Below, one piece after another: positions 1 through 58,686 of a stretch of DNA of 58,686 nucleotides. The position numbers and the translations under genes were made by a program. Every line of letters starts with the position of its first letter. Positions within the stretch are counted from its first letter, which is position 1. Location of the stretch: contig CBFIGQ010000022.1 in the NCBI GenBank assembly GCA_965662335.1, positions 1 to 58,686 of the forward strand. Reading direction: 5' to 3'. This stretch comes from Minisyncoccia bacterium. Lineage in GTDB: Bacteria > Patescibacteriota > Minisyncoccia > Phycocordibacterales > UBA9973. The notes under the pieces were generated by a model. The model made no database searches. It was not told the DNA's origin and saw only the letters and a list, made by a program, of their open reading frames with translations.

Positions 1-62
1 CAGATGTTGCTATTAAGCCACCATTCAAAAGTTGGCTTTTTTCTTTTCTACAACGTTCACGA

Positions 63-172
63 TGCTCCCTCTAGTGGACGCGTTCAGAACTCTTAATTGG
101 GTTCAAATTAAAAGAGATTTGGAGTTTTCTAAGATTTTTGAGATGGTTCCAATGGTAATACTTCAGAACTAG
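63..172. repeat. Copy A of a ~110-nt repeat family (3 copies). Its left end resembles the 3' acceptor/T-arm end of the minus-strand tRNA-Asn.
   Basis: It starts tgctccctctagtggacgcgttcagaact and ends cttcagaactag. It is near-identical to copy C over its whole length. It shares its end boxes (gtgctccctctagtggac, gttcagaact, taattgg, cttcagaact) with copy B. Confidence 0.85.
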
Positions 173-228
173 GGTATTTACAAAAAGTCTATTTGTGATA
201 TTGTTTGACCAAACAAAATCTAAGCACA

Positions 229-570
229 ATGTCAGCTAAATCAAAAAACCTTCAGGAACTTATAAACCTTATAGGTTCAAAGTATGTTTTCAATAAAGAA
301 AACTATCCAAAAATGGACGACAGTAGTCCTGAAACAAAAATGATGTTTGCAATCCAGCATAGTAAAAACCATATGGATAAATCCATCGGAGTTATAGCTG
401 GAGTATGTGAAGAATATGACCACAAAGGCAACAGGACACACCAAGGAATTACCAAGGTGGAAGAAGCTACAGTTAAAATGTTCATCAACATTCTCAAACT
501 TGCAGAAGAACTTGGTTTCTCTGCCGAGGAATTGTTTGAAAGAGTTGAAGAGTTTTACAAAGACAGGTAA
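229..570 (+). CDS. Hypothetical small all-alpha protein, possibly MazG-like NTP pyrophosphohydrolase fold
   Basis: ATG-started ORF lying between repeat copies A and B. Acidic helical segments (GVCEEYDH, KLAEELGFSAEELFERVEEF) are reminiscent of MazG-type domains. The functional call is weak. Confidence 0.35.
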   Translation: MSAKSKNLQELINLIGSKYVFNKENYPKMDDSSPETKMMFAIQHSKNHMDKSIGVIAGVCEEYDHKGNRTHQGITKVEEATVKMFINILKLAEELGFSAEELFERVEEFYKDR

Positions 571-688
571 ACAAACAAAAAACAGAAATAGAACTGCTTA
601 TTGCAAAATAGGCAGTTTTTATTTTACAAAAAGTTCTAAACCCTATTTGGGTACCAAAAATAACCTTTACAAAATAAGCTTCAAAAAA

Positions 689-799
689 GTGCTCCCTCTA
701 GTGGACAAGTTCAGAACTGCTAATTGGTATAGTATACAACAAGATTTACAGTTTAGTGGTATTTTAGGGCTATTCCCAATGCTTGAACTTCAGAACTAG
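689..799. repeat. Copy B of the ~110-nt repeat family (divergent centre, conserved ends)
   Basis: gtgctccctctagtggac at 689-706, gttcagaact, taattgg, and cttcagaactag at 788-799. The interior differs from copies A and C. Confidence 0.8.
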
Positions 800-1301
800 A
801 AGGTAAAGGTTTTGAGTTTTTGATACCCCTTATAGCAAGTATTAGTGAGATTATTTGTGCAACAACGATAATCCAAGCACCTTTTGAAGCCAATGCGTAC
901 AGAAGGAATAAATGACCAGGAATGATAAAAATCCACCCAAGACGTCGTCTGTTGTTTGCCCAGAAGTAAACCGTAAGGATAAAGAAGATGACCGCTATGA
1001 GCTCTAATGTTGTTACTGGATTGATAGTATTGAGTAGGTAGACAACGGCAACCACAATACCAATAAACACATAGTGCAGTTTCTTCAGTTTCCGAGAAAA
1101 TAGACCTAATGCTACAAGCATAAAGAATAACTCAAATGCGAGTAGTTGATAAAGCTGAAAATGCCAGCCAATAATCGCAAATAAGGCACAATCAATTGTT
1201 GTATAAAACCAAGATGAGTTTGGAGGGTTTTTACCAGAAAGTAAAAACTTCCACCAAAGGTTCATCAAGCTCTGTATTATTTGGGCAATGATTATCATCA
1301 A
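753..1301 (-). CDS. Multi-pass membrane protein, possibly PnuC-like nicotinamide riboside transporter family
   Basis: 182-aa ORF with about 6 hydrophobic helices. Two internally similar halves carry W/G-rich helix ends (FAIIGWHFQLY; RRRLGWIFIIPGHLF). The last ~16 codons and the stop lie inside repeat copy B. Confidence 0.4.
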   Translation of the reverse strand: MMIIIAQIIQSLMNLWWKFLLSGKNPPNSSWFYTTIDCALFAIIGWHFQLYQLLAFELFFMLVALGLFSRKLKKLHYVFIGIVVAVVYLLNTINPVTTLELIAVIFFILTVYFWANNRRRLGWIFIIPGHLFLLYALASKGAWIIVVAQIISLILAIRGIKNSKPLPSSSEVQALGIALKYH

Positions 1302-1350
1302 AACAATTCTAACATTTTTATGAAAAGTTCTAATCCCTATTTGGGTATCA

Positions 1351-1380
1351 AAAAATCACCTTGTAAATCAAGGTGATTTT
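1351..1380 (-). terminator. Rho-independent terminator-like hairpin directly downstream (minus strand) of repeat copy C
   Basis: aaaatcaccttg-taaat-caaggtgatttt. On the minus strand the stem is followed by TTTTTTGA. It is homologous to the hairpin after tRNA-Asn. Confidence 0.7.
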
Positions 1381-1382
1381 AA

Positions 1383-1493
1383 GTGCTCCCTCTAGTGGAC
1401 GCGTTCAGAACTCTAAATTGGACTGCAATTAAAAGAGATTTGGAAGTTTCTAAGATTTTTGAGATGGCTCCGACAATAGTACTTCAGAACTCG
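1383..1493. repeat. Copy C of the ~110-nt repeat family
   Basis: gtgctccctctagtggacgcgttcagaactctaaattgg...cttcagaactcg. It aligns end to end with copy A with a few substitutions. Confidence 0.85.
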
Positions 1494-1494
1494 T

Positions 1495-1527
1495 AAAAGA
1501 AAAACCCGCCTCAAATTGAGAACGGGT
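1495..1527 (-). terminator. Rho-independent terminator (minus strand) closing the ORF-poor unit 1530-1860
   Basis: The minus strand reads gacccgttctcaatttgaggcgggTTTTTCTTTT: a GC stem followed by a T-run. Confidence 0.7.
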
Positions 1528-1881
1528 CTGAATGTTTTTTAAAATTACACAATGACGATACGCAATCATCACCTTGCTTCTTACCAATACATTAGCTGTA
1601 GACGAAGAGTATAACCGCAACCAACTGACACTCTTCTTTTCTCTGTTGTTTCAATACACCTTGGTGGACGAACCTTACCGCGATTGTGTACCGTACCCTC
1701 TGCCTTGCTCATAGCGGAACAGATTAGGAAACAACATAAGCAGTCCTGCTTGCAAGAACACTTGTTGACTACACACCTCTTGCGAGGGATTGGATATAGA
1801 GTTAAAGAACATTCTTATTTTAGAATACATTAAATTTAGTAAAAGTAAATATCTTAGTTCTACACTCTATTTGGGTAACAA

Positions 1882-1910
1882 AAAATCACCTTGATTTACA
1901 AAGTGATTTT
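1882..1910 (-). terminator. Terminator hairpin immediately 3' of tRNA-Asn
   Basis: aaaatcaccttgatttacaaagtgatttt. On the minus strand the stem is followed by TTTTTTG. Confidence 0.7.
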
Positions 1911-1915
1911 AAGGG

Positions 1916-1987
1916 CTCCCCCGGTAGGATTCGAACCTACGACCAATCGCTTAACAGGCGACTGCGCTACCGCTGCGCCACAGGGGA
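1916..1987 (-). tRNA. tRNA-Asn (anticodon GTT)
   Basis: The reverse complement folds as a 72-nt cloverleaf: TCCCCTG/CGGGGGA acceptor, anticodon loop CTGTTAA, T-arm GTAGG-TTCGAAT-CCTAC. No CCA is encoded. Confidence 0.93.
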
Positions 1988-2047
1988 ATGTGGTATATCT
2001 AGTTTTTATCCCGAGCACTATAGCACTTTTGCGAATACTCTTCAATC

Positions 2048-2287
2048 CTATAGACGAAAATCACTCTTGTACACCGTGCGGCCCGGAAGCGCTGCGGTAT
2101 GATTCCAAAAGTCAAAATGAAACCAGCCGTAACCCGCTGGTGGGTAGGAATAGTGTGCAGGTGCCTGTGCTGCAAGCCAGGTACCAGGAGGAAGCGGGGT
2201 AGGCGCGATAAATTCTCCTCTACGTACATGCGGATACATGACCCATACAAAAAGGAGTACACCTACTATTGCCAATACTTTGCCCAT
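2048..2287 (-). CDS. Possible small membrane protein (79 aa, one TM helix then a Pro/Tyr/Trp-rich tail). The alternative is that the block is a structured RNA.
   Basis: ATG ORF with N-terminal VLAIVGVLLFVWVM and a GAGGT 11 nt upstream. However, the region is markedly GC-rich and open in several frames at once. Confidence 0.25.
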   Translation of the reverse strand: MGKVLAIVGVLLFVWVMYPHVRRGEFIAPTPLPPGTWLAAQAPAHYSYPPAGYGWFHFDFWNHTAALPGRTVYKSDFRL

Positions 2288-2345
2288 GGCGGTATACTAC
2301 CTCGCATTTTATAAATTTCAATAGGAGCCTTATTTCAAGCACTCG

Positions 2346-3761
2346 ATGCACCACTTCACCAAAAAAACCAAAATTGTTGCAACTATTGGTCCTGCAACCG
2401 AAACCAAAGAGTCGTTTACTGCTATCTTGCGCGCTGGGGTAAATGTTGCGCGTATCAACATGAGCCACGGCACGTATGACGAACAGTCCAAAAAAATAAA
2501 AACCATAAAGGCAGTGGCCAAAAAAGAAGAATATCCGCTCGCCGTACTCCTAGACCTGTGTGGCCCCAAGATCCGTATTGGAGACTTTGCGGAAGGAGTT
2601 GTGGAGCTTGTCGAAGGCGAGACTATAGTTCTTTCTGGAGAGAAATGCGAAGGAACAAAGGAGCGAGTGTATTTCAACTATCCCCATATCGAAACTGACA
2701 TCAAGGCCGGTATGATACTCATGGTAGATGATGGCAAAAAGAAGCTTGTGGTAAATAAGGTGACCGGAAGTGATATCCACTGCACGATACTCGTAGGGGG
2801 CACGACAAAAGGGCGACGCGGAGTAAACATCCCCGGAGCATATTTATCTATTGATGCACTTACCGCAAAGGATAAAAAAGATCTCGTCTTTGGGCTTGAG
2901 CAAGGGATAGACTTTGTAGCGCTTTCGTTTGTGCGAACGGCAGGAGATATTGAAGTGCTCCGCAAGCTTCTCAAAAAGCACAAATCATCGGCACAAATTG
3001 TTGCAAAAATAGAAACCCAAGAAGCTATCGATAACATCGATGCGATTATTGAGGCGACTGACGCTATCATGGTTGCGCGCGGGGACCTGGCTATTGAAGT
3101 CGGACCAGAAAAGGTACCATCGCTACAAAAGGAGATTATCAAGAAATGTAACGATATAGGAAAGCCGGTAATCGTTGCGACGCAGATGCTTGAGAGCATG
3201 ATTACGACTCCAGTACCAACTCGTGCAGAAGTGTCTGATGTTGCAAATGCAATCTTTGATGGAGCTGATGCGGTGATGCTCTCAGAAGAAACGACACTTG
3301 GGAGATACCCAACGCAAGCAGTGCAGATGATGCACGACATTGCAGTGCGTACTGAGGCGACTATAGGTACCCACCGCCGTCATAAGGTACACCCAGGTGA
3401 TGTTGTTGATTCTATTTCTTCGTCTGTTGTTCATAATGCAGAAGATGTGTGCGCAACTGCAATCGTAGCGCTCACGGAGACCGGCTCGACTCCGCGTATG
3501 ATTGCGCGCTACAAGCCGCAGCAGCCTATCATTGCCTTTACACCGCACGAAGACGTCATGCGGCAGCTACTGCTTGTGTACGGCTGTTATCCTGCAAAAG
3601 TAAAGCCATTTACATTCATAGCGCAAGTCATACCTACGGTAAACGCGACTCTTAAAAAAGAAGAGGTGGCGCAAAAAGGTGATCATATCGTTGTATCGGC
3701 TGGTGTCCCATTTCAGACTGCTGGCAGCACCAACATGCTCATGATACTCACGGTGGAGTAG
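2346..3761 (+). CDS. pyk: Pyruvate kinase
   Basis: 471 aa with KKTKIVATIGPAT, NMSHG and MVARGDLAIEV motifs. Confidence 0.95.
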   Translation: MHHFTKKTKIVATIGPATETKESFTAILRAGVNVARINMSHGTYDEQSKKIKTIKAVAKKEEYPLAVLLDLCGPKIRIGDFAEGVVELVEGETIVLSGEKCEGTKERVYFNYPHIETDIKAGMILMVDDGKKKLVVNKVTGSDIHCTILVGGTTKGRRGVNIPGAYLSIDALTAKDKKDLVFGLEQGIDFVALSFVRTAGDIEVLRKLLKKHKSSAQIVAKIETQEAIDNIDAIIEATDAIMVARGDLAIEVGPEKVPSLQKEIIKKCNDIGKPVIVATQMLESMITTPVPTRAEVSDVANAIFDGADAVMLSEETTLGRYPTQAVQMMHDIAVRTEATIGTHRRHKVHPGDVVDSISSSVVHNAEDVCATAIVALTETGSTPRMIARYKPQQPIIAFTPHEDVMRQLLLVYGCYPAKVKPFTFIAQVIPTVNATLKKEEVAQKGDHIVVSAGVPFQTAGSTNMLMILTVE

Positions 3762-3796
3762 GTTGCTCATTTTCAAAAGTGGTATACTAAAAGGGT

Positions 3797-4156
3797 ATGA
3801 ATATATCAATTAACGCACACAGTATCGAACTTACCGCACCGTTAAAAGAATATGTAGAAAAGCGCCTGGGGGGACTCGGGAAATTTACCGGAAGTGATCC
3901 GATGATTGTTGTAGATCTGCAAAAGACCACCGAGCATCATCGTCAGGGAGAGATATTTGAAGCAAAGGCAGTCGTAACAACACCGCTCGGAAAAGTGCAC
4001 CATGCAGCATCACAAAAAGCAGACCTGTATGAAGCGATCGATGATATCAGAAGCGAACTCATCCGCGAGCTCTCAAGTGCAAAGGAAAAGAAAGTCACAC
4101 TCTTTAAGCGTGGCGCACAGCGAGTAAAAAATATGCTGAGGGGTTTCAGATCTTAA
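3797..4156 (+). CDS. hpf: Ribosome hibernation promoting factor (RaiA/HPF family)
   Basis: 119 aa. The N-terminus INAHSIELTAPLKEYVEKRL and the overall size are typical of short HPF. Confidence 0.8.
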   Translation: MNISINAHSIELTAPLKEYVEKRLGGLGKFTGSDPMIVVDLQKTTEHHRQGEIFEAKAVVTTPLGKVHHAASQKADLYEAIDDIRSELIRELSSAKEKKVTLFKRGAQRVKNMLRGFRS

Positions 4157-4965
4157 GGCGTATATTTCATCCTCTTTCCATTCTCCGGAATAACTTCATC
4201 AACGACAAACGTCTCGCCCTCAAGGTGGGCGTTTGTTATTTTGTACCGGACGCCGTTTTTGAAAAAATAGGTACCAATAGACCCAGTATAGGCGCGATAC
4301 TTGCGGTCGTTTGTGATGCCGTCATCAGCAAGATTGAGTTCACCCATGTCCTTGGTAAATTTACCACAGGTTGTGACCAGGGATTCATCTTGTGGAGTAG
4401 GGGTGCTGGTGCCGTCAAAGATTTGCTTGATAGTTTCAGGAAGAAGAGCAAGTGCTTCGGTGTTTAATTTTGCCCGAAGTGTGAGTGTGGTATCTGTTGG
4501 ATCGATCAGGATTTCTCGAGTTGTAAGAATATCTCCCGCGTCGAGTTTGTAGACCATCTGCTGGATTGTTACACCGGTGGTTGTATCGCCAAGAAGGATC
4601 GCCGACTCGGTCGGTGTTGCGCCACGGTACTTTGGAAGAAGGGAATAGTGTACGTTGATTGTGCCATACTTCGGTAAATCAATCACGCGCTCAGGAATGA
4701 TCTTGCCATACGCGACGACGACAAAGAGATCCCACTGTGTTTGTGAAAGCTCCGCAAAGAATGCATCGTCGAGTTTCTCAGGTTGGAGTACCTTGATACC
4801 TTTTGCTTTTGCCCACAGTTTTGGTTCTGGTGCGGTCATCACCATGCCGCGTCCAACAGGCCGATCAGGAGCTGTAACGACTAGAGAAGGGGAATAGCCA
4901 TTCGCAACAAGGGTGTCAAGAAAGTCAGAAGTAAATGGTGGTGTTCCAAAAAAGGCTATTTTCAT
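4153..4965 (-). CDS. fmt: Methionyl-tRNA formyltransferase (short form)
   Basis: MKIAFFGTPPF start and the HYSLLPKYRGATP motif. It lies directly downstream of def. Confidence 0.9.
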   Translation of the reverse strand: MKIAFFGTPPFTSDFLDTLVANGYSPSLVVTAPDRPVGRGMVMTAPEPKLWAKAKGIKVLQPEKLDDAFFAELSQTQWDLFVVVAYGKIIPERVIDLPKYGTINVHYSLLPKYRGATPTESAILLGDTTTGVTIQQMVYKLDAGDILTTREILIDPTDTTLTLRAKLNTEALALLPETIKQIFDGTSTPTPQDESLVTTCGKFTKDMGELNLADDGITNDRKYRAYTGSIGTYFFKNGVRYKITNAHLEGETFVVDEVIPENGKRMKYTP

Positions 4966-4966
4966 A

Positions 4967-5455
4967 TTATTTCTCCGGCGGAATATCTTGTACTTCAGTT
5001 GCCTTATCGATAAAGAGGGTGCCGTTTAAGTGATCGGTCTCGTGTTGAAATATCTGCGCAAGGAGGCCGCGGCCGCTCATGACAAATTCATTTCCTTCGG
5101 CATTGAGTGCTTTGACTGTTGCAGTGGTCGAGCGCTTTACGAGCCCATATTTCCAGCGAACTGACAGACAACCTTCAGACAGATTTTCTTTCTTTTTGCC
5201 GAGGCGAATGATCTCAGGATTGATAAAGACTGTATCCTCCTTGAGGAGTTTACTTGCACGCTCTGCTACAACAAAGATACGCAAGCTCTCACCAATCTGC
5301 GGAGCTGCAATAGCAACACCGTCGTCTTCGCCGCTGAGTGACGCCTTCATATCACTAATGATAGTTTTGATACGAGGGGATGTGATGTCCTCTAGTGCAA
5401 CTGGCTTGGCGATTGCTCGAAGTACAGCTGACGGTTCTTGAACGATAGGTTTCAT
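4967..5455 (-). CDS. def: Peptide deformylase
   Basis: GIAAPQIG, EGCLS and HETDHL motifs. I chose the ATG at 5455 (MKPIVQEP); the longer ORF extension overlaps hisS. Confidence 0.93.
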   Translation of the reverse strand: MKPIVQEPSAVLRAIAKPVALEDITSPRIKTIISDMKASLSGEDDGVAIAAPQIGESLRIFVVAERASKLLKEDTVFINPEIIRLGKKKENLSEGCLSVRWKYGLVKRSTTATVKALNAEGNEFVMSGRGLLAQIFQHETDHLNGTLFIDKATEVQDIPPEK

Positions 5456-5456
5456 G

Positions 5457-6740
5457 TTACTTGAGGTGCTTAAGATAGGTAGCAAGTTCTTTGATAGGTA
5501 CAGTATCCTGTGAGCGAGTTTCCATGTTGCGCACAATGACAGTGTCGTGTACTGCTTCCATTTGCCCAAATATCATGACATACGGTGTGCCGCTTTTCTC
5601 AGCGACGGCAAGCTGCGCGCCGAGGCTGTCTTTGGAGAGAGATTGCATGACGGGGATGTGCGCCTTGCGGAGGATCTCAATGACATTGAGGCTTTTGAGT
5701 TTTGCTTCGATGCCGACCTGGATGAAATACACCTTTGGCTTTTTGATAATGCGCGGAGAGAGATCTTTAAACCATGGCTGCTCGATGAGTCTGTCGATGC
5801 CGATAGAGCCACCCATAGCAGGTACATCCTTTTTTGCACCAAGCTGTTTGCCGAGATAGTCATAGCGACCACCGCCTGCGATTGTCATCGGGCTTCCGTC
5901 TTCATTTTCTACAATAACCTCAAACACAGTGTGCGTATAGTACGAGAGCCCGCGCACGAGATTTTTGTCTATTTGATACGGGATACCCATCTGATCGAGA
6001 CATTCAAGCACTTCTTTGAAGTGTTTTTTGCCACTCGGAGAAAGATAACTCACAGAGTCCGGGGCGTTTTGATTTATTTCAATAGTTGAAGCTTCTTTGG
6101 AGTCGAGAATACGAAGCGGATTTGTTTTGAGGCGTTCCCGATCTATAGGGGCAAGCTTGTCGATGTGTTTTTTGTAGTAGCTGGTGAGCTCGCGGATGTA
6201 GGCCGGGCGCGAGTCCTTGTCACCGATAGAGTTTATCGTGACAAAAAGGTTTGTTGCACCAGCTTCTTCGAGAATCGTATAGATAGTTTTGATGACGAGC
6301 GCGTCAACAATACTTTTCTCGCTTCCAAGTGCGTCTACGTCAAACTGATAGAACTGTCGGTATCGTCCGCGCTGTGGCTTGTCATGGCGAAATACTGGTC
6401 CAGAGTGATATAGGAGTACTGGCTGAGGCTGTGCCTGCATGCCGCCTTCGATATATGCGCGCATGAGCCCCGCAGTCTGCTCAGGGCGCATTGCGAGACG
6501 GTCGCCACCTTTGGTCTTGAGTGTATACATTTCCTTGTCGACGATATCAGTACCGATGCCGACCGCAGTCGTAAAGGTATCCTCGTACTCCAGGATAGGA
6601 GTCTCTATAGGCTTAAAGCCATAGTACACAGCTACTTCTTGTGCCTTTTCAAAAAAGCCTTGGAACTTGTAGTAGTCATCTCCGATAATATCTCGCATGC
6701 CTTTAGGGCTTGAGAGTTCTTGTTTTTTTGGATTATTCAT
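5457..6740 (-). CDS. hisS: Histidine--tRNA ligase
   Basis: 427 aa with GMRDIIGDDY, FRHDKPQRGRYRQF and GGGRYD motifs. Confidence 0.95.
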   Translation of the reverse strand: MNNPKKQELSSPKGMRDIIGDDYYKFQGFFEKAQEVAVYYGFKPIETPILEYEDTFTTAVGIGTDIVDKEMYTLKTKGGDRLAMRPEQTAGLMRAYIEGGMQAQPQPVLLYHSGPVFRHDKPQRGRYRQFYQFDVDALGSEKSIVDALVIKTIYTILEEAGATNLFVTINSIGDKDSRPAYIRELTSYYKKHIDKLAPIDRERLKTNPLRILDSKEASTIEINQNAPDSVSYLSPSGKKHFKEVLECLDQMGIPYQIDKNLVRGLSYYTHTVFEVIVENEDGSPMTIAGGGRYDYLGKQLGAKKDVPAMGGSIGIDRLIEQPWFKDLSPRIIKKPKVYFIQVGIEAKLKSLNVIEILRKAHIPVMQSLSKDSLGAQLAVAEKSGTPYVMIFGQMEAVHDTVIVRNMETRSQDTVPIKELATYLKHLK

Positions 6741-7320
6741 AGTCTACGTGTGCTGGTAATAGTGCAATAGCATTAAGTGGAAGGAGACGAAGGAGTGCGC
6801 GACCGCGAATGTTTTCTTTTGGAAGTGCGCCCCATGATCGAGAGTCGTAGCTGCCGCTTCGGTTGTCTCCGAGTACATAGTACTCGCCTTGTGGAACAGT
6901 AATATGGACGTTATCACTGCTCTTGTGCGTAATAAAGTCTTCGCTAAGTGTAAAACCTTTTGGATGCTGGGTATTGGTAATAGTAACCACACTGCCTTTG
7001 ATATCTACCGTGTCTCCAGGAAGTCCGATGATGCGCTTGATATAGTATTTGCTTGGTTCTGGTGGTGCTTTAAAGACGATCACATCACCGCGCTCTGGCT
7101 CGCGAAATCGATATGAAAGCTCGTCGATAATGAGGTACTGCTTGTCTTTGATATCGGGGTCCATAGAGTTACCCGAGACGATAAAGGGCCGCACGATAAA
7201 TGCTTGAATGAGAAGCGCGAGGCCTATTGCAGCGCCGACGTAGAGGATATTTTCAATGAATATGAAAAATTTGCTGCGAGGCTTTTCAAGATGAGGGGAA
7301 GAAGTAGTGCGTGGATCCAT
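6733..7320 (-). CDS. lepB: Signal peptidase I
   Basis: SGNSMDP catalytic Ser box, GDVIVFK and VLGDNRSGSYDSR. I chose the ATG at 7320; a TTG at 7362 is the alternative start. Confidence 0.88.
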   Translation of the reverse strand: MDPRTTSSPHLEKPRSKFFIFIENILYVGAAIGLALLIQAFIVRPFIVSGNSMDPDIKDKQYLIIDELSYRFREPERGDVIVFKAPPEPSKYYIKRIIGLPGDTVDIKGSVVTITNTQHPKGFTLSEDFITHKSSDNVHITVPQGEYYVLGDNRSGSYDSRSWGALPKENIRGRALLRLLPLNAIALLPAHVDYE

Positions 7321-7379
7321 ACTAGGCCTCAGTATAGACGATTTATCGATACGGGACAACAAGGGATTTTTATAGTTTA

Positions 7380-7967
7380 ATGGGGCATATGCAAAAGAAT
7401 TCTATAGCCATTATTGGTTTGGGAAATCCAGGGCAAAAATATGCAGGCAACCGGCATAACGTCGGCTTTATGGTGCTTGATATTATTGCACAGCGCGAAG
7501 ATCTGAACTTCAACCCGCGCAAACTTCTTGAAGCTGAAGTTGCCCCGTGGGGAGAAGAATTACTGCTTGTGAAGCCTCAGACATTCATGAATGAATCGGG
7601 GCAAACTGCGCGTCAGATCGCCAAAAATTATGATGTGGATATTGTTGTGGCGTACGACGATATCGACATCAATCTTGGAGAAGTGAAGTGCTCATTTGAT
7701 AGAGGGGCAGGAGGGCACAATGGCGTGCAATCCATCATCGATCATCTCGGTACGACTGCATTTGCACGCATCCGTGTTGGTGTGCGGCCAGTACACCCCG
7801 AACTCCTTCCACGTATTGCACCCCCTGATGGATTTGAGAAATTCCTGTTGTCAGACTTTGCACCATTTGAATCCGAACTTCGCGAGCAGGGAATCAAGCG
7901 AGCGATTGAGATTATTGAAGCCCTCAAGACAAAGAGTTTCGATGAGGTAATGAACGAGTTCAACTAA
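7380..7967 (+). CDS. pth: Peptidyl-tRNA hydrolase
   Basis: IIGLGNPGQKYAGNRHNVGF and the GGHNGV motif. Confidence 0.93.
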   Translation: MGHMQKNSIAIIGLGNPGQKYAGNRHNVGFMVLDIIAQREDLNFNPRKLLEAEVAPWGEELLLVKPQTFMNESGQTARQIAKNYDVDIVVAYDDIDINLGEVKCSFDRGAGGHNGVQSIIDHLGTTAFARIRVGVRPVHPELLPRIAPPDGFEKFLLSDFAPFESELREQGIKRAIEIIEALKTKSFDEVMNEFN

Positions 7968-7997
7968 ATTGACTCACCTATTTTGATTGGATATCAT

Positions 7998-8189
7998 ATG
8001 GATATGGAAAAAATGAATTTCGGAAGCGCGTCAGTGGAAGATATGGCTATGGCACAAGCGATTGAGGCAATGGAAAAGTCAGGGGATGTCGCTGGCCTTG
8101 AGGCAATGAAAGTAGGAGAGGGGCCTGGATCGAAAACGCTAACTCGCATAGAAGAGGCAGTAGCTCGATTAAAGAACAAAGAACAATAA
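7998..8189 (+). CDS. Hypothetical small acidic protein
   Basis: 63-aa ATG ORF followed by a strong terminator. No recognisable motif. Confidence 0.4.
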   Translation: MDMEKMNFGSASVEDMAMAQAIEAMEKSGDVAGLEAMKVGEGPGSKTLTRIEEAVARLKNKEQ

Positions 8190-8199
8190 TCTCCACATT

Positions 8200-8226
8200 A
8201 AAAAATCCCCGGATCGGGGATTTTTT
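8200..8226. terminator. Bidirectional rho-independent terminator
   Basis: aaaaaatccccggatcggggatttttt lies between convergent genes. Confidence 0.85.
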
Positions 8227-8231
8227 AATTC

Positions 8232-9374
8232 TTACTCCTCCTTTTTATCTTCTACTTTCTGTTCGCCGTAGACGAGCGTCATGCGCTGTTCTTTTGGTTC
8301 AAAGAGAGTAACGGTAAATGGATAGGTTCGTCCGAGCTGAAGCTCTGATCGGAGCTTGTCCTCGCCGCCAAAGGTAGAGTGGTGTACAAGCCCAGCAACT
8401 CCTTCTTTGATAGATACGAGTGCGCCGTGCTTGTTGTACTTGATCACAACACCTTTTACAACATCACCCTTTTTGAGCGTACCTTCAAAACTCTTCCAAG
8501 GGTTGTCTTTGAGTGCCTTGATAGAGAGCGAAATCTTGCCATCCTTGATGTCAATGATCTTTGCTTTGACGGTATCTTTGAGTTTGAACATCTGGCGAGG
8601 ATCTTCTACAAGTCCCCAATCGAGCTCACTGATGTGTACGAGTCCTTCGAGACCGTCCTCGATCTTGAGGAAGACTCCAAAGTCTACGATACCAGTCACT
8701 TCACACGTGAGTTCGTCTCCTACTGCGTACTTACTCACTACCTCCTGACGCTCTTTTGGATTGTTATCCTTTTCAGAAAAGATAAGCTTTCCGTCTTTTG
8801 GATTTGCACTGATCATGGTCACTGCGAGCTTAGTACCGGTGAGTTTCTTGAGCTCGTGTAGGATCTTGTCCTTGTCTGAGTCTTCAACGCGCGGATAGTG
8901 TTCAGACTTGAGCTGACTTGCAGGAAGGAATCCTGATACGCCTTGCCAGTCGATGATAAGTCCACCTTTGTTTGCATCCTTGATGGTGAGCTCAAAGAGT
9001 GTCTTGTCACGGATTGCAGCTTCAGCTTCGCTCCACAGAAGTGCTGCTTTTGCTTCCTTGAGTGAGAGTTCAACGTAGCCGTCTTCATTCTCAACATCAA
9101 CGACCTTTGCCTTGATCACATCACCAATGTTGGTCTTTTTGATGAGATCACGAGCGGCGATGTACTCACGTCCATAGATGATACCAGTACCGTAGGGAGC
9201 GAGATCGATGTAGATAGCTGCCTTGTCGACACCCAGCACAGGACCCTCGACTATCTGGTCGAGCTGTGGGCGATGCGGTGCTTCTGCTTCTTCAGTAGCC
9301 ACTGTTTCTACCTTTTCTTCTTCTAGTTCTTTTTTCTTTGCCATATATAAAAAATGAGCCGCAGAGGCGGCCAT
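8232..9374 (-). CDS. rpsA: 30S ribosomal protein S1 (four S1-domain repeats)
   Basis: Repeated S1 OB-fold signatures (GDVIKAKVVDV, GFLPASQL, GDELTCEVTGIVDFGVFLK, GLVHISEL, GDVVKGVVIKYNKHGALV). The start is either the ATG at 9374 or the ATG at 9344. Confidence 0.88.
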   Translation of the reverse strand: MAASAAHFLYMAKKKELEEEKVETVATEEAEAPHRPQLDQIVEGPVLGVDKAAIYIDLAPYGTGIIYGREYIAARDLIKKTNIGDVIKAKVVDVENEDGYVELSLKEAKAALLWSEAEAAIRDKTLFELTIKDANKGGLIIDWQGVSGFLPASQLKSEHYPRVEDSDKDKILHELKKLTGTKLAVTMISANPKDGKLIFSEKDNNPKERQEVVSKYAVGDELTCEVTGIVDFGVFLKIEDGLEGLVHISELDWGLVEDPRQMFKLKDTVKAKIIDIKDGKISLSIKALKDNPWKSFEGTLKKGDVVKGVVIKYNKHGALVSIKEGVAGLVHHSTFGGEDKLRSELQLGRTYPFTVTLFEPKEQRMTLVYGEQKVEDKKEE

Positions 9375-9521
9375 CCGGATTACTGCTTGTTTTGCAGAAC
9401 CGAACTGCCTACCAAGATTTCACCGGCCATTTTGGGCACCAATGAGGTTATTCCGTGTAGGTTTGTTATTAACTCTTTCGAGTAGGGAAATACTAGCATT
9501 TAGAAAGGGAAATGGGTAGTA

Positions 9522-9550
9522 TTGACTATACTAAATAAATATGATATAAT
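9522..9550 (+). promoter_or_regulatory. Sigma-70-type promoter
   Basis: TTGACT - 17 nt - TATAAT, located 42 nt upstream of the 9592 ORF. Confidence 0.6.
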
Positions 9551-9591
9551 ATGCATAAGAAATTAATTATTAAAAAATAAAGTTCTTTGTT

Positions 9592-9798
9592 ATGAAAAAA
9601 GCACTTCTTGTAGCATCAATGATTGCAATGATAATTTCGTTCGTTCTCGAATTCTTGTTATTTGCCGGTATCCTAAAAGAGAACGGCTCAACTATCGAGG
9701 ATCGTCGGCCAGTATATGTCATTCTGATGTATACAGGTATTGCTGGAATCGTGATGTATATCTTGACCACTTGGCCTCTGCGATTGAAATCACGATAA
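9592..9798 (+). CDS. Small membrane protein (two TM helices)
   Basis: 68-aa ATG ORF with its own promoter and terminator. Hydrophobic segments are LLVASMIAMIISFVLEFLLFAGI and VILMYTGIAGIVMYILT. Confidence 0.55.
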   Translation: MKKALLVASMIAMIISFVLEFLLFAGILKENGSTIEDRRPVYVILMYTGIAGIVMYILTTWPLRLKSR

Positions 9799-9804
9799 CT
9801 AACT

Positions 9805-9842
9805 GCGTACTTAGATACTTTTATCTCAGTACGCTTTTTTTA
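9805..9842 (+). terminator. Rho-independent terminator
   Basis: gcgtact...agtacgc stem followed by TTTTTTT. Confidence 0.75.
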
Positions 9843-9869
9843 TTCCCCAATTTTTGCTAGGATAGCTCT

Positions 9870-10469
9870 ATGGTTATCACATACTACGGCCGGCAGTATT
9901 TCAAGCTCACCTTGGGAGATCTCACCATTGCTACCAACCCTCCTGCAAAGTCCCTCAAGCCCTCACGCTTTGGGGCTGACATTGCGCTTATTACTACCAA
10001 CATCGAAGAGGGAAATGATTCAGAAACCGTGACCTTGGGTGACAAGGCACCATTTGTTATAGATAGCGCTGGTTCATACGAAGTACAAAGTATGTTTTTC
10101 ACTGGCGCACCGAGCAAGGCAGGTGAGCGCATCAACACCGTCTACGGATTTGAGCTCGATGGCATCAAAATAGCCTTTCTTGGTAGCACATACGATGACA
10201 AAGCGCTTTCATCAGAAGCAAAGGAACTAGCAGGGCAAGCAGATATGCTATTTGTAAACATTGGTGAGGATCCAGCGCTGGCATACAAGTGCGCAACGAG
10301 CTTTGATCCCAATGTCATCATTCCGATGAACTATAGCGATGATACTCTCAAGCGATTTCTCAAGGAAGGCGGACAAGAAAAAAATGAAATACTCGAAAAG
10401 GCAACACTCAAACGTCGTGACCTTGATGGAAAGGAAGGATTTATTATTGCACTAGCAGCACAGGGGTAA
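9870..10469 (+). CDS. Hypothetical protein, possibly a degenerate metallo-beta-lactamase-fold hydrolase
   Basis: 199 aa. The N-terminal ITYYG..F.L..GDL.I..NPP pattern resembles UPF0173-type MBL-fold proteins, but I see no HxHxDH box. Confidence 0.4.
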   Translation: MVITYYGRQYFKLTLGDLTIATNPPAKSLKPSRFGADIALITTNIEEGNDSETVTLGDKAPFVIDSAGSYEVQSMFFTGAPSKAGERINTVYGFELDGIKIAFLGSTYDDKALSSEAKELAGQADMLFVNIGEDPALAYKCATSFDPNVIIPMNYSDDTLKRFLKEGGQEKNEILEKATLKRRDLDGKEGFIIALAAQG

Positions 10470-10472
10470 GGT

Positions 10473-10679
10473 ATGGTACCCCTCCAAGAGCGTCCACCCC
10501 ATATTCGTCGCCGTATTGTACTTGTCATTACAAGCGGCGTAGGACTCATTCTCATTGTCATTCTCGTCATGACTTTTTTGCATCCTAAAAAGGATGTGGT
10601 ATCAAAGGATGGTTCACCGCTTCGCGACTTTTACACCACGATTTTGACGAATACACAATCATACTTTAGTTCAAAATAA
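10473..10679 (+). CDS. Small single-pass membrane protein
   Basis: 68-aa ORF, 3 nt after the preceding stop. TM segment IVLVITSGVGLILIVILVMTFL. Confidence 0.45.
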   Translation: MVPLQERPPHIRRRIVLVITSGVGLILIVILVMTFLHPKKDVVSKDGSPLRDFYTTILTNTQSYFSSK

Positions 10680-10698
10680 TGCTATAATATAGGCACAT

Positions 10699-13158
10699 AT
10701 GGCAAAAAAGGCCCCCCAGCAGTCACCCCAAGAACCAGTAGCGCGCCAGAGTATTCTCCCGGTTAATATCGTGAGCGAAATGCGCACGAGCTTCATCGAC
10801 TATGCGATGAGTGTGATTACTGATCGCGCGCTTCCTGATGTGCGTGACGGACTCAAGCCAGTGCACCGCCGCATTCTCTACTCGCTTTATAAAAACGGCC
10901 TCACTGCAAGCGCAAAGTTTCGCAAGAGCGCGCTTATTGTCGGTGATGTGCTCGGTAAATACCACCCGCACGGCGACGCGTCAGTGTACGACGCGATGGT
11001 AAAGATGGCGCAGGAGTTCTCGTACCGGTACCCTCAGGTGAAAGGTCAGGGAAACTTTGGGTCTATCGACGGCGACAACCCAGCTGCGATGCGTTATACC
11101 GAGGCAAAAATGTCAAAGTTTGCGATGGAAATGATTCGCGATATCGAAAAGGACACGATCGATTATCGTCCCAACTACGACGCAACACTCAATGAGCCAA
11201 GTGTGATGCCAAATGCAGTGCCGAACCTTCTCCTAAATGGAACGCTCGGTATTGCAGTCGGTATGGCAACCAACATCGCGCCGCACAACCTCAGCGAGGT
11301 CGTCGATGCGTGTATTTACATGATTGAAAACGATGACGCAAGCAATGAGGATCTCGCAAATATCGTACAAGGTCCTGACTTCCCAACAGGGGGTATTGCA
11401 TTTAACAAAGCAGATATCGCGCATGCGTTTGCAACAGGACGAGGCGGAGTGGTATGTCGTGGTGAAGCAGAAATAGCAGAGACCAAGAGCGGCGTATACC
11501 AGATCACCGTGACAAGTCTCCCGTATCAGGTCGTTCGTGCAAACTTTGTTGAGTCTATTGCATCGCTCGTGCAAGACAAGAAGCTTGAAGGTATCAAAAG
11601 TCTCGATGACCTTTCTGCTGCCGATACCCGTGTCGTCATCACCCTCAAGAGCGGCGTCAACCCACAAAAGGTGCTCAACTATCTCTACAAACACACCCAG
11701 CTTGAGCAGACATTCCACTACAACATGGTGGCGCTTGTTGATGGGGTACCAGAAACACTTTCTCTCAAGTCTATCCTTGGCGCATTTATTGGTCACCGCG
11801 AGACCGTCGTGCGCAGACGTACTGAGTTTGATCTCAAAAAGGCACAAGATAGAGAGCATATTCTCCTCGGTCTCAAAAAAGCACTCGACCATATCGATCG
11901 CATCATTACGCTCATTCGAGGTTCAAAGGATGCTGCTGCTGCAAAAGTAAACCTCATCAAAGAATTTAAATTCTCAGATTTACAGGCTGATGCGATCCTT
12001 GAGATGCGCCTCCAAAAACTTGCAGGTCTTGAGCGAAAGGCAGTCGAAGACGAACTCAAAGAGAAGCAAAAGATCATTGCAGAGCTTACTGCACTCCTTG
12101 CAAGTACCAAGAAAATTTTCAAAGTGATTGCTGATGAGCTACATGAAATCAAAGAAAAGTATGGTGATGAGCGCCGCACTAAGATCGTCGCAGGAGGAAC
12201 CAAACAAATAAATGACGAAGATCTTATTCCAGAAAAAGAGTCAGTGCTTGTGCTCACTGCAGGCGGATATGTAAAGCGCACTGATCCAAGTGAATACAAG
12301 GTACAAAAGCGCGGTGGTGTCGGCGTGGTAGACCTAGAAACAAAGGAGGAAGACTTTGTGACGTCACTTCTTACAACCGATACACACTCCGATCTCCTTT
12401 TCTTTACGAATAATGGTAAGGCATATCAAATCAAAATGTATGACATTCCAGAAGGAAAGCGTGCAACAAAGGGCAAGAGTATTATGAACTTTCTCTCGCT
12501 CGGAGCTGACGAAAAGGTAACGAGCGTGCTCGCCGTTCCAAAGAAAGCAAAGGAAGAAAAAGCATCACTCTTTTTGATTACGAAAAACGGTACCGCAAAG
12601 AAAATGTCATACGACAGCTTCAAAGATGTACGCCGCAGTGGCATCATTGCTATCAAGCTTGATCCGAAAGATGAACTCCAAACAGCGCTCCGTGTACAAA
12701 AAGGGCAAAGTATTATCCTCGCAAGTAGTGATGGGCAGTCTATCCGATTTGCAGAAAGTGATGTGCGCGAGATGGGACGTACCGCAGGAGGAGTGCGCGC
12801 AATGAAACTCGGCACAAAGGATCGTATTGTCGGAGCAAACGTGGTTGCAAGTGAGGCAAACACGTTCCTTTTAGTGATGGGAGAAAACGGAATCGGAAAG
12901 AAGACTGCGATTGATGAATACAAGGTGCAAAAGCGAGGCGGTAGTGGTATCAAAACTGCAAAGGTGACGGCAAAGACTGGAAACCTCATGGTGGCTATGG
13001 TAGTCGGAGATAGCGGAGAGCTCGTGGCAATGAGTAAAAAAGGACAGGTGATCCGTGTTGATCTCTCAACTATCCCTTCATCAGGTAGACAGACACAGGG
13101 TGTCACTATCATGAAGCTTCGCGCAGGGGATACGCTTGCAACAGTGACGTCGCTTTAA
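10699..13158 (+). CDS. gyrA: DNA gyrase subunit A
   Basis: 819 aa with [18 protein letters not shown] and AMRYTE motifs, plus C-terminal beta-pinwheel repeats. Confidence 0.97.
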
Positions 13159-13160
13159 AG

Positions 13161-13283
13161 AATACGAACAGCGCAAAACAATTTTTCGAAATGAACACAT
13201 AAAAGTCTGCTGACTTTTTGCTCTGCTCGCGCCAGTTGCGCTGCGCAAGGCATTTCTCAAAATTGTTTTGCGCTGTTCGTATT
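13161..13283. repeat. Long inverted repeat: 33-nt arms (25 perfect plus 6 after a 2-nt mismatch) around a 57-nt loop
   Basis: 13161-13193 aatacgaacagcgcaaaacaatttttcgaaatg is the reverse complement of 13251-13283 catttctcaaaattgttttgcgctgttcgtatt. No T-run follows on either strand. Confidence 0.9.
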
Positions 13284-13313
13284 TGCGTGAATGGTTGCTA
13301 TACTTATGTATGT

Positions 13314-13841
13314 ATGTTCATGGATCCAGAAGCACTGCTTGCCGTGTGTAATCTCCAAACAACGGATAGTGTTGCTGATTTTGGTGCGGGTTCTGGATTT
13401 CTGGCACGTGCAGCGCTCAAGTATGTGCCGCAAGGAAATGTCTTTGCAATAGAAATCAATCGCGACATTGTTGCGCGCCTCACACGTGATGCGAGTGATA
13501 GTCATCTGGGAAATCTTCATCCACTGTGGGGAGATATTGAAGTTCTTGGTGGGTCAAAGCTGGCAAACGATAGTATGGACTTTATTATTCTATCGAATGT
13601 ACTCTTTCATTTAGAAGATAAAGATGGGTGTATGAAGGAGCTGCTGCGTGTACTCAAACCAGGTGGGAGAGTACTTGTCGTGGATTGGACTGAGTCATTT
13701 GGTGGTATGGGGCCAAGTCCTGACATGGTGTTTGATAAGGCACATGCCGAGGCGCTGTTTAGTCGGTTTGGACTCAGCAAGTTAGAGGTAGCTCTACCGG
13801 CGGGCGAGCATCACTATGCTATACTTTTTAGAAGAACATGA
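13314..13841 (+). CDS. Class I SAM-dependent methyltransferase
   Basis: VADFGAGSGFLA (motif I) and LKPGGRVLVVDW. I chose the ATG at 13314. Its stop overlaps the next start (ATGA). Confidence 0.8.
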   Translation: MFMDPEALLAVCNLQTTDSVADFGAGSGFLARAALKYVPQGNVFAIEINRDIVARLTRDASDSHLGNLHPLWGDIEVLGGSKLANDSMDFIILSNVLFHLEDKDGCMKELLRVLKPGGRVLVVDWTESFGGMGPSPDMVFDKAHAEALFSRFGLSKLEVALPAGEHHYAILFRRT

Positions 13842-15148
13842 AATCATCCTTCCAAACAATTCTTGTAGTCGTTTTTGGGGTTGTGTTCGCGGGAGCGGTA
13901 CTTATTTTCTCAGGTCTTGTAAACATTGGAGGCAGTAAAAGTACTGCAAATACTCCATCAGGGAATGTAGTAGTATGGGGAGTTGCTCCACAAGATATCA
14001 TGGAGCAGTACTTCAGTAATTTTAATATTACAAATCAAGGGTATTCGATTTCATACTTTCATCACGATGCGCAAAACCTCGCAAGTGATCTAACGGTCGC
14101 GCTTGCAAATAATGTACAGCCAGATCTCATTCTTTTTTCTTCAGACACATTTACTGAATTTGCCGATAAACTATCGCCAATACCATATACGACATACACC
14201 GAACGGCAGTATCGTGATACAAATGTCGACGGTGCGCAGATATTTTTGACTAAAGATGGTGTTATAGGTGTACCTATTGTTGTTGATCCTATGGTGCTTT
14301 ATTACAACAAGGATTTGCTCGCGCAGGGCTCATTTGTCGTTCCTCCTAAAACATGGGCTATCATGCAGCAGACAGTTCCAGTATTTACACAGAAAGACTC
14401 TCGAAACGCCGTCACACAGTCAGCGATAGCGCTCGGTACTGTGCAAAATATTTCGCATATGCAAGATATACTTTCTACACTTTTCATGCAGACTGGAAAC
14501 AGTATTGTGTCGTATGATGCAAGTACAGGGCGATATGTTGCAACGCTTGGGTCAAGCGGGGCGACAACTACAAGTTCTGCTGTTGCGCAGGCGCTTGATT
14601 TCTACGTAAGTTTCGCCAATCCTATCAATGCAAACTATTCATGGAACAATGGGTTACCTGAAAGCCGTACTCAATTTCTAGCTGGAAAATCGACATTTTA
14701 TCTAGGGTTTGCAAGTGAACTATTTAGTATTCAGGCACAAAACCCAAATTTAAACTTTGATGTGACTGAAATGCTTCAAACAAGTAATACTGCTCGGTCA
14801 GTAACTTATGGTACGTTTTATGGACTTGGTATGGTAAAGAGTGCAAAAAATCCAGTAGCAGCGTACGCAGCGCTCAGCGCTCTGAGCGCATCAACATCAA
14901 TTGATGCAATTGCTAAAGCACTATCACTTCCTCCTTCTCAAAGGGCACTCCTTCTCGTGCAGCAAGCCAACCCCTACGTGTCAGTATTCTTTAAAGCAGC
15001 ACTTTCTACATTTGCGTGGGCGAATCCGAATCCGGCAAAGACGCAACAGATCTTTGCAGATATGGTAAATGCTGTGGCAAGTGGTAAAACTGACTCGCTT
15101 ACAGCGGTAAATGATGCACAGCGAGAACTTCAGTCATTAACTCGATAA
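13838..15148 (+). CDS. Membrane-anchored extracellular solute-binding protein (ABC SBP family 1-like), with no transporter partners nearby
   Basis: 436 aa with an N-terminal TM segment ILVVVFGVVFAGAVLIFSGLV. The SBP-like layout includes VVVWGV, DLILFSS and PIVVDPMVLYYNKDLL. Confidence 0.6.
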   Translation: MKSSFQTILVVVFGVVFAGAVLIFSGLVNIGGSKSTANTPSGNVVVWGVAPQDIMEQYFSNFNITNQGYSISYFHHDAQNLASDLTVALANNVQPDLILFSSDTFTEFADKLSPIPYTTYTERQYRDTNVDGAQIFLTKDGVIGVPIVVDPMVLYYNKDLLAQGSFVVPPKTWAIMQQTVPVFTQKDSRNAVTQSAIALGTVQNISHMQDILSTLFMQTGNSIVSYDASTGRYVATLGSSGATTTSSAVAQALDFYVSFANPINANYSWNNGLPESRTQFLAGKSTFYLGFASELFSIQAQNPNLNFDVTEMLQTSNTARSVTYGTFYGLGMVKSAKNPVAAYAALSALSASTSIDAIAKALSLPPSQRALLLVQQANPYVSVFFKAALSTFAWANPNPAKTQQIFADMVNAVASGKTDSLTAVNDAQRELQSLTR

Positions 15149-15150
15149 CT

Positions 15151-16086
15151 ATGTATAAAAGATTTTTTATTATTATTTCAGCCCTTCTCCTTATTACAAG
15201 TAAGGTACACGCAGCTGCATATTTTCGATCTCTTGATATTACACAGCAGAATACAACCGCGGTATCGATTACTGCAACAGCAGCGATTCATATGGGTGGG
15301 GCAATCTATGTACACGAACTCGGTAGTCCCACTAAAATCAAAGAATGTAGTGCGATAGTATTTGAACCTGGTGTAGCAAGTTCACCGTGTGTGGTAACAG
15401 GGTTATCGCCCGGTACTACCTATGCAGCAACGGTATATTCATCATCCACCGAAACTGATCCTTTAACAAAATTCTTTTCTACAAATTCTCAGCCTACACA
15501 AGAAGTCCAAGACTTAAACCAAATCGCACAAAACACTACCCAACAAAACACCCAAACAGCTACAGCTGTAGCATCAACCGCCTCATCAAGCGCTGCTGTA
15601 GTAAGTGGAGATCAATGTCATGACGGCATTGATAATGATGTCGATGGAAAGGCTGATCAGTACGGGGTTGATTTTTTGAACCCAGATACGGGAAAGGGAG
15701 ACGGAGTGCTTGATCTTGAGCCTGATCCAAGCTGCTTTACTTCGACTGCAACTTCTGAAACTCCGGATGATGTACAAAGTAGTATTATTCCTTGTACGGA
15801 CAAGTGCACCTTTAGCGACTCTTTAAAACTTCTTAATAATATTATTAGTTTTATATTTAAAACACTGCTCATCCCTGTATTTATTCTTATTGTCATTTAT
15901 GTCGGTTTCAAATACATCACTGCCCAGGGCAACCCAGCAAAGGTTGTAAATCTTAAAAAGGTGCTCGGGAATGTTGTGGTAGGTATTATCATATTACTTT
16001 GTGCATGGCTTATTGTGCGAACACTTATGACCACACTCCTCAATGACAATTTTAAACAAGACGGTATAGAGTTTCTTGGAAACTAA
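15151..16086 (+). CDS. Pilin-module protein 1: signal peptide, FN3-like domain, acidic CxDGxDND motif, then a C-terminal VirB2/TrbC-like two-helix module
   Basis: Signal peptide LLLITSKVHA/AA; VTGLSPGTTYAATVYS; CHDGIDNDVDGKADQ; C-terminus IPVFILIVIYVGFKYITAQGNPAKVVNLKKVLGNVVVGIIILLCAWLI. Confidence 0.65.
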   Translation: MYKRFFIIISALLLITSKVHAAAYFRSLDITQQNTTAVSITATAAIHMGGAIYVHELGSPTKIKECSAIVFEPGVASSPCVVTGLSPGTTYAATVYSSSTETDPLTKFFSTNSQPTQEVQDLNQIAQNTTQQNTQTATAVASTASSSAAVVSGDQCHDGIDNDVDGKADQYGVDFLNPDTGKGDGVLDLEPDPSCFTSTATSETPDDVQSSIIPCTDKCTFSDSLKLLNNIISFIFKTLLIPVFILIVIYVGFKYITAQGNPAKVVNLKKVLGNVVVGIIILLCAWLIVRTLMTTLLNDNFKQDGIEFLGN

Positions 16087-16100
16087 CGATATACTTAGAC

Positions 16101-17174
16101 ATGATGAAATTTATTCCAAAAGCGATACTCTCTCTGATCCTATGGATAACGTTGAGTACTCCAGTACACGCAGATACGGTTGGTTTTAAGATATCGGTTA
16201 CCAATGTTGAACAAACCTCTGCTACTATCAGTATTCAGTCCACTGTTGATCATGAAGTAAAGGGTTCTATATATGTATACAAAGGTCAAAATGCAACATA
16301 TGTAGATAGTTATTCCGGGCCAGTACCTATATCATTCGCCTCAGGTGCTATTGTGCCGTATGACGCCGGAGTACTCAGTGCTAACACTACGTACAAAATA
16401 GAAGTAAAGGCAACTGATACTCTAGGAGTGACATATATAGGCAGTACTCAATTTACTACCAAGTCCGCAGCACAAAGCTCATCTGCTTCTACTAGTACTT
16501 CAACAGCAACAGGGTATAGCTGTCGCTCCACCCAAGCAGGCACAACTGACGCAACAGTGACTATTGAAGGCGCATCTCTCATTAGTCATCTTGTTAAGGC
16601 ACTCCCGCCTGGAGCGCTCAACAACTCATACGCCCTCATGCCAACACAGACTGCGTATGAAGGCACATTGGGTACATATACCTACAGTAGTCTTCTAGAG
16701 GGTAGTACCTATAAAATACTTATATTTGACGGGGCAGGAACACTCTTGGGACAGGTATGTACCGTAACTACAAAAGGTACCGCGCCAGGAGCAACTGCGA
16801 CTCAAGCGCCCGTTTCTAGTGCTATAGGTGGGGTATTTACGCCCGGTCAAAATCCGAATGCTGCAAGTGTTACCGCGAGTGGTGCACAGAGCGCGTTTTC
16901 TATCGGTGTACATCTACAAAATCCGCTCAAAGTTGATACGATCCAAGAAGCTATAGCCTATTTCCTCAAAGTAGTGATCAAAATAGCAATACCATTTCTC
17001 GTTGTGTTCTTTATTTGGTCTGGATTCAAGTTTGTCCTGGCACAAGGCAACCCGACTAAAGTCGCAGAAGCCAAGAAAATGTTTTGGTATACAGTCATTG
17101 GTATGTTGCTTATCCTTGGTGCATGGACCATCACAAATGCTATTATTGGAACAGTAAATACAATTGTTAATTAA
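16101..17174 (+). CDS. Pilin-module protein 2: signal peptide, two FN3-like segments, then a C-terminal VirB2/TrbC-like module
   Basis: LSTPVHA/DT; LSANTTYKIEVKATD; LLEGSTYKILIFD; C-terminus IPFLVVFFIWSGFKFVLAQGNPTKVAEAKKMFWYTVIGMLLILGAWTI. Confidence 0.65.
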   Translation: MMKFIPKAILSLILWITLSTPVHADTVGFKISVTNVEQTSATISIQSTVDHEVKGSIYVYKGQNATYVDSYSGPVPISFASGAIVPYDAGVLSANTTYKIEVKATDTLGVTYIGSTQFTTKSAAQSSSASTSTSTATGYSCRSTQAGTTDATVTIEGASLISHLVKALPPGALNNSYALMPTQTAYEGTLGTYTYSSLLEGSTYKILIFDGAGTLLGQVCTVTTKGTAPGATATQAPVSSAIGGVFTPGQNPNAASVTASGAQSAFSIGVHLQNPLKVDTIQEAIAYFLKVVIKIAIPFLVVFFIWSGFKFVLAQGNPTKVAEAKKMFWYTVIGMLLILGAWTITNAIIGTVNTIVN

Positions 17175-17176
17175 GT

Positions 17177-17950
17177 ATGAAACCCTTTTTTCTCACCATT
17201 TTTGCAATACTATTCATTTTTGTTGGTGTTGCAAGAGCACAAACGACGGTAAACTGCTCAGTTGTAAATGACCAAAACCACTCGATATGCTGTAGTGTGG
17301 GAGCAGGGACGGCAAATGCGCAGGCATGCTCTATATACGCCAATGCACAAGCTCATGGATATGCGAACGCAGAGCCTGCAGCAACCTCACCCGAGACTAC
17401 CACCACTGCAAATCAAAACACTGCTCCAGTTGGAGGGCAGTGTGATAATATTTTTAACTTTAATTTTAATGAATGTTGCGTCACGTACTACTCAGTAAAT
17501 AAAACAAAGTGTGATGCGGTAAGTCATGGATACTATACACCCACACTTCCAGGAGCGGTCGGTAATGGTATAGCTACGGGAGCAGTAAATAATGATCCGG
17601 CTCTCACACAACATGCTTCAAATGCGCCCTCCGGGTCGCTCGAGCTCCAGCAGTGCAGTAAAATAAAGTTCGTATCGGTATTTGATATATTGGTGTGGGT
17701 CAAATGTATTATATTGGTTGCGATTATACCGCTTATATTTGCTGCAGCACTCGTCTTTTTCCTCTGGGGTGTCATGAAGTTCATTGCCGCCGCAGATCCG
17801 GTCAAGAAACAAGAAGGCAAAAAGTTTATCATTGCGGGACTTATTGGACTGTTTGTCATGACAAGCCTCTGGGGTATCATTAAAATAGTCGGAAACACAC
17901 TTGGAACAGGATCAGCTGTACCCATCCTTCAGACTTCTTCACTCAAATAG
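17177..17950 (+). CDS. Pilin-module protein 3: signal peptide, Cys-rich ectodomain, then a C-terminal VirB2/TrbC-like module
   Basis: FVGVARA/QT; Cys-rich segments NCSVVNDQNHSICCSV and CDNIFNFNFNECC; C-terminus IFAAALVFFLWGVMKFIAAADPVKKQEGKKFIIAGLIGLFVMTSLWGII. Confidence 0.65.
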   Translation: MKPFFLTIFAILFIFVGVARAQTTVNCSVVNDQNHSICCSVGAGTANAQACSIYANAQAHGYANAEPAATSPETTTTANQNTAPVGGQCDNIFNFNFNECCVTYYSVNKTKCDAVSHGYYTPTLPGAVGNGIATGAVNNDPALTQHASNAPSGSLELQQCSKIKFVSVFDILVWVKCIILVAIIPLIFAAALVFFLWGVMKFIAAADPVKKQEGKKFIIAGLIGLFVMTSLWGIIKIVGNTLGTGSAVPILQTSSLK

Positions 17951-18031
17951 CTAGACAATGGTAGTAGTGTGGTATACTTTCACCATACCTGGCTTCGAAT
18001 ATTATCAGGTACTTATAACTAATATTATTCT

Positions 18032-18409
18032 ATGAAAAAAACAGCTCTTATTTCTTTTAGTGGTACTATGCTCGTGCCAGCACTTGCTCTCGCTCAGCAG
18101 TTCGGATACGTAAACAATGTTGTTGACGCAGGTGCGGGATGGCTTGATCGGTCTATTGTTATCATCATGGTGCTCATGACACTCTTTTTCTTGATTGGTG
18201 TGTTCCGCTACATCTCAGAAAAGGAGGCAGCAAAGCTTCCTGAGCGCCGCAAGATGATGCTCAATGGACTTCTCGGACTCTTTATTGCGGTTTCAGTATG
18301 GGGTATCATCAAGATAGCTGGAAATATCGTCGGTACAAATGGCAACAATGCTCCAGTTGGTCTCACTTGTCCTCCAGGAACATACCCAGTCGGTAACTCT
18401 TGTCAGTAA
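18032..18409 (+). CDS. Pilin-module protein 4 (short, classical VirB2/TrbC-like size)
   Basis: Signal peptide VPALALA/QQ, then IVIIMVLMTLFFLIGVFRYISEKEAAKLPERRKMMLNGLLGLFIAVSVWGII. Confidence 0.65.
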   Translation: MKKTALISFSGTMLVPALALAQQFGYVNNVVDAGAGWLDRSIVIIMVLMTLFFLIGVFRYISEKEAAKLPERRKMMLNGLLGLFIAVSVWGIIKIAGNIVGTNGNNAPVGLTCPPGTYPVGNSCQ

Positions 18410-18414
18410 TCCCT

Positions 18415-18744
18415 ATGATTGCGTACGCTGACTCACTTGATGACGTTATCTACAAGATCAATGCAAAGATTTTAAATCCTGCCATTGAACTTGCATTCAT
18501 CGTCGCGCTTGTCATATTTCTCTGGGGCATCATGGAGTATATCCGTGGCGGTGCGAGCCAGGAAAAGCGAGAAAAAGGACGTCAGCATATGTTGTGGGGT
18601 GTAGTAGGGTTTCTGATCATGTTTGGTGTGTATGGCATCATTACTATACTCACTAGTACGCTTGGTATCAAAGGAGCGACATTTACAAACGAAAAACAAA
18701 CATTCGAAGCGCCAACGCTCCAAGAGCTCAATTTCCCGAAATGA
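18415..18744 (+). CDS. Pilin-module protein 5 (short)
   Basis: ELAFIVALVIFLWGIMEYIRGGASQEKREKGRQHMLWGVVGFLIMFGVYGII. I chose the ATG at 18415; a TTG at 18400 is the alternative. Confidence 0.6.
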   Translation: MIAYADSLDDVIYKINAKILNPAIELAFIVALVIFLWGIMEYIRGGASQEKREKGRQHMLWGVVGFLIMFGVYGIITILTSTLGIKGATFTNEKQTFEAPTLQELNFPK

Positions 18745-18773
18745 AAAAAGGCCGGACATTCTGTCCGGCCTTT
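18744..18773. terminator. Bidirectional rho-independent terminator
   Basis: aaaaaaggccggacattctgtccggccttt lies between convergent operons. Confidence 0.85.
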
Positions 18774-18780
18774 GCCTTTG

Positions 18781-19488
18781 TTACTGTATTTGTTTTTGCT
18801 TACCATATATGAACTGTGTACTCGGACCGATAAACTCAGCAATGTAGGTACCTTGAGGATACACTCCGTCAGTACGCACAAGCGTATTATCTTCAAACTT
18901 CGTAGGGAACCGTATGTACCCTTCGTCGTTTTGGTGCGTGATACAGAGCGTTACGTGACGTGATGTGTCACTTGGCACCGTGAGCCTCACCCGCAAGGTC
19001 TGTCCTGCAAGTGCAGGCACGAGACATCCACTTTCTGGACCCCACTGTAGCTGTCTGATTGCGCTTGGATACGAGCCGTACTCACCGTAGGCAAGTGGTT
19101 TATACCCAGACGGAGTCACGATATCAGAGAGTGCCGGACTTTTCATACGGATTTCTTCAGCTATCGCTTCTTTCGAAGGGGTATTTGAAAATATATGAAT
19201 ATATCCTGCGTGATAATACAATGGTCCTACGAGGATCGCCGCAATGACTACATACCGAAGCCAGTGCAGCACTTCCTGCTTTTTAGTGCCTATACTGAAC
19301 TGGTATTTGTTCTTCCTCATGAGAATGAAGAATGCAATTGCAGCGAGTGCAAGGAGTGCCCACCATGAGAATATATATTCCCGGAAATACACTCCAACAA
19401 AAACAACTAAAGCAATCGGTGTCCCTACAATAAGTAATAACTTAATATCTGAGGCACGCATTTCTGCTTTTGAGAATGTTTTGGACAT
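18781..19488 (-). CDS. Membrane protein (3 TM helices plus a ~130-aa C-terminal soluble domain). Possible NfeD-like partner of the upstream SPFH protein.
   Basis: 235-aa ATG ORF starting 2 nt after the SPFH gene's stop. TM helices are LLLIVGTPIALVVFVGVYF, WWALLALAAIAFFILM and YVVIAAILVGPLYY. Confidence 0.55.
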   Translation of the reverse strand: MSKTFSKAEMRASDIKLLLIVGTPIALVVFVGVYFREYIFSWWALLALAAIAFFILMRKNKYQFSIGTKKQEVLHWLRYVVIAAILVGPLYYHAGYIHIFSNTPSKEAIAEEIRMKSPALSDIVTPSGYKPLAYGEYGSYPSAIRQLQWGPESGCLVPALAGQTLRVRLTVPSDTSRHVTLCITHQNDEGYIRFPTKFEDNTLVRTDGVYPQGTYIAEFIGPSTQFIYGKQKQIQ

Positions 19489-19490
19489 TT

Positions 19491-20594
19491 TTAAGGATTT
19501 AATTCGTTAGAAATTTGATTACCGACAATTGTCGCAGCAACATGCTCTGCAAGCGGATCTTTCTTACCAAATATACCTTCACCAGTAAATACACCAGCTT
19601 TCATTCTACCGAGCCTGGATGCAACACCTACTGCTGTTTCATCAACTTTTTCCTTGTTGGCATTGTTGTATGCAGTAACTTTTCCGAGCTGATTTTCGAG
19701 CTGTACTGTCCGCGCAGTCCCGACATCAGTGGTCTCTTTTACCATCATTTTGATTTCGGCCTCTCGTGTGATCTCCAATCTCTGGGCCTCAGCTTGCGCA
19801 CCAATGACTTTTACTTCCTTGTCTGCTTCAGCTTTAATTACTGAAGCCTTTTTTTTGTCTTCTTCAATTGGGATGCTTTGCCGAGCTTTAACCCGCTCCA
19901 TTGAACTTTCAGGAATGATCGTTCCTTCATGAGTGATTGCATCTAATCTAAAGCCGTGAGTTGTAAATGTATCGTTGAGCTTCGTTTTAATATTATCGAG
20001 TTCATCACGTATACCGTTTTTGATGCTTCCACGAAGCTCGTCAAACGGTCTTCCCCTAAAAATGCAATTTATCTCATATTTAATCATACGTTCTGCGACT
20101 TCCAGGAAATTTCCGCTGGCATAATCAGTTAAAATAACAAACATATCCTCAATCAGAAGCGTGTATGTAAGTACAAACTTAATGCTAGTACTATCCTCAC
20201 TTAGAATCTCGATCTCAAATGGGTGAACTTCACGGTCGTACAGGTAATACTGGTTTTCAACCGTGCGCGTCACCATGCACATTTTTTGTGCTTTTACCGT
20301 ATCATCTTCTTCACCGGATCCTTTCAAATTCGTTTCAAAGGTCAGCACTGGAGTGAGATTCTTTTCTGCTGCTTTTTGTTCAGTCATAAGTGAACTGAAC
20401 GTAAAGCTGAAATGAAAGATCTCTTCGCTAAAAGGGAAGAAGAAAATAGGTCTAGTCGGCGCAGGATCATTTTTGCTGTAGTAGATCTCGCGCTCAATTG
20501 TGTTAAATCGTGCCTTCAGGTAGTGAAGACCGCGTTTTGGTGAGAAAAGGCAATACGTTGCCTCATCGTTAATGAGTATCTCTCTTAGTTTCAT
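19491..20594 (-). CDS. SPFH/Band-7 (stomatin/flotillin-like) domain protein
   Basis: SPFH-like core followed by an Ala/Glu/Lys-rich coiled tail (KKKASVIKAEADKEVKVIGAQAEAQRLEITREAEI). I chose the ATG at 20594 (MKLREIL). Confidence 0.6.
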   Translation of the reverse strand: MKLREILINDEATYCLFSPKRGLHYLKARFNTIEREIYYSKNDPAPTRPIFFFPFSEEIFHFSFTFSSLMTEQKAAEKNLTPVLTFETNLKGSGEEDDTVKAQKMCMVTRTVENQYYLYDREVHPFEIEILSEDSTSIKFVLTYTLLIEDMFVILTDYASGNFLEVAERMIKYEINCIFRGRPFDELRGSIKNGIRDELDNIKTKLNDTFTTHGFRLDAITHEGTIIPESSMERVKARQSIPIEEDKKKASVIKAEADKEVKVIGAQAEAQRLEITREAEIKMMVKETTDVGTARTVQLENQLGKVTAYNNANKEKVDETAVGVASRLGRMKAGVFTGEGIFGKKDPLAEHVAATIVGNQISNELNP

Positions 20595-20714
20595 AATAGT
20601 ATTTTTAAAGTTCAAAATATTGTTTAATTTGGGATTATTATAGCAGTAAAACATATATTTGTCAAATGAGAAAGATAGCAAAAAACTCCTATTTAAAGGA
20701 GTTTTTTGCGTTTG

Positions 20715-20787
20715 TGCCCCTAGCAGGGCTCGAACCTGCGACCGTCTCCTTAAGAGGGAGCTGCTCTACCAACTGAGCTATAGAGGC
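20715..20787 (-). tRNA. tRNA-Lys (anticodon CTT)
   Basis: The reverse complement reads GCCTCTATAGCTCAGTTGGTAGAGCAGCTCCCTCTTAAGGAGACGGTCGCAGGTTCGAGCCCTGCTAGGGGCA. Anticodon loop CTCTTAA. Confidence 0.93.
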
Positions 20788-20798
20788 ATATTTCGTTG

Positions 20799-20880
20799 TG
20801 CTGGAGAAGGGACTTGAACCCTTAAGCCTTGCGGCACTGGTTCCTAAGACCAGCGCGTATACCAATTCCGCCACTCCAGC
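20799..20880 (-). tRNA. tRNA-Leu (anticodon TAG)
   Basis: Class II tRNA with a long variable arm. Anticodon arm CTGGT-CTTAGGA-ACCAG; T-arm AGGGTTCAAGTCCCT. Confidence 0.92.
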
Positions 20881-20928
20881 ATGCGTCTGGTGATGCCATG
20901 ATACCGCAAAGTAACACCAACAGCAAGG

Positions 20929-21011
20929 TGCCCAAGGTGGGACTCGAACCCACACGACATTTCTGTCTGGGGATTTTAAGTCCCCTATGTCTACCATTCC
21001 ATCACTTGGGC
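20929..21011 (-). tRNA. tRNA-Leu (anticodon TAA)
   Basis: Class II tRNA. Anticodon arm GGGGA-CTTAAAA-TCCCC; acceptor GCCCAAG/CTTGGGC. Confidence 0.92.
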
Positions 21012-21015
21012 AGGG

Positions 21016-21087
21016 AGACCCGAGCGAGAATCGAACTCGCGTATAGAGATTTTGCAGATCTCCGCCTTACCACTTGGCCATCGGGTC
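21016..21087 (-). tRNA. tRNA-Cys (anticodon GCA)
   Basis: Acceptor GACCCGA/TCGGGTC; anticodon loop CTGCAAA; T-arm GCGAG-TTCGATT-CTCGC. Its 5' end lies 1 nt from the rbfA stop codon. Confidence 0.9.
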
Positions 21088-21088
21088 A

Positions 21089-21412
21089 TTACTCCTTTAA
21101 AAGAGTCTCTATAGTGTGGAGTGCTTTTGCTCCAGTGTCAATCTGGACATCAAGAAAGGGAATAGTGCGGATATTGAGACGCGCCTTTATTGCATCGCGG
21201 ATCTCCGGGCGCTTACGTTTGAGGAAGTTGATCGCAGATTCTTCGCCGCTTTCGGGCATGACTGAGAGATAGAGCATCGCCTTGCGTCCGCGCTCAAAGA
21301 GCTCAACCCGTGTGACGGTGATGAGCGCAGTCTTGTTACTTTCACGCTCAATGAATGCTGCTGCGATTTCTTTGATGTATTCTTCTATTTTTTCTGTTCG
21401 TCCGGTTTGCAT
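21089..21412 (-). CDS. rbfA: Ribosome-binding factor A
   Basis: 107 aa. IAAAFIERESNKTALITVTRVELFERGRKAMLYLSVMP is typical of RbfA. It sits downstream of infB, which is the conserved gene order. Confidence 0.85.
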   Translation of the reverse strand: MQTGRTEKIEEYIKEIAAAFIERESNKTALITVTRVELFERGRKAMLYLSVMPESGEESAINFLKRKRPEIRDAIKARLNIRTIPFLDVQIDTGAKALHTIETLLKE

Positions 21413-21413
21413 G

Positions 21414-22886
21414 TTATTCTCGTACCATCATAAATGCTTCGAGTACGTCTCCTGGGGCAATATCATTTTTGCATTCAACTTGCATGCCACATTCGCCGTC
21501 GCCTATTTCTCGCACTTTTTGCTTTGCTTGCTGGATCTCGACTATGGTGCCTTGGGTGAGCGGGTGCTCACGTCTGATGATAGATACTTTTGCACCCTGA
21601 CTGAGTACTCCACTATCCACGCGACAACCGATGACCTGGCGGTCCTTGGTTTTGGAAAATACTTTGAGGACTTTTGCACTTCCAATGACCTTGCGTGTCT
21701 CAATACGTGGACGTCGCTGCTCGAGTTCTTCGGCGAGCCATTCGGTGAGTTTGTAGATGATCGTAAATGTTTGCACACTTGCACCGACGGTCTCATTGAG
21801 ACTTTGCGCGCGAGCATCAAGAGAAACATTAAATCCCAAAATGAGAGAGGTCTTGTCAGATTGTGCGAGACGTATATCGCTCTCATTTATTGCACCAATG
21901 CCTTTATGAATGAGTTTGATGTAGAGTCCTTCTACTTGTATTTTCTTGATTTCGCGCTCGATAGCTTCGGCAGTGCCAAATACATCTGTTTTGAGAATAA
22001 TGGGCACTACTACGTCTCCTGGAGCGGCTTCAGTTATATCTCCCTGGGTGTTTGCCCCGAGCTCTTCTATGTAGCGCTCCGCATCACGTTTCTTTTCAAA
22101 TACTTTGATCCGAGTGCCAACACTTGGGGCGCTATCAAACCCAACGAGGTGCACGGGGGTACCCGGGGTTGCATGTTTGAGGGGTTTTCCGAGGAAGTCT
22201 TCCATGATGCGAGTAGTAGTGAGTGCATTTCCTGCAACGACGAACGCGCCCTGGGAGAGGGTGCCACTCTTTATAACTATAGTACCCGCTATGCCGCGCT
22301 TTGCGTCTAGATTGCTTTCGATAACAATACCGTCGACATCGCCCTCAGTGCTCGCGGTGATGCCTTCAAGGTCGGCAACCAAGATGATCGTATCAAGAAT
22401 GTCCTCAATACCTGTACCTTTGACTGCACTCACCGCAACCCATGGAATAGTACCGCCGTAGCCTTCAACGAGGACTTCCTGTTCTGCGAGCATCTGCTTG
22501 GTACGTTCAATATTTGCTTCGGGTCGATCTATTTTATTGATTGCAACTATAAAGGGGATATGGGCACTGCGAATAGTATTGAGAGCCTCAATGGTCTGTG
22601 CCTTTACGCCGTCTTCTGCAGAGACAACGAGTATTGCGATGTCAGCAGTACTTGCGCCGCGCTCGCGCATACCAGTAAATGCAGCGTGTCCTGGAGTGTC
22701 GAGAAAGGTGATAGTACGAGTGCTACCTTGATGATCAATACTGATCATGTACGCAGAGAGGTGCTGAGTAATGCCACCAGCTTCACCAGCGGCAACACTG
22801 CTTTTGCGGATATAGTCAAGGAGGGTTGATTTGCCGTGGTCGATGTGACCCATGACGGCGACGATTGGGCAGGAGATAGTGTTCAT
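21414..22886 (-). CDS. infB: Translation initiation factor IF-2 (short form starting at the G domain)
   Basis: VMGHIDHGKSTLLD, DTPGH and NKID, plus the C-terminal IF-2 domains. Confidence 0.95.
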   Translation of the reverse strand: MNTISCPIVAVMGHIDHGKSTLLDYIRKSSVAAGEAGGITQHLSAYMISIDHQGSTRTITFLDTPGHAAFTGMRERGASTADIAILVVSAEDGVKAQTIEALNTIRSAHIPFIVAINKIDRPEANIERTKQMLAEQEVLVEGYGGTIPWVAVSAVKGTGIEDILDTIILVADLEGITASTEGDVDGIVIESNLDAKRGIAGTIVIKSGTLSQGAFVVAGNALTTTRIMEDFLGKPLKHATPGTPVHLVGFDSAPSVGTRIKVFEKKRDAERYIEELGANTQGDITEAAPGDVVVPIILKTDVFGTAEAIEREIKKIQVEGLYIKLIHKGIGAINESDIRLAQSDKTSLILGFNVSLDARAQSLNETVGASVQTFTIIYKLTEWLAEELEQRRPRIETRKVIGSAKVLKVFSKTKDRQVIGCRVDSGVLSQGAKVSIIRREHPLTQGTIVEIQQAKQKVREIGDGECGMQVECKNDIAPGDVLEAFMMVRE

Positions 22887-22891
22887 AGTAG

Positions 22892-23365
22892 TTAACTCAA
22901 ATTTTTCTTAGCGTCTTGTAATGCTTCTGTTTCTTCGTCAGTGAGCGAGATTTCAGGGACACCTCGGTTTATCTTTTTTGCATACACTCCTACATGACTG
23001 CGGCTGGTGATGACTGAAAGGATGTAGCCATCTTCGTGTTCATCAAGCAATCCTGTTGCAAAGCTTTGCTGTCCTCCTGAGCTTTCGTAGGCGTTGTATC
23101 TGACGAGTGAGTACCCTCGAATACTTTTTTTGACACGACGGTCGAGTATCTCGAGTGCTTCTTTGTGTGCTTCGAGTGTTTCGTCAGTTGTAGCAGACTT
23201 TTGGGTGAGCCAGGCAAGAGTTGACTCGAGCGAACCCCCGTCTTTGCCAGTCATAAAGCTCGCAAGTGTTTTTCGCATGCGAACAACGAGCACAATAAGT
23301 ACTATGAGCGACACCAAAAGCACAAGGAGTGCAACTATTGCAACTGGTGGTATACTGCCGAGCAT
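22892..23365 (-). CDS. DUF4446-like membrane-anchored protein
   Basis: N-terminal TM helix, then RYNAYESSGGQQSFATGLLDEHEDGYILSVI, which is characteristic of that family. Confidence 0.6.
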   Translation of the reverse strand: MLGSIPPVAIVALLVLLVSLIVLIVLVVRMRKTLASFMTGKDGGSLESTLAWLTQKSATTDETLEAHKEALEILDRRVKKSIRGYSLVRYNAYESSGGQQSFATGLLDEHEDGYILSVITSRSHVGVYAKKINRGVPEISLTDEETEALQDAKKNLS

Positions 23366-23390
23366 AGACCGTTATTATACTGATTTTTCT

Positions 23391-24575
23391 ATGTTTTTCA
23401 AGCCATTTCGAACAAGACGCATATACCTTGACTACGCGTCTTCGACGCCGCTTGATACACGTATGCTTGCCTCATTTCCTCGTATTGCACCTCTTATCGA
23501 AGGAGTAAACCCAAGCGCGCTCCACAAAGAAGGTGTAGCGCTCAAAAAAGTATTGCAAGCGTCGCAGCAAAAAGTAGCAGCAGTACTGCATGCACACACT
23601 GATGAGATTATTTTTACGAGTGGCGCAACAGAGAGTGATAACCTCGCTCTTTTAGGTGCGATATACGCTGCTATAGAGCAAGGAGTTGATCCATCGAGTA
23701 TCACCATCCTCACAAGCGATCTTGAGCATAGCGCAGTGCTTGAGGTTGCATCGCATGCGCGCGGTATCAATACCATCACAGTTCCAACAGCGAACGGTGT
23801 GATTGACCCCAAGCTCATAGCGGTGCCTCCTGCGTGTAAACTATTGATTGTTTCAATCATCTATGTCAGTAATGAGTTGGGAACTGTGCAGCCGATAAAA
23901 GATATTGCAAAACGTGTACGATATCTGCGCAAACAACATCCAGAAGTAACTATTCTTTTGCATACAGATGCTACTCAGGCGCCGCTCTACTTCTCGCTCA
24001 ATACGGCCCAACTTGGTGTCGATATGCTGACTCTCGGTGCGGCAAAACTCTATACACCAAAAGGTGTCGGGGTATTGTATAAAAAGCGATCGGTACAACT
24101 CTCGCCAATACTATACGGTGGAGGTCAGCAGGCAGGGCTACGTCCCGGAACCCAGCCGGTCGCACTTATTCATACATTTGCGCATGCACTTGAGTATGCA
24201 CAAAACAAACGAGAACAAGCGTCTGCTCGGATCACAGAACTGCGTGATTATTTTGAGCAGCAACTACAGCAACACATACCTCTAGCAATCGTTACTGCGC
24301 TAGATGTCCAGCGTTCGCCCCACATTTCACACATCGCGATCAAGAACTTTGACTCAGAGCTACTCGTCATCGAACTCGACGCAAAAGGAATCGCCGTGTC
24401 TGCAAAATCAGCGTGCAAAAATGAAGAGGATCAAGAATCTCACATTGTACAAAAAATATACGGATCAGGATGGGGAGCAGTGCGATTTTCATTTGGGAGA
24501 ATGACGAAGAAAAGCCAGATAGATACGGCGGTGAATGCTTTGAAAAAAGTTCTGCAAAAATATAATGAACTCTAG
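23391..24575 (+). CDS. Cysteine desulfurase (class V aminotransferase, IscS/NifS-like)
   Basis: IYLDYASSTP, FTSGATESDN, and an active-site Cys context SAKSACKN. I chose the ATG at 23391; the longer ORF is antisense overlap. Confidence 0.85.
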   Translation: MFFKPFRTRRIYLDYASSTPLDTRMLASFPRIAPLIEGVNPSALHKEGVALKKVLQASQQKVAAVLHAHTDEIIFTSGATESDNLALLGAIYAAIEQGVDPSSITILTSDLEHSAVLEVASHARGINTITVPTANGVIDPKLIAVPPACKLLIVSIIYVSNELGTVQPIKDIAKRVRYLRKQHPEVTILLHTDATQAPLYFSLNTAQLGVDMLTLGAAKLYTPKGVGVLYKKRSVQLSPILYGGGQQAGLRPGTQPVALIHTFAHALEYAQNKREQASARITELRDYFEQQLQQHIPLAIVTALDVQRSPHISHIAIKNFDSELLVIELDAKGIAVSAKSACKNEEDQESHIVQKIYGSGWGAVRFSFGRMTKKSQIDTAVNALKKVLQKYNEL

Positions 24576-24681
24576 AAAACCCTTGACTTTTGTGCTATAG
24601 TATCCTCATACAGAACTTGCTGCATACCTACCACGGTTGATCGACTGTTTTTCCTTATCTCATAATTTGTATTTTAGTCAT

Positions 24682-27378
24682 ATGATGCCACCACTTAACC
24701 AATTTACGACGAAGGCCAAAGAGGTGATAAAACGTGCCCATGAGCTTGCCATCGAACGAGGGCAAAACTCAGTGTCGACACTGCATCTCCTTGCGGCACT
24801 TCTTGTTCAAGAAGAGTCAAATGTTATTACGCTCCTCGAGCGACTCGATATAGACAGTATCCTCATGACCGATAGTGTTCTTGAGGCTATTGAAAGTGCA
24901 GAGAGTTCAAATACCGTTGCGCCGTCATACCAGATGTTCCTGACCGCAGATCTCGCGCAGGCTATCGAGCAGTCGCTCAAGGTAGCGGCTGAGATGAAAG
25001 ATAGTTTCGTCTCAACAGAGCACCTTTTTGTCGCGCTTCTCGATATTCAAAACCAAGCAACACAGCTTCTTGGGCAATTTAAAATTGACCGGCACGCACT
25101 CATCGAAGCTATTTCTGAATACCGAAGTAACAAAGGTGCAGACACAAAAGAAGGTAAAAAGCTCCGCATGCTCAATAAATTTACCCGCAACCTCACCGCA
25201 CTTGCGCGCGAAGACAAACTTGATCCGGTCATTGGACGCGACATAGAGATCATGCGTATCATGCAGATACTCTCACGCCGTACCAAAAACAACCCAATAC
25301 TTCTTGGTGAACCCGGTACTGGAAAGACCGCAGTCGTTGAGGGTCTTGCAAACCGTATAGCAAAAGGGGACGTTTCAGAATCGCTCAAGGACAAAGAAAT
25401 AGTATCACTTGATATCGGCTCACTTTTGGCAGGTACCAAATACCGTGGCGAATTTGAGGAGCGGGTAAAAAATATTCTCAAAGAAGTTGAGCGCGCAGAA
25501 GGGAAAATTATTCTCTTTATTGATGAGATCCATAATATCGTTGGTGCAGGATCTGGAGAAGGAACTGGCGACTTTGCGCAGCTTCTAAAGCCAGCGCTTG
25601 CCAGAGGAGAGCTGCGCGCGATCGGTGCAACTACCCTCAAAGAATATCAAAAATATATTGAGAAAGACCCGGCGCTCGCACGTCGTTTCCAGCCAGTGTA
25701 TGTCGAAGAACCAACACCAGAAGATACTATCGCCATACTCCGCGGACTTAAAGAAAAGTATGAGCTTTATCATGGCGTACATATCACTGATGACGCGCTC
25801 GTTGCCGCGGTACAGCTCTCAACACGCTATATCACCAGTCGTTTCTTGCCCGACAAGGCGATAGATCTGCTCGACGAGGCTTCATCGGCACTCCGTATGA
25901 CACTTGAAAATAAACCTGCCGTTCTCGAAGAAGCACACCGTAAGATCATGCGTCTTGAAATAGAAAAGGAAGCACTTCGAAAAGACATTGAAGCAGATAC
26001 AGGCGCAAAGGTTGCAAAAGATCGCATCAAGGATATTGATGCGGAGATTGCAAATGTAAATGAGCGTACCAAGGAGCTCGAGATGAAATGGAAACATGAG
26101 AAGTCAACTCTTGGAGAGATAGCAAAGATCAAGAAAGACCTCGAAACCCTCAGACTTGAAGCAGAGGGGTCAGAAGCACGAGCAGATCTCGGACGTGCGG
26201 CAGAGATACGCTATGGGCACATTCCGATGCTCCAAAAAGAACTTGAGACCAAAACTGCAAAACTCAAAAAACTCCAAAAGACTCGTCGAGTACTCAAAGA
26301 AGAAATCACCGCAGAAGATATCGCGCAAGTGGTTGCGCGCTGGACGGGCGTACCGCTCACCAAGATGATGGAAGAAGAACGTGAAAAGCTCGTGCATATG
26401 GAAACAGAGCTCCACAAACGCGTAGTTGGGCAAGACGAAGCTATAGAGAAAATCTCAAATGTGATACGGCGCAACCGTGCAGGTATCGGGGACCCAAATC
26501 GTCCGATCGGATCATTTCTTTTCCTCGGTCCGACAGGAGTGGGAAAGACTGAGCTTACCAAGGCGCTCGCAGAATTTATGTTTAACGACGACAAGGCACT
26601 CATCAGAGTCGACATGAGTGAATACATGGAACGCCACAGCGTCTCAAAACTCATCGGCTCTCCTCCTGGATATGTCGGGCACGAAGAAAGCGGACAACTC
26701 ACTGAAGCAGTGCGTCATCGACCGTATTCAGTCGTACTCTTTGATGAGGTAGAAAAGGCACACCCAGAAGTGTTTAATGTACTGCTCCAAGTTCTCGACG
26801 AAGGACATCTGCGTGATGCAAAGGGAAGGCTTGTGAACTTTAAAAATACGGTCATCATCATGACAAGCAATATCGGTAGTCAGTTTATCGAAAAGATGGA
26901 AACTATCGGGTTCCACACACACAGCGAAGAAGGTGAGTACCTCCATATGAAAGATAAGGTAGAAGGTGCGCTCAAAGATTATTTCCGACCAGAATTCCTC
27001 AACCGTATTGACGAAACAGTAGTCTTTGATATTCTGTCTCAGGCAGCGATCAAGGATATCGTCAAGCTGCGTACTGACTCGGTCCTTTCGAGACTTCTCG
27101 ATAAGGGTATCGAAGTACATATTGCAGACGATGCGCTTTCATATCTGGCTCGTGTCGGATATAATCCTCATTACGGGGCACGTCCCCTCAATCGATTGAT
27201 TCAGACTAAAATCTTGAATCCGATTGCAACCCGTATCATCGCTCGCTCTGTCGAGGAAGGTGATCGGGTGGACGTTTCTATGAACGATGATGACGTCCTC
27301 ATCAACGTTCAACACAAAAAAAAGAAGCGTTCAAATAGTTCTTTGTCTGGACGAAAGAAGGAAGCTTCGGCTTTCTAA
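24682..27378 (+). CDS. clpB: ATP-dependent chaperone ClpB
   Basis: Clp-N repeats, two AAA+ modules (GEPGTGKT, GPTGVGKT) and a long coiled-coil middle domain between them. Confidence 0.95.
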   Translation: MMPPLNQFTTKAKEVIKRAHELAIERGQNSVSTLHLLAALLVQEESNVITLLERLDIDSILMTDSVLEAIESAESSNTVAPSYQMFLTADLAQAIEQSLKVAAEMKDSFVSTEHLFVALLDIQNQATQLLGQFKIDRHALIEAISEYRSNKGADTKEGKKLRMLNKFTRNLTALAREDKLDPVIGRDIEIMRIMQILSRRTKNNPILLGEPGTGKTAVVEGLANRIAKGDVSESLKDKEIVSLDIGSLLAGTKYRGEFEERVKNILKEVERAEGKIILFIDEIHNIVGAGSGEGTGDFAQLLKPALARGELRAIGATTLKEYQKYIEKDPALARRFQPVYVEEPTPEDTIAILRGLKEKYELYHGVHITDDALVAAVQLSTRYITSRFLPDKAIDLLDEASSALRMTLENKPAVLEEAHRKIMRLEIEKEALRKDIEADTGAKVAKDRIKDIDAEIANVNERTKELEMKWKHEKSTLGEIAKIKKDLETLRLEAEGSEARADLGRAAEIRYGHIPMLQKELETKTAKLKKLQKTRRVLKEEITAEDIAQVVARWTGVPLTKMMEEEREKLVHMETELHKRVVGQDEAIEKISNVIRRNRAGIGDPNRPIGSFLFLGPTGVGKTELTKALAEFMFNDDKALIRVDMSEYMERHSVSKLIGSPPGYVGHEESGQLTEAVRHRPYSVVLFDEVEKAHPEVFNVLLQVLDEGHLRDAKGRLVNFKNTVIIMTSNIGSQFIEKMETIGFHTHSEEGEYLHMKDKVEGALKDYFRPEFLNRIDETVVFDILSQAAIKDIVKLRTDSVLSRLLDKGIEVHIADDALSYLARVGYNPHYGARPLNRLIQTKILNPIATRIIARSVEEGDRVDVSMNDDDVLINVQHKKKKRSNSSLSGRKKEASAF

Positions 27379-27413
27379 CCTTTCGCCCAACCCCTCCCAT
27401 TTTTGGGAGGCAT

Positions 27414-27499
27414 GCGTCGATGGTAGAGTGGTCAATTACACCTGACTGTAAATCAGGCGCCTTCGGGCTACGTAGGTTCAAATCCTACTCGGCGCACCA
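27414..27499 (+). tRNA. tRNA-Tyr (anticodon GTA), the only tRNA here with an encoded CCA
   Basis: Acceptor GCGTCGA/TCGGCGC; anticodon arm CCTGA-CTGTAAA-TCAGG; long variable arm; T-arm GTAGG-TTCAAAT-CCTAC; the 3' end reads ACCA. Confidence 0.92.
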
Positions 27500-27502
27500 C
27501 TA

Positions 27503-28237
27503 ATGAAAGAAGAAAAAATATATCTCTATGGGAAGCATGCGCTTCGAGAAATCTTGGGAACCAAACCCGGCGCAGTGCGCAAGGTATTTTTGGATGCGAG
27601 TGCGAGTACCGACAAGGAGCTCATGGGTCTGCTGAAAACGCATGCGATAACTCCAAGCAGTATGAAAGGCGAAGAGAGAAGCGTAGGCGCTGATGCGGTA
27701 CATCAAGGCGTGATCGCACTCATTTCACCAGAAAAGTTGTACACACCGCTCGAGGAAGCGCTTGAGGCAATCAAAGATACTAAGAATCCATCTATCGTAC
27801 TTCTCGATGAACTTCATGATCCGCATAATGTTGGAGCGATTATTCGATCGGCTGCGGCATTTGGCGCGAGTGCAGTCTTGATTCCGGAGCACAACCAAGC
27901 ACCTATCACCGGCACCGTCATCAAGACTTCTGCTGGGATGGTGTTTCGAATTCCGATCGTACAAATCGGAAACGTAAATCAAACAGTGCGCAAGCTCAAA
28001 GAGTCACACGGTTTTTGGGTATACGGGCTTGTGATGGATGGAGATACAAAACTAAAGAATGCAGCATTTGATACACCGACGCTCTTTGTGGTGGGAAACG
28101 AGTCTACGGGCATTAGAGAGAAAACACTGGAGCTCTGTGATGTACAGCTCTCTATACCAATGCAACCAGGCTGTGAGTCGCTCAATGCATCCGTTGCTGC
28201 ATCGGTGGTGCTGTACGAAGCATGGAGAAATAAATAA
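27503..28237 (+). CDS. rlmB: TrmH/SpoU-family 23S rRNA 2'-O-methyltransferase (RlmB-like)
   Basis: LYGKHALRE N-terminal domain, then the SpoU motifs DPHNVGAIIRSA, VVGNESTGI and LNASVAASVVLYE. Confidence 0.82.
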   Translation: MKEEKIYLYGKHALREILGTKPGAVRKVFLDASASTDKELMGLLKTHAITPSSMKGEERSVGADAVHQGVIALISPEKLYTPLEEALEAIKDTKNPSIVLLDELHDPHNVGAIIRSAAAFGASAVLIPEHNQAPITGTVIKTSAGMVFRIPIVQIGNVNQTVRKLKESHGFWVYGLVMDGDTKLKNAAFDTPTLFVVGNESTGIREKTLELCDVQLSIPMQPGCESLNASVAASVVLYEAWRNK

Positions 28238-28263
28238 AGCCGGAGCTACCGGCTTATTTTTTT
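28237..28263. terminator. Bidirectional terminator
   Basis: aagccggagctaccggctt followed by ATTTTTTT. Confidence 0.75.
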
Positions 28264-28631
28264 CTTTTTGGTATTTCATCCTTTAATTCCTGCTTTTCTT
28301 TTGGTACATACCGCGAATGCAATATTGCATAAAAAAGTAAAAAGACAGTTACACTTGTGAAAATAGTCACTGGTCTTTCTAAAACCATATAATATTCAAG
28401 CAGGAAACTACTTGATACTATCAGAATAGATAAACCAATAAAAAAGTATAAAGTGTATCTCGACTTTTTTCCTTTTTGGTAGTCGTGTATTACGGGTTTA
28501 AATATACCTCCATACGTTGCGACTTCAACTATATATATTGAACAGGTGCAAAAAGTTACAATACCAACAATCAATGCAATTATATGCATATATTTTTTTC
28601 TTAATCCTAACCTAAAAAATTCCTTTGTCAA
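28254..28631 (-). CDS. Hypothetical membrane protein (3-4 TM helices)
   Basis: AT-rich ORF with a TTG start at 28631 or an ATG at 28589. Hydrophobic helices throughout. Confidence 0.45.
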   Translation of the reverse strand: MTKEFFRLGLRKKYMHIIALIVGIVTFCTCSIYIVEVATYGGIFKPVIHDYQKGKKSRYTLYFFIGLSILIVSSSFLLEYYMVLERPVTIFTSVTVFLLFYAILHSRYVPKEKQELKDEIPKRKK

Positions 28632-28659
28632 TAAAGGATATTTTTGGTAGGATGCAGAT

Positions 28660-29964
28660 ATGAATGAAAAGGTAGTTACTCGATTTGCTCCGAGTCCGAC
28701 AGGAAAAGCTCATGCTGGAGGGTATCGTACTGCGATGTACGCATGGCTTTTTGCGCGCCAGCAAGGTGGTGAGTTTGTGCTAAGAATAGAGGATACCGAT
28801 AGGGTGCGAAATGTACCAGAAGCAAAAGATGATATCTTTGAAGCACTACAATGGCTCGGAATTAATCATGACCGTATGTATGTTCAATCAGAAAATCTCG
28901 AACGCCATAAAGCAGTTCTTCATCAACTTATAGATGAAAACAAAGCGTATATTTCTAGAGAAGAGGCAAAGGATGGATCTGGGGTACTGAAGGATGTAAT
29001 ACGTTTTCGTAATCCGAATAAAACTATTATATTCAAAGATCTCATTCGGGGTACAATCTCAATTGATACAACGGATCTTGGAGATTTTGTTATTGCGCGA
29101 AATATTGATGACCCTCTCTATCACCTCGCAGTAGTTATTGATGATCACGACGAGGGTATAACACATGTCATTCGCGCAGAAGAACATATATCAAACACTC
29201 CGCGTCATATCTTGCTTCATGAAGCATTAGGTTGGGAACTTCCACAGTACGCTCATTTACCTCTCGTGCTCAGTCTCGATAAAAAGAAACTTTCAAAGAG
29301 AAAGGGTGCTCTTGCGATGACGGATTATGCAAAACTCGGCTATCTGCCTGGTGCGGTATTTAATTGTATAAGTATGCTTGGTTGGAATCCAGCTGATCCA
29401 GGAAGTGATCGTGAAATCTTTTCTATACCAGAACTTATTGAACGTTTTAATTTTGACCGAATGCAAAAATCTGGAGCTATCTTTAAGGAAGAAAAACTTG
29501 ACTGGTTTAATCGTGAATACATCAAAATGCTTTCTTCGGATGAATTTGTAACGTATGCAAGAGCTTTCCTTCCGTCATGGGCAAATGAAGAGATGCTTAA
29601 AAGTGTAGAAGCACTTGTCCGGGAGCGCATTACAAAATTCTCTGACGTGGGAGGATTTTTCGAGGAAAGCAGGTACTTGTTCAAGGATCCAGAAGTAGAT
29701 CAAAAAATGATTGTTTGGAAAAATGACACGTATGAAAATGCGCGTTTGCATTTGAAAAAAGTACGCCAGCTACTTGATGGTGTTAGCGAATGGTCACTAG
29801 AGAGTGTTAAAGCAGCAATCATGCCGTACGCAGAAGATGTAGGAAAGGGAAATGTACTCTGGCCACTGCGTGTTGCGCTCTCAGGCCGTGAGAAGTCACC
29901 AGACCCATTCGAGATAGCAACTATCATCGGCAAAGATGCTACGCTTCGCCGACTCTCGCTCTAA
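28660..29964 (+). CDS. gltX: Glutamate--tRNA ligase (short form)
   Basis: RFAPSPTGKAHAGG (HIGH region), LRIEDTD, and KLSKRKG (KMSKS). Confidence 0.9.
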   Translation: MNEKVVTRFAPSPTGKAHAGGYRTAMYAWLFARQQGGEFVLRIEDTDRVRNVPEAKDDIFEALQWLGINHDRMYVQSENLERHKAVLHQLIDENKAYISREEAKDGSGVLKDVIRFRNPNKTIIFKDLIRGTISIDTTDLGDFVIARNIDDPLYHLAVVIDDHDEGITHVIRAEEHISNTPRHILLHEALGWELPQYAHLPLVLSLDKKKLSKRKGALAMTDYAKLGYLPGAVFNCISMLGWNPADPGSDREIFSIPELIERFNFDRMQKSGAIFKEEKLDWFNREYIKMLSSDEFVTYARAFLPSWANEEMLKSVEALVRERITKFSDVGGFFEESRYLFKDPEVDQKMIVWKNDTYENARLHLKKVRQLLDGVSEWSLESVKAAIMPYAEDVGKGNVLWPLRVALSGREKSPDPFEIATIIGKDATLRRLSL

Positions 29965-29970
29965 TGCAAG

Positions 29971-30003
29971 CACAACCGCCACACGTATCGTGTGGCGGTT
30001 GTG
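29971..30003. repeat. Perfect 15-bp stem / 3-nt loop hairpin with no flanking T-run
   Basis: cacaaccgccacacg-tat-cgtgtggcggttgtg, 7 nt after the gltX stop. Confidence 0.85.
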
Positions 30004-30149
30004 TCGTTAGCCTTGTCTATCAGCTTATAAACTAATCTGATAGACCTTTAGTATAGCAGAAGCTATGAAAAATAGTAAATACAACCCGGGTGTGAATATC
30101 TACATTTCTCGTGTATACTGGGTGTATTAGCAGTAACGATTGAAATTGT

Positions 30150-30512
30150 ATGCAAGTAGTATTTATAATTGGACGAATACTTTTGGGAGGATATTTTCTG
30201 TATAGTGGATTTAACCATTTCGCAAACATGCGCGGCATGACGGCGTATTCAAAAATGAAGGGAGTACCCGCTGCAAAAGCTGCAGTAGTTGTTAGTGGGA
30301 TAATGCTCGCGCTCGGAGGTGTTGCAGTGCTCTTTAACAAGTTTGCGATTCTTGGTATGGCACTCGTCGTCATATTCCTTATTCCTACGACGCTCATGAT
30401 GCACCGATTTTGGAAAGAGACTGATCCCCATGCTCGTATGAGTGAGCGTATCAACTTCACAAAGAATATTGCGCTCATGGGAGCACTCCTTCTCCTTATC
30501 TCAATTGCGTAA
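30150..30512 (+). CDS. DoxX-family membrane protein
   Basis: 120 aa with GRILLGGYFLYSGFNHF and four TM helices. Confidence 0.8.
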   Translation: MQVVFIIGRILLGGYFLYSGFNHFANMRGMTAYSKMKGVPAAKAAVVVSGIMLALGGVAVLFNKFAILGMALVVIFLIPTTLMMHRFWKETDPHARMSERINFTKNIALMGALLLLISIA

Positions 30513-30513
30513 C

Positions 30514-30545
30514 AAAAGTCCCCGATCATGATTCGGGGATTTTTT
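30514..30545. terminator. Bidirectional terminator
   Basis: aaaagtccccgatcatgattcggggatttttt. Confidence 0.85.
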
Positions 30546-31467
30546 ATTGCTCACCCAGGATCTGTTGCCGTTGTGTTTGCCTTTCAAGTATTTCTCGGTG
30601 ATACTGCGAAACTATATCCGCGAGTTCTGATTCACCGAGAGATGTTGCCGTAGGATCTTGCGCGAGTTTTTTCCATGGAGCAGTTTTTCCATACGCATAT
30701 TGTCCATATATGATCACCGGAGTGCCATATGCTAGTCTCGTATTGCCGTCAGGTGAGAGCACCCATTGGTCGGCCCAGTTGTATACCCACTCGGCGTCTT
30801 TGCCAGACATACGGATGCATGAGTGACTCGCTGGATATCCAGGGAGATCATACTGGTGCATTGATATGCCTTCCATGCTATCGAGGTTGAAATACCACGG
30901 CAAGAGCCATGCGTCCTCAATGGTGCTGTGCACGAGTTTTCCTTTCCAGTTTGTACTATAGAGTCTGCTCGGAGTTTGGGTGCTCTCTTTTCCTGTGGAA
31001 ACTGTACCCCAGTGTACTCGCTTGCCATACTCATATGCTCCAAATGCTTGTACTCGTTGAGATATAATAAAGAGCTTTGGTATATCATTTGCGTTTTCAA
31101 TAGTTTCAGGAAATGGACTGTATGCATCAAGATCGGCGAACGAATCAGGGACAACAAAGGTCGTACCTTGAGGTATATGTGCTTGGTCAAGTCGGTTGAG
31201 AGAGAGGGTGAAGTCTACATGAGAGAGTCCAACATCATTTGCAAGTTCTGCAGCTGGTTTCGGGGATGTTGTCGCGAGTGTGTGATATGAGACGGTGCCT
31301 TTTGGTGTAGGGAGAGGCTCAAGTGGAGCGGGGGCAGTAGGCTCAGGTGTTGGAAGTTCGGAGACCTGGGCGGGTGTAGTAGTAGAGGTATCGATACGGG
31401 TAGATGCGTAATACACTAGCACCCCTGCCACAAGACCCTCGACTATATATGGAGTGAGTTTCTTCAT
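30544..31467 (-). CDS. L,D-transpeptidase (YkuD domain) with an N-terminal anchor and a Pro/Thr-rich linker
   Basis: MHQYDLPGYPASHSCIRM catalytic His/Cys box. I chose the ATG at 31467 (MKKLTPYIV). Confidence 0.82.
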   Translation of the reverse strand: MKKLTPYIVEGLVAGVLVYYASTRIDTSTTTPAQVSELPTPEPTAPAPLEPLPTPKGTVSYHTLATTSPKPAAELANDVGLSHVDFTLSLNRLDQAHIPQGTTFVVPDSFADLDAYSPFPETIENANDIPKLFIISQRVQAFGAYEYGKRVHWGTVSTGKESTQTPSRLYSTNWKGKLVHSTIEDAWLLPWYFNLDSMEGISMHQYDLPGYPASHSCIRMSGKDAEWVYNWADQWVLSPDGNTRLAYGTPVIIYGQYAYGKTAPWKKLAQDPTATSLGESELADIVSQYHREILERQTQRQQILGEQ

Positions 31468-31522
31468 AGGCACATTATACCATTTTATTTTTTCTTGATG
31501 AATGTAGTGTACACTTGGGACT

Positions 31523-33196
31523 ATGACGCAGAGCGAAGCGCTTACCATACTAAAAACAGGGGCTAATGTTTTTTTGACAGGGGAGCCTGGTGCCGGCAAG
31601 ACATATACTATCAATGCGTATGTACAGTATTTACGAGAGCACGGTATTGAACCAGCAATCACAGCATCGACCGGTATCGCCGCAACTCATATTGGGGGGC
31701 AGACTATTCACTCATGGAGCGGTATCGGAATTCGCCGCTCGCTCTCTCCGTACGATCTCGATCAGCTCTCAACAACGGAATACCTCGTAAAGCGCATGCA
31801 GTCGACCAAGGTACTGATCATTGATGAAGTATCCATGATCGATGCGAGCATGCTCGATATGTTAGACTCTCTCGCTCGTACGCTTCGAGGAAACGATGAG
31901 GCATTTGGAGGTATGCAGGTCATACTAGTGGGAGACTTTTTTCAGCTTCCTCCTATTTCTCGTGGCGAAACTCACTTTGCATTTGAAAGCGACGCATGGA
32001 AGGCGCTCACTCCTATTGTGTGCTATTTGACCGAGCAACATCGCCAAGCTGATGAGAAATTTCTCGGTATTCTTTCTGCTATACGCTCAAACACCTATGA
32101 CGCGATACACCATGAGCATCTAGAAAAAAGAGTGATCCATGAAGATGTGTATGATCCAGACAAACCTCTGACAAGGCTCTATACTCACAACGCCGATGTA
32201 GACGCTCTCAACACTGACGAACTCGAGCGTCTTGGTGGTATTGCAACGAGTTTTACTATGCAAAGCAAAGGAAGGGAATCGCTCGTTCAAGGCCTCAAAA
32301 AAGGGTGCCTCTCGCCTGAGGTACTTTTCCTCAAGCGAGGTGCGACGGTCATGTGTACTAAAAACAATCCACAAAAAGGGTACGTGAATGGCACGCTCGG
32401 TACCGTGAATGGATTTGAACCGACGACTAAGTATCCAATCATTGAGACGCTCAAAGGGGAGCGGATTACGGTAGAGCCTGAGTCATGGGTACTTGAAGAA
32501 AACGGGAAGGAAAAGGCGCGGATAACCCAAGTACCGCTTCGACTTGCATGGGCTATTACCGTTCATAAAAGCCAGGGAATGAGTATGGATAGTGCAGTCA
32601 TGGATTTGCGTGAGGTTTTTGAATACGGACAAGGATATGTCGCACTCTCACGCGTCAGATCGCTCGAAGGTATACATTTGCTCGGATACAATACGAGGAC
32701 CTTTGAGGTACATCCGAAAATCCTTGCCATCGATGCACGATTTAAGCAGGATTCAGATAGAGCAGCAACACTTTTTGGTGACATGACAAAGAGCGATATC
32801 GCAAAGATGCAAGAGAATTTTATTCTTTCTATTGGTGGTTCACTTTCGACTACTGTTAGAAAAGAAAAAAAGGCAAAAGTTGATACGCTCGAAGCTACCC
32901 TCATGCTCGTACTGCAAGGCAAACTGGTCCCAATCATTGCGCGCGAGCGTGGCATGACTGAGCAAACGATATACGGACATATCGAGCGCCTTGTTGCAGA
33001 TAACAAACTCTCCTATGACGATATTGCATACCTCATAACACCAACTATACAGAAGGGATACAACGAAATAAAACGCACCTTTCAGACGATAGACACTACC
33101 AAGCTTGCTCCAGTGCGCGAAGTCCTCAAAGACAAATACTCCTACGACGAGCTTCGTATCGCACGCATGATGATGGTGCTTGAAGGAAAGGAATAG
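31523..33196 (+). CDS. Pif1/RecD-like SF1 DNA helicase with a C-terminal helix-turn-helix extension
   Basis: GEPGAGKT Walker A, LIIDEVSM Walker B, VGDFFQLPPI, and AITVHKSQGMS. Confidence 0.82.
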   Translation: MTQSEALTILKTGANVFLTGEPGAGKTYTINAYVQYLREHGIEPAITASTGIAATHIGGQTIHSWSGIGIRRSLSPYDLDQLSTTEYLVKRMQSTKVLIIDEVSMIDASMLDMLDSLARTLRGNDEAFGGMQVILVGDFFQLPPISRGETHFAFESDAWKALTPIVCYLTEQHRQADEKFLGILSAIRSNTYDAIHHEHLEKRVIHEDVYDPDKPLTRLYTHNADVDALNTDELERLGGIATSFTMQSKGRESLVQGLKKGCLSPEVLFLKRGATVMCTKNNPQKGYVNGTLGTVNGFEPTTKYPIIETLKGERITVEPESWVLEENGKEKARITQVPLRLAWAITVHKSQGMSMDSAVMDLREVFEYGQGYVALSRVRSLEGIHLLGYNTRTFEVHPKILAIDARFKQDSDRAATLFGDMTKSDIAKMQENFILSIGGSLSTTVRKEKKAKVDTLEATLMLVLQGKLVPIIARERGMTEQTIYGHIERLVADNKLSYDDIAYLITPTIQKGYNEIKRTFQTIDTTKLAPVREVLKDKYSYDELRIARMMMVLEGKE

Positions 33197-33238
33197 GGGA
33201 TTTATACTATACACATACAAGCATAACCACATACCACA

Positions 33239-33301
33239 ATGGCAAAAGGCAACGACAGTCAGCGCAAAGAAAAAAAGAAACCAAAAAAGGGAGCAAAATA
33301 G
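33239..33301 (+). CDS. Possible 20-aa highly basic micro-ORF (MAKGNDSQRKEKKKPKKGAK)
   Basis: ATG ORF immediately followed by a strong terminator. It is too short to validate. Confidence 0.25.
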   Translation: MAKGNDSQRKEKKKPKKGAK

Positions 33302-33304
33302 TCA

Positions 33305-33338
33305 AAGAAAGACCGCAGTGATGCGGTCTTTCTTTTTT
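33305..33338 (+). terminator. Rho-independent terminator
   Basis: gaaagaccgca-gtga-tgcggtctttc followed by TTTTTT. Confidence 0.85.
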
Positions 33339-33386
33339 GGATATGTGTGGTATGGTGGAAGTAAACAACATTTTAAAAATTGAATT

Positions 33387-34103
33387 ATGAAAAAAGCTTT
33401 AAATCCAGAAGGATTTTTTGATTTATTTAAATGGCTAAAAAACAAAAAGTTTGAAGAAATACCGAAGCGTGATTTGTTAGAAAGTGCAATACATTCAGGA
33501 GTTAAAAAATTTGTAAGAGGCAAGGAGGGTATTGAAAAATGCTTTAGAGGTTACTTTAATGAAAGCGAAGTCATTGTCTGTACGACGTGGAGTGATTTGC
33601 TACAAAAACCTAAGAAGAGCGATACCGGATGGGTACTCTCCATAAATAAGTATATGGAAGAACCTTTGTATTCAAAACCCATACGTAGAAGGTCTGACAA
33701 CTTCTTTTTGATTATGAAATCCTGGGTTAGTTGCCTGGTTGAAATTGCAGAAAAATGGCCAAGTTTCCCAAACACCAATGTAAAACTTTTGCTTGTTCGT
33801 GTTAAGGGGTTAATTCATATGCGTAAGTTCATTCCACCAACTCAATGCGGCCGTTATATTAAACGTAAACCTTACACCTTTTGGCTTGTAGAAATGGATT
33901 TAAGTATTGAAAATAGTAAGTTCTTGATACAGAAATATGGTAGTTACTACAAGTATCGTATCCGCGATGATGCTAACCGTATCGAAGCGGGAAAAGAACC
34001 TCGCTCAGTCGCACGTGTAAATAGGTACAACCAAAAACATGGTGTACAACATTCTGATGCCGAAGGTATCGATCCTGAACCGAATTATGATGTTCCAGAT
34101 TAA
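33387..34103 (+). CDS. Hypothetical basic protein (238 aa), translationally coupled to the coupling-ATPase gene
   Basis: AT-rich ATG ORF. Its stop overlaps the next start (TAATG). No motif recognised. Confidence 0.6.
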   Translation: MKKALNPEGFFDLFKWLKNKKFEEIPKRDLLESAIHSGVKKFVRGKEGIEKCFRGYFNESEVIVCTTWSDLLQKPKKSDTGWVLSINKYMEEPLYSKPIRRRSDNFFLIMKSWVSCLVEIAEKWPSFPNTNVKLLLVRVKGLIHMRKFIPPTQCGRYIKRKPYTFWLVEMDLSIENSKFLIQKYGSYYKYRIRDDANRIEAGKEPRSVARVNRYNQKHGVQHSDAEGIDPEPNYDVPD

Positions 34104-36049
34104 TGTATGCCGCTATAACAGCGGCTTTTTTATTTGCTATACTATCTACATCTATGGTTCCATACGATCCCGAACACATCACGTATTTTGCAGAGACTGA
34201 CGCGCGAGGGCAGCGCATCAAGTTTGGTATCAAGAGTCGCGACCGTACGCGCCACATGTATGTGATTGGTAAAAGTGGTGTGGGTAAGTCTACACTTCTT
34301 GAAAACATGGCGATTCAAGACATTGCGCATGGTGAAGGGGTAGCTGTGCTTGACCCGCACGGATCATTTGCCGAGAAGATGCTTGAGTATATTCCTGAGC
34401 ACCGCATCAAGGATGTCGTGTATTTTGCGCCGTTTAATACAGACAATCCTATTTCATTTAATGTGCTCGAAGATGTGGGGCATGACAAACGCCACCTCGT
34501 CGCCTCTGGACTCATGTCATCATTTAAGAAAATATGGGTAGATGCCTGGAGCGCGCGTATGGAGTACATCCTCAACAATATCTTGCTCGCACTCCTAGAG
34601 TATCCAGACGCAACTCTACTCGGCGTCAACCGTATGCTCTCGGATAAGGTATACCGCAATAAGGTTGTGGAAAATCTCACTGACCCATCGGTTAAAAGTT
34701 TTTGGACTGATGAATTTGCAAAGTATGGCGAGCGCTATATGCAAGAGGCGGGCGCTGCTATTCAAAACAAGATCGGTCAGTTTACTGCAAATCCACTCGT
34801 GCGTAACATCATCGGTCAGCCCAAGAGTACCTTTGATATTCGAAAGATTATGGATGAGCAAAAAATTCTCATCATCAACCTCTCAAAGGGGCGTATTGGT
34901 GAACAAAACACCTCACTACTTGGAAGTATGATTATTACTAAGATCTACCTTGGAGCGATGAGTCGCGCCGAGCTCACTGCGAGCCGCATGGGAGGGCTTT
35001 CCAACTTTTACTTTTATGTTGACGAATTCCAGTCATTTGCAAATGAGACATTTGCAGATATTCTCGCAGAGGCGCGTAAATATCGTCTCGCACTCATTAT
35101 TGCGCACCAGTATGTCGCGCAGATGGAAGAAAAAGTGCGTGATGCGGTATTTGGAAACGTAGGTACTACTATTAGTTTTCGTGTGGGGCCGCTCGATGCA
35201 GAGCTCCTTGAGAAAGTATTTGCGCCGCAGTTTACTGCAAATGACATCATCAACCTTGGTATGGCAGAGATATACCTCACCCTTATGATCAATGACATCG
35301 GTTCACAGCCGTTTTCAGCACGCACGCTCCCCCCACTCCAGCGTCCTGCTATAACCTTTAGAAACGATGCAATAGAATGGTCGCGTCAGGCATATGCCGC
35401 TCCAAAGGATACCGTTGAAACAAATATCCGAGAATGGTATGCCGATGGGCAAGATGAACTCAAGGCACTCGAAGAACAGGCAAAAAATAAAAAGAAACTC
35501 ACCTTTGCCGATGGACAAGCGCCACGACAATTTACTCCGCGCCAGCCTGATACAAGTGGCTTTATACGTAATACGCAGGCACCTGCACAAGGATTTATTA
35601 AAAAACAATTTTCTGCAAAGCCCGAAGCTCCCGCCCACAAGCCATTTGCAAAAGCGCTTAAGCAAACTACTCCAGTGAGTGAAGAGAGGGTAATTGTGAA
35701 GGATAAAGAAATCCATACCCATGAAGTCACCGTAAAAGCGTCTTCACAATTAAAGAACCTTCTCGATGCTATCGATGGAGCGCCAACTGATATCGAGGTA
35801 GAAGATTCAGCACCAAAGCCACCAGCTCCTTTCTCTGGTGAGAAACCGCTTCGCGAATCTATTCCACCAGTAAAGCACGCAGAACGTGGACCTACTGAAA
35901 AAAATAAAGATCTCCTGCGTGCAGCATTGCAGGGGATAAGTAAGCCAGTGAGTGCGCCAGCGCAAAAGAACAACGAGCAAAGTGAGCAGCCCAGAGCGCC
36001 CTTATCAACAGAAGTCTCTCAAGAAGATCTCAAAAAAGTCCTTGAATGA
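34103..36049 (+). CDS. VirD4/TraD-like type IV coupling protein-family P-loop ATPase with a ~200-aa disordered C-terminal tail
   Basis: YVIGKSGVGKST Walker A, VLDPHG, FYFYVDEFQSF Walker B, ARKYRLALIIAHQY. The tail is rich in P/A/Q/K. Confidence 0.7.
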   Translation: MYAAITAAFLFAILSTSMVPYDPEHITYFAETDARGQRIKFGIKSRDRTRHMYVIGKSGVGKSTLLENMAIQDIAHGEGVAVLDPHGSFAEKMLEYIPEHRIKDVVYFAPFNTDNPISFNVLEDVGHDKRHLVASGLMSSFKKIWVDAWSARMEYILNNILLALLEYPDATLLGVNRMLSDKVYRNKVVENLTDPSVKSFWTDEFAKYGERYMQEAGAAIQNKIGQFTANPLVRNIIGQPKSTFDIRKIMDEQKILIINLSKGRIGEQNTSLLGSMIITKIYLGAMSRAELTASRMGGLSNFYFYVDEFQSFANETFADILAEARKYRLALIIAHQYVAQMEEKVRDAVFGNVGTTISFRVGPLDAELLEKVFAPQFTANDIINLGMAEIYLTLMINDIGSQPFSARTLPPLQRPAITFRNDAIEWSRQAYAAPKDTVETNIREWYADGQDELKALEEQAKNKKKLTFADGQAPRQFTPRQPDTSGFIRNTQAPAQGFIKKQFSAKPEAPAHKPFAKALKQTTPVSEERVIVKDKEIHTHEVTVKASSQLKNLLDAIDGAPTDIEVEDSAPKPPAPFSGEKPLRESIPPVKHAERGPTEKNKDLLRAALQGISKPVSAPAQKNNEQSEQPRAPLSTEVSQEDLKKVLE

Positions 36050-37359
36050 GAACAATATGTTTCGTAGGAGTACTTGTGTGGTGTATACCACTTTTTGTGC
36101 ATGCCAGTGTTCGTATTACCGAAGTTGCGTGGATGGGAACGACTGAGAGTCAGTATTCTGAGTGGCTTGAGCTGTATAACGATGGAAGTGAGAGTGTAAA
36201 TCTAGCCGGATGGAAATTGCTTGAAGGATCGGGCGCAACTATTTTTACCCTTACCAAAACTATTGGATCTGGGGAGTATCTACTCGTCGAGCGCACAACT
36301 GCAAGCGCACCTGATGCAGTGCCGAGTGTAAATGATGAATCTGGCCCCTTTGGTGGTGGAGGACTTGCAAACACGGGAGAAGATATCACACTCGTTACTT
36401 CAGGAGGGGTGACTGAAGATGAGCTCGACTATGCTTCAGGCTGGCCGGCGGGAGATGCAACTACCAAAGAAACAATGCAGTGGAACGGGTCTGGTTGGTC
36501 AACCGCACCAGCTACACCCAAGAAAGGGTATGACGGAAGTGGTGCTCAAGAACCAGATGACGCAGATGAACTGCCCACAGACCCTATCCCGACAGTTTCT
36601 CCTAATAAGCCAGGTATTCAATTTGTTGTACCAAAGACTGTATGGGTGCATACAGAATATGAGTACATCGCGAAACCAATGCTCGAGTTTAACTATCAGC
36701 TTCTTACGGGAGATTTGCTCTGGAATATGGGTGATGGCACACTCATACATCAAAATACTGTCGCTCCTATTTATCATACATACGAATATCCAGGTACCTA
36801 TACTATCCATTACTCATACAAAGACCCGTACAATGAGCATCAACCACTGGAGGGTACCGTCGCGGTAGTAGTTAAAAGCCCAGAGCTTGTCGCAAGTTCT
36901 ACTGACAATGGAAAGGCAGTTCTTCTTGAAAATAACAGTTCTCAGCCAGTTGATCTGTCGGGGTGGTCACTAGCTGCAGATGGTAGATCAATTGCACTGC
37001 CTGTAGACACCGTCGTCGCTGCAAAGGCTCAAGTTGTACTGCCGCTCCGCGCAGTCGGTGTGTATAGCGCAAAACAGATAACGCTCATTGATCCTTCAGG
37101 TTCAGTTTTAACTATTCCGAAAATAGTTAGTGTGAGTACTCCAGTTGATGAGACAGTCTATGATCCTATAGATACTCAAGACTTTGTTGCTGAGGCGAGT
37201 AGTGGAGTGGTAGAACGAACTACTTCTTCTACACCAATACAAAAGCGCACCAAATACATTATATTTGGTGCGCTTGCGTTGTTCGTTATTGGCTTGTCGA
37301 TACTCCTCGAGCGGTTTATGGCCCGACAGGAGTATTCGTCTGTGGAGTTGAAAGAGTAG
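36046..37359 (+). CDS. Secreted, C-terminally anchored protein with two lamin-tail-like domains and a PKD-like domain
   Basis: Signal peptide IPLFVHA/SV. LTD-like VRITEVAWMG...EWLELYNDGSESVNLAGWKL and LLENNSSQPVDLSGWSL. PKD-like WNMGDGT...HTYEYPGTYTI. C-terminal TM helix. The start overlaps the upstream stop (ATGA). Confidence 0.7.
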   Translation: MRTICFVGVLVWCIPLFVHASVRITEVAWMGTTESQYSEWLELYNDGSESVNLAGWKLLEGSGATIFTLTKTIGSGEYLLVERTTASAPDAVPSVNDESGPFGGGGLANTGEDITLVTSGGVTEDELDYASGWPAGDATTKETMQWNGSGWSTAPATPKKGYDGSGAQEPDDADELPTDPIPTVSPNKPGIQFVVPKTVWVHTEYEYIAKPMLEFNYQLLTGDLLWNMGDGTLIHQNTVAPIYHTYEYPGTYTIHYSYKDPYNEHQPLEGTVAVVVKSPELVASSTDNGKAVLLENNSSQPVDLSGWSLAADGRSIALPVDTVVAAKAQVVLPLRAVGVYSAKQITLIDPSGSVLTIPKIVSVSTPVDETVYDPIDTQDFVAEASSGVVERTTSSTPIQKRTKYIIFGALALFVIGLSILLERFMARQEYSSVELKE

Positions 37360-38074
37360 CTGAAGCAGAGGCGCTCGTTGCTGTTGTTGTGGCTGCGCTC
37401 GTCGAGAGGTATGCTGCATTTGTTGCAGATACATCAGAGGCAATAGCGTCAACTTCTTTTGAGAGGATTTTTACTTCCTGGGTTGATACTTTTGCGAGTG
37501 TACTATCTAGCGCAGCTGCCGCATCAGGGTTTGCGAGTGTTTCTTTGTTTGCCTTGAGTGTGTCCTCAAGTGTTGCTGTTGCTGCAAGGGCAGCAGAAGG
37601 AGCAGTATCACTGAGGGTTGAGAGGTCTGCTGAGAGCGCCTCTATGTGTTCATCGAGTGCTTTTTGAACGGTTGCTTGTTTCGCCTTGGTGAGGGTCTTG
37701 GTTTCAGAGAGTGTCTTTATTTCATTGACACGAGTTTCAACACGCTTTGCATTGTACGCCACTTTTTCTTCTGGAGTTTTTTGAAATAGTCCTTTTACTT
37801 CTTCGTTTACATTGAGCTTAAACGCGTAGAGTGGATCGCCAGGGAGCGCGCTATCAGCAACTGCAGACACAGTACCCCCTACGAGCAAGAAAAACATGAA
37901 GCTTGAAAGCGCCATGCGAAGTCCCACATGCAGTCCTTTATGAAAGAGTGATGGAACACTACCTTTTGGATGTGTTTGCATGTAGTGTACGAGATGTGCT
38001 CGAACAGCCCCGCGTTCAGTGTCGCTGAGACGAAGTTGCTTGAGTGAGTTAAGTTTTTGTAAATTATGTTCCAT
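37316..38074 (-). CDS. Putative anti-sigma factor (single TM helix plus a DUF5667-like extracytoplasmic helical domain)
   Basis: It overlaps the stop of the ECF sigma gene. TM helix ALSSFMFFLLVGGTVSAVA, then GDPLYAFKLNVNEEVKGLF. Confidence 0.55.
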   Translation of the reverse strand: MEHNLQKLNSLKQLRLSDTERGAVRAHLVHYMQTHPKGSVPSLFHKGLHVGLRMALSSFMFFLLVGGTVSAVADSALPGDPLYAFKLNVNEEVKGLFQKTPEEKVAYNAKRVETRVNEIKTLSETKTLTKAKQATVQKALDEHIEALSADLSTLSDTAPSAALAATATLEDTLKANKETLANPDAAAALDSTLAKVSTQEVKILSKEVDAIASDVSATNAAYLSTSAATTTATSASASATLSTPQTNTPVGP

Positions 38075-38609
38075 GTGAATATGTGTCGCGCAATTTTTTA
38101 ATGATTCGATGTATATGAACCGTCATGGCATTGACGCTTTTGCCATAGAGACTTGCTATTTCTTCAATAGGTTTTTCCTCGGTGTACCGCAGAAATATAA
38201 TCTGCTTGCTATCTTCGTCGAGTGTCTCAAGAAGGGTTCGAATTTCTTCGATACTATCTTGGCGCAGTATCTCGTCGACACTATCAGTACTTCCCGGATC
38301 AAACCCTCCATCTAGAAGGGTATCAAGTGAGCCGGACTTTGCCTTTTTGTAGTAGTCAATAAGTGCGTTTTTTGCAGCTCGGTAGAGAAATGCTTCAGGG
38401 TATTCAATGGACTTACCTTGCGAGAGATAGAGCCATGTCTTGGTAAATACGTCCTGAGTCAGATCTACTGCCAATGCACGGTTGCCAATACGGAAATAGA
38501 TAAAACGAAATAGTGCATCTTCATGAGAAGTGAGCATGTCGAGGAAGAGTGCCTCGGTATCCTGTTGTGCTGGATCAGTCTTTCCTTGTGACGACTGAGG
38601 GTGCTGCAT
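38064..38609 (-). CDS. ECF-type RNA polymerase sigma factor
   Basis: Region 2 (FRFIYFRIGNRALAVDLTQDVFTKTW) and region 4 (IIFLRYTEEKPIEEIASLYGKSVNAMTVHIHR). Confidence 0.82.
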   Translation of the reverse strand: MQHPQSSQGKTDPAQQDTEALFLDMLTSHEDALFRFIYFRIGNRALAVDLTQDVFTKTWLYLSQGKSIEYPEAFLYRAAKNALIDYYKKAKSGSLDTLLDGGFDPGSTDSVDEILRQDSIEEIRTLLETLDEDSKQIIFLRYTEEKPIEEIASLYGKSVNAMTVHIHRIIKKLRDTYSHGT

Positions 38610-38680
38610 ATTACAAGTATAGCATGAGAGTGTATATAGGTATTTTGCTGGTTTTCCCTTGAAAGGCTATACTTTGGGAC

Positions 38681-39904
38681 ATGAAAACATGCTCTGCCAA
38701 GGTAGTCGTCGTAGGAAGCGGATTTGCGGGAATTGAGGTTATACAGACCCTCAAAAAAAGACGCGTCCCCGTAGAGATCACCCTTGTTACCAAAGACCCG
38801 ATCTTTCAGTACTATCCAGCGCTCTACAAGCTCGTCACCGGGGCGCTCCCTATCGAGGTATCCGTACCAGTCACAGACATACTACATCAGGTGCATATGA
38901 TCGAAGGGGAATTCACAGCGCTTGATCAATCCGCACAGACTATCACAATCAATACCAAAGAGGGAATACAAGTACAACAATACGACTACCTCGTCCTTGC
39001 GCTCGGGAGTGAGACTAACTTTTTCAACATCCAAGGCCTCCCTGAGCTATCATATAGTTTCAAATCAGTTGATGCGGCTCTCAAGCTCAAGCGGCATTTT
39101 TGTGACATCATGGGCAAGGCCAAGACCGCAACAAAAGAAGATGCAGTAAAACTACTACACGTACTTATTGTAGGAGGAGGACCATCTGGAGTAGAGCTTG
39201 CTGGAGATCTCCGGAGTTATCTCACACGCCTTGCACAGGAGTTTGCGGTCGATCCAAGCTTTGTGACCATAGACCTTATTGAGGCAAATGCTCGCGTACT
39301 TCCGACGCTCCCAGAAACAGTTTCAAAGAAAGTAGAAGCTCGACTGAGGAAAATGGGTGTCAATATTTTTGTAAATCGCGCACTTGCATCTCAAGAGGTA
39401 GAGGAAGTGATGCTCAAGGATATGTCTGTGGATTCGCACACAGTGATATGGACTGCTGGTACGCGTATCAACAGTGTGTATACGACACTACAAAACATCA
39501 CCCTCGATGAGCGTAAGCGAGTGATGGTAACTGACACACTCACACTTCCGAGCGACAACCATATTTTCATTGCAGGTGACGGAGCAGGGACGCTTTATAG
39601 CGGACTTGCACAAACTGCCATCGAGCATGGCAAATATGTCGCGCGAGCTATAGAGACTTTGGAATATTGTGAGACTCCCAAACCATTTGTACCCACCAGA
39701 CCTACGTTTGTGATACCGGTAGGGGTAGGGTGGGCTGTCCTTAACTACAAAAACTTTTCTGTCACTGGTTGGATCCCGTATATACTGCGCAGTCTTGTTG
39801 ATTTTAGATATTTCACCCATATAGTTCCTCTTTCCTATGTATTTTCTGTATTTCAAAAGGGAAAAAAGTACCGAAAAGTCAAAGGTGGCTGCGCCTTGGA
39901 ATAG
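38681..39904 (+). CDS. ndh: Type II NADH dehydrogenase-like FAD-dependent oxidoreductase
   Basis: VVVVGSGFAGIE and LIVGGGPSGVELAGDL dinucleotide-binding motifs, and IFIAGDGA. Confidence 0.82.
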   Translation: MKTCSAKVVVVGSGFAGIEVIQTLKKRRVPVEITLVTKDPIFQYYPALYKLVTGALPIEVSVPVTDILHQVHMIEGEFTALDQSAQTITINTKEGIQVQQYDYLVLALGSETNFFNIQGLPELSYSFKSVDAALKLKRHFCDIMGKAKTATKEDAVKLLHVLIVGGGPSGVELAGDLRSYLTRLAQEFAVDPSFVTIDLIEANARVLPTLPETVSKKVEARLRKMGVNIFVNRALASQEVEEVMLKDMSVDSHTVIWTAGTRINSVYTTLQNITLDERKRVMVTDTLTLPSDNHIFIAGDGAGTLYSGLAQTAIEHGKYVARAIETLEYCETPKPFVPTRPTFVIPVGVGWAVLNYKNFSVTGWIPYILRSLVDFRYFTHIVPLSYVFSVFQKGKKYRKVKGGCALE

Positions 39905-39965
39905 GTATTGACTTTTTTATAATAAATGGGTATATTCGTAAAAAATAATCTTTAAATTTACCTAA

Positions 39966-40325
39966 ATGTCAGACATTTCAAAAAAGTACCAATATGTCGA
40001 ATATGGTAGTATAGATCACGAAATATATCTTCTGAAAAAAATTATTGAAAATCCACCCGAAGGTATGACTGAGCGAAAACTACAGATAGCTAAAGATGAG
40101 CTTGAAAAATTGATATGTAAACGTGCTGAACCACTGAGTAACCTGCATTGCGAAAAAGCAGAACAAAAAAGTTTTATCAGTGCAATTATAGAATTTTTCA
40201 GCTTTAAGTTGATAAAGGAAAAAATTGAGGCATCAAAAGAGCTCAGGAAATTACACAAACCAGGTAAGAGACTTCGTGAGAACCATCGATTTGACAATTT
40301 TGACGAAAATAAGTCTTACGCTTAA
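39966..40325 (+). CDS. Hypothetical protein (AT-rich, helical, Lys/Glu-rich)
   Basis: 119-aa ATG ORF followed by a terminator. No motif recognised. Confidence 0.45.
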   Translation: MSDISKKYQYVEYGSIDHEIYLLKKIIENPPEGMTERKLQIAKDELEKLICKRAEPLSNLHCEKAEQKSFISAIIEFFSFKLIKEKIEASKELRKLHKPGKRLRENHRFDNFDENKSYA

Positions 40326-40326
40326 C

Positions 40327-40353
40327 AAAAAGGAAGCCTTACGCTTCCTTTTT
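40327..40353. terminator. Bidirectional terminator
   Basis: aaaaaggaagccttacgcttccttttt. Confidence 0.8.
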
Positions 40354-40931
40354 TATTTCCCAATTTTCTTTAGTGCGAGCGGGATTTTCTTGAAATCATT
40401 CAGCAGTTCGCTGCGGAGCGATCCGTTGTATAGCGCTGCTGCGGGGTGGTAGAGCGGGAGAAAGTGCGTAGTAGGGATATGGGCAAATTTCTTGACGAGT
40501 AGTTTGCCGTGCACTGCAGATATTTTTTCAGTAGGGAAAAAGTCATTCAGCGAATGCCTCCCGAGGAACACAATGATGTCTGGGTGTATGAGAGAGAGCT
40601 CTGCATAAAGCCATGCTTCACACGCTTCTTTTTCATCGGGTAGTGGATCGCGGTTGTTGGGCGGCCGGTATTTTACAATATTGGTGATATAGATATCCTC
40701 TCGCTCCATACCAATAGATGCAAGCATTTCATTGAGGAATTTCCCGGCTGCTCCCACAAAGGGGATGCCTGTCTCATCCTCACTTTTTCCTGGAGCTTCT
40801 CCAATAAACACTACGCGAGCTTGTGGATTGCCACTTCCAAATACAGCGCGTTTTGCACTATCTTTCAAAGCGCAGGTATTTGCCTTTGCCCAATACTCAT
40901 GGAGCTCATAGAGTGCTTCGGCGGGGTTCAT
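40353..40931 (-). CDS. Family 4 uracil-DNA glycosylase
   Basis: GEAPGKSEDETGIPFVGAAGKFL and the HPAAALY motif. Confidence 0.9.
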   Translation of the reverse strand: MNPAEALYELHEYWAKANTCALKDSAKRAVFGSGNPQARVVFIGEAPGKSEDETGIPFVGAAGKFLNEMLASIGMEREDIYITNIVKYRPPNNRDPLPDEKEACEAWLYAELSLIHPDIIVFLGRHSLNDFFPTEKISAVHGKLLVKKFAHIPTTHFLPLYHPAAALYNGSLRSELLNDFKKIPLALKKIGK

Positions 40932-40970
40932 GGTTTCATTATAGTATTATTTTTGGTATAGTCAGGGTCT

Positions 40971-41273
40971 ATGGGACTAAAATCATTTTTCATCAAAAAA
41001 ACCCTTCAAATGAAGGGTGTACCAAAGGAGCAGGCAGAGCAGATCGCTCAGCAGCTTTCTGACAATCCAGAACTCGCGCAGTCACTCAAGGCACTCGAGA
41101 GCAATCCAGAGGTGAAGGAGTTGTTTGAAAATATCCAAAAAGATATCGAAGAAAAGAAAAAAGGTGGCATGAATGAAATGTACGCAGCGGTCTCGGTCAT
41201 GGAGAAATACAAAGCGCAAATTGCAAAGCACCGCGACGAACTCGCCCCGCTCATGAAATTGATGGGAAAGTAA
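40971..41273 (+). CDS. Hypothetical helical protein
   Basis: 100-aa ATG ORF followed by a terminator. No motif recognised. Confidence 0.45.
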   Translation: MGLKSFFIKKTLQMKGVPKEQAEQIAQQLSDNPELAQSLKALESNPEVKELFENIQKDIEEKKKGGMNEMYAAVSVMEKYKAQIAKHRDELAPLMKLMGK

Positions 41274-41276
41274 TTG

Positions 41277-41304
41277 TAAAAAATCCCACCAGTTGGTGGG
41301 ATTT
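41277..41304. terminator. Bidirectional terminator
   Basis: aaaaaatcccaccagttggtgggattt. Confidence 0.8.
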
Positions 41305-41735
41305 CATTTCTTTTTTGTGTGATAATGTTTTTTACCTTTTTTGTAAAACACTAAGTTGTTACTTGGTTGCTGCATGTTCGACACCTTATGCTCTGTATAC
41401 GCAAGAAACTTCCGTATTGCTACACAGGTTTTGTCTCGGATATTGCGCGCACTGTGACAGGCAAATATTTCCAAGGGCACAACACCGTGATTCATCAATT
41501 CTTCAGATAAACGTTCGCTGATTTTGTATGACTTGATTTGGATGCGGTATGGCTTTCCTTCAGTATGGAGAATCAAGGCATCTGTTTTCTCATAGAGATC
41601 CTCAGGCCTTGTTGGCCGGACTACTGCGATCATCCAAGAACGGTACTTAGTTTTATCTTCCCAGGCTCTAAAAAAATGCTCCTCAGCAAGTTTACCTCGT
41701 TGATGCCTCAGTGTTCCTGGCCAATGGGTACTCAT
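41304..41735 (-). CDS. Hypothetical protein with a possible PD-(D/E)xK nuclease-fold signature
   Basis: GKLAEEHFFRAW followed by TDALILHTEGKPYRIQIKSY (a D...Q-I-K pattern). The C-terminal tail is Lys-rich. Confidence 0.35.
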   Translation of the reverse strand: MSTHWPGTLRHQRGKLAEEHFFRAWEDKTKYRSWMIAVVRPTRPEDLYEKTDALILHTEGKPYRIQIKSYKISERLSEELMNHGVVPLEIFACHSARNIRDKTCVAIRKFLAYTEHKVSNMQQPSNNLVFYKKGKKHYHTKKK

Positions 41736-41820
41736 TACTACCTCCTTTTTTAATTTTTTAAGATAATATTACAAATTAAATTTTTGTCAAATATTTTGAA
41801 ATCTGTTACTATACAACACT

Positions 41821-42810
41821 ATGAGTTTATCTATCGGCATCGTCGGCCTTCCAAATGTCGGCAAATCAACTCTCTTTAATGCGCTGACCAAAAAGGCAGT
41901 ACCAGCAGAGAATTATCCATTTTGTACTATCGACCCAAGTGTGGGTATTGTTGCCGTGCCTGACGAGCGGCTCTGGAAGCTTTCAGAATTTTCACAGAGC
42001 GCAAAAACAATCCCGAGTGCGATAGAGTTTGTCGATATCGCAGGACTTGTCGCAGGGGCGAGTAATGGGGAAGGGCTTGGTAATAAGTTCCTCCAAAATA
42101 TCCGCGAGGTAGATGCTATAGCGCATGTAGTGCGCGTCTTCCAAGACCCGGGCGTAATCCATGTTGCAAATGCTATCGACCCGCTCTCAGACATCGGCGT
42201 CATCAACCTCGAGCTCATACTGGCCGATATGGAAGTCGTGAGTAAGCGTCTAGGAAATCTTGCGCGTGAAGTAAAGCGTGGTGACAAAGAGGCAATAAAA
42301 GAACACGATATTGTATCGCGCATCGATACCGTGCTTCAGGCTGGGAAACTTGCAGTTGAGGCAGGGCTTACTGACGAAGAAGTATTTATGATTAAGTCGC
42401 TCAACCTTCTCACACTCAAGCCAATGCTCTATGTACTCAATACTTCAGAGGCAAATGAAAATGTAGAGTTCGCAGTCCCTGGTGCTTTTGTAAAGATTGA
42501 TAGCGTCTTTGAAAAAGGGTTCGATGACCTCATCGTTGAGGCATACAAACTCCTCGGTCTTGAGACATTTTTTACAACAGGAGCAGACGAAACACGCGCG
42601 TGGACTATGAAAAAGGGTTCGACCGCACCTTTTGCAGGTACTGCCATCCACACTGACTTCAAAGACAAATTCATTCGTGCAGAAGTTGTGTATTGGCAAA
42701 ATCTTCTTAATGCAGGAAGTTATGCTGAGGCACGTGCACAAGGGAAGGTGCGTACTGAAGGAAAGGAATACATTGTTAAAGATGGAGATGTCATAGAGTT
42801 TAAAATCTAA
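41821..42810 (+). CDS. ychF: Ribosome-binding ATPase YchF (short form)
   Basis: GIVGLPNVGKSTLFNALT, DIAGLV, and a C-terminal TGS-like GKEYIVKDGDVIEFK. Confidence 0.9.
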   Translation: MSLSIGIVGLPNVGKSTLFNALTKKAVPAENYPFCTIDPSVGIVAVPDERLWKLSEFSQSAKTIPSAIEFVDIAGLVAGASNGEGLGNKFLQNIREVDAIAHVVRVFQDPGVIHVANAIDPLSDIGVINLELILADMEVVSKRLGNLAREVKRGDKEAIKEHDIVSRIDTVLQAGKLAVEAGLTDEEVFMIKSLNLLTLKPMLYVLNTSEANENVEFAVPGAFVKIDSVFEKGFDDLIVEAYKLLGLETFFTTGADETRAWTMKKGSTAPFAGTAIHTDFKDKFIRAEVVYWQNLLNAGSYAEARAQGKVRTEGKEYIVKDGDVIEFKI

Positions 42811-42814
42811 TAAT

Positions 42815-42843
42815 AAACGCCGGTACATCAGTACCGGCGTATT
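42815..42843. terminator. Bidirectional terminator
   Basis: aaacgccggtacatcagtaccggcgt. Confidence 0.8.
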
Positions 42844-42844
42844 A

Positions 42845-43702
42845 CTATACAAAATAATTTCTCAGCGCTACACTATAGCGATGTCTTTGGAGTCGCTTAA
42901 TAGCGCGTTCTTTGATCTGGCGAATGCGTTCATTTGTCAGACCATATTTTTGCCCAATTTGATCAACCGTTTGTCCTTTTTCTTCATCTAATGAAAAATA
43001 AGCAGTAACTATTTCTAATTCACGAGGGTTCAATACTTTCAACAGGAGTTTAATACCTTCTTTTAGCGACGCGTCCATTAGTTGAGCGTCAGTTCTGAAT
43101 GTTCCAGGAAGTAGATCGCTCATAATAATATCTTCTGAATCGCGTACATTTACATCAAGAGAAGTATGACGAGTACTGCACTGTAAGATAGTGTTAATCT
43201 TCACCTCCTCTATTTCTAATAGTTCAGAAAGTTCTTCAATAGATGGCTCGCGTTCATGTTCTTGTTCAAAGGCAGTTTTGATCCGATCAACTTTTCCGTA
43301 GGTATTGACTTTATGCTGAGGGAGACGAACTAGTCTTCCTTGCTCAGCTAATGCTTTTAAGATGGATTGCCTGATCCACCATACTGCATATGAAATAAGT
43401 TTGAACTTTTTTGTTTCATCAAAACGCTGTATAGCGTCGATAAGGCCAATATTTCCTTCATTAATGAGATCTGCTAGGGAGAGCCCTTGATGTTGGTATT
43501 GTTTTGCAACAGATACCACAAAACGGAGATTTGCCTGCACTACTTGGTTGAGTGCTTCAATATCACCTTTCCTAATTAAGGGCATGAGTTCATCTATTTG
43601 TTCAGGCTCAAGTACTTTAATTCTTGATATCTCTTGGAGATATCTTTCAATTGATCGTGAATCACGGTTAGTAATTTGAGTAGTGATTTTGAGTTGTCTC
43701 AT
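42845..43702 (-). CDS. RpoD-like sigma-70 factor (compact, lacking region 1.1)
   Basis: YLQEISRIKVL, ANLRFVVSVAKQY, LINEGNIGLIDAIQRFD, YAVWWIRQSI, and region 4 ERIRQIKERAIKRL. Confidence 0.9.
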   Translation of the reverse strand: MRQLKITTQITNRDSRSIERYLQEISRIKVLEPEQIDELMPLIRKGDIEALNQVVQANLRFVVSVAKQYQHQGLSLADLINEGNIGLIDAIQRFDETKKFKLISYAVWWIRQSILKALAEQGRLVRLPQHKVNTYGKVDRIKTAFEQEHEREPSIEELSELLEIEEVKINTILQCSTRHTSLDVNVRDSEDIIMSDLLPGTFRTDAQLMDASLKEGIKLLLKVLNPRELEIVTAYFSLDEEKGQTVDQIGQKYGLTNERIRQIKERAIKRLQRHRYSVALRNYFV

Positions 43703-43799
43703 ACTATATGCGGTTGTTTAGTTACAAAATGATTTATTTGTATAATACAGTACTATAAAAAATAGTCAATAGTTTCTAGAATTATAGTAAAAAGGAATA

Positions 43800-43828
43800 T
43801 TGACATTTTAAATAAATAATGCTAGAAT
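43800..43828 (+). promoter_or_regulatory. Sigma-70-type promoter
   Basis: TTGACA - 17 nt - TAGAAT, upstream of the 43862 ORF. Confidence 0.6.
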
Positions 43829-43861
43829 AAACCAAGAGTTAAAAACCTTAAAACTACATAT

Positions 43862-44002
43862 ATGAAAAAGATTATTAGATTTCTTTTAATAGTTATTTTA
43901 ATAGTATTGGCGATATATATTGTTTCCCATACTATTGGAAAACTTATGCCTTGGTTACAGGAAGGAATGGAGGCATATTCTATTGAAGGGGTTCAAAAAT
44001 AA
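43862..44002 (+). CDS. Small single-TM protein (46 aa)
   Basis: MKKIIRFLLIVILIVLAIYIV... Not in the ORF track because it is shorter than 60 aa. It has its own promoter and terminator. Confidence 0.5.
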   Translation: MKKIIRFLLIVILIVLAIYIVSHTIGKLMPWLQEGMEAYSIEGVQK

Positions 44003-44025
44003 TTAACCCTTCCTGATTACTAGTT

Positions 44026-44052
44026 CCGCCAGTTGTATAACTGGCGGTTTTT
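44026..44052. terminator. Terminator
   Basis: ccgccagttgtataactggcgg followed by TTTTT. Confidence 0.8.
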
Positions 44053-44479
44053 ATTTCTTGAGCTCCTCAAGTTCTTTTTGTAGCTGTTCCAATATGTTTT
44101 GTATAGCGCTTAAGGTTTGCTGTTCTTTTTTTTCAGTCTTTACATCCTGGTCACTATCTTCTTCGATGTCTTCGATATCTTCTTGGATTTCATCAATATC
44201 TTCTTGAATTTCTTCAACATCCTCAGCAATTTCTTCAATATCAGCAGTATTTTTATTTACTGATATTTGTATAAAAATTGCAAGATATATTGCCTCAAGG
44301 GATACTACAGTCGTAAGTACAAGGAGTACTCTATCAAATGCAATACCGAGGAAGGGGAGAATGAAGCAGATAGCAAAGAATATCGTATGCACTACAAGTG
44401 ATGCAATAGAACCAATCCATTTAGTTGCACGATCTGCGCCTCGCTCAAGCACTACTTTTTGTTTTTTGTGGAGTGGCAT
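44051..44479 (-). CDS. DUF1003-like membrane protein with an acidic repeat tail
   Basis: RGADRATKWIGS plus two TM helices, then DIEEIAEDVEEIQEDIDEIQEDIEDIEEDSD. I chose the ATG at 44479. Confidence 0.5.
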   Translation of the reverse strand: MPLHKKQKVVLERGADRATKWIGSIASLVVHTIFFAICFILPFLGIAFDRVLLVLTTVVSLEAIYLAIFIQISVNKNTADIEEIAEDVEEIQEDIDEIQEDIEDIEEDSDQDVKTEKKEQQTLSAIQNILEQLQKELEELKK

Positions 44480-44552
44480 GGTGTATATGTTGTACCATAT
44501 GAAATGTATTGAACAAATAACCCCCTCTGATTGCCAGAGGGGGGGGGTGTGT

Positions 44553-44972
44553 TTATTGATATTTATAAAAAAGTTGATAGCAGTTTTCAAACTTTTCTTC
44601 TCCAGTACTTGAAGTACAACATATCTCAGTGTCTCCGTTTGGAAAAATTTTTAGGTAAGGAACATAGGCATCATCGAGTGTAACTCCAGCGCACATCAGG
44701 ATTAGAGGACGATTTTCAGTGAGAGTAGTTGCAGTTGCTCTGATATACTTAAACACACTTTCGTCTTTTAACAGAAAGACAGTAGTTTGAATATCAAGCG
44801 GTATGCTACTATATTTCTGCAGGGCTGATTTACACGGGACTACACAAAGATTAGCTGGTAATACCATTGATATCTTGTAAATATTTTGGTTAAACGATAC
44901 CTTAATACCCGAACCTATAAGTTGATCAATACGGGGTAGCTTTGTTCTGTTGATAAAGATTGCGTCAAACAT
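44553..44972 (-). CDS. Hypothetical protein
   Basis: 139-aa ATG ORF followed on the minus strand by the hairpin ccccctctg...cagaggggg plus a T-rich run. No motif recognised. Confidence 0.45.
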   Translation of the reverse strand: MFDAIFINRTKLPRIDQLIGSGIKVSFNQNIYKISMVLPANLCVVPCKSALQKYSSIPLDIQTTVFLLKDESVFKYIRATATTLTENRPLILMCAGVTLDDAYVPYLKIFPNGDTEICCTSSTGEEKFENCYQLFYKYQ

Positions 44973-45039
44973 TGAATTTAGTTTAATGGTGATTTTTTTC
45001 TATTATAACATTTTGATTATAAAAGTCAATTAATTTACC

Positions 45040-45068
45040 TTGCATTATTTGATTCATTCTGCTATAGT
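45040..45068 (+). promoter_or_regulatory. Sigma-70-type promoter of rpmG
   Basis: TTGCAT - 17 nt - TATAGT, 9 nt before the rpmG ATG. Confidence 0.6.
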
Positions 45069-45077
45069 TTTGCCACT

Positions 45078-45236
45078 ATGCCACAGGATAATGTTATTAA
45101 GCTTGTGAATAAAGAGACTGGGGAAACCTATTGGTCAGCAAAGAACCGCAAAAAGCATGCGGGTATTAAACTCGAGTTCAAAAAGTACTCAAAGAAGCTC
45201 CGCAAGGTGCTCACTTTCAAGGAATCAAAGAAATAA
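45078..45236 (+). CDS. rpmG: 50S ribosomal protein L33 (Cys-less type)
   Basis: 52 aa, not in the ORF track. IKLVNKETGETYWSAKNRKKHAGIKLEFKKYSKKLRKVLTFKESK matches the L33 pattern (...KLELKKY....RKH..HKE.K). Confidence 0.8.
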   Translation: MPQDNVIKLVNKETGETYWSAKNRKKHAGIKLEFKKYSKKLRKVLTFKESKK

Positions 45237-45288
45237 GAAAAGTAGCCCATGAGGGGCTATTTTGCTATAGTATGGAAGTTAAAAATTT

Positions 45289-45359
45289 GGGCGATTAGTT
45301 TAGTGGTAGAACAGCGGTCTCCAAAACCGCTGGTGTGGGTTCGATTCCTACATCGCCCG
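45289..45359 (+). tRNA. tRNA-Trp (anticodon CCA)
   Basis: Acceptor GGGCGAT/ATCGCCC; anticodon arm GCGGT-CTCCAAA-ACCGC; T-loop TTCGATT. Confidence 0.9.
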
Positions 45360-45415
45360 CACTAAGAACCTGTTATCGGCATGACCCACATGCCTTAAAA
45401 GGTTATAATCACTTT

Positions 45416-45847
45416 ATGAACCAAAGTTCGCAAAATATTCCGAATAAAATTCTTATAATCGGTAACATCAGGAAGGGTGATTCTATTTTGATGCGTAAGA
45501 AATTCGCAGGCTCTAAACCCTATGTCGAAACCTGGTATTCTTTCGGTGCAGAATTTATTTCTGGTGAAGACCCTCTGGAAACCTTTAAGAATTTCATAAA
45601 GGGCTTTGTAGGGATTGATATTTCTCCAATCAGGCATTTGTCTTGGGATACAGAAACCAAAGAAGATCATGATGGGATTCTCAAGCAATTCGTATATCTA
45701 GATGCGGAATTCAAGTATCTATCTGGAGACTTGATTGTACCGGAAGGTCTGGAAAAGGTTGAGTGGATTCCTCTTGAAAATCTTTCGCAATTGGATATCG
45801 TCCCTCCTTCTGTAGTCCTGTTTAAAAAGCTTGGATATCTGAAATAG
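45416..45847 (+). CDS. Hypothetical protein, possibly a degenerate Nudix fold
   Basis: I chose the ATG at 45416 because the longer ORF runs through tRNA-Trp. GAEFISGEDPLETFKNFIKGFVGI is only loosely like a Nudix box. Confidence 0.35.
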   Translation: MNQSSQNIPNKILIIGNIRKGDSILMRKKFAGSKPYVETWYSFGAEFISGEDPLETFKNFIKGFVGIDISPIRHLSWDTETKEDHDGILKQFVYLDAEFKYLSGDLIVPEGLEKVEWIPLENLSQLDIVPPSVVLFKKLGYLK

Positions 45848-45957
45848 GATTAGCGACCCACAAACCTCATTTCGGCTCTCAAAATTCCGCTAAAATACCC
45901 TTACAGGGTCTCGTCACCCTGGTACTGAACCCACACACACCGCCAAATTTGTTCGTT

Positions 45958-46254
45958 ATGGAAACTGAAATATGTATTGCGTATCAGTACAAGTTAATAC
46001 GGGTGTGGAATGGGTTGTGTGAATTATTATGTAAAAAACCTCGATCAGTAACAAAAGTATGTAGGTTTATACTCGAAATTAAAAACCAGCCTGATCGTGA
46101 GATATCAAATATCGTGTGCATTTTTTTAGAGAAAAACTACGATGATATACCACATGAGATAGCAATTCTTCTTTGCGACGCGTTATTACCACCCGTTGAT
46201 GATGAAAGTACTGTTGTTGGGGATTATTTTTTAAAGAGAAAAAGAGTCAGATGA
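45958..46254 (+). CDS. Hypothetical Cys-rich small protein
   Basis: 98-aa ATG ORF, AT-rich. No motif recognised. Confidence 0.35.
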   Translation: METEICIAYQYKLIRVWNGLCELLCKKPRSVTKVCRFILEIKNQPDREISNIVCIFLEKNYDDIPHEIAILLCDALLPPVDDESTVVGDYFLKRKRVR

Positions 46255-46266
46255 CTCTTTTTTTTA
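46240..46266. terminator. Bidirectional terminator
   Basis: aaaagagtcagatgactctttttttt. Confidence 0.8.
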
Positions 46267-47091
46267 TTTCGCATATTTCTTAAACCATGTACGCTGCCGC
46301 TTTGCATAATGCCATATTGCAGACTCAAGTTGTGCGAGCATCTCGTCTTTAGAAATTTTGTTTTGGAGGTAGAGCGCAAGGTACCGGTACTCAAGTCCGA
46401 GTGATTCAAGTTTTTTCCAAGAAACTCCCGCCTGGTGTAGTCTTCGCACTTCTGCGAGCATTCCAAGGCGCATGCGTTTATGGAGGCGATCATGAATTCG
46501 TTTCTTCAGTACATCATCAGGGAAGTCGAGATAGTACCACTGGATTTCATACTTTTTAACCCGCATTGTTTTGGGTACAGAGCCGAGGGAGGTTGCGATC
46601 TCTATCGCTCGGACTAGTCTCACCTTGTTTTTACTATCGATACTCTCAAACCGATCAGGATCTAATTTCTGCAATTTGCTTGCTAACTGTGCTACTGAAA
46701 GTTTTTCAAGCTGTTTACGGAGCTTTGTATTCGGTTTTACTAGTGGCAGACTTTGATCATACACAACTGCATCAATGTAGAATCCAGTGCCGCCACATAT
46801 GATTGGTACCTTTCCTCTTTTTAGAATAGTCTTGATCGCCTTATCTGCAAGCTTTTGAAATTGCGCAACAGAAAACACTCTCTTAGGGTTCGCGACATCA
46901 AGGAGGTAATGGGGGACACCCTTCATTTCTCGGTTGGTGATTTTGCCCGAGCCAATATCGAGACCTTTGTAGACCTGTCTTGAATCAGCACTGATGATTT
47001 CACCGCCCACTTTCTTTGCCAGTTCAACCGCAAAGTCACTTTTGCCGGTTGTGGTAGGGCCGCAGACTACGATTACTTTTTGCATATGCAT
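46264..47091 (-). CDS. miaA: tRNA dimethylallyltransferase
   Basis: VVCGPTTTGKSDFAVELA P-loop, ISADSRQVYKGLDIGSGK, and HYLLDV. I chose the ATG at 47091, 4 nt from the tRNA-Leu 3' end. Confidence 0.9.
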   Translation of the reverse strand: MHMQKVIVVCGPTTTGKSDFAVELAKKVGGEIISADSRQVYKGLDIGSGKITNREMKGVPHYLLDVANPKRVFSVAQFQKLADKAIKTILKRGKVPIICGGTGFYIDAVVYDQSLPLVKPNTKLRKQLEKLSVAQLASKLQKLDPDRFESIDSKNKVRLVRAIEIATSLGSVPKTMRVKKYEIQWYYLDFPDDVLKKRIHDRLHKRMRLGMLAEVRRLHQAGVSWKKLESLGLEYRYLALYLQNKISKDEMLAQLESAIWHYAKRQRTWFKKYAK

Positions 47092-47095
47092 AGAG

Positions 47096-47177
47096 TGCCC
47101 GAAGGGAGACTTGAACTCCCACACATTGCTGCATACGCACCTGAAGCGTACGTGTCTACCAATTCCACCATTCGGGC
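47096..47177 (-). tRNA. tRNA-Leu (anticodon CAG)
   Basis: Class II tRNA. Anticodon arm TACGC-TTCAGGT-GCGTA; acceptor GCCCGAA/TTCGGGC. Confidence 0.92.
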
Positions 47178-47190
47178 ATATTTTTCTGTG

Positions 47191-47273
47191 TGCCGGAAGA
47201 GAGACTTGAACTCTCAAGGGATTGCTCCCGGTCGATTTTGAGTCGACTGCGTCTACCATTCCGCCATTCCGGC
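47191..47273 (-). tRNA. tRNA-Leu (anticodon CAA)
   Basis: Class II tRNA. Anticodon arm GTCGA-CTCAAAA-TCGAC; acceptor GCCGGAA/TTCCGGC. Confidence 0.92.
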
Positions 47274-47330
47274 AATAGCCTTATAATACAGTGCTTTTTT
47301 TGGAATGCAAGAAGAGAAGTAAGGAAATGC

Positions 47331-47359
47331 TTGACATATTTAATATATAATGCTATTAT
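47331..47359 (+). promoter_or_regulatory. Sigma-70-type promoter driving the ORF-poor unit upstream of parB
   Basis: TTGACA - 17 nt - TATTAT, preceded by TGC. Confidence 0.6.
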
Positions 47360-47365
47360 GTAATA

Positions 47366-47650
47366 GTAATATTCTTTTAAAAAATAAACCAAAAAAATGA
47401 TGAAGCGTTCATCCACGTTCCGACGGCGACTCATGCCTGTAGCGCATAGCGCAAAAAATGAGATATGTATGATAGCAATTTCACCGGCCGGCCGGATCAA
47501 CCTGGGCCAGCAGTAACTGGCAGGCATCCCGGTACAAAAACGACTGATATGAAGCCAATTCGTCCACCGATTGTATAAAAAACATTCGAACAAAAATTTT
47601 CGCGGAAGGACCGCACAACCCCACATTTCAATGTGGGGTTCGTTTTTTTT
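47366..47650 (+). ncRNA. Candidate ~285-nt non-coding RNA, or a long cis-regulatory leader of parB
   Basis: The unit is bounded by the promoter above and by the strong terminator aaccccacat-ttca-atgtggggtt plus T8 (47617-47650). The only ATG ORFs are 9 and 25 codons. It contains the GC-rich extended hairpin ccgg..cctgggccag-cagtaa-ctggcagg..cccgg. Confidence 0.4.
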
Positions 47651-47680
47651 CTTAGTATTTTTCCATGCTATGATGTAGTC

Positions 47681-48634
47681 ATGTCAGAGACAATTTCCAA
47701 CTCCATTTTCTTTATTGATGTAGATCGCATAGCGCCAAATCCGTACCAGACACGCAAGGAGTTTGAAGAAGGACCGCTCCGTGATCTCTCAGAATCTATC
47801 CGTCAGTATGGCGTGCTCCAGCCGCTCGTTGTTTCTCGCATCGAAACACAAACACCTGACGGAGGGCTTGTGACTACTTATGAGCTGATCGCAGGTGAAC
47901 GCCGCCTGCGCGCAAGTAAACTCGCTGGACTCTCACAGGTGCCTGCGCTTATTCGTACTGGAGATGATGCGCTCATGAAGCTTGAGCTTGCGATCATCGA
48001 GAACCTGCAGCGTGAGGATATCAATGCTGTTGAGCGCGCGCGAGCATTTCAGAGGCTCATGGAGGAGTTTAAACTTACTCACACACAGATTGGACAAAAG
48101 GTCGGCAAAAGCCGCGAGTTTGTTGCAAACACGATCCGCATCCTCATGCTTCCTGAGGATATACTCAATGCTCTATCTGCGGGGCACATAAATGAGGGGC
48201 ACACGCGGCCGCTCATGATGCTCAAAGACAGACCCGAGGAGCAGGCGACACTTTTTAAAGAAATTACTATCCGTAAAATATCCGTACGCGAAGCAGAGCG
48301 TATTGCGCGGCGTATCGCAGTAGACAAGGTGCGAAAAAAGGAACTCATCCCGAGCGGAGAGCTCAAAGAACTTGAACAAAAACTCCAAGAAACACTCGGG
48401 ACTCGCGTACACATCGAGCCGCGCGAGCAGGGAGGAAAGATAACGATTGATTATTTTTCGCCAGAAGACCTCGACACTATCATGCAGGTGATTGAGAGCA
48501 AGCAGCAGCAGGTACCAGAAACAGTAGGTGACGAGCACCCCGTCCAGGACCTTGATGACAGAGACAAAGAAGAAATAGCAAAGAGTGAAGAAGACATCGA
48601 AGACCTCTACAACATCAAAAACTTTAGTCTTTAA
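47681..48634 (+). CDS. parB: ParB/Spo0J partition protein
   Basis: NPYQTRKEF, GVLQPLVV, ELIAGERRLRASKLAG, and an HTH segment. I chose the ATG at 47681. Confidence 0.9.
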   Translation: MSETISNSIFFIDVDRIAPNPYQTRKEFEEGPLRDLSESIRQYGVLQPLVVSRIETQTPDGGLVTTYELIAGERRLRASKLAGLSQVPALIRTGDDALMKLELAIIENLQREDINAVERARAFQRLMEEFKLTHTQIGQKVGKSREFVANTIRILMLPEDILNALSAGHINEGHTRPLMMLKDRPEEQATLFKEITIRKISVREAERIARRIAVDKVRKKELIPSGELKELEQKLQETLGTRVHIEPREQGGKITIDYFSPEDLDTIMQVIESKQQQVPETVGDEHPVQDLDDRDKEEIAKSEEDIEDLYNIKNFSL

Positions 48635-50084
48635 TCAAAAACTTTTGAATGAGTCCGCCGCGTTCTTCGATGTAGTGGCGGATTTTCTTTCGTGCAAATG
48701 AAGTCTTTGCATAGTCAAGCCATTTATTTGATGGCTTTGCAGTCTTTGAGGTGATGATTTCTACCACATCACCGTTTGCAAGCTTTGCATGCAGTGGTGC
48801 CATTTTCCCATTGATGCGCGCTGAGCCGCATGACTCGCCAATATCTGAGTGGATTGCATATGCAAAGTCGACTGGGCATGCACCCTCAGGTAGATCAATA
48901 ACATCTCCCTTTGGAGAAAAGACGAAAATACGGTCAGTAAAGAAATCCATGCGCAGCTGCTCGATAAAACGGCTTGGATTTTTTACTACCGTGTGGAGTT
49001 CTTTGAGCTCATCGAGCCAAGCGAGTTTTTTATTGGGCAGGGGCCCTTTGCCAGTTGTGGTTTCTTTGTACATGAAGTGTGATGCAATACCGAGCTCTGC
49101 TTCTTTGTGCATTTGTGTCGTGCGAATTTGTATTTCAACGATGCCGTCATCAGTGATCACAGTAGTATGGAGGGACTGGTAGCCGTTGGATTTGGGGAGG
49201 GCAATGTAGTCTTTGATACGCTTTGGAATAGGCTTCCACAACATATGGATAAGCCCGAGGATTTGGTAGCAATTCGCAACACTGTCAGTGAGCACACGAA
49301 GCGCAACAATGTCATACACTTGTTCTGCGTTCATATTGTATTTGACCAATTTTTTGTACGTACTATAGGTGCGCTTGATGCGTGAATCTACTGTAGAAGT
49401 ATCGAGATGAAATTCTTTGAGTGTTTTCTCAACGACGCCGTGTACTGACGTGATCACCTTCTGTGCTTCAGGAACAATGGAGTCCATGATCTTTTTTGTA
49501 GCGTCGTATTCTTTGGGGTATGCATAGGGGAAGGCTAGGTCTTCGAGTTCTCCTTTGAGCTTCTCCATACCCATGCGGCCAGCAAGGGAAGCGTGTACTT
49601 CTATGGTTTCGAGCGCGATGCGTTTCTGCTTGTCAGGACGTACATGTTCAAGGGTTGAGACATTATGCAAGCGGTCGGCGAGCTTGATGATGAGTACGCG
49701 TATGTCTTCTGCCATCGCAACAAAAAATTTGCGCATACTCTCGACATGCCGCTCCTGTCCACGGTACTTTACCTTGCCGAGCTTGGTGACACCTTTTACG
49801 AGAAATAAAATATTAGGTCCAAATTCTGTTTCGATTTCACGTTCACTTGTATCAGTATCTTCAAGTACATCATGGAGTAGGGCTCCAACGATGGTTTCAA
49901 CGTCCATGCCAAGTCTCGCACAGTTTTGCGCTACTGCGAGCGCATGGGTCATATATGCTTCACCGCTATTTCGTATTTGACCTGTGTGTTTGTGTTCAGA
50001 GTATATATACGCCTTTTCAATCAGTGCGCGGTCGTCGGCAGAAAGCTCGTATTGGATGAGAGGTAAGAGGGTTTCCATATACAT
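48624..50084 (-). CDS. RelA/SpoT homologue (HD hydrolase, synthetase and TGS domains; no ACT domain)
   Basis: HDVLEDT HD motif, YQSLHTTV synthetase motif, and TGS FSPKGDVIDLPEGACPVDFAYAIHSDIG. Confidence 0.9.
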   Translation of the reverse strand: MYMETLLPLIQYELSADDRALIEKAYIYSEHKHTGQIRNSGEAYMTHALAVAQNCARLGMDVETIVGALLHDVLEDTDTSEREIETEFGPNILFLVKGVTKLGKVKYRGQERHVESMRKFFVAMAEDIRVLIIKLADRLHNVSTLEHVRPDKQKRIALETIEVHASLAGRMGMEKLKGELEDLAFPYAYPKEYDATKKIMDSIVPEAQKVITSVHGVVEKTLKEFHLDTSTVDSRIKRTYSTYKKLVKYNMNAEQVYDIVALRVLTDSVANCYQILGLIHMLWKPIPKRIKDYIALPKSNGYQSLHTTVITDDGIVEIQIRTTQMHKEAELGIASHFMYKETTTGKGPLPNKKLAWLDELKELHTVVKNPSRFIEQLRMDFFTDRIFVFSPKGDVIDLPEGACPVDFAYAIHSDIGESCGSARINGKMAPLHAKLANGDVVEIITSKTAKPSNKWLDYAKTSFARKKIRHYIEERGGLIQKFLIKD

Positions 50085-50106
50085 ACTATGCCACAGCTCG
50101 TGTATA

Positions 50107-50135
50107 TTGACAAATATATAAAAACGATATATAGT
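50107..50135 (+). promoter_or_regulatory. Sigma-70-type promoter
   Basis: TTGACA - 17 nt - TATAGT, upstream of the 50162 ORF. Confidence 0.65.
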
Positions 50136-50161
50136 TCAAAAAATTTAAAATAGAAAAAATA

Positions 50162-50644
50162 ATGAAAAAAATCGTAATGGTTTTGCTCATGTGCGGATTC
50201 ATTATTTCCGCATGGGCGCAGCAGTATGGAGATCCGGCAGTTGGTGATTACTATTCTAACAGCCGGTATTATAATCCACCGCGAAATATGTCCCGGTATT
50301 ATTATGAAGCTCGTTTTGGTGGTTCGGGAATTCCGGTATCGCTTGCTCCGGTAAATCTCAGATATGACGATTATTACACAAACAACGGCCGCATATTTAC
50401 GCAGGATATGTTGTATGACAACTCGCTGCCATATTATGATGATTATGACCAGCAGTTTTACAGCATGGCTACGCGCCGAGCTATTCCGCAGTATGCGCAG
50501 TATCCTCAATGGAGTGGCTACGGGTACCCGTATGGCTATAGCGGAGGGCAAGGTTTTATGCCGGGCGGATGTACCTACCCACCTCCGCGTCCTCAGTATC
50601 CGACGTGTGGTCGTGGACGAATGAGAATTGTGCAGTACCGGTAA
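50162..50644 (+). CDS. Secreted Tyr/Pro/Gly-rich low-complexity protein
   Basis: Signal peptide MKKIVMVLLMCGFIISAWA/QQ. The mature part is dominated by YY, YP and GY motifs (SGYGYPYGYSGGQGF, TYPPPRPQYP). Confidence 0.6.
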   Translation: MKKIVMVLLMCGFIISAWAQQYGDPAVGDYYSNSRYYNPPRNMSRYYYEARFGGSGIPVSLAPVNLRYDDYYTNNGRIFTQDMLYDNSLPYYDDYDQQFYSMATRRAIPQYAQYPQWSGYGYPYGYSGGQGFMPGGCTYPPPRPQYPTCGRGRMRIVQYR

Positions 50645-50656
50645 TTTGTTTTTATG

Positions 50657-50682
50657 AATGCGTCTACGGACGCATTTTTTTT
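50657..50682. terminator. Bidirectional terminator
   Basis: aatgcgtctacggacgcatt followed by TTTTTT. Confidence 0.8.
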
Positions 50683-52879
50683 ATTTCTGCTTCTTTTGAA
50701 ATCCGCGAGGTTTCTTGGGGGTGTTGAGGAGCTCCATCGCTTGGTCAAAGGTAATAGTATAGGGATCAAGCGGCGCCTTGATAGAGCGAAAGTTTCGATC
50801 ATGGCCGACATACGGCCCAAAGCGTCCGATATTTGCAATCACATCAACCCCATCGTCTGGGTGCTGTCCAAGCGTGCGCGGAAGTGCAAGATAGTGAAGC
50901 GCCATTTCAAGAGTAACACTCGACGGATCGACATCTTTTGGAATACTTGCCATCTTGGGCTTTACCTGTTTTTTACCTTTCACCTTTGGTGGGAGTTCAC
51001 CAAGTTGCACATACGGACCAAACCGCCCAACTTTGGTGAAAATAGGAAGTTTTGTTTCTGGATCGATACCTATAGGTTCATCGGCTTTGATTTCAGTACC
51101 GTCGAGCATGAGCGCGCCATCACAGTCTGGGTAGCGATCACAGGAGAGAAATTTTCCTCCTCGGCCAAGCTTTACGAGCATAGTGCTTCCGCACACCGGG
51201 CATTTGAACTTTGGGTCTGCTTTTTCGAGAATTGTTGCCTTATCGAGTTTATCTTTTTCTTTTACTTCCTTTAGAAATGGCCCATAAAAATCTTTGAGTG
51301 TCTTTACATAGTCGCGCTCACCTGCAGCAATGTCATCAAGCTCATTTTCCATCTCTGCAGTAAAGGTGTCGCTAATGTACTCCATAAAGTTTTGTTCAAG
51401 GAATGTTGATACGACCTCTCCAGTATCAGTTGGCTTCAGTGATCGCCCTAGTTTTTCGATATAGCCACGCTCTTCGATGGTACGAATGATTGCGGCATAG
51501 GTGCTTGGTCTCCCGATACCGCGCGCTTCAAGCTCTTTGACGAGTCCGGCTTCACTATAGCGGTTTGGCGGCTCAGTTTGCTTTTCGATATCACTGAGCT
51601 CAACGAGTTTGAGTTTCTCTCCTTCTTGAACTGCCGGCAGCTCTACGTCTTCTCCGCGCGCTGACACATCCGCAAGAAGCCATCCCGGGAAAAGCACCTG
51701 GCTACCAGTAGTGGTAAAGTCGGGGATGCTGTCACTGGTGACATTTGCAACAATGCGAGTTTTGAGGAGTTTTGCATCAGCCATCTGGCTTGATACAGTT
51801 CGCTCCCAAATGAGTGCATAGAGTTTCTTTTGTTCTTCAGTGGTGCCTGCTGAGAGTTTCTCTACATGGGTTGGACGGATTGCCTCGTGCGCTTCTTGTG
51901 CATTTTTCGCTTTTGTTTTGTATGTCCGTACCTGGAGGTACTCCTTGCCGTATTTCTTTTCAACAATACCTGCAATCGAAGTTATTGCTTGGCTAGAGAG
52001 GGTAGTTGAGTCAGTACGCATATAGGAAATGTGTCCTGCTTCGTAGAGTTTTTGCGAAACCTGCATCGTACGTGATGGAGAAAAGCCAAGTCGAGACGAT
52101 GCTGCTTGCTGAAGCGTACTAGTGGTGAATGGTGCGCGTGGACTTCGTTTTTGTTCACTCTCCTTTATGTCTTTGATATGCCATTTCTCACTTCGCCCAA
52201 GCGCGAGGATACGGTCAACTTCTGCTCTATCGGTGGGTTCTTCGGTGCAAGTGAGAAGGAGCTTTTCATGTTTTTGTGTAGTAAATGTTCCGGTAAGTAC
52301 CCAGTACGTTTCGGGAATGAATGCTTTTATTTCTCGTTCACGCTCAACGAGGATGCGCAGCGCTGGGGACTGCACGCGTCCTGCTGAAAGTCCGTAGCGA
52401 ACTTTTTTCCAAATGATCCCTGAGAGGTCGTACCCAACGAGGCGGTCGAGTACGCGACGCGCTTCCTGCGCCTTGCGGAGGTTGGTATCAATAGCGCGCG
52501 GAGACTGTAGTGCTTCAGTCACTGCCTCTTTGGTGATTTCATTAAAGGTGACGCGCTGTATCGGAGCTTTTATTTTTTTGTCTTGTTTGAGGAGCTCTTC
52601 GATGTGCCATGATATTGCTTCTCCTTCGCGGTCCGGGTCAGTCGCGAGGATGATGGATGAAGCTTTTTCAGAAAGCGAGCGAAGCTCATCTACGACCTTT
52701 TCTTTTCCTTTACTTATCTCATAGTGAGGAACAAACCCGGCATCGATGTCGATTGCCTTTTTGTTTGATTTCGGGAGATCGCGCACATGTCCAACAGACG
52801 CCCGCACCGTGTATGCGCCGTCGAGGTACTTTTCGATTGTCTTTGCCTTTGAGGGCGATTCGACGATAAGTAATTTCAT
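50681..52879 (-). CDS. topA: DNA topoisomerase I
   Basis: LLIVESPSKAKTIEKYL TOPRIM start, the active-site region ISYMRTDS, and C-terminal Cys4 zinc ribbons. I chose the ATG at 52879. Confidence 0.95.
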   Translation of the reverse strand: MKLLIVESPSKAKTIEKYLDGAYTVRASVGHVRDLPKSNKKAIDIDAGFVPHYEISKGKEKVVDELRSLSEKASSIILATDPDREGEAISWHIEELLKQDKKIKAPIQRVTFNEITKEAVTEALQSPRAIDTNLRKAQEARRVLDRLVGYDLSGIIWKKVRYGLSAGRVQSPALRILVEREREIKAFIPETYWVLTGTFTTQKHEKLLLTCTEEPTDRAEVDRILALGRSEKWHIKDIKESEQKRSPRAPFTTSTLQQAASSRLGFSPSRTMQVSQKLYEAGHISYMRTDSTTLSSQAITSIAGIVEKKYGKEYLQVRTYKTKAKNAQEAHEAIRPTHVEKLSAGTTEEQKKLYALIWERTVSSQMADAKLLKTRIVANVTSDSIPDFTTTGSQVLFPGWLLADVSARGEDVELPAVQEGEKLKLVELSDIEKQTEPPNRYSEAGLVKELEARGIGRPSTYAAIIRTIEERGYIEKLGRSLKPTDTGEVVSTFLEQNFMEYISDTFTAEMENELDDIAAGERDYVKTLKDFYGPFLKEVKEKDKLDKATILEKADPKFKCPVCGSTMLVKLGRGGKFLSCDRYPDCDGALMLDGTEIKADEPIGIDPETKLPIFTKVGRFGPYVQLGELPPKVKGKKQVKPKMASIPKDVDPSSVTLEMALHYLALPRTLGQHPDDGVDVIANIGRFGPYVGHDRNFRSIKAPLDPYTITFDQAMELLNTPKKPRGFQKKQK

Positions 52880-52930
52880 AACAATAGGTGCAGTAGTACC
52901 ATGATATAGATGAATGCGCAAATCTCTGTG

Positions 52931-53800
52931 CTACAACATGCGTTCGATGAGGCCGAGCGTTTCTCGTATCACGCCCTTTATTTCAAGGGTAGAAAAAATA
53001 ATATTTGCTTGTGCGGGCGAGAGCGAAAGTTCTTCAATAAGTACGTCTTTGGTCTTGGGAGATGAAAGTGCCGCAAGTACGCGCTCTTCATCACTATTTA
53101 ATAGAAGGAATTCAGAAGTCTGAGAGAGGGGACGCTCTGTGAGACCGAGCTCAAGCAGTATGTCTTGGGCGCAGGTTATAGGTACGGCTCCGAGCCGCAA
53201 AAGCCAGTTGGTGCCCTTTGAGGTAGCGCTCGTGATAGGACCGGGAATAGCACCGACTATTTTATTGTACTCAGTGCCCAGACGCGCAGTGATGAGAGTT
53301 CCTGATGCTTCTTCTGCTTCTATAATAAGTACCATATCTGAGAGTCCGGCCTTTAGTCTATTGCGCTGGGGAAAGGTCCAGTGCGCGCCACGAGTATTAG
53401 CGGGGAATTCTGAAAGTAGTGCGCCGCCCCCATCGAGGATCTCCTGCGCCAGAGAGCGATGCTGAGCCGGATAGAGCACGTTCCAGTTAAGTCCGGATCC
53501 GGGGAATGCAATAGTAGGAATACCTGCATCGAGCGCTGCTCTGTGGGCGATAGAATCTATCCCTAGCGCAAGACCAGACACGATAGTGACGGGGTAGCCT
53601 GCGAGGTCTTTGATGAGCGACTCGCAGACATGTTTGCCATAGCTAGAGTATTTGCGGCTTCCAACAACCGTGATGAGTTTCGTACCCTCTATACGCTCAA
53701 GAGACCCACGCATAGAAAGCGAAGTAGGTGGCTCGGGTATATGAGCCAGGCTTGGGAATGCGTCCGTCGGGCGGATCGACCGTATCGGATACGCGTCCAT
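52931..53800 (-). CDS. dprA: DNA processing protein DprA (Smf)
   Basis: VVGSRKYSSYG, VSGLALGIDSIAHRAAL, and a Rossmann-like core. It lies upstream of topA, which is the conserved pairing. I chose the ATG at 53800. Confidence 0.88.
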   Translation of the reverse strand: MDAYPIRSIRPTDAFPSLAHIPEPPTSLSMRGSLERIEGTKLITVVGSRKYSSYGKHVCESLIKDLAGYPVTIVSGLALGIDSIAHRAALDAGIPTIAFPGSGLNWNVLYPAQHRSLAQEILDGGGALLSEFPANTRGAHWTFPQRNRLKAGLSDMVLIIEAEEASGTLITARLGTEYNKIVGAIPGPITSATSKGTNWLLRLGAVPITCAQDILLELGLTERPLSQTSEFLLLNSDEERVLAALSSPKTKDVLIEELSLSPAQANIIFSTLEIKGVIRETLGLIERML

Positions 53801-53833
53801 TGAAATATTGTACCATTTTGCTACTATGTGCCT

Positions 53834-55102
53834 ATGCTCGACATCAAATTCATTAAGGAAAATCCAGATCTTATCAAAGAAGCAGCTCGGAAAAAGCATA
53901 TTGATTTTGATGTATCACAACTCCTTGAACTCGAAGAAAAGCGCTCAAACGCGCAAAAGAATTTTGAAGCACTTCGAACAAAACAAAATGCACTCGGAGA
54001 AGAGATTCCAAAAACTGCAGACGCGAGTGCTCGAGCGTCTCTCATTGAGTCGCTAAAGCCTATCAAAGAAGAAGTACAAAAAGCAGAAGAAGAACTTCGC
54101 AGTATCATGAAGGACTGGCAAGCGCTCATGCTCAAAGTCCCAAACATTCCTGACATGTCAGTGCCGGAAGGAGAGGATGATACATCAAATAAAGAAATAA
54201 AAGTATGGGGAGAGAAACCGGCATTTTCATTTGTACCAAAGGATCATATACAGTTGCTCGAATCAAACAATATGGTTGATTTTGTAAAAGGAGCAGAAGT
54301 CGCCGGTTTTAGAGGATATTTTTTAAAGGGTGATGGTGCGCTGCTGCAGTTTGCGCTTGAGCAATTCGTGGTTGATTATTTCCGTAAACAGCTTCCTGAT
54401 TTTGAATTCATGATCGTACCAGCACTTGTGCGCAAAGAGACACTTTTGGGAACTGGGTATCTCCCAGGAGGAGAAGATGACTTGTATCGTACGCAAGATG
54501 AAGAGTATCTCTCTGGTACTGCAGAAGTTGCGACAATGAGTTATTTTGCAGACTCAGTTGTTTCTGTACTTGAGAAACCTATTCAAAAGCTCGCACTCTC
54601 GCAAGCATTTCGTCGTGAAGCAGGAAGTCATAGTAAAGATACAAAAGGTCTTTTTCGAGTACATGAATTTCGGAAGCTTGAACAGGTAGTACTTTGTGAG
54701 GCAAGTCACGAGACATCAGTACAACTTCATGAGGCCTTGCTTCAAAATGCAGAAGCGCTTCTTCAAGCGCTCGGACTTCATTACCATGTCGTAGTGAATT
54801 GTGGTGGAGACCTCGGACTAGGACAGGTTAAAAAATATGATATTGAAACATGGGTACCATCCCAAAATACATTTAGAGAGACACACTCATGCTCCTACTT
54901 TCATGACTTCCAAACGCGCCGCCTCAATATAAAGTACAAAGATGCTGAAGGAAAGCAGAGGTATGCGCATTCACTGAACAATACTGCGCTCGCGATGCCG
55001 CGCATACTGCAACATATCGTAGAAAACTACCAAGATGCAGATGGTCGAATCAGAGTACCTGAAGTGCTCAAACCCTATATTGGCAAAGACTATCTTGGTT
55101 AG
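53834..55102 (+). CDS. serS: Serine--tRNA ligase
   Basis: MLDIKFIKENPD start, an N-terminal coiled coil, and class II motifs FRREAGS and NNTALAMPR. Confidence 0.95.
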   Translation: MLDIKFIKENPDLIKEAARKKHIDFDVSQLLELEEKRSNAQKNFEALRTKQNALGEEIPKTADASARASLIESLKPIKEEVQKAEEELRSIMKDWQALMLKVPNIPDMSVPEGEDDTSNKEIKVWGEKPAFSFVPKDHIQLLESNNMVDFVKGAEVAGFRGYFLKGDGALLQFALEQFVVDYFRKQLPDFEFMIVPALVRKETLLGTGYLPGGEDDLYRTQDEEYLSGTAEVATMSYFADSVVSVLEKPIQKLALSQAFRREAGSHSKDTKGLFRVHEFRKLEQVVLCEASHETSVQLHEALLQNAEALLQALGLHYHVVVNCGGDLGLGQVKKYDIETWVPSQNTFRETHSCSYFHDFQTRRLNIKYKDAEGKQRYAHSLNNTALAMPRILQHIVENYQDADGRIRVPEVLKPYIGKDYLG

Positions 55103-55105
55103 TAT

Positions 55106-55927
55106 ATGTACGAGCGCTCGTACCATTCTAAAGTACTCAAACAGGATGAAGCTCCAACACAGCATTCTCCATTACCACTTCGGAAGATTATTATAGCTCT
55201 TGCAATACTCGTAGTCCTAACTGGTGCGGTGTTTCTGATTCGAGCACACGTACTCCAGCTTCGTGAGGTCACCGTAGAAGGCACCCATGTCGCAGCACCT
55301 GAAGACGTGTCTGAGTACGCACTCCAAACACGCGAGGGGTATTATCTATGGGTTCTCCCAAAGGCGTCTATTTTCCTTACTTCAACAAAAGTGCTTGAAA
55401 AAAAGATACAGGCAAACTTCCCACGGTTTAAACAGGTAGATGTCTCGCGCTCATCGCTCCACTCGCTCCTCGTGCGTGTACAAGAGTACCCAGGTGTATA
55501 TCTCTGGTGTGACGACGCATGTTCATTTATGGATGAGACAGGAGTTGTCTTTGCGGATGCGCCGTATTTCTCTGGTACAGCATATATAAAGGTGTACGGT
55601 GGTGAGCGCGCGCCGTATCCATTTTCACCACTTACGAGCGCAGAGCTTTCATTTGCCCAAGCACTTCTTTCCGGACTTGAAAGTACCGATATCAATCCGA
55701 GTGAAATTCACTTTGATAATGAACACAAGGTAAGCGTAGTATTTTTCCATCAAGGAGAGAGAGCTGAGTTATACTTCGATCCGGCAAATAGTGCAGACGA
55801 GGCAATAGATACGCTCTACACCGGACTTCGTACTGATCCGCTCATGAGTATGTACCGTAGTACTACGCATATCCTTCACTACATTGATCTGCGGTTTGCA
55901 AACAAGGTTGTATATAAATTTGATTAG
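55106..55927 (+). CDS. FtsQ/DivIB-like cell-division protein (TM helix plus POTRA)
   Basis: TM helix IIALAILVVLTGAVFLI, then LREVTVEGTHVAAPEDV, a POTRA-type start. Confidence 0.6.
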   Translation: MYERSYHSKVLKQDEAPTQHSPLPLRKIIIALAILVVLTGAVFLIRAHVLQLREVTVEGTHVAAPEDVSEYALQTREGYYLWVLPKASIFLTSTKVLEKKIQANFPRFKQVDVSRSSLHSLLVRVQEYPGVYLWCDDACSFMDETGVVFADAPYFSGTAYIKVYGGERAPYPFSPLTSAELSFAQALLSGLESTDINPSEIHFDNEHKVSVVFFHQGERAELYFDPANSADEAIDTLYTGLRTDPLMSMYRSTTHILHYIDLRFANKVVYKFD

Positions 55928-55932
55928 TACCT

Positions 55933-57009
55933 ATGGCAGCAAATTTTTGGCAAAACCTAAGACAGCAAAAACAGCCGTTCTTTTGTGTCGCACCAATGGC
56001 GGATGTTACCGATGCCGCATTTCGCAAGCTGATAAGTATCTATGGCAAACCTGATGTGATGTGGACTGAGTTTGTATCCGCAAATGGACTTATGAGTGGC
56101 GGTAGAGAGGTACTCCTGCGAGATTTAGAGTACTCCGAAGCCGAGCGCCCGATAGTCGCGCAGCTCTTTTCAAGCGATCCGAAACATATGGAAGGCGCTG
56201 CAAAGCTTGCGGCAGAGCTTGGGTTTGATGGAATAGATATCAATATGGGCTGTCCTGATAAAACCATAGAAAAGCAGGGAGCAGGTGCGGCAATGATCAA
56301 AACACCAGAGATAGCACGGGAGATCATACGCGCAGCAAAGCGCGGCATTGCTGCTGCAGGCAAAGATATTCCGGTGTCTGTCAAAACGCGCGTCGGGTAT
56401 AGCGACGTACAGATCAAAGAATGGATTCCAGTACTTCTTTCAGAAGACATTGCAGCGCTCTCAGTGCACGCGCGTACCCGCAAAGAGCTCTCAAAGGTGC
56501 CAGCAGTATGGGAGAGACTGCGTGAGGTCGTGGCGCTGCGCGACAAACTTGCGCCAGAGACGGTGATTATTGGTAACGGCGATGTGACCAGTCTTGCTGA
56601 TGGCAGAGCAAGGGCGGCGCTGTCAGGAGTGGACGGGGTCATGGTGGGACGAGCGCTTTTTGGCAATCCGTGGTTTTTTGATGAGAGTCGGGAGGTACTG
56701 GCAACGCTGCCGCGCAAGTCTCTCTTTCGAAATATTCCGATTCTTAAAAAGCTATTTGATACTCGGCGCGCCGCTCCAGTCTCAGCAGTGCGTCCAATCA
56801 CTCTACACGAACGTCTCACAGTGCTCGTTGAACACACCACGCTCTTTGAAGAACTGCTCGGCGATATCAAGAGCTTTGCCATTATGAAAAAGCATTACAA
56901 GGCATACTGTACAGGATTTAGCGGGGCGAAAGAACTCCGCATGGAGCTTATGGAAGCAAAAGGACTAAGGGAGGCAGAGATTGTGGTGAGAAATTTTTTA
57001 AATGACTAA
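55933..57009 (+). CDS. tRNA-dihydrouridine synthase
   Basis: CVAPMADVTDAAFR, DINMGCP, and SVHARTR motifs. Confidence 0.9.
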   Translation: MAANFWQNLRQQKQPFFCVAPMADVTDAAFRKLISIYGKPDVMWTEFVSANGLMSGGREVLLRDLEYSEAERPIVAQLFSSDPKHMEGAAKLAAELGFDGIDINMGCPDKTIEKQGAGAAMIKTPEIAREIIRAAKRGIAAAGKDIPVSVKTRVGYSDVQIKEWIPVLLSEDIAALSVHARTRKELSKVPAVWERLREVVALRDKLAPETVIIGNGDVTSLADGRARAALSGVDGVMVGRALFGNPWFFDESREVLATLPRKSLFRNIPILKKLFDTRRAAPVSAVRPITLHERLTVLVEHTTLFEELLGDIKSFAIMKKHYKAYCTGFSGAKELRMELMEAKGLREAEIVVRNFLND

Positions 57010-57048
57010 CCATTTACATAATCCTAACAATATGGTACAATAGAAACT

Positions 57049-58272
57049 GTGAAAGAATTTAAAATTCTCTACAATGGTTCTCTGGCGAACTTTAACTATA
57101 AGAAAATTAAACCCCAGGGTGGTCCAGCGCGTTTTGCCTGTGAATTCAGAAAGTTTTTTCTGCAGTATAAATATGTGAAAATTATTCCAGTTGTTTTCAA
57201 TATAAATCCAGACGTCTCGACAGTGAGAAACAGAGAAACCCGGGTGAATGGAAATATATTTTATGAAATAGTGCACAATCCGGAACCGGTTAAGATAGTT
57301 GCTACTGCTACCTCGACTTTAGCTGATGCAAAAAATAAACTAAAACATATATTTGAATCAGTAGAGGATATCATTTTGAATGAAAAGCCGAACGTAGTAT
57401 TCTTAAACGGATTTAGTTTATATAACTGGATATTACTGGAGGCTGCAAAATCACTCAACGTGCCTGTTGTCGTGCAGCATGCAGGACTTTGGAAAAAGGA
57501 GATCCAGCAGCATAGTGAGCGGTATTCCAGTAAAACAAGAAAATTATTTTATACAATGGAACGTGCTACAGTAAGTGCGAGTGTATTCCATATTTTTTTA
57601 AATAAATTTAGTATGGATGTTTTTAAAAATATCCATCATATTTCAGAGAGTGACCCATTTGAATACAGGGTCATCTCTTTGCCAATACCTGTGGTTGAAC
57701 CAGCTCGCAGAAGGGTATTTTCAAAAAAGAGGACACATATTGATATCGGTATGGTGGCACGCTGGGATAGTATTAAAAACCATAGTGCTACATATCGTCT
57801 TGCAACTGCTGAAAAATTTCCTAAGGATTGGAATGTGCATTCTGTTACAAAGATTCCTTCAATGGAATATGAATTTCCAAAAAAATATATTAAGCACATC
57901 AATGTCCATGCTCCTATGTCCCCATCAAGCCTGGTAATGTTCTATAAAGATATGGAAATTGTTATTGTACCTTCGCACTTTGATGTATCACCGACAGTAG
58001 TTGCTGAAGCTTTTCTTGCGGGCGTTCCTGTTATTATTTCAGATAAGGTTGGATGGATTAATGAGTTTGTTGCATGTGGTTTAGAGGATCATATTATCAG
58101 GACATCAATTTCGGGTAATTCATTTGTCAGAAAAATTGCGACTATACTTGAAAATCGGCAGGCGAATGAGAAGAAATACAGCATGTTTTTGAGCTATATT
58201 AAAAATAAACATTCTGCTAAAAAAATATTTAGGGAATACTTTGCACTATTTAAAATGATCGCTACAAAATAA
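57049..58272 (+). CDS. Glycosyltransferase (GT-B fold, group 1/GT4-like)
   Basis: GTG start; AT-rich. The C-terminal VPSHFDVSPTVVAEAFLAGVPVIISD resembles the E-x7-E region of GT4 enzymes. Confidence 0.65.
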   Translation: MKEFKILYNGSLANFNYKKIKPQGGPARFACEFRKFFLQYKYVKIIPVVFNINPDVSTVRNRETRVNGNIFYEIVHNPEPVKIVATATSTLADAKNKLKHIFESVEDIILNEKPNVVFLNGFSLYNWILLEAAKSLNVPVVVQHAGLWKKEIQQHSERYSSKTRKLFYTMERATVSASVFHIFLNKFSMDVFKNIHHISESDPFEYRVISLPIPVVEPARRRVFSKKRTHIDIGMVARWDSIKNHSATYRLATAEKFPKDWNVHSVTKIPSMEYEFPKKYIKHINVHAPMSPSSLVMFYKDMEIVIVPSHFDVSPTVVAEAFLAGVPVIISDKVGWINEFVACGLEDHIIRTSISGNSFVRKIATILENRQANEKKYSMFLSYIKNKHSAKKIFREYFALFKMIATK

Positions 58273-58297
58273 ATAGTTTTCTGCTACAATACACCCC

Positions 58298-58686
58298 ATG
58301 CAGGACCAGGTACTCTATCGAAAATATCGTCCAGTAGACTGGAAGGGGGTTGTCGGGCAGGAGCATATTGTCTCCGTCCTTGAGTCGTCCATCAATAACG
58401 AAAATTTCTCACACGCGTACCTTTTCACAGGCTCCCGCGGTACTGGCAAGACATCGGTAGCGCGTATCTTTGCAAAAGCACTCGGTGTAAACCAGGAGGA
58501 TATTATTGAAATAGACGCAGCAAGCAACCGTTCTATAGATGACATACGAGAGCTGCGCCAGGCGGTGCGCGTGCTTCCATTCTCGTCACGATTTAAGGTG
58601 TATATCATCGATGAGGTGCACATGCTTTCAAAGGATGCGTTTAACGCACTCCTCAAGACTCTCGAAGAGCCACCAGCGCATGTGAT
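58298..58686 (+). CDS. dnaX: DNA polymerase III subunit gamma/tau, N-terminal part (runs off the window)
   Basis: Not in the ORF track because the ORF is open at the window edge. [31 protein letters not shown], and LLKTLEEPP. Confidence 0.9.

What the first reader, a model, noticed from the sequence alone, without database searches (positions are those of the whole stretch)
1..1987. Three ~110-nt repeats that copy the 3' end and terminator flank of tRNA-Asn and delimit ~650-bp one-gene modules
Seen: copies lie at 63-172, 689-799 and 1383-1493. All three share exact boxes: gtgctccctctagtggac at the left end, then gttcagaact and taattgg, and cttcagaact at the right end. A and C are near-identical throughout, while B has a different interior. 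The two internal boxes are direct repeats of AGTTCTGAA on the minus strand. Copies B and C are each preceded by a segment (agttcta..ctatttgggta.caaaaa plus a hairpin) that is homologous to the sequence immediately 3' of the genuine minus-strand tRNA-Asn at 1856-1912. The copy C version includes the same terminator hairpin (aaaatcacctt...ggtgatttt); the hairpin is decayed in B. The repeat's left end aligns with the tRNA acceptor/T-arm end (gggctcccccggtaggattcgaacc versus gtgctccctctagtggacgcgttcagaac), but I cannot fold it as a functional tRNA. Each inter-repeat module carries a single small gene. One is a MazG-like ORF. The other is a PnuC-like membrane ORF whose last codons and stop lie inside copy B. 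Established: elements integrating at tRNA 3' ends carry a tRNA 3' fragment plus a replacement terminator in attP and leave such fragments as direct repeats. Inference: this is either a stack of decayed or miniature integrative elements at tRNA-Asn, or an uncharacterised tRNA-derived structured RNA or recombination site that shuffles single-gene cassettes. The conserved ends with a variable centre favour a functional site over neutral decay.
Basis: partly seen in the sequence, partly recalled or inferred. Interest (0 to 1): 0.62.

Follow-up and report, generated by a model that had tools for sequence, protein, structure and literature searches.

The report
Severed integrase tails marking gene cassettes
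The three repeats are not tRNA copies or RNA genes but cut-off last 36 codons of a serine integrase whose docking site lies inside its own gene, and they mark three small integrase-less gene cassettes stacked at a tRNA-Asn gene that come and go between strains of this tiny-genome (Paceibacteria) bacterium.

Summary
The repeats are real (63-172, 689-799, 1383-1493; a fourth lies on contig C47). They are protein-coding on the + strand. Each is the last ~36 codons (LPLVDxFRTLNW...LQN*) of a large serine recombinase (LSR).

In relatives, a 500-550-aa LSR gene runs up to ...NW and then into the 3' end of tRNA-Asn. The missing tail lies 6.5-9 kb away at the far end of the element. A 7.4-kb apparently circular contig carries the uninterrupted gene. 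So attP lies inside the integrase ORF, and integration at a 6-bp core (GCTCCC) splits the gene.

This genome has no cognate integrase. The window holds three core-to-core units, each made of a tail remnant, cargo and a terminator flank 'F'. Public metagenomes hold the same species with the empty site (window 63 joined to 1915), with another cassette, and with partial stacks. Single cassettes also occur elsewhere with other neighbours.

The 'tRNA-derived structured RNA' is not. How integrase-less cassettes are inserted remains inferred.

The design is a bacterial, serine-recombinase analogue of the archaeal 'suicidal' and Mx8 integrases. I found no description of it in the papers searched, though other agents of this scan noted it in other genomes.

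The parts
1..63 (+). Chromosomal left arm 'X' of the attachment site. It is the downstream region and + strand terminator of a BtpA-like gene that lies on contig C47.
   Evidence: Identical to C47:91445-91507. In runs X3 and X2 it is joined directly to tRNA-Asn.
64..69 (.). Left copy of the 6-bp crossover core GCTCCC.
   Evidence: The empty-site joint 63->1915 has 6 letters that fit either side.
63..172 (+). Repeat A: severed last 36 codons of a large serine recombinase (MLPLVDAFRTLNWVQIKRDLEFSKIFEMVPMVILQN*). This is the P' arm and forms the attR-type junction X|tail.
   Evidence: It is 91% identical to the copy in G018.
229..570 (+). Cargo of cassette 1: a 113-aa hypothetical protein. The 'MazG-like' label is not supported.
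   Evidence: No family hit. The 16 relatives are all unnamed or 'hypothetical', from Pacebacteria.
632..688 (-). Flank F'' (decayed hairpin), the right end of cassette 1.
   Evidence: The stretch tail + ORF + F'' is 81% identical over 619 nt to GCA_017992255.1 (L089), where the neighbours differ.
689..799 (+). Repeat B: severed integrase tail (VLPLVDKFRTANWYSIQQDLQFSGILGLFPMLELQN*), the left end of cassette 2.
   Evidence: It is 85% identical to the tail at the left end of the complete element of G019.
753..1301 (-). Cargo of cassette 2: a 182-aa membrane protein, weakly PnuC/NMN-transporter-like. It is transcribed away from flank F'.
   Evidence: It is 99.5-100% identical in runs X4, X5, X7 and X10, in other contexts.
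1326..1382 (-). Flank F' (AGTTCTAATCCCTATTTGGGTATC plus an intact terminator hairpin), the right end of cassette 2.
1383..1493 (+). Repeat C: severed integrase tail (VLPLVDAFRTLNWTAIKRDLEVSKIFEMAPTIVLQNS*), the left end of cassette 3.
   Evidence: It is 88% identical to the copy in G025.
1494..1855 (.). Cargo of cassette 3: an ORF-poor 362 nt with a terminator at its left end. Its function is not determined.
   Evidence: The unit is absent in X5 and X10, where the PnuC cassette abuts tRNA-Asn (joint 1348->1879).
1856..1914 (-). Flank F: the terminator module now serving tRNA-Asn and the right end of cassette 3. It is inserted DNA, not the ancestral flank.
   Evidence: It is absent from the empty site.
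1915..1920 (.). Right copy of the core GCTCCC. It spans the last acceptor-stem bases, the discriminator and the next base of the tRNA.
1913..1988 (-). tRNA-Asn(GTT), intact. Its 3' end is the B' arm of the attachment site.
   Evidence: ARAGORN; Rfam tRNA 69 bits.

Best explanation
The 110-nt repeats are the severed 3' ends (the last ~36 codons plus the stop codon) of large serine recombinase (LSR) genes.

SHOWN. In this family of 7-9-kb Paceibacteria elements, attP lies inside the integrase ORF. The circular element encodes a ~535-545-aa enzyme ending ...NW-LPLVDxFRTLNW...LQN*. Recombination with the 3' end of tRNA-Asn at a shared 6-bp core (GCTCCC) leaves the integrase body reading into the antisense tRNA at one end of the insert. 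The 36-codon tail is left at the other end, joined to whatever flanked the tRNA. The tRNA itself is unchanged. In this window there is no integrase body. Positions 64-1914 are inserted DNA made of three core-to-core units, each consisting of a tail remnant, cargo and a terminator flank F. The flank F of the last unit now terminates tRNA-Asn. The insert is polymorphic in nature: the same species occurs with an empty site, with a different cassette, and with this stack. Individual cassettes also occur in other genomes with different neighbours.

INFERRED. The stack grew by successive site-specific insertions at the tRNA-proximal core, so the newest unit lies next to the tRNA. Each unit brought a new F|tRNA site. 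The insertions were catalysed in trans by a split-gene LSR from a co-resident or transient full element. The cassettes themselves are either reduced elements or captured segments.
For: CODING, NOT RNA
- 20 of 22 distinct copies from many families keep one open frame that ends at the same stop.
- Among codon pairs differing at one base, 990 are synonymous and 1009 non-synonymous, against 21% synonymous expected. Variability by codon position runs 3 > 1 > 2.

SPLIT GENE
- 67 of 301 genomes of the order match a 136-aa integrase remnant.
- Full ORFs of 499-552 aa match only up to residue ~101-105 (...NW).
- A separate match to residues ~99-135 lies on the same strand, 6.5-9 kb upstream (G313, G099, G332, G259, G240, G248, G296).
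- The integrase bodies overlap tRNA-Asn convergently.
- G019 holds a whole element on a 7.2-kb contig: tail at 120-228, integrase at 5545-7077, tRNA-Asn at 7063-7137.
- Pfam finds Resolvase + Recombinase + Zn_ribbon_recom.

INTACT FORM
- P0021 (539 aa) ends ...SPNWLPLVDKFRTANW...LQN. It lies on a 7,412-nt contig with a 43-nt exact terminal overlap and no tRNA.
- P0084 and P0091 are likewise uninterrupted.

EMPTY SITE AND OTHER ALLELES
- The joint 63->1915 has 6 shared letters. In X3 it sits on a 10.6-kb contig at depth 43 (equal to the flank depth) with 0 mismatches. It is also present in X2.
- The D-cassette/Y|tRNA allele is seen.

CASSETTE MODULARITY
-.

NO COGNATE INTEGRASE
- The best LSR paralogues in this genome are 27-30% identical.
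Against: - No circular cassette junction (F joined to the tail of the same unit) was seen in the contigs laid.
- By the canonical rules for large serine integrases, a site made of a B-type arm plus a P'-type arm (F|tail) is an attR and should not recombine with attB.
- F occurs in no integrase-bearing element examined, so its origin is unexplained.
- The joint that removes cassette 3 lies inside F (15 shared letters), not at the core. That fits homologous recombination between F copies as well as site-specific loss.
- Logan contigs are short and drop rare variants.
- No experiment supports any of the recombination steps.
Confidence: 0.82

Rival explanations
1. The three units are wrecks of three full-size LSR elements. 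Each integrated at tRNA-Asn and was then whittled down by deletions that removed the integrase body. No integrase-less cassette was ever mobile as such.
For: - Truncated integrase remnants contiguous with a tail occur next to tRNA-Asn in G026, G002, G314 and G036.
- No cassette circle was seen.
- Allele exchange within the species could occur by homologous recombination through X and the tRNA/pyk side.
Against: - After a normal integration the tRNA abuts the integrase body. Deletion cannot recreate an F|tRNA junction at exactly the 6-bp core three times.
- F is absent from all full elements.
- Cassette 1 is conserved core-to-core (81% over 619 nt) in another genome with different neighbours.
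- The PnuC cassette is 100% identical next to tRNA-Asn in an organism whose adjacent DNA differs.
Confidence: 0.3
2. The 110-nt unit is a functional, tRNA-derived structured small RNA, or a hairpin recombination site of the integron attC kind.
For: - Conserved ends with a variable middle.
- A terminator follows copies B and C on the minus strand.
- A 9-bp motif (AGTTCTGAA/TTCAGAACT) recurs.
Against: - No tRNA or tmRNA call and no Rfam family.
- Minimum free energies are no better than shuffles on either strand, with z from -0.9 to +0.9.
- The variation follows codon structure, and the unit is the end of a 540-aa ORF.
- Cargo genes face both ways.
- No tyrosine integron integrase is involved.
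Confidence: 0.03
3. An old, inert tandem duplication of one flank-plus-repeat unit, with no mobility.
For: Spacing is regular at 627, 694 and 530 nt.
Against: - The cargo of the three units is unrelated.
- Copy A is closer to G018 (91%) and copy B to G019 (85%) than they are to each other (72%).
- The insert is present or absent at the exact core in natural populations.
Confidence: 0.02

Closest known systems
SSV-type ('suicidal') integrases of archaeal viruses and plasmids (SSV1, pTN3, pT26-2)
   Same: - The recombination site lies within the integrase's own gene.
- Integration at a tRNA gene leaves an N-part and a C-part of the gene at the two ends of the insert (PMC8371274).
   Different: - They are tyrosine recombinases in archaea; the review states that such enzymes occur exclusively in archaea.
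- Here the enzyme is a bacterial large serine recombinase.
- Only the last ~36 codons are removed, so the integrated gene may stay active.
Myxophage Mx8 IntP/IntX
   Same: attP lies inside the 3' part of the int gene, so integration gives the integrase a new C-terminus (PMC6070905; Tojo 1996 as cited in PMC4383910).
   Different: - It is a tyrosine recombinase carried by a phage.
- No cassette stack is reported.
Phage and ICE large serine integrases (phiC31, Bxb1, A118, SPbeta SprA)
   Same: - The same three-domain enzyme.
- Short att sites with a small shared core.
- attL and attR hybrids after integration.
   Different: - In those systems attP lies outside the gene.
[quoted passage not shown]
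- Here the target is the 3' end of tRNA-Asn (tRNA-His in one relative).
SCC/SCCmec composite islands driven by Ccr serine recombinases (from my own knowledge, not tested here)
   Same: - An LSR-driven stack of elements at the 3' end of one conserved gene.
- Recombinase-less units bounded by repeated att cores, thought to be moved in trans.
   Different: - The target is rlmH/orfX, not a tRNA.
- The att core is not inside the ccr genes.
- The units are tens of kb, not 0.5-0.7 kb.
Tycheposons and tRNA-linked islands of Prochlorococcus (bioRxiv 10.1101/2020.12.28.424599)
   Same: - A streamlined genome.
- Repeated integrations at one tRNA, with newcomers pushing older elements outward.
- Degenerate remnants, and strain-level presence or absence.
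   Different: - They use mostly tyrosine recombinases.
- The separators are partial tRNA copies, not integrase tails.
Integron gene-cassette arrays
   Same: A row of mostly single-gene, recombinase-less units inserted at one docking site. Each boundary is a hybrid of two neighbouring units.
   Different: - No IntI tyrosine integrase and no attC hairpin.
- Cargo is in both orientations.
- The boundary is a protein-coding relic plus a terminator.

Membership tests
Large serine recombinase integrative element (attP x attB) | A recombinase with a Resolvase catalytic domain, a Recombinase domain and a zinc-ribbon domain. | tested here: met
   Met in relatives: L054 and L057 integrases hit PF00239, PF07508 and PF13408, as do 269 homologues. 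In the window's own genome no cognate copy exists; the best paralogues are 27-30% identical. The window therefore holds only relics.
Large serine recombinase integrative element (attP x attB) | Insert bounded by hybrid sites sharing a short core, with an unoccupied attB in relatives. | tested here: met
   GCTCCC lies at 64-69 and 1915-1920. The empty-site joint 63->1915 is found in X3 and X2.
Large serine recombinase integrative element (attP x attB) | A circular or excised form carrying attP. | tested here: met
   The 7,412-nt contig L091 has a 43-nt exact terminal overlap, an intact 539-aa integrase containing ...CCTAACTGGCTCCCTCTCGTGGAC..., and no tRNA. The overlap is shorter than the assembler's k-mer, so circularity is likely but not proven.
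Large serine recombinase integrative element (attP x attB) | Catalysis of attP x attB recombination by the enzyme. | not testable with these tools
   Needs an in vitro or E. coli assay.
SSV-type 'suicidal' integrase | The att site lies inside the integrase ORF, so the gene is split by integration. | tested here: met
SSV-type 'suicidal' integrase | A tyrosine recombinase fold and chemistry, in an archaeal host. | tested here: not met
   The enzyme has serine recombinase domains. The host is a Paceibacteria-type bacterium according to the source names of homologues.
tRNA gene, tRNA fragment or known small RNA | A cloverleaf or a match to a curated RNA family. | tested here: not met
   ARAGORN finds only the true tRNA-Asn. 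Rfam at E<=10 finds nothing on the repeats. Folding z-scores lie between -0.9 and +0.9.
Integron cassette array | An IntI tyrosine integrase, structured attC sites and co-oriented cassettes. | tested here: not met
   No stable hairpin. Cargo lies on both strands. The associated recombinase is an LSR. An IntI search of the genome was not run.
Integrase-less cassette mobilised in trans (SCC-like) | The same core-to-core unit occurs in different genomic contexts. | tested here: met
   Cassette 1 in L089. The PnuC cassette in X4, X5, X7 and X10.
Integrase-less cassette mobilised in trans (SCC-like) | A circular intermediate, or demonstrated trans-mobilisation. | tested here: inconclusive
   No back-joint of a cassette on itself was seen in short Logan contigs. 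The X4 joint 1435->750 is ambiguous.

The most novel reading that the evidence does not exclude
Paceibacteria may run a gene-capture platform at tRNA-Asn based on a large serine recombinase whose attP is built into its own 3' end. Two ideas go together here.

1. Tail swap as an isoform switch. The enzyme made from the circle carries the conserved 36-residue tail. The enzyme made from the integrated copy lacks it.

2. Trans-mobilisation of small cassettes. Units of 0.5-0.7 kb (tail relic + cargo + terminator) are inserted and removed in trans at the tRNA-proximal core. One possible route is recombination between a cassette circle bearing F|tail and an occupied site (integrase body|tRNA). That reaction would restore the full-length integrase gene and recreate a free F|tRNA site.
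Probability: 0.35. Interest if true: 0.8.

Novelty: new variant of a known kind. Interest (0 to 1): 0.6.

Why it matters
- It turns a puzzling 'tRNA-like repeat' into a readable record of mobile-element traffic in an ultra-small genome.
- It shows that self-splitting of an integrase gene by its own attachment site is not confined to archaea and to tyrosine recombinases, as a recent review states (PMC8371274).
- It shows that serine integrases can specialise on tRNA 3' ends.
- The conserved tail that is present only in the episomal enzyme is a candidate built-in directionality or stability switch. This bears on how serine integrases are controlled and on their use as genome-engineering tools.
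- The strain-variable cassette stack is a concrete route by which bacteria with 0.7-Mb genomes exchange single accessory genes.

Tried and rejected
- Small RNA or tRNA-like gene. ARAGORN, Rfam at E<=10 and single-sequence folds on both strands gave nothing.
- Further copies or a full-length paralogue in the genome. nhmmer and tblastn found only the four tails.
- Pfam and NCBIfam on the 136-aa remnant gave no hit, because the C-terminal third of these LSRs is not covered by any model.
- Elements carrying their own F|tRNA-Asn copy. No internal tRNA was found in six full elements, and no F in any full element. Idea rejected.
- F as the ancestral chromosomal flank. Rejected by the empty site and because most genomes of the order share only the tRNA, not F.
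- F as a decayed piece of the integrase 3' region. I compared them by eye only and was not convinced.
- Cargo annotation by PHROGs, PDB sequences and homologue names gave no function for the 113-aa ORF.
- Literature. I found no paper on a bacterial LSR with an intragenic attP or on Patescibacteria tRNA-Asn cassette stacks. One search failed on syntax.
Full report
OBSERVATION

A second family of 65 nt lies at 632-696, 1326-1390 and 1856-1920. Its last member is the sequence just 3' of the minus-strand tRNA-Asn(GTT) at 1913-1988, including its hairpin.

The genome has 755 kb in 84 contigs, and the window is the start of contig C22. Only one more copy exists in the genome, 586 nt from the end of contig C47. 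The 62 nt before it are identical to window 1-62, while the copy itself differs from A. The assembly therefore forks at this point.

NOT AN RNA

- ARAGORN and Rfam (E up to 10) find nothing on the repeats.
- Folds of either strand are no better than shuffles.

IT IS CODING

On the + strand all copies read LPLVDxFRTLNWxxIKRDLEFSKIFExxPxxxLQN and stop at the same place. I collected 22 distinct copies from the genus and from other families of the order. Twenty keep this frame open, one has a 1-nt deletion, and one has a stop only in the codon just before the conserved frame.

Among codon pairs that differ at one base, 990 are synonymous and 1009 are not, where 21% synonymous is expected. Variability by codon position runs third > first > second.

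In G026 the unit is the end of a 136-aa remnant ORF.

WHAT THE PROTEIN IS

I searched 301 genomes of the order with that remnant. 67 genomes have matches. Many carry a 499-552-aa ORF that matches only up to residue ~101-105 (...NW). A separate short match to residues ~99-135 lies on the same strand, 6.5-9 kb upstream on the same contig (G313, G099, G332, G259, G240, G248, G296).

The long ORFs have the Resolvase, Recombinase and zinc-ribbon domains of large serine recombinases. Their 3' ends overlap the 3' end of tRNA-Asn convergently, and one relative uses tRNA-His. They finish in residues read from the antisense tRNA (...NWLRGLDSNQRP).

In the same genus, G019 holds a whole element on a 7.2-kb contig: tail at 120-228, cargo, integrase at 5545-7077, tRNA-Asn at 7063-7137.

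Cargo in these elements includes restriction-modification systems and a conserved 372-376-aa protein of unknown family.

THE UNINTERRUPTED GENE EXISTS

Among 269 homologues, several of 531-547 aa end ...NWLPLVDKFRTANW...LQN (P0021, P0084, P0091). P0021 lies on a 7,412-nt contig with a 43-nt exact terminal overlap. The contig has no tRNA, and the sequence CCTAACTG-GCTCCC-TCTCGTGGAC lies inside the ORF. It also encodes a 59-aa HTH_17 (excisionase-family) protein.

So attP lies inside the integrase gene. The circle makes a tailed enzyme, and the integrated copy makes a tail-less one.

THE SITES

| Site | Left arm | Core | Right arm |
|---|---|---|---|
| attP (L091) | ...AGTCCTAACTG | GCTCCC | TCTCGTGGACAAGTTCAGAAC |
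| attB, empty (this species) | ...ACGTTCACGAT | GCTCCC | CCGGTAGGATTCGAACC |
| attR (repeat A) | ...ACGTTCACGAT | GCTCCC | TCTAGTGGACGCGTTCAGAAC |
| attL (G019) | ...ACCCCTAACTG | GCTCCC | CGGGTAGGGATCGAACC |

- The core is the last acceptor-stem bases, the discriminator and the next base of the tRNA, so the tRNA is not altered.
I read it as two right-hand arms bound by the same protein (inference).
- Left arms of attB differ freely between genomes.

THE EMPTY SITE AND THE ALLELES

I laid public contigs on the window.
- Run X3 (wastewater) has a 10.6-kb contig at depth 43, equal to the flank depth, with no mismatch. It joins window 63 to 1915 with six shared letters. X2 has the same joint at lower depth.
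- From the C47 side, the same contigs continue from X straight into CCGGTAGGATTCGAACC.
- Hence all of 64-1914, including the hairpin flank F next to the tRNA, is inserted DNA.
- In the source-like run X1 the stack has depth ~9.9 and the C47-type cassette ~2.8.
- X20 has the same flanks with a different flank (Y) on the tRNA. This matches the D cassette, whose right part is homologous to the region leading to Y|tRNA in G013 and G026.

At least three alleles therefore exist in one species: empty, D, and A-B-C.

CASSETTES AS UNITS

The insert parses into three core-to-core units.

| Unit | Content | Coordinates |
|---|---|---|
| 1 | tail A, 113-aa ORF, F'' | 64-688 |
| 2 | tail B, PnuC-like ORF, F' | 689-1382 |
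| 3 | tail C, 362 nt, F | 1383-1914 |

- Unit 1 is 81% identical over 619 nt to a stretch of GCA_017992255.1. There it is preceded by another flank and followed by a different degenerate tail and a kinase-like gene before tRNA-Asn.
- The PnuC gene is 99.5-100% identical in X4, X5, X7 and X10. In X5 and X10 it is followed by F and tRNA-Asn without unit 3, and the DNA beyond the tRNA differs from the window.
- X7 holds an F''-like flank joined to tRNA-Asn at the core (joint 690->1915, low depth, six mismatches).
- Tail A is closer to G018 (91%) and tail B to G019 (85%) than they are to each other.
- Similar stacks of F|tail junctions occur in G200, G259, G286, G044, G002 and L087.

WHAT IS NOT EXPLAINED

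- F (AAAGTTCTGAACCCTATTTGGGTATCAAAA plus a hairpin) is 73-83% conserved between distant families. It occurs only as F|tail or F|tRNA, never in an integrase-bearing element.
- A normal integration leaves the integrase body, not F, on the tRNA. The stack therefore needs either trans-insertion of circles bearing F|tail, or another route that recreates F|tRNA.
- By the canonical rules, F|tail is an attR. One reaction allowed by those rules is circle-attR x chromosomal attL. It would give body|tail (a restored gene), then cargo, then F|tRNA. Remnants with exactly that order exist in G026, G002 and G314. This is inference.
- The loss of unit 3 in X5 and X10 maps inside F (15 shared letters), so homologous recombination between F copies also acts.
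- This genome has no cognate integrase.

LITERATURE

- A review states that integrases which split their own gene are exclusive to archaea (PMC8371274).
[quoted passage not shown] It names Mx8 and SSV as integrases that extend across attP (PMC4383910).
- Mx8 integration gives int a new 3' end (PMC6070905).
- A Patescibacteria paper on horizontal gene transfer reports genomic islands with restriction-modification systems but no recombinase analysis (PMC12455944).
- Tycheposons show the same pushing-outward logic at tRNAs.
- After I had reached this reading, I found that other agents of this scan had noted the same design in other CPR genomes. That is agreement, not independent proof.

VERDICT

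The feature is a new variant of known kinds: serine-integrase elements, and integrases whose ORF spans attP. It has an unresolved and interesting question about how integrase-less cassettes are moved.

Noticed in passing
L075 3344-3621, L074 6155-6427, L073 6464-6734 (relatives G013, G036, G340); corresponds to window 1953/1954: In several relatives tRNA-Asn is interrupted in the anticodon loop by a 290-550-nt group I intron (Rfam Intron_gpI, 55-71 bits). The intron carries an HNH-like ORF. The 3' exon that forms the attachment site stays intact.
   Followed up: partly
window 163-172/632-640, 790-799/1326-1334, 1484-1493/1856-1864: Each cargo segment is bracketed by an inverted 9-bp motif. TTCAGAACT (the LQN-stop of the tail) lies on its left and AGTTCT(A/G)A (the start of F) on its right. 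A third copy, GTTCAGAAC, lies 20 nt into each tail. I could not tell whether these are extra protein-binding sites or coincidence.
   Followed up: partly
window 1352-1380 versus 1882-1910: The two intact F hairpins have the same stems but reverse-complementary loops (GTAAATC versus GATTTAC). This looks like a flip of the palindrome's loop.
   Followed up: no
C47:91617-92202 (L003 1610-2195); L075 3700-3830; L010 1020-1140: The D-type cassettes of G000, G013 and G026 share the terminator after the tail and a conserved leader (AGAGATAACTCAATAA...) up to the tRNA. They carry three unrelated ORFs between these, which looks like gene replacement between conserved ends.
   Followed up: no
window 1990-2362: The GC-rich block between tRNA-Asn and pyk is replaced by 558 other letters in the organism of run X10, which shares the PnuC cassette and tRNA-Asn at 100% identity.
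   Followed up: no
G000 contigs C39:279-1670, C45:5686-6927, C9:49-1095: The genome holds three other large serine recombinase genes, only 27-30% identical to the tRNA-Asn family. Their targets were not examined.
   Followed up: no
L075 4159-5451 (G013): A different LSR paralogue (33% identical) reads in frame, through a terminator-like hairpin, into a tail copy. This gives a 430+-aa open frame. It is probably a chance read-through at an attR-type junction.
   Followed up: partly
L054 7344-8474, L055 4341-5471, L072 2269-3387, L091 139-1257: Every full element carries a conserved 372-376-aa protein (MIDTxCLLxPK...). It matches no Pfam family above threshold (one weak sub-threshold hit, DERM, E 7e-4) and no PHROG, and it is a candidate replication or transfer function.
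   Followed up: partly

Follow-up and report, generated by a model that had tools for sequence, protein, structure and literature searches.

The question raised by this locus is what is made by five tandem genes with a pilin-like C-terminal end that stand directly behind the gene of a solute-binding protein (SBP). The locus is a chromosomal five-gene array of VirB2-like proteins (Pfam T4SS_pilin) in a Patescibacterium of the Paceibacteria/Nomurabacteria type. In the window, i.e. the whole analysed stretch of 58.7 kb, the seven open reading frames lie on one strand at 13314-18744, as the preliminary description had it, and the junctions also agree exactly with it: the methyltransferase (MTase) and SBP genes overlap as ATGA and the following gaps measure 2, 14, 2, 81 and 5 nt. 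That description is confirmed in part, as the reading frames, the distances between them and the two-helix module common to the C-termini all stand but four points had to be corrected, and its interpretation is likewise supported in part. The features are as follows.

13296..13304, + strand: extended -10 promoter-like motif TGCTATACT, 10 nt upstream of the MTase start codon
13314..13841, + strand: MTase, class I SAM-dependent methyltransferase, 175 aa, cytoplasmic
13817..13825, + strand: extended -10 promoter-like motif TGCTATACT, inside the final codons of the MTase, 13 nt upstream of the SBP start codon
13838..15148, + strand: SBP, membrane-anchored orphan solute-binding protein of CUT1/MalE-like sugar-binding type, 436 aa
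15151..16086, + strand: P1, 311 aa; signal peptide, FN3-like, acidic stalk, pilin module
16101..17174, + strand: P2, 357 aa; signal peptide, tandem FN3-like, linker, NPLKVxTI motif, pilin module
17177..17950, + strand: P3, 257 aa; signal peptide, Cys-rich ectodomain, pilin module
17970..17978, + strand: extended -10 promoter-like motif TGGTATACT, between P3 and P4 (gap of 81 nt)
17986..18011, + strand: inverted repeat TACCTG...CAGGTA, 3' of the internal -10
18032..18409, + strand: P4, 125 aa; short 'bare' pilin
18415..18744, + strand: P5, 109 aa; short pilin without signal peptide
18747..18773, no strand assigned: GC-rich hairpin with 12-bp stem, between convergent genes
34103..36049, + strand: VirD4/TraG-like coupling-protein ATPase (PF10412 2.4e-10, PF02534 3.9e-9)

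P1-P5 carry a module of ~85 aa in which two hydrophobic helices are separated by a short Lys/Arg-rich loop (topology judged by inspection). Its presence at all five C-termini, noticed earlier, is upheld by a family HMM (E 9e-18 to 5e-43) and by PF18895 (T4SS_pilin, 'Type IV secretion system pilin'), which matches all five. Against the curated PF18895 cut-off of 26.6 bits, P1 (33.0 bits), P2 (41.8 bits) and P5 (34.1 bits) score above and P3 (22.1 bits) and P4 (15.6 bits) below; the latter two were recovered by the family HMM (P3 9e-18, P4 1e-21) and by orthology. Judged from these matches, the five proteins are members of the PF18895 family. Among isolated modules from this and related arrays, PF18895 was matched by 34/34, TrbC/VirB2 (PF04956) also by 11/34 (best E 6.5e-6) and any other family by at most three of the 34. 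Alignment of the module profile with the Agrobacterium-type VirB2 (hhalign) placed the whole hairpin, together with the 'NNI' segment before helix 1, in register (E 1.2e-3; reversed decoys 0.18-0.22), at a probability of only 18.8%. The best NCBIfam match for P1, P2, P4 and P5 is NF045849 (Mbov_0395 family), all below its cut-off of 40 bits (best 34.6). The earlier reading of the hairpin as VirB2/TrbC architecture is backed by the PF18895 membership and by PF04956 as the consistent second-best family, but the PF04956 cut-off was never reached in the Pfam search by P1-P5 or the 34 isolated modules, and no solved conjugative pilin was found by Foldseek of the P5 hairpin (best E 0.8, matches non-specific) or by a sequence-profile search of the PDB.

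The same gene order was found in dozens of species, so the array is not due to chance, and the strong conservation across related genomes removes the suspicion of fortuitous clustering. The order P1-P2-P3-P4-P5 with position-specific motifs was present in 30/45 arrays, and most of the others are near-variants. These signatures are kept across species with SBPs only 35-60% identical, and the mutual identity of P1-P5 is only 18-28%. By sequence comparison, P1-P5 are ancient, position-specific paralogs in fixed order, their orthology by position being counted as established. One P5 ortholog (L037) has 589 aa with a C-terminal extension.

The regions outside the module were analysed protein by protein. 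P1, with predicted signal peptide cleavage at about VHA/AAY, contains a variable FN3-like domain, then a Cys-bounded acidic stalk (aa 155-212, DGIDNDVDG motif) and the pilin module (aa 213-303), with domain scores of 22.5 bits for TrbC (below cut-off), E 0.016 for fn3 and E 0.011 for acid_disulf_rpt; its stalk is kept in orthologs (E down to 3e-22) and the distal part is not conserved. In case of P2, the module (aa 269-357) follows a Ser/Thr/Ala-rich, disordered linker. The AF2 model of P2 gave pLDDT 80-92 for the first FN3 (aa 29-119) and pLDDT >90 for the hairpin (H281-313/H318-356), and Foldseek against the PDB matched the tandem FN3 proteins NCAM, RbmA and fibronectin (E ~1e-5). According to this model the P2 ectodomain is tandem FN3, and the FN3 fold is counted as established. 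P2 orthologs have 60-77% module identity, with the ectodomain mostly missing or unalignable. P3 has 10 Cys in an ectodomain whose conservation is moderate within the near clade and which distant orthologs lack, and its module spans aa 160-249. P4 consists of a signal peptide (ALALA/QQ), the pilin module and a short C-terminal tail with Cys, and its position-specific orthologs share a QNFTYVNNW motif. P5 has a conserved mini-leader (MIAYA/D), an acidic N-terminal tail and the hairpin, modelled by AF2 as H2-44/H49-82 (mean pLDDT 79.8); as in the P2 model, the hairpin itself exceeds pLDDT 90.

Two earlier statements on these proteins need amendment. The signal peptide ascribed to all five stands for P1-P4 but not for P5, which starts MIAYADSLDD and shares its mini-leader of 2-7 residues, M(x)IAYA-D, with 50+ orthologs. 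The ectodomains were described as mutually unrelated, which does not apply to P1 and P2, both opening with an FN3-like beta-sandwich (weak similarity, E 0.003). Across orthologs the modules are 54-81% identical and the ectodomains are lost, replaced or unalignable; on this comparison, the tandem FN3, the Cys-bounded acidic stalk and the Cys-rich domain are lineage-variable additions to conserved anchors. For a tightly packed VirB2-type filament, an ectodomain of 150-270 aa on each subunit may be sterically difficult, which speaks against a fibre.

The SBP has an N-terminal TM anchor (MKSSFQTIL...) and scores 46.9 bits against PF01547 (cut-off 26); a profile search of the PDB returned distant sugar SBPs (4r9f MBP1 at 7e-8, GacH), and a conserved class III signal is absent. 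It lies immediately 5' of pilin-module genes in 44/47 testable species-level loci from three genomic contexts. The SBP-pilin cassette persists while SBP identity falls from 60% to 29%, and a search entered from the pilin side gave the same linkage. Its orphan status, as described before, was corroborated: neither the 58.7-kb window nor the immediate surroundings of the SBP in any of the related loci contained an ABC permease or ATPase. An SBP without demonstrated ligand or partner is a point against a joint reading of fibre and SBP. In about 45 species of Nomurabacteria-like type the MTase (Pfam Methyltransf_31/11/25, E 1e-15) adjoins the SBP, and it is missing upstream of the cassette in three loci (L048, L051, L052). 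Its position as operon head, as claimed before, is not clear, with an extended -10 promoter inside its last codons and a link limited to one clade; it is probably a conserved, clade-limited upstream neighbour that has its own promoter and stands outside the SBP-pilin unit.

With 14 occurrences in the window, the motif TGNTATAMT exceeds the expectation of 3.9, and 0/100 shuffles reached that count. Among orthologous loci it was found at the MTase/SBP junction in 29/37, in the P3/P4 gap in 34/37 and, with a rough search window, upstream of the MTase in 22/37; at the tight junctions SBP/P1, P2/P3 and P4/P5 it was found in 0/37. The motif at 13817..13825, buried in the MTase 3' end, is proposed as the promoter from which SBP-P1-P2-P3 would be transcribed as one unit, and that at 17970..17978 as an internal promoter for a second unit, P4-P5. 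In 33 aligned orthologous P3-P4 spacers the arms ACCTG...CAGGT are conserved, and the fold of the inverted repeat in the window alone is not significant (z = -0.21); it is likely a 5'-UTR stem-loop of the P4-P5 transcript. The shared terminator reported earlier is present as the 12-bp GC-rich hairpin, but it looks bidirectional, with the better T-run on the minus strand, and is probably a bidirectional terminator.

The reported lack of adjacent T4SS genes holds for VirB3/4/6/8-11, and VirB4, VirB6 and PrgI were found nowhere in the 58.7-kb window, but the VirD4/TraG-like ATPase lies 15 kb off. Outside the array, this ATPase is the sole T4SS-type component of the window, and it may be tied to the array. 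In Patescibacteria, T4CP homologs are widespread and mostly remote from virB4, and pilin genes, too, often lie at a distance from it (PMC12102498). The layout had also been called unexplained by classical T4SS, which no longer stands: Patescibacteria pilin arrays are documented with 2-11 divergent VirB2-like genes each (PMC12102498), number 441 in 383 assemblies (Quinonero-Coronel 2025) and are essential in Southlakia epibionticum (PMC10633639; also PMC12857230). The core finding, a tandem divergent pilin array, is of an already known kind (Wang 2023; Quinonero-Coronel 2025), and T4SS-pilin-domain genes are among the highest-expressed unknowns in Paceibacteria-type cultures (PMC10936435). The SBP linkage, the fixed-order ancient paralogs, the lineage-variable ectodomains and the two-promoter split were not found in the literature; the 2025 survey lacks the term solute-binding protein, and no publication combining SBP and pilin array was found. 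An SBP-led array with species-variable adhesin-like outer domains gives a hint of how Patescibacteria/CPR might grip or feed on hosts.

We consider it reasonably probable that the array makes a mixed VirB2-like surface fibre or stalk, expressed as two units, with host-contact ectodomains and a glycan-binding SBP. P1-P4 would be exported by Sec and cleaved by signal peptidase I and P5 inserted without a leader, each taking an N-out/C-out helical hairpin topology with the basic loop cytoplasmic. The five non-interchangeable paralogs may join in building a mixed fibre or short stalk on the surface, possibly through an MPF-FATA-like T4SS encoded elsewhere by Patescibacteria, as a rule close to dnaA. 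P4 and P5, which are short and have a proposed promoter of their own, would be the likely bulk subunits, and P1-P3 minor subunits whose FN3, acidic metal-binding-like and Cys-rich domains, variable among species, would contact the host cell, where the membrane-anchored MalE-like SBP would most likely bind a host-derived glycan at the same interface. The surface fibre or adhesin with diversified tips suggested earlier gains from adhesin-type ectodomains that vary among species, but fibre formation, like T4SS dependence, the adhesion role and the SBP ligand, is what we infer; an experimentally observed filament of PF18895 proteins was not found in the literature for any organism.

A non-filamentous envelope complex appears possible but doubtful. 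Here the PF18895 hairpin would be a dedicated membrane anchor and oligomerisation unit, and the five proteins with the SBP a fixed, T4SS-independent heteromeric complex, for example a glycan receptor, an uptake gate or a scaffold keeping the binding protein at the host interface. Position-specific paralogs in fixed order suggest a defined stoichiometry and not a polymer, the SBP is directly upstream and never beside an ABC permease/ATPase, the array is far from any VirB4, large ectodomains and some C-terminal extensions such as that of the 589-aa P5 ortholog are awkward in a pilus, and structure comparison did not single out pilins. However, the module shares its Pfam family with pilins inside the essential S. 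epibionticum T4SS cluster, has TrbC/VirB2 as its consistent runner-up, and is conserved far beyond the need of a simple anchor. We know of no SBP-dependent transporter made of 2-TM subunits, which also counts against such a complex.

It is improbable that P1-P5 are alternative major pilins which can stand in for one another and so vary antigenicity or host range, a role proposed for the Bartonella/Anaplasma VirB2 arrays. The low paralog identity is comparable with published arrays (average 25%), the ectodomains vary by species and the idea was raised for Patescibacteria by Quinonero-Coronel et al.; yet every position bears a distinct signature that species share, there is no trace of recent duplication or gene conversion, the export signal of P5 differs, and the two transcription units are co-directional with no obvious switching element. 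Far less credible are Sec-exported cargo or effector subunits passing through a T4SS in a pertussis-toxin-like manner, first suggested for the TM7x array (McLean 2020, PMC7427843). The signal peptides of P1-P4 would suit this, but two strongly hydrophobic helices and a basic loop close every one of the proteins, so all are integral membrane hairpins and not soluble cargo, and the family is annotated as pilin with TrbC affinity. That unrelated membrane proteins, alike only in having unspecific hydrophobic C-termini, stand together here by chance can practically be discounted: two-helix hairpins are common and the Foldseek matches non-specific, but curated family matches, an order kept in dozens of species and three genomic contexts, and decoy-controlled profile similarity oppose it, and synteny with the family results already refuted it.

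Compared with known systems, the present locus is nearest to the Patescibacteria arrays (S. epibionticum SEML1_0014-0019; TM7x 'secreted array'), which have the same PF18895 with or without PF04956, tandem co-directional paralogs of ~25% identity, and a chromosomal location in a monoderm ultra-small host with no relaxase nearby. Unlike those, the present array is outside any VirB4/VirB6/PrgI cluster, is headed by an orphan SBP and has five paralogs in fixed order with an internal promoter; S. epibionticum pilins appear short (SEML1_0017-0019, 381-417 nt, ~126-138 aa; three genes), whereas three here have ectodomains of 150-270 aa. VirB2/TrbC/TraA of the Agrobacterium T-pilus, RP4 and F resemble P1-P5 in leader, two hydrophobic helices and short basic loop, with sub-threshold PF04956 matches and the in-register profile alignment. 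The present proteins differ in scoring below the PF04956 cut-off, in having a monoderm host and in their large N-terminal ectodomains; five co-encoded paralogs take the place of a single major pilin, VirB3-B11 are not adjacent, and there is no evidence of cyclisation/acetylation enzymes. Bartonella/Anaplasma also have several tandem divergent virB2 copies, thought to diversify host interaction, but in those diderm pathogens the copies are versions of a single subunit, whereas here each position holds an old, distinct paralog. An analogy for the way in which the SBP-pilin cassette could work is the Sulfolobus bindosome (Bas system, PMC3047682), in which a sugar-type binding protein is tied, by genetics and by function, to several small pilin-like surface membrane proteins; these are type IV-pilin-like (class III signal) with a type IV pilus-type ATPase, and the binding proteins serve known ABC transporters, whereas the present proteins are VirB2-like, the SBP has no conserved class III signal and no assembly ATPase is adjacent. 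The Mbov_0395 family of Mycoplasma ICEs (NF045849) is likewise a small 2-TM pilin-like protein of a wall-less/monoderm T4SS, encoded by a single gene inside an ICE in contrast to the chromosomal five-gene array described here.

Direct reading of the sequence together with the ORF listing confirmed the seven co-directional ORFs and the junction spacings put forward in the preliminary description. The methyltransferase (MTase) and solute-binding protein (SBP) genes overlap as ATGA, and the subsequent gaps from SBP to P5 are of 2, 14, 2, 81 and 5 nt. The features of the locus are as follows.

13314-13841, + strand, MTase (class I SAM-dependent methyltransferase)
13838-15148, + strand, SBP (orphan solute-binding protein)
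15151-16086, + strand, pilin-module protein P1
16101-17174, + strand, pilin-module protein P2
17177-17950, + strand, pilin-module protein P3
18032-18409, + strand, pilin-module protein P4
18415-18744, + strand, pilin-module protein P5
18747-18773, GC-rich hairpin with a 12-bp stem between P5 and the convergent gene, bidirectional in appearance

By inspection, P1-P4 were found to open with Sec signal peptides having AXA-type sites (VHA/A, VHA/D, ARA/Q and ALA/Q, respectively). The P5 protein has no Sec signal peptide and its N-terminus reads MIAYADSLDD; hence the signal-peptide-like start reported for all five proteins holds for P1-P4 but not for P5, which has only the mini-leader MIAYA. Such a mini-leader of 2-7 residues, ending in AYA and followed by an acidic tail, is common to more than 50 P5 orthologs (P0065-P0119; window 18415-18435). 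It resembles a signal peptide cut back to the cleavage site, since one distant relative (P0120) retains the full signal peptide. As a guess, the P5 N-terminus might cross the membrane via YidC-type insertion.

The C-terminal module was found to span ~85 aa in all five proteins, with two hydrophobic helices and a short Lys/Arg-rich loop between them. Against Pfam PF18895 (T4SS_pilin; gathering cut-off 26.6 bits, whole-protein score), P1 (33.0 bits), P2 (41.8 bits) and P5 (34.1 bits) pass, while the whole proteins P3 (22.1 bits) and P4 (15.6 bits) fall short. The isolated P3 and P4 modules each match PF18895 at E <= 0.01 and an HMM built from P2 homologs scores P3 at 9e-18 and P4 at 1e-21; on account of these matches, P3 and P4 are divergent T4SS_pilin members by orthology and not by the curated threshold. 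When the isolated modules of the window and the related arrays were scanned singly, PF18895 was matched by 34/34, TrbC/VirB2 (PF04956) at E <= 0.01 by 11/34 (best E 6.5e-6), and each of the other families by at most 3 of the 34. The PF04956 cut-off of 27.9 bits was reached by none (P1 22.5 bits, P2 module 20.4 bits). The pilin-family reading of the preliminary description is thus supported by PF18895 membership, with P1, P2 and P5 above the cut-off, but in the profile search of the C-termini PF04956 itself stayed below its cut-off throughout. The PF18895-type family is very large, with 17,319 representatives at 50% identity (E <= 1e-3). Many of the best family-wide matches carry 2-7 pilin modules per polypeptide (up to 606 aa; P0243, P0275, P0298, P0322, P0330 and P0342), which may be genuine whole-array fusions or neighbouring genes merged by gene calling, a merger that may occur, for example, in lineages with an alternative genetic code.

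Further, the VirB2/TrbC-type combination of a leader, two hydrophobic helices and a short basic loop is present in P1-P4, and P5 has the hairpin but only its 5-residue mini-leader. The module was compared by hhalign with a profile of the Agrobacterium pTiC58 VirB2 and 120 relatives, a narrow alignment (Neff 3.7), which gave E 1.2e-3 and a probability of 18.8% over 56 columns; the whole hairpin was aligned in register, and reversed decoys gave E 0.18-0.22. AlphaFold predicted confident hairpins for P2 (H281-313/H318-356) and P5 (H2-44/H49-82). A Foldseek search of the P5 model against the PDB had a best E of 0.8 and a pilin-free top 50, two-helix hairpins being a poor target; Foldseek does not separate so small a fold from other helical hairpins. 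Run as a sequence profile against the PDB, the module alignment matched no pilins, its matches being confined to designed proteins, GPCRs and cytochrome oxidase (E >= 3e-4). The module is established as a member of the curated T4SS_pilin family, and its homology to classical VirB2/TrbC is likely, though weakly supported.

Scanned against one genome per GTDB species, the SBP alignment matched ~50 loci in Patescibacteria, whose SBP identities range between 60% and 26%. According to the module HMM, pilin-module genes start directly after the SBP in 44 of the 47 loci with downstream room, the three exceptions being a truncated contig and the two loci whose SBPs are the most distant. A search started on the pilin side, with distant P5-like proteins, again arrived at SBP-led arrays, and one started from P2 homologs revealed the gyrA-MTase-SBP-five-pilin arrangement in three other assemblies. 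The MTase-SBP-pilin synteny was thereby upheld, with the gyrA-MTase neighbourhood kept in ~45 species. In three distant genomes, L048 (Doudnabacteria), L051 and L052, the cassette of SBP and array lies in other genomic surroundings and the MTase is absent; because these cassettes are relocated without it, SBP and pilin array form the conserved portable core and the MTase is a clade-limited neighbour. In all three, a GalU-type UTP-glucose-1-phosphate uridylyltransferase gene directly precedes the SBP (L048 9109-9972, L051 9051-9908, L052 8658-9530), and the L052 cassette is embedded among nucleotide-sugar enzymes and GT4 glycosyltransferases. This setting hints at a carbohydrate theme, either as the ligand or as pilin glycosylation of Ser/Thr-rich linkers.

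The SBP is the most consistent partner of the pilin array, and a search of the literature found no published link between an SBP and VirB2-like pilins in Patescibacteria. Its fold is complete: the PF01547 profile (SBP_bac_1, cut-off 26 bits) gives 46.9 bits and is matched from position 6 to position 299 of its 307. The PDB search placed the protein as distant kin of MalE/CUT1-type sugar binders (4r9f MBP1 at 7e-8, GacH). It is anchored by a conserved N-terminal TM segment, and in L048 and L051 it is apparently a lipoprotein with a lipobox-like signal (none shown in L052). In contrast to the SBPs of ABC-transporter systems, it has no cognate permease or ATPase genes alongside; none was found in the 58.7-kb window or when genes flanking the L051 and L052 cassettes were scanned. 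The N-terminus reads MKSSFQTIL or MNNFQTIL, and the invariant MKSSFQTIL start prompted the idea of a class III (prepilin-like) signal, which was rejected since many orthologs have no basic residue and the distant ones are lipoproteins; moreover, no conserved K/R-G/A/S cleavage motif was found in the SBP N-termini.

When modules were typed against the five of the window, the order P1-P2-P3-P4-P5 was found in 30/45 arrays, and most of the remainder show close variants of it. The five positions are each marked by a distinct signature: IPCTDKC..LLNN for P1, NPLKVNTIQDAI for P2, IKFxSLLDILxWxKC for P3, QNFTYVNNW for P4 and IAYADSLDD for P5. Identity among the five paralogs is merely 18-28%, and that of the P2 module across species is 60-77%. 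P1-P5 are old components that do not substitute for one another, and this speaks against antigenic variation of a simple kind.

The ectodomains, which had been described as mutually unrelated, are not so in the case of P1 and P2. The tandem-FN3 ectodomain of the window P2, called from an AF2 model with Foldseek matches to NCAM, RbmA and fibronectin (E about 1e-5), recurs in no more than a handful of relatives; in most P2 orthologs the module is preceded by just 50-100 residues. In P1, conservation is confined to a membrane-proximal acidic, Cys-bounded stalk (aa 155-212, DGIDNDVDG), the distal FN3-like part varies between orthologs, and ortholog length ranges from 119 to 572 aa. The Cys-rich domain of P3 shows moderate conservation within the near clade and is missing from distant orthologs. 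P4 and P5 are short in all species, except for a long C-terminal P5 extension in two loci.

L037 8479-10248, last pilin with a long C-terminal extension, 589 aa
L042 12782-13828, last pilin with a long C-terminal extension, 348 aa

Since these extensions are C-terminal instead of N-terminal, both outward-facing ends of the hairpin can carry ectodomains.

The transcription of the locus was explored through the extended -10 motif TGNTATAMT, which has 14 copies in the window where 3.9 are expected (~3.6-fold enriched; 0/100 shuffles reach 14).

3780, 9542, 10680, 13296, 13817, 17970, 23348, 34135 and 44741, + strand, all copies on this strand
20637, 30050, 31474, 38616 and 45002, - strand, all copies on this strand
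13296, + strand, copy before the MTase
13817, + strand, copy within the final codons of the MTase, 13 nt 5' of the SBP ATG
17970, + strand, copy in the P3-P4 gap

Most copies lie just upstream of gene starts, and the motif stands a few to ~20 nt 5' of many start codons, among them those of gyrA, the MTase, the SBP and an ECF-type sigma factor gene. This arrangement suggests a reliance of the organism on extended -10 promoters and on 5' leaders that are very short or missing. A sigma-70 two-hexamer scan was unenriched (10 found against 14.4 expected) and missed these promoter candidates. Among 37 orthologous loci, the motif is present at the MTase-SBP junction in 29 and in the P3-P4 gap in 34, as compared to 6/37 at P1-P2 and 0/37 at each of SBP-P1, P2-P3 and P4-P5. 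From its retention at two junctions and its absence from three, we infer two putative transcription units, SBP-P1-P2-P3 and P4-P5. This would give P4-P5 an expression of their own, perhaps at a higher level, which would be expected of major subunits. The MTase, taken earlier as the operon head, is served by a promoter separate from that of the SBP, and it is missing from the distant cassettes; for the same reasons its candidacy as a pilin-modifying enzyme found no support. The final MTase codons (..Y-A-I-L-F..) double as the -10 element of the SBP promoter, TGCTATACT (window 13817-13841), and coding sequence and promoter appear to be co-constrained at the MTase 3' end in 29/37 species. In the P3-P4 spacer an inverted repeat ACCTG...CAGGT is kept in the ortholog alignment, on which it rests since the RNA fold of the spacer is no better than shuffles (z -0.21). 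An Rfam scan of 13000-19000 gave chance-level matches far below gathering scores.

The idea that the layout is unexplained by known systems is superseded by the published pilin arrays of Patescibacteria. Arrays of 4-6 small exported proteins beside VirB4/VirB6 were noticed in Saccharibacteria in 2020 (PMC7427843); work on S. epibionticum in 2023 identified them as predicted pilins and as essential (PMC10633639), and a 2025 survey counted 441 arrays of 2-11 genes each with an average identity of 25% (PMC12102498). That survey defines an array as at least 2 genes matching PF04956 or PF18895 at E < 0.001 with >50% HMM coverage, in tandem or parted by one non-pilin gene, in a Patescibacterium. The window belongs to such a host, four of its genes pass, namely P1, P2, P5 and P3 (E 1.7e-4, covering positions 12-70 of the 71 in the profile), and P4 (E 0.017) counts as the one intervening gene; the locus therefore belongs to this known kind. 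It differs from the published arrays in its invariant SBP leader, its position away from the T4SS core, its ectodomain-bearing members, and its fixed five-part order with an internal promoter. In Paceibacteria-type enrichment cultures, genes with T4SS-pilin domains are among the most highly expressed unknowns (PMC10936435).

The window is chromosomal and rich in housekeeping genes (pyk, fmt, def, hisS, lepB, pth, gyrA, infB, clpB, gltX, topA, dprA, serS, parB, relA), whose order is the same in the closest genomes, named Candidatus Nomurabacteria, Paceibacteria, Paceibacterota or Minisyncoccia. The earlier view that no VirB3/4/6/8-11 genes are adjacent holds, with no VirB3/4/6/8 homologs found in the 58.7-kb window, but a VirD4-like gene is present. 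It is part of a co-directional block at 31523-37359.

31523-33196, PIF1-type helicase
33387-34103, 238-aa protein with no family match
34103-36049, VirD4/TraG-like ATPase
36046-37359, lamin-tail/PKD-domain protein, directly after the VirD4-like gene

This block could be a separate module associated with a VirD4-type coupling protein (T4CP). No T4SS partners were found among the unannotated window ORFs at relaxed E-values.

The locus probably encodes a heteromeric VirB2-like surface fibre or stalk, assembled by a T4SS encoded elsewhere in the genome and co-expressed with a glycan-binding protein, the SBP. P4 and P5 would be its bulk subunits and P1-P3 minor subunits displaying variable adhesin domains. 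The main rival, which we regard as unlikely, is that the SBP forms the centre of a membrane complex working independently of a T4SS; such a complex would represent a new use of the VirB2 fold. Unlike VirB2/TrbC conjugative pilins, the array is not accompanied by VirB3/B4/B6-type assembly genes in the 58.7-kb window. In Paceibacteria, virB4 usually lies near dnaA/dnaN (Quinonero-Coronel et al., PMC12102498) and T4CP homologs are abundant in Patescibacteria, mostly far from virB4 (PMC12102498); with these genes usually located apart, the absence of VirB genes from the window is expected. Conceivable but distinctly improbable is that SBP and the five ordered VirB2-like proteins form a previously unrecognised nutrient-capture organelle, in which the pilin-based fibre or stalk may position or cooperate with the SBP and the SBP may seize host-derived glycans at the epibiont-host interface. 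Such an organelle may be a bacterial analogue of the archaeal bindosome; the Sulfolobus bindosome (PMC3047682) offers the closest analogy in function to a binding protein coupled with small pilin-like proteins, but its class III signal and type IV pilus-type (BasE/F) ATPase have no counterpart here, and no assembly ATPase adjoins the SBP-pilin cassette among the window genes. If true, it would tie essential Patescibacterial T4SS pilins to uptake and not to DNA or effector export. More speculatively still, the five distinct paralogs might mirror the five-fold layer symmetry of conjugative pili.

The role of the Patescibacterial T4SS and pilin arrays is called 'completely unknown' in reviews, which speculate on uptake from the host (PMC11665869, PMC12857230); reviews also point out how unusual a pilus would be for a monoderm T4SS (PMC12857230). 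Here, the SBP gene is genetically welded to the pilin array across dozens of species, without a transporter among the neighbouring genes scanned in three genomic contexts, the five pilins are separate and conserved components, species-to-species change is confined to their outer domains, and the two short pilins stand under their own promoter. The locus turns a vague idea of adhesion or uptake into testable predictions on the SBP ligand, P4/P5 as major subunits, P1-P3 as host-specific tips, and VirB4 dependence.

Two convergent genes without family assignment follow the array at 18781-20681 on the - strand, coding for a 235-aa membrane protein, matched in none of the related loci, and a 396-aa protein, matched in only 7. 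Four of the nine tRNA genes in the window (Lys-CTT, Leu-TAG, Leu-TAA and Cys-GCA; 20714-21087, - strand) lie 2 kb downstream of the array. In the orthologous locus L001 (633-kb contig), gyrA is called as two ORFs of 251 and 549 aa (4507-6968), and a large serine recombinase gene is located a few kb downstream of the array (16839-18632).

What the first reader, a model, noticed from the sequence alone, without database searches (positions are those of the whole stretch)
31523..37359. Stand-alone DNA-translocation-like module: Pif1/RecD helicase, unknown 238-aa protein, VirD4/TraD-like coupling ATPase and a lamin-tail/PKD surface protein
Seen: three ORFs are translationally coupled. ORF 33387-34103 ends TAATG into 34103-36049, which ends ATGA into 36046-37359. 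They sit directly downstream of an SF1 helicase (GEPGAGKT, LIIDEVSM, VHKSQGMS). The middle protein has the Walker A GKSGVGKST, VLDPHG, the Walker B YVDEFQSF and ARKYRLALIIAHQY, plus a ~200-aa P/A/Q/K-rich tail. The last protein has a signal peptide, two lamin-tail-like domains (EWLELYNDGSESVNLAGWKL; NNSSQPVDLSGWSL), a PKD-like unit and a C-terminal anchor. Established: the VDEFQ/ARKYG-type C-terminal ATPase core is typical of VirD4/TraD/TraG coupling proteins, which feed DNA to secretion channels, and RecD-like helicase domains occur in conjugative relaxases. Unusual: I can see no relaxase (no HUH or Tyr motif), no VirB4 or VirB11, and no channel components. The 238-aa partner is AT-rich with no recognisable motif. 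The nearest pilin-like genes are 15 kb away. dprA, a DNA-uptake processing gene, is also in the window. Inference: this may be a minimal, possibly CPR-specific DNA import or export device in which an extracellular LTD protein binds DNA or a surface and the coupling ATPase powers translocation.
Basis: partly seen in the sequence, partly recalled or inferred. Interest (0 to 1): 0.72.

Follow-up and report, generated by a model that had tools for sequence, protein, structure and literature searches.

The report
Membrane-anchor-less coupling ATPase with surface-protein partner
This is not a four-gene DNA-transfer module: only two of the genes form a conserved chromosomal operon in Paceibacteria (candidate phyla radiation bacteria), pairing a very highly conserved, soluble relative of the conjugation "coupling" ATPase with a secreted lamin-tail-domain surface protein whose function is still unknown.

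Summary
The four ORFs and every quoted motif are present. The "module" breaks into three transcription units.

- **Helicase:** the Pif1/RecD helicase (31523-33196) ends at a strong terminator.
- **238-aa ORF:** it has its own terminator, at 34109-34135. It belongs to a small, fast-evolving orphan family found only in the window's own clade.
- **TAATG "coupling":** this is an ORF-calling artefact. The ATPase really starts at ATG 34154, so it has no membrane helix.
- **ATPase-LTD operon:** only ATPase (34154-36049) and LTD protein (36046-37359, ATGA overlap) form a conserved unit. They are adjacent in 43 of 76 species loci, across several deep clades, while both flanks vary.

The ATPase classifies as a VirD4/TrwB-type coupling protein by Pfam, by fold (DotL, TrwB, Cagβ) and by about 30% identity to genuine Gram-positive plasmid coupling proteins. 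It lacks a transmembrane domain, an adjacent relaxase and virB4. Its core is 87% identical between species whose GltX is 58% identical. Its disordered tail carries two conserved short motifs.

The "pilin-like genes 15 kb away" are VirB2-type type IV secretion (T4SS) pilins. Orphan coupling-protein homologues in Patescibacteria were reported in 2025 with no assigned function. The LTD pairing appears to be undescribed. I favour a substrate-receptor or motor role at an envelope channel; this is inference.

The parts
31523..33196 (+). Pif1/RecD2-family SF1B helicase with a C-terminal HTH_40 domain. It is a separate transcription unit and NOT part of the conserved pair.
   Evidence: PIF1 scores 120 bits and HTH_40 58.6 bits. 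It matches NCBIfam TraA/RecD2 models only over the helicase part and has no relaxase domain. It is adjacent to the ATPase in only 4 of 80 species loci. In L084 it lies 5.5 kb and six genes away.
33304..33335 (.). Perfect 14-bp-stem hairpin with flanking T/A runs. It is a terminator-like element between the helicase and the 238-aa gene.
   Evidence: The fold gives dG -20.3 kcal/mol, z -6.4, and 0 of 200 shuffles fold as well.
33387..34103 (+). 238-aa orphan protein. It is AT-rich, clade-restricted and fast-evolving, and is not a conserved partner of the ATPase.
   Evidence: No hit in four HMM libraries. The family has only 76 representative clusters among 1.84 billion proteins. Most members carry a CxxC zinc ribbon, which is lost in this copy. 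AF2 gives pLDDT 88 and pTM 0.81. There is no significant fold match in PDB or BFVD. Synteny was examined.
34109..34135 (+). Intrinsic-terminator-like hairpin plus T-run, immediately after the stop codon of the 238-aa gene. It lies inside the spurious 5' extension of the ATPase ORF.
   Evidence: dG -10.4, z -2.4.
34115..34143 (+). Sigma-70-type promoter-like site: ATAACA, 17-nt spacer, TG-TATACT. It ends 10 nt before ATG 34154, which would give a near-leaderless mRNA. That last point is inference.
   Evidence: This is a consensus match only.
34154..36049 (+). VirD4/TrwB-type coupling-protein (T4CP) homologue, 631 aa from the corrected start, with no transmembrane segment.
   Evidence: The start is set by the homologue alignment. 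There is no hydrophobic segment. Pfam scores are TrwB_AAD_bind 40.3, T4SS-DNA_transf 36.3, DUF87 30.0 and TraG-D_C 25.1 bits, all above their cut-offs. In the AF2 model, residue blocks 51-270 and 391-430 have pLDDT mostly 81-95; the rest of the core is lower and residues 336-386 are below 50. Top Foldseek hits are DotL at 1.4e-7, TrwB at 1.7e-7 (TM 0.57) and Cagβ at 6e-7.
34268..34294 (+). Walker A motif, GKSGVGKST.
   Evidence: Invariant in 48 and in 60 homologues. It aligns to the TrwB P-loop.
34481..34858 (+). All-alpha domain inserted in the nucleotide-binding domain, about residues 110-235 of the 631-aa protein.
   Evidence: AF2 secondary structure. The Pfam TrwB_AAD_bind match spans residues 44-361.
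35009..35032 (+). Walker B motif, YFYVDEFQ. It is followed by the invariant ARKY...AHQY sensor region.
   Evidence: Invariant columns.
35474..36046 (+). C-terminal tail of about 190 aa, predicted disordered and rich in K, A, P, E and Q. It holds two conserved short helical motifs: PFxGEKPLRExIPPVKxAERGPTEKNxDLLxAALQ at 35828-35932, and the terminal EVSxEDLKKVLE at 36011-36046.
   Evidence: pLDDT is below 50 except for short helices. The motifs are conserved in the alignments. Recognisable forms of both motifs occur across all 84 loci examined.
36046..37359 (+). Exported surface protein, translationally overlapped (ATGA) with the ATPase. Layout: signal-like segment (36046-36120), LTD 1 (about 36103-36432), PKD/Ig-like unit (about 36715-36834), LTD 2 (about 36877-37125), Ser/Thr-rich linker, TM anchor (37246-37326) and a short non-conserved cytoplasmic tail.
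   Evidence: Pfam LTD scores 74.3 bits over 2 stretches, and PKD 21.2 bits, just under its cut-off. The orthologue termini are compared. It directly follows the ATPase in 43 of 76 species loci with a median gap of about 4 bp.
37243..37275 (-). Perfect 14-bp hairpin inside the 3' end of the LTD gene. It is terminator-like for the convergent anti-sigma/ECF-sigma operon (37316-38609, minus strand), which overlaps the LTD gene by 44 nt.
   Evidence: Pfam DUF5667 and Sigma70_r2/r4 were called on those genes.
15151..18744 (+). CONTEXT ONLY; any link to the ATPase is inferred. An array of five paralogous VirB2-like T4SS pilin genes: 15151-16086, 16101-17174, 17177-17950, 18032-18409 and 18400-18744.
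   Evidence: PF18895 T4SS_pilin scores 33, 41.8 and 34.1 bits, above the 26.6 cut-off, and 22.1 bits for 17177-17950. For 18032-18409 the only evidence is the look of its C-terminal hydrophobic hairpin.

Best explanation
WHAT IT IS (well supported)
The region holds three independent transcription units in the chromosomal core of a Paceibacteria (Nomurabacteria-like) genome.
1. A housekeeping-type Pif1/RecD helicase.
2. A lineage-restricted orphan gene of 238 aa.
3. A two-gene operon. The first gene is a soluble VirD4/TrwB-type coupling-protein paralogue with no transmembrane domain. The second is a Sec-exported, C-terminally anchored LTD-PKD-LTD surface protein.
Only unit 3 is conserved across the class.

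HOW IT MOST LIKELY WORKS (inferred)
- The ATPase assembles into a ring NTPase at the cytoplasmic face of the membrane.
- Having no membrane anchor of its own, it is recruited by a partner. Its all-alpha domain and the two conserved short helical motifs in its long disordered tail are the likely docking sites. This would parallel DotL and TraD, which use C-terminal tails to bind adaptors.
- It uses ATP to hand a polymeric substrate (nucleic acid or unfolded protein) to an envelope channel.
- The most plausible channel is the relaxase-less chromosomal T4SS of Patescibacteria. That system's VirB2-like pilins are encoded 15 kb upstream in this window.
- The LTD protein acts on the outer face of the same envelope site as a binding or adaptor module. 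Its ligand is unknown; DNA, cell-wall glycan and host surface are all possible.

The extreme conservation of the core indicates a housekeeping-level role, not a mobile-element role.
For: SHOWN
- Start-codon correction and absence of a TM segment.
- Terminators and a promoter-like site that separate the units.
- T4CP classification:
  - Pfam scores above the gathering cut-offs.
  - Fold ranking of DotL, TrwB and Cagβ ahead of HerA, DndH and VirB4, with an inserted all-alpha domain.
  - The nearest cultured relatives, at about 30% identity, are genuine MPF_FATA coupling proteins. Each sits beside a replication-relaxation relaxase, a VirB4-like ATPase and TcpD/E or PrgI genes in Bacillus pLS20-like and Embleya plasmids.
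- ATPase-LTD adjacency in 43 of 76 species loci, at a median gap of about 4 bp, in at least 4 deep clades of the ATPase tree.
- That adjacency holds while both flanks vary. Upstream can be SpoU, MsrA, the orphan gene, UvrABC, a PBP5-YkuD fusion or DUF4015. Downstream can be anti-sigma/sigma or glycosyltransferases.
- Chromosomal core context and near absence from viral contigs.
- Core identity of 87% to L002, where GltX is 58%, the helicase 67% and NDH 67%. Core identity is 71% to the distant L073.
- Tail motifs conserved in all loci.
- T4SS pilins in the window.

FROM THE LITERATURE
- 5,713 VirD4-type homologues occur in 2,918 of 3,035 Patescibacteria genomes. Only 148 lie near virB4, and relaxases are almost absent (PMC12102498).
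- 'T4CP lacking TMD' is a recognised subfamily that works through a small membrane partner, as with TraJ and TraI of pIP501 (PMC7434980).
Against: - No physical or genetic link to the T4SS is shown. virB4 is not in the window or in any 10-kb flank.
- T4CP homologues are found in more genomes (96%) than VirB4 (80%) (PMC12102498). Some therefore probably work without a T4SS.
- The T4CP homologue of Ca. Southlakia epibionticum was not essential for epibiotic growth although the T4SS genes were (PMC12102498). Its orthology to this family was not tested.
- 33 of 76 species loci lack the LTD gene within 10 kb.
- The LTD protein's cytoplasmic tail is not conserved, and some orthologues lack the TM anchor altogether. 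It is therefore unlikely to be the membrane tether.
- In compact genomes, short overlaps also occur between unrelated genes.
- Neighbourhood conservation points to envelope biogenesis rather than secretion: Mur ligases, DUF4015, PBP5/YkuD and glycosyltransferases.
- The AF2 model is only moderately confident overall (mean pLDDT 68). TM-scores to TrwB are about 0.5-0.57.
Confidence: 0.5

Rival explanations
1. The helicase, the 238-aa protein, the ATPase and the LTD protein together form a stand-alone, minimal DNA import or export device.
For: The four genes share a strand and are contiguous. The same order is kept in the three closest species, L001-L003. The ATPase is of the DNA-coupling type. 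LTD domains are found fused to extracellular nucleases and ComEC-like proteins (Pfam description; PMC5118699).
Against: Terminators separate all three units. The TAATG coupling is an ORF artefact. The helicase is adjacent in only 4 of 80 loci. The 238-aa family is confined to one clade, is separated from the ATPase by MsrA or other genes in L010 and L084, and its nearest homologue lies elsewhere in another genome. A soluble ATPase with a single-pass protein gives no channel.
Confidence: 0.05
2. A competence-type nucleic-acid uptake motor that does not depend on the T4SS. The LTD protein captures extracellular or host DNA or RNA at the surface. The ATPase pulls it through ComEC or another channel, doing the job of ComFA.
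For: Patescibacteria lack de novo nucleotide synthesis and depend on scavenged nucleic acid (bioRxiv 10.64898/2026.06.21.733656). This would explain the housekeeping-level conservation and the presence in 96% of genomes (PMC12102498). LTD is associated with extracellular nucleases and ComEC-like proteins (PMC5118699; weak ExeM hit). dprA is in the window.
Against: No ComEC, ComF or nuclease gene is linked to the pair in any of 84 loci. DNA binding by this LTD protein is untested. 43% of loci lack the LTD gene. Loss of comEC did not affect viability in S. epibionticum (cited in PMC12857230).
Confidence: 0.15
3. An exapted FtsK-like housekeeping translocase that acts in chromosome segregation, cell division or envelope growth.
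For: In most Paceibacteria the gene sits in a same-strand array: Mur ligases, RsmI, DUF4015, a PBP5/YkuD fusion, the ATPase, LTD, glycosyltransferases and CofD/YvcK-like. T4CPs and FtsK are sister families. The P/Q/K-rich linker-like tail recalls FtsK. Conservation is very high and the family is nearly universal.
Against: The architecture is that of a T4CP, with an all-alpha insertion and no alpha/beta/gamma domains or N-terminal TMs. No divisome gene is adjacent. I could not test whether these genomes lack ftsK. Saccharibacteria do have ftsK (PMC10768705). Conserved gene order in compact genomes is weak functional evidence.
Confidence: 0.15
4. The ATPase and the LTD protein are functionally unrelated neighbours. 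The adjacency is inherited gene order.
For: Gene overlaps between unrelated genes occur elsewhere in the window, for example at 13838/13841. 33 of 76 loci lack the LTD gene. The LTD protein has a Sec-type signal and no conserved cytoplasmic part.
Against: The adjacency persists in at least 4 deep clades while both flanks change. Gaps of about 4 bp are kept.
Confidence: 0.2
5. An anti-phage defence ATPase of the HerA, MADS or DndH type.
For: PADLOC mad8 scores 44.6 bits and there are weak HerA hits. DUF87 scores above its cut-off. HerA and the DndH C-domain are among the fold hits.
Against: T4CP structures rank first. No defence partner genes are adjacent. The gene sits at a fixed core-genome position and is very conserved, unlike defence islands. 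L087 does carry a different, short T4CP-like paralogue beside PemK and a methyltransferase, which shows what an island copy looks like.
Confidence: 0.03

Closest known systems
VirD4/TrwB/Cagβ/DotL type IV coupling proteins
   Same: P-loop nucleotide-binding domain with an inserted all-alpha domain. Pfam TrwB_AAD_bind and T4SS-DNA_transf score above their cut-offs. These are the best fold matches. The long C-terminal tail with short conserved motifs recalls the adaptor-binding tails of DotL and TraD.
   Different: No N-terminal transmembrane domain. No adjacent relaxase, virB4 or other T4SS gene. Chromosomal core gene. Only about 15% sequence identity to solved T4CPs. Far below the NCBIfam equivalog cut-offs.
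Coupling proteins of MPF_FATA conjugative elements (Bacillus pLS20-like 913-aa 'DUF87' protein; Embleya/Streptomyces plasmid T4CP)
   Same: These are the closest cultured relatives: about 30% identity over about 360-400 aa (E 1e-31 to 7e-55). This fits the MPF_FATA ancestry proposed for the Patescibacteria T4SS (PMC12102498). PHROG phrog_5156 scores 193 bits.
   Different: Those proteins are 800-900 aa with a long N-terminal region. They sit next to a replication-relaxation relaxase and VirB4, PrgI or TcpD/E genes. None of these is present here.
T4CPs lacking a TMD (TraJ of pIP501 with its membrane partner TraI)
   Same: A soluble coupling ATPase that presumably needs a membrane partner (PMC7434980). 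A single-pass membrane protein is encoded immediately next to it.
   Different: It is not in a tra operon. The neighbouring membrane protein has a large LTD ectodomain and a non-conserved cytoplasmic tail, and it lacks the anchor in some orthologues.
Orphan T4CP homologues of Patescibacteria (Quiñonero-Coronel et al. 2025, PMC12102498)
   Same: This is the same phenomenon, and almost certainly this gene belongs to that set: VirD4-type homologues in 96% of genomes, nearly all far from virB4, with no relaxase and a possibly 'exapted' function. NCBI names the family 'type IV secretion system DNA-binding domain-containing protein'.
   Different: That study did not report the missing TMD, the conserved tail motifs, the LTD operon partner or the envelope-gene neighbourhood. 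There is no 'LTD' or 'lamin' in its text or in the supplements held.
LTD-containing extracellular nucleases and ComEC-like proteins (ExeM, Hvo_1477, haloarchaeal ComA)
   Same: A secreted or membrane-anchored protein with lamin-tail domains (PMC5118699).
   Different: No nuclease, metallo-beta-lactamase or phosphoesterase domain is present here. It has only LTD, PKD-like and LTD units plus an anchor.
FtsK/SpoIIIE and Streptomyces TraB dsDNA translocases
   Same: Sister ATPase superfamily. A low-complexity P/Q-rich segment. Cell-wall-gene neighbourhood.
   Different: The domain order and architecture differ, with an all-alpha insertion and no TM or gamma domain. These proteins are not among the top fold hits.

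Membership tests
VirD4/TrwB-type coupling protein (T4CP) | P-loop nucleotide-binding domain with intact Walker A and Walker B motifs | tested here: met
   GKSGVGKST and YFYVDEFQ are invariant in 48 and in 60 homologues. The motifs align to the TrwB P-loop.
VirD4/TrwB-type coupling protein (T4CP) | Family HMM scores above the curated threshold | tested here: met
   TrwB_AAD_bind scores 40.3 against 20.5. T4SS-DNA_transf scores 36.3 against 20.1. TraG-D_C scores 25.1 against 22.
VirD4/TrwB-type coupling protein (T4CP) | All-alpha domain inserted in the nucleotide-binding domain, and an overall fold like TrwB | tested here: met
   AF2 shows a helical block at residues 110-235. Foldseek gives DotL at 1.4e-7, TrwB at 1.7e-7 (TM 0.57) and Cagβ at 6e-7, ahead of HerA at 1.7e-6 and VirB4 at 2e-4. 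The margin over HerA is modest.
VirD4/TrwB-type coupling protein (T4CP) | N-terminal transmembrane domain | tested here: not met
   The true start is at 34154. No hydrophobic segment is found in the 631-aa protein.
VirD4/TrwB-type coupling protein (T4CP) | Encoded with a relaxase and/or T4SS (virB4) genes | tested here: not met
   No such gene lies within 10 kb in the window or in the loci with Pfam-annotated gene calls (L081-L084, L087, L088) or in L073. Neighbours in the other loci were only clustered and their conserved clusters annotated; unclustered genes were not scanned. VirB2-like pilins lie 15 kb away.
VirD4/TrwB-type coupling protein (T4CP) | Meets the NCBIfam equivalog cut-offs (TraD, VirD4-like CD1115) | tested here: not met
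   The best score is 46.9 bits against a cut-off of 250.
VirD4/TrwB-type coupling protein (T4CP) | Hexameric ATPase that couples a substrate to a T4SS channel | not testable with these tools
   This needs biochemistry, genetics or complex prediction.
TMD-less T4CP subfamily (TraJ of pIP501 type) | Soluble T4CP with an adjacent small membrane-protein partner | tested here: inconclusive
   The ATPase has no TMD (met). The adjacent LTD protein is single-pass, but its cytoplasmic tail is not conserved and 4 orthologues lack the anchor.
HerA/FtsK-type translocases (DUF87) | HerA HAS-barrel, or FtsK N-terminal TMs with alpha/beta/gamma domains, plus a nuclease or defence partner | tested here: not met
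   DUF87 scores 30 bits, above its cut-off. However, only a short N-terminal beta-hairpin precedes the P-loop. There are no TMs and no NurA or defence neighbours.
Conjugative relaxase-helicase (TraA/TrwC/TraI type), for ORF 31523-33196 | N-terminal HUH/Tyr relaxase domain fused to the helicase | tested here: not met
   Helicase motif I starts at residue 20. TraA_Ti and PRK13889 match only their helicase portions, at 59 and 36 bits against cut-offs of 590 and 1015.
Pif1/RecD2 SF1B helicase, for ORF 31523-33196 | PIF1 helicase core, 2B/SH3 domain, C-terminal HTH_40 | tested here: met
   PIF1 scores 120.2 bits, Pif1_2B_dom 29.7 and HTH_40 58.6.
Rel_LS20-type (replication-relaxation) relaxase, for ORF 33387-34103 | Profile similarity to the relaxases encoded next to the nearest plasmid T4CPs | tested here: not met
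   hhalign of the 50-sequence family profile against the Bacillus and Embleya relaxases gives probabilities of 0.3% and 0.1%.
Lamin-tail-domain (LTD) proteins, for ORF 36046-37359 | LTD HMM above the cut-off | tested here: met
   LTD scores 74.3 bits against 34.3, over two stretches. The PKD unit scores 21.2 against 23.5, just below its cut-off.

The most novel reading that the evidence does not exclude
A nearly universal, soluble coupling ATPase and its LTD ectoprotein form the energy-coupling and capture parts of a nucleic-acid IMPORT route. By this route nucleotide-auxotrophic Patescibacteria would pull host or environmental DNA or RNA through their relaxase-less T4SS/pilus, or through ComEC. 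In effect, the conjugation coupling machinery would be running in reverse as a feeding organ.
Probability: 0.12. Interest if true: 0.85.

Novelty: new variant of a known kind. Interest (0 to 1): 0.45.

Why it matters
Patescibacteria make up a large share of bacterial diversity. They cannot make their own nucleotides, and they need a relaxase-less T4SS to live on their hosts. What that system moves, and what energises substrate selection, is unknown.

A coupling-protein paralogue that is more conserved than an aminoacyl-tRNA synthetase is a concrete, testable handle on that question. It has lost its membrane anchor, carries conserved docking motifs and is kept in an operon with a surface LTD protein.

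There is also a practical result. The finding corrects a widespread start-codon mis-annotation, which invents a membrane helix by translating a terminator. It also removes two genes from a supposed module.

Tried and rejected
1. **Translational coupling of the 238-aa ORF to the ATPase: rejected.** The homologue starts, a terminator and a promoter-like site all argue against it.
2. **The 238-aa protein as a hidden relaxase or known domain: rejected.**
   - No hit in Pfam, NCBIfam, PADLOC or PHROGs.
   - Nothing from a family profile against PDB sequences.
   - Scanning 50 members against Pfam gave only scattered zinc-ribbon hits.
   - Foldseek against PDB and BFVD gave nothing significant.
   - hhalign against Rel_LS20-type relaxases was negative.
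3. **Helicase as a relaxase-helicase: rejected**.
4. **Defence-system reading:** PADLOC gives only generic ATPase hits and there are no partner genes.
5. **Phage or mobile-element origin:** one hit in 2.9 million viral contigs. No repeats or oriT-like structure beyond the terminators. No Rfam element other than tRNAs.
6. **LTD protein as the membrane tether of the ATPase: weakened.** The cytoplasmic tails are not conserved and some orthologues have no anchor.
7. **Sequence search of the LTD protein against PDB:** nothing useful.
8. **Literature searches** for T4CP with LTD, and for LTD with CPR or competence, found no description of the pair. Wang et al. 2023 does not mention VirD4 or T4CP in its main text.
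9. **The script machine was lost.** A planned table of core-domain identities across all loci was replaced by two pairwise comparisons. A scan of all window ORFs for Replic_Relax-like proteins was not done.
10. **The third large protein search was not spent** on the LTD protein, because it returns no genomic context.

Full report
**Observation.** Pfam assigns them as follows:
- 31523-33196 is a PIF1 helicase (120 bits) with a Pif1 2B domain and a C-terminal HTH_40.
- 33387-34103 matches nothing.
- 34103-36049 matches TrwB_AAD_bind (40.3 bits), T4SS-DNA_transf (36.3), DUF87 (30.0) and TraG-D_C (25.1), all above their gathering scores.
- 36046-37359 has two LTD stretches (74.3 bits) and a PKD unit just below its cut-off.

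NCBIfam and PADLOC add only sub-threshold hits to TraD or VirD4-like models, mad8 and HerA. Hydropathy shows a signal-like segment and a C-terminal TM in the LTD protein. The 238-aa gene is AT-rich.

**Transcription units.** The claimed three-gene translational coupling does not hold.
- In an alignment of 48 homologues, 35 begin at the Met equivalent to ATG 34154 (consensus M-x-VPYDPEHITYF). The N-terminal extensions of the others are unrelated to one another.
- The 17 extra codons of the window ORF overlie GCCGCT-ATAAC-AGCGGC-TTTTTTATTT. This is a terminator-like hairpin placed 6 nt after the stop of the 238-aa gene. They also overlie a TG-extended -10 promoter-like site that ends 10 nt before ATG 34154.
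- The hydrophobic 'AAFLFAIL' peptide is therefore a translated terminator. The real protein has 631 aa and no TM segment.
- The helicase gene is also followed by a very stable hairpin with a T-run (dG -20.3, z -6.4).
- Only the ATPase-LTD junction (ATGA, 36046-36049) is a genuine overlap.

**The ATPase.**
- The family is very large in Patescibacteria. All 8,000 scored candidates were significant, and the best 120 were 61-83% identical by local alignment. NCBI names them 'type IV secretion system DNA-binding domain-containing protein'.
- Sequence similarity to solved structures is limited to the TrwB P-loop region.
- An AF2 model built on 60 homologues has a largely confident core: residue blocks 51-270 and 391-430 have pLDDT mostly 81-95, while residues 336-386 are below 50. 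It shows a helical insertion at residues 110-235 and a disordered tail of about 190 aa.
- Foldseek ranks DotL, TrwB and Cagβ first (E about 1e-7, TM up to 0.57). HerA (1.7e-6), the DndH C-domain and VirB4 follow.
- tblastn against plasmids finds 707 records, all below 60% identity. The Bacillus pLS20-like hit lies in a 913-aa protein next to a replication-relaxation relaxase, TcpD/TcpE and a VirB4-like ATPase. The Embleya hit lies in a T4CP flanked by PrgI, a VirB4-like ATPase, a relaxase and NlpC/P60.
- The protein is thus a true T4CP homologue of MPF_FATA ancestry. It lacks the TMD and every conjugation neighbour.
- The tail carries two motifs conserved in all 84 loci examined: a mid-tail '...N..LLKAAL..' helix and a C-terminal '(E/D)hP..(E/D).L+KhL' peptide.

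**Comparative genomics.** I compared the window with 80 species-representative loci from GTDB and with metagenome contigs.
- The ATPase is always present, by construction of the search.
- The LTD gene follows it directly in 43 of 76 loci that have room downstream, with a median gap of about 4 bp. This holds in at least four deep branches of the ATPase tree. The LTD-less loci form coherent clades, which suggests losses.
- The helicase is adjacent only in the four closest loci.
- The 238-aa family occurs within three genes upstream only in the window's own clade: L001-L004, L009, L010 and L084. It diverges to 20-30% identity there while the ATPase core stays above 85%. Its GC is usually below that of the locus. 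Its nearest homologue (48%) sits in an unrelated neighbourhood.
- Flanks vary. In the window's order the block is ATPase, LTD, then a convergent DUF5667 anti-sigma and ECF sigma, then an NDH-2-like oxidoreductase. What lies upstream changes: the helicase, SpoU, MsrA or UvrABC.
- In most other Paceibacteria the gene lies in a same-strand array of envelope genes: Mur ligases, RsmI, a small unknown protein, DUF4015, a PBP5-YkuD fusion, the ATPase, LTD where present, an epimerase and many GT4 glycosyltransferases, and a CofD-like gene.
- The ATPase core is 87% identical to L002, where GltX is 58% and the helicase 67%. It is 71% identical to the distant L073.
- The gene is essentially absent from viral contigs.
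- The rest of the window is ordinary core genome: pyruvate kinase, HisS, GyrA, IF-2, ClpB, GltX, ParB, RelA, TopA, DprA, SerS and an FtsQ-like gene.

**T4SS context.** The 'pilin-like genes 15 kb away' match PF18895 T4SS_pilin, that is, VirB2-like pilins. They are part of the Patescibacteria T4SS described by Quiñonero-Coronel et al. 2025 (PMC12102498). That paper reports:
- VirB4 in 2,417 of 3,035 genomes.
- 5,713 VirD4-type homologues in 2,918 genomes, only 148 of them near virB4.
- Almost no relaxases.
- A non-essential t4cp in Ca. S. epibionticum, with the comment that exaptation 'cannot be ruled out'.

A review recognises TMD-less T4CPs that work with a small membrane partner (PMC7434980). 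I found no paper that links a T4CP with an LTD protein.

**The 238-aa protein.** It belongs to a small family: 76 clusters among 1.84 billion representatives. The AF2 model is confident (pLDDT 88), but no fold match appears in PDB or BFVD. Most members have a CxxC zinc ribbon that this copy has lost. It is unrelated to the relaxases that accompany the nearest plasmid T4CPs. I treat it as a lineage-specific accessory gene of unknown function.

**Mechanism.**
- *Shown:* a soluble T4CP-fold P-loop protein with intact catalytic motifs; an operon with an exported LTD protein; a core-genome position; very strong purifying selection; and conserved tail peptides.
- *Inferred:* ring assembly, recruitment to the membrane through the tail or the all-alpha domain, and ATP-driven delivery of a polymer to an envelope channel. 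The chromosomal T4SS is the most economical candidate for that channel.
- *Rivals that stay open:* a T4SS-independent uptake motor, an FtsK-like housekeeping role (suggested by the envelope-gene neighbourhood and by the family being more widespread than VirB4), and a non-functional adjacency with the LTD gene.
- *Disfavoured:* the four-gene stand-alone device and a defence role.

**Limits.**
- Genes in the fetched loci were called with a simple longest-ORF heuristic, so gap sizes and some neighbours are approximate.
- The neighbour-joining tree used 51 loci, because a regular-expression filter dropped the others.
- Many record titles say 'Saccharibacteria', yet those sequences group with Nomurabacteria and Paceibacteria records.
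- No whole-genome co-occurrence test could be run.

**Verdict.** The real feature is a conserved operon pairing a TMD-less coupling-ATPase homologue with an LTD protein. The ATPase belongs to the already reported set of orphan Patescibacteria T4CP homologues. The newly noted traits are the missing anchor, the tail motifs, the LTD partner and the envelope-gene context. Interest is moderate.

Noticed in passing
window 15151-18744 (+): An array of five paralogous genes whose C-termini match, or resemble, PF18895 T4SS_pilin (VirB2-like). Each has a different Ser/Thr-rich N-terminal ectodomain. It is preceded by an SBP_bac_1 protein (13838-15148). No virB4 is in the window.
   Followed up: partly
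window 33387-34103 (+); relatives L001:817-1479, L002:9232-9969, L004:6770-7468, L010:1014-1856, L084:7202-7912: An orphan protein family: 76 clusters in 1.84 billion representatives. The predicted fold is confident (pLDDT 88) but has no PDB or BFVD match. It has a central CxxC zinc ribbon (lost in the window copy) and a basic tail. It evolves much faster than its neighbours and usually has lower GC than its locus.
   Followed up: yes
window 34103-34153: Public gene calls, including the one for this contig, extend the ATPase by 17 codons across a terminator and promoter. This creates a false N-terminal 'transmembrane helix' (AAFLFAIL). The same artefact is visible in P0005 and other homologues.
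   Followed up: yes
window 37243-37359: The LTD gene and the convergent DUF5667 anti-sigma gene overlap by 44 nt (37316-37359). A perfect 14-bp hairpin (37243-37275) lies inside the LTD coding sequence, in its TM-anchor codons. It looks like the terminator of the sigma/anti-sigma operon.
   Followed up: partly
L087:16290-17606: The same genome that carries an orthologous ATPase-LTD pair also has a second, short (438 aa) TrwB_AAD_bind-like gene. It sits beside a PemK toxin, an N6_N4 methyltransferase and an HTH regulator. This is an accessory-island paralogue, which may explain the roughly 2 T4CP homologues per genome reported in the literature.
   Followed up: no
L089 (Sulfitobacter mediterraneus plasmid NZ_CP081110.1, 99994-101181): The closest non-Patescibacteria relative of the ATPase core (39.6% identity, E 4e-85) is a 395-aa orphan gene. 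It sits among a recombinase and transposases on a non-mobilizable alphaproteobacterial plasmid, with no T4SS genes nearby.
   Followed up: partly
L014-L079, e.g. L073:1099-21290: A long, same-strand, conserved envelope super-cluster in Paceibacteria: Mur ligases, RsmI, an unknown protein of about 85 aa, DUF4015, a PBP5-YkuD fusion, the T4CP-like ATPase, LTD where present, an epimerase, up to eight tandem GT4 glycosyltransferases and a CofD-like gene.
   Followed up: partly
window 20714-21087 (-) and 47095-47273 (-): Two tRNA clusters: Lys-Leu-Leu-Cys and Leu-Leu. Rfam finds nothing else in the window.
   Followed up: no
loci L001-L080 (record titles): Many MAG records titled 'uncultured Candidatus Saccharibacteria bacterium' carry ATPase-LTD loci that are collinear with, and interleaved in the tree with, Nomurabacteria, Paceibacteria, Kaiserbacteria and Zambryskibacteria records. 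The titles look like generic or incorrect taxonomic labels.
   Followed up: no
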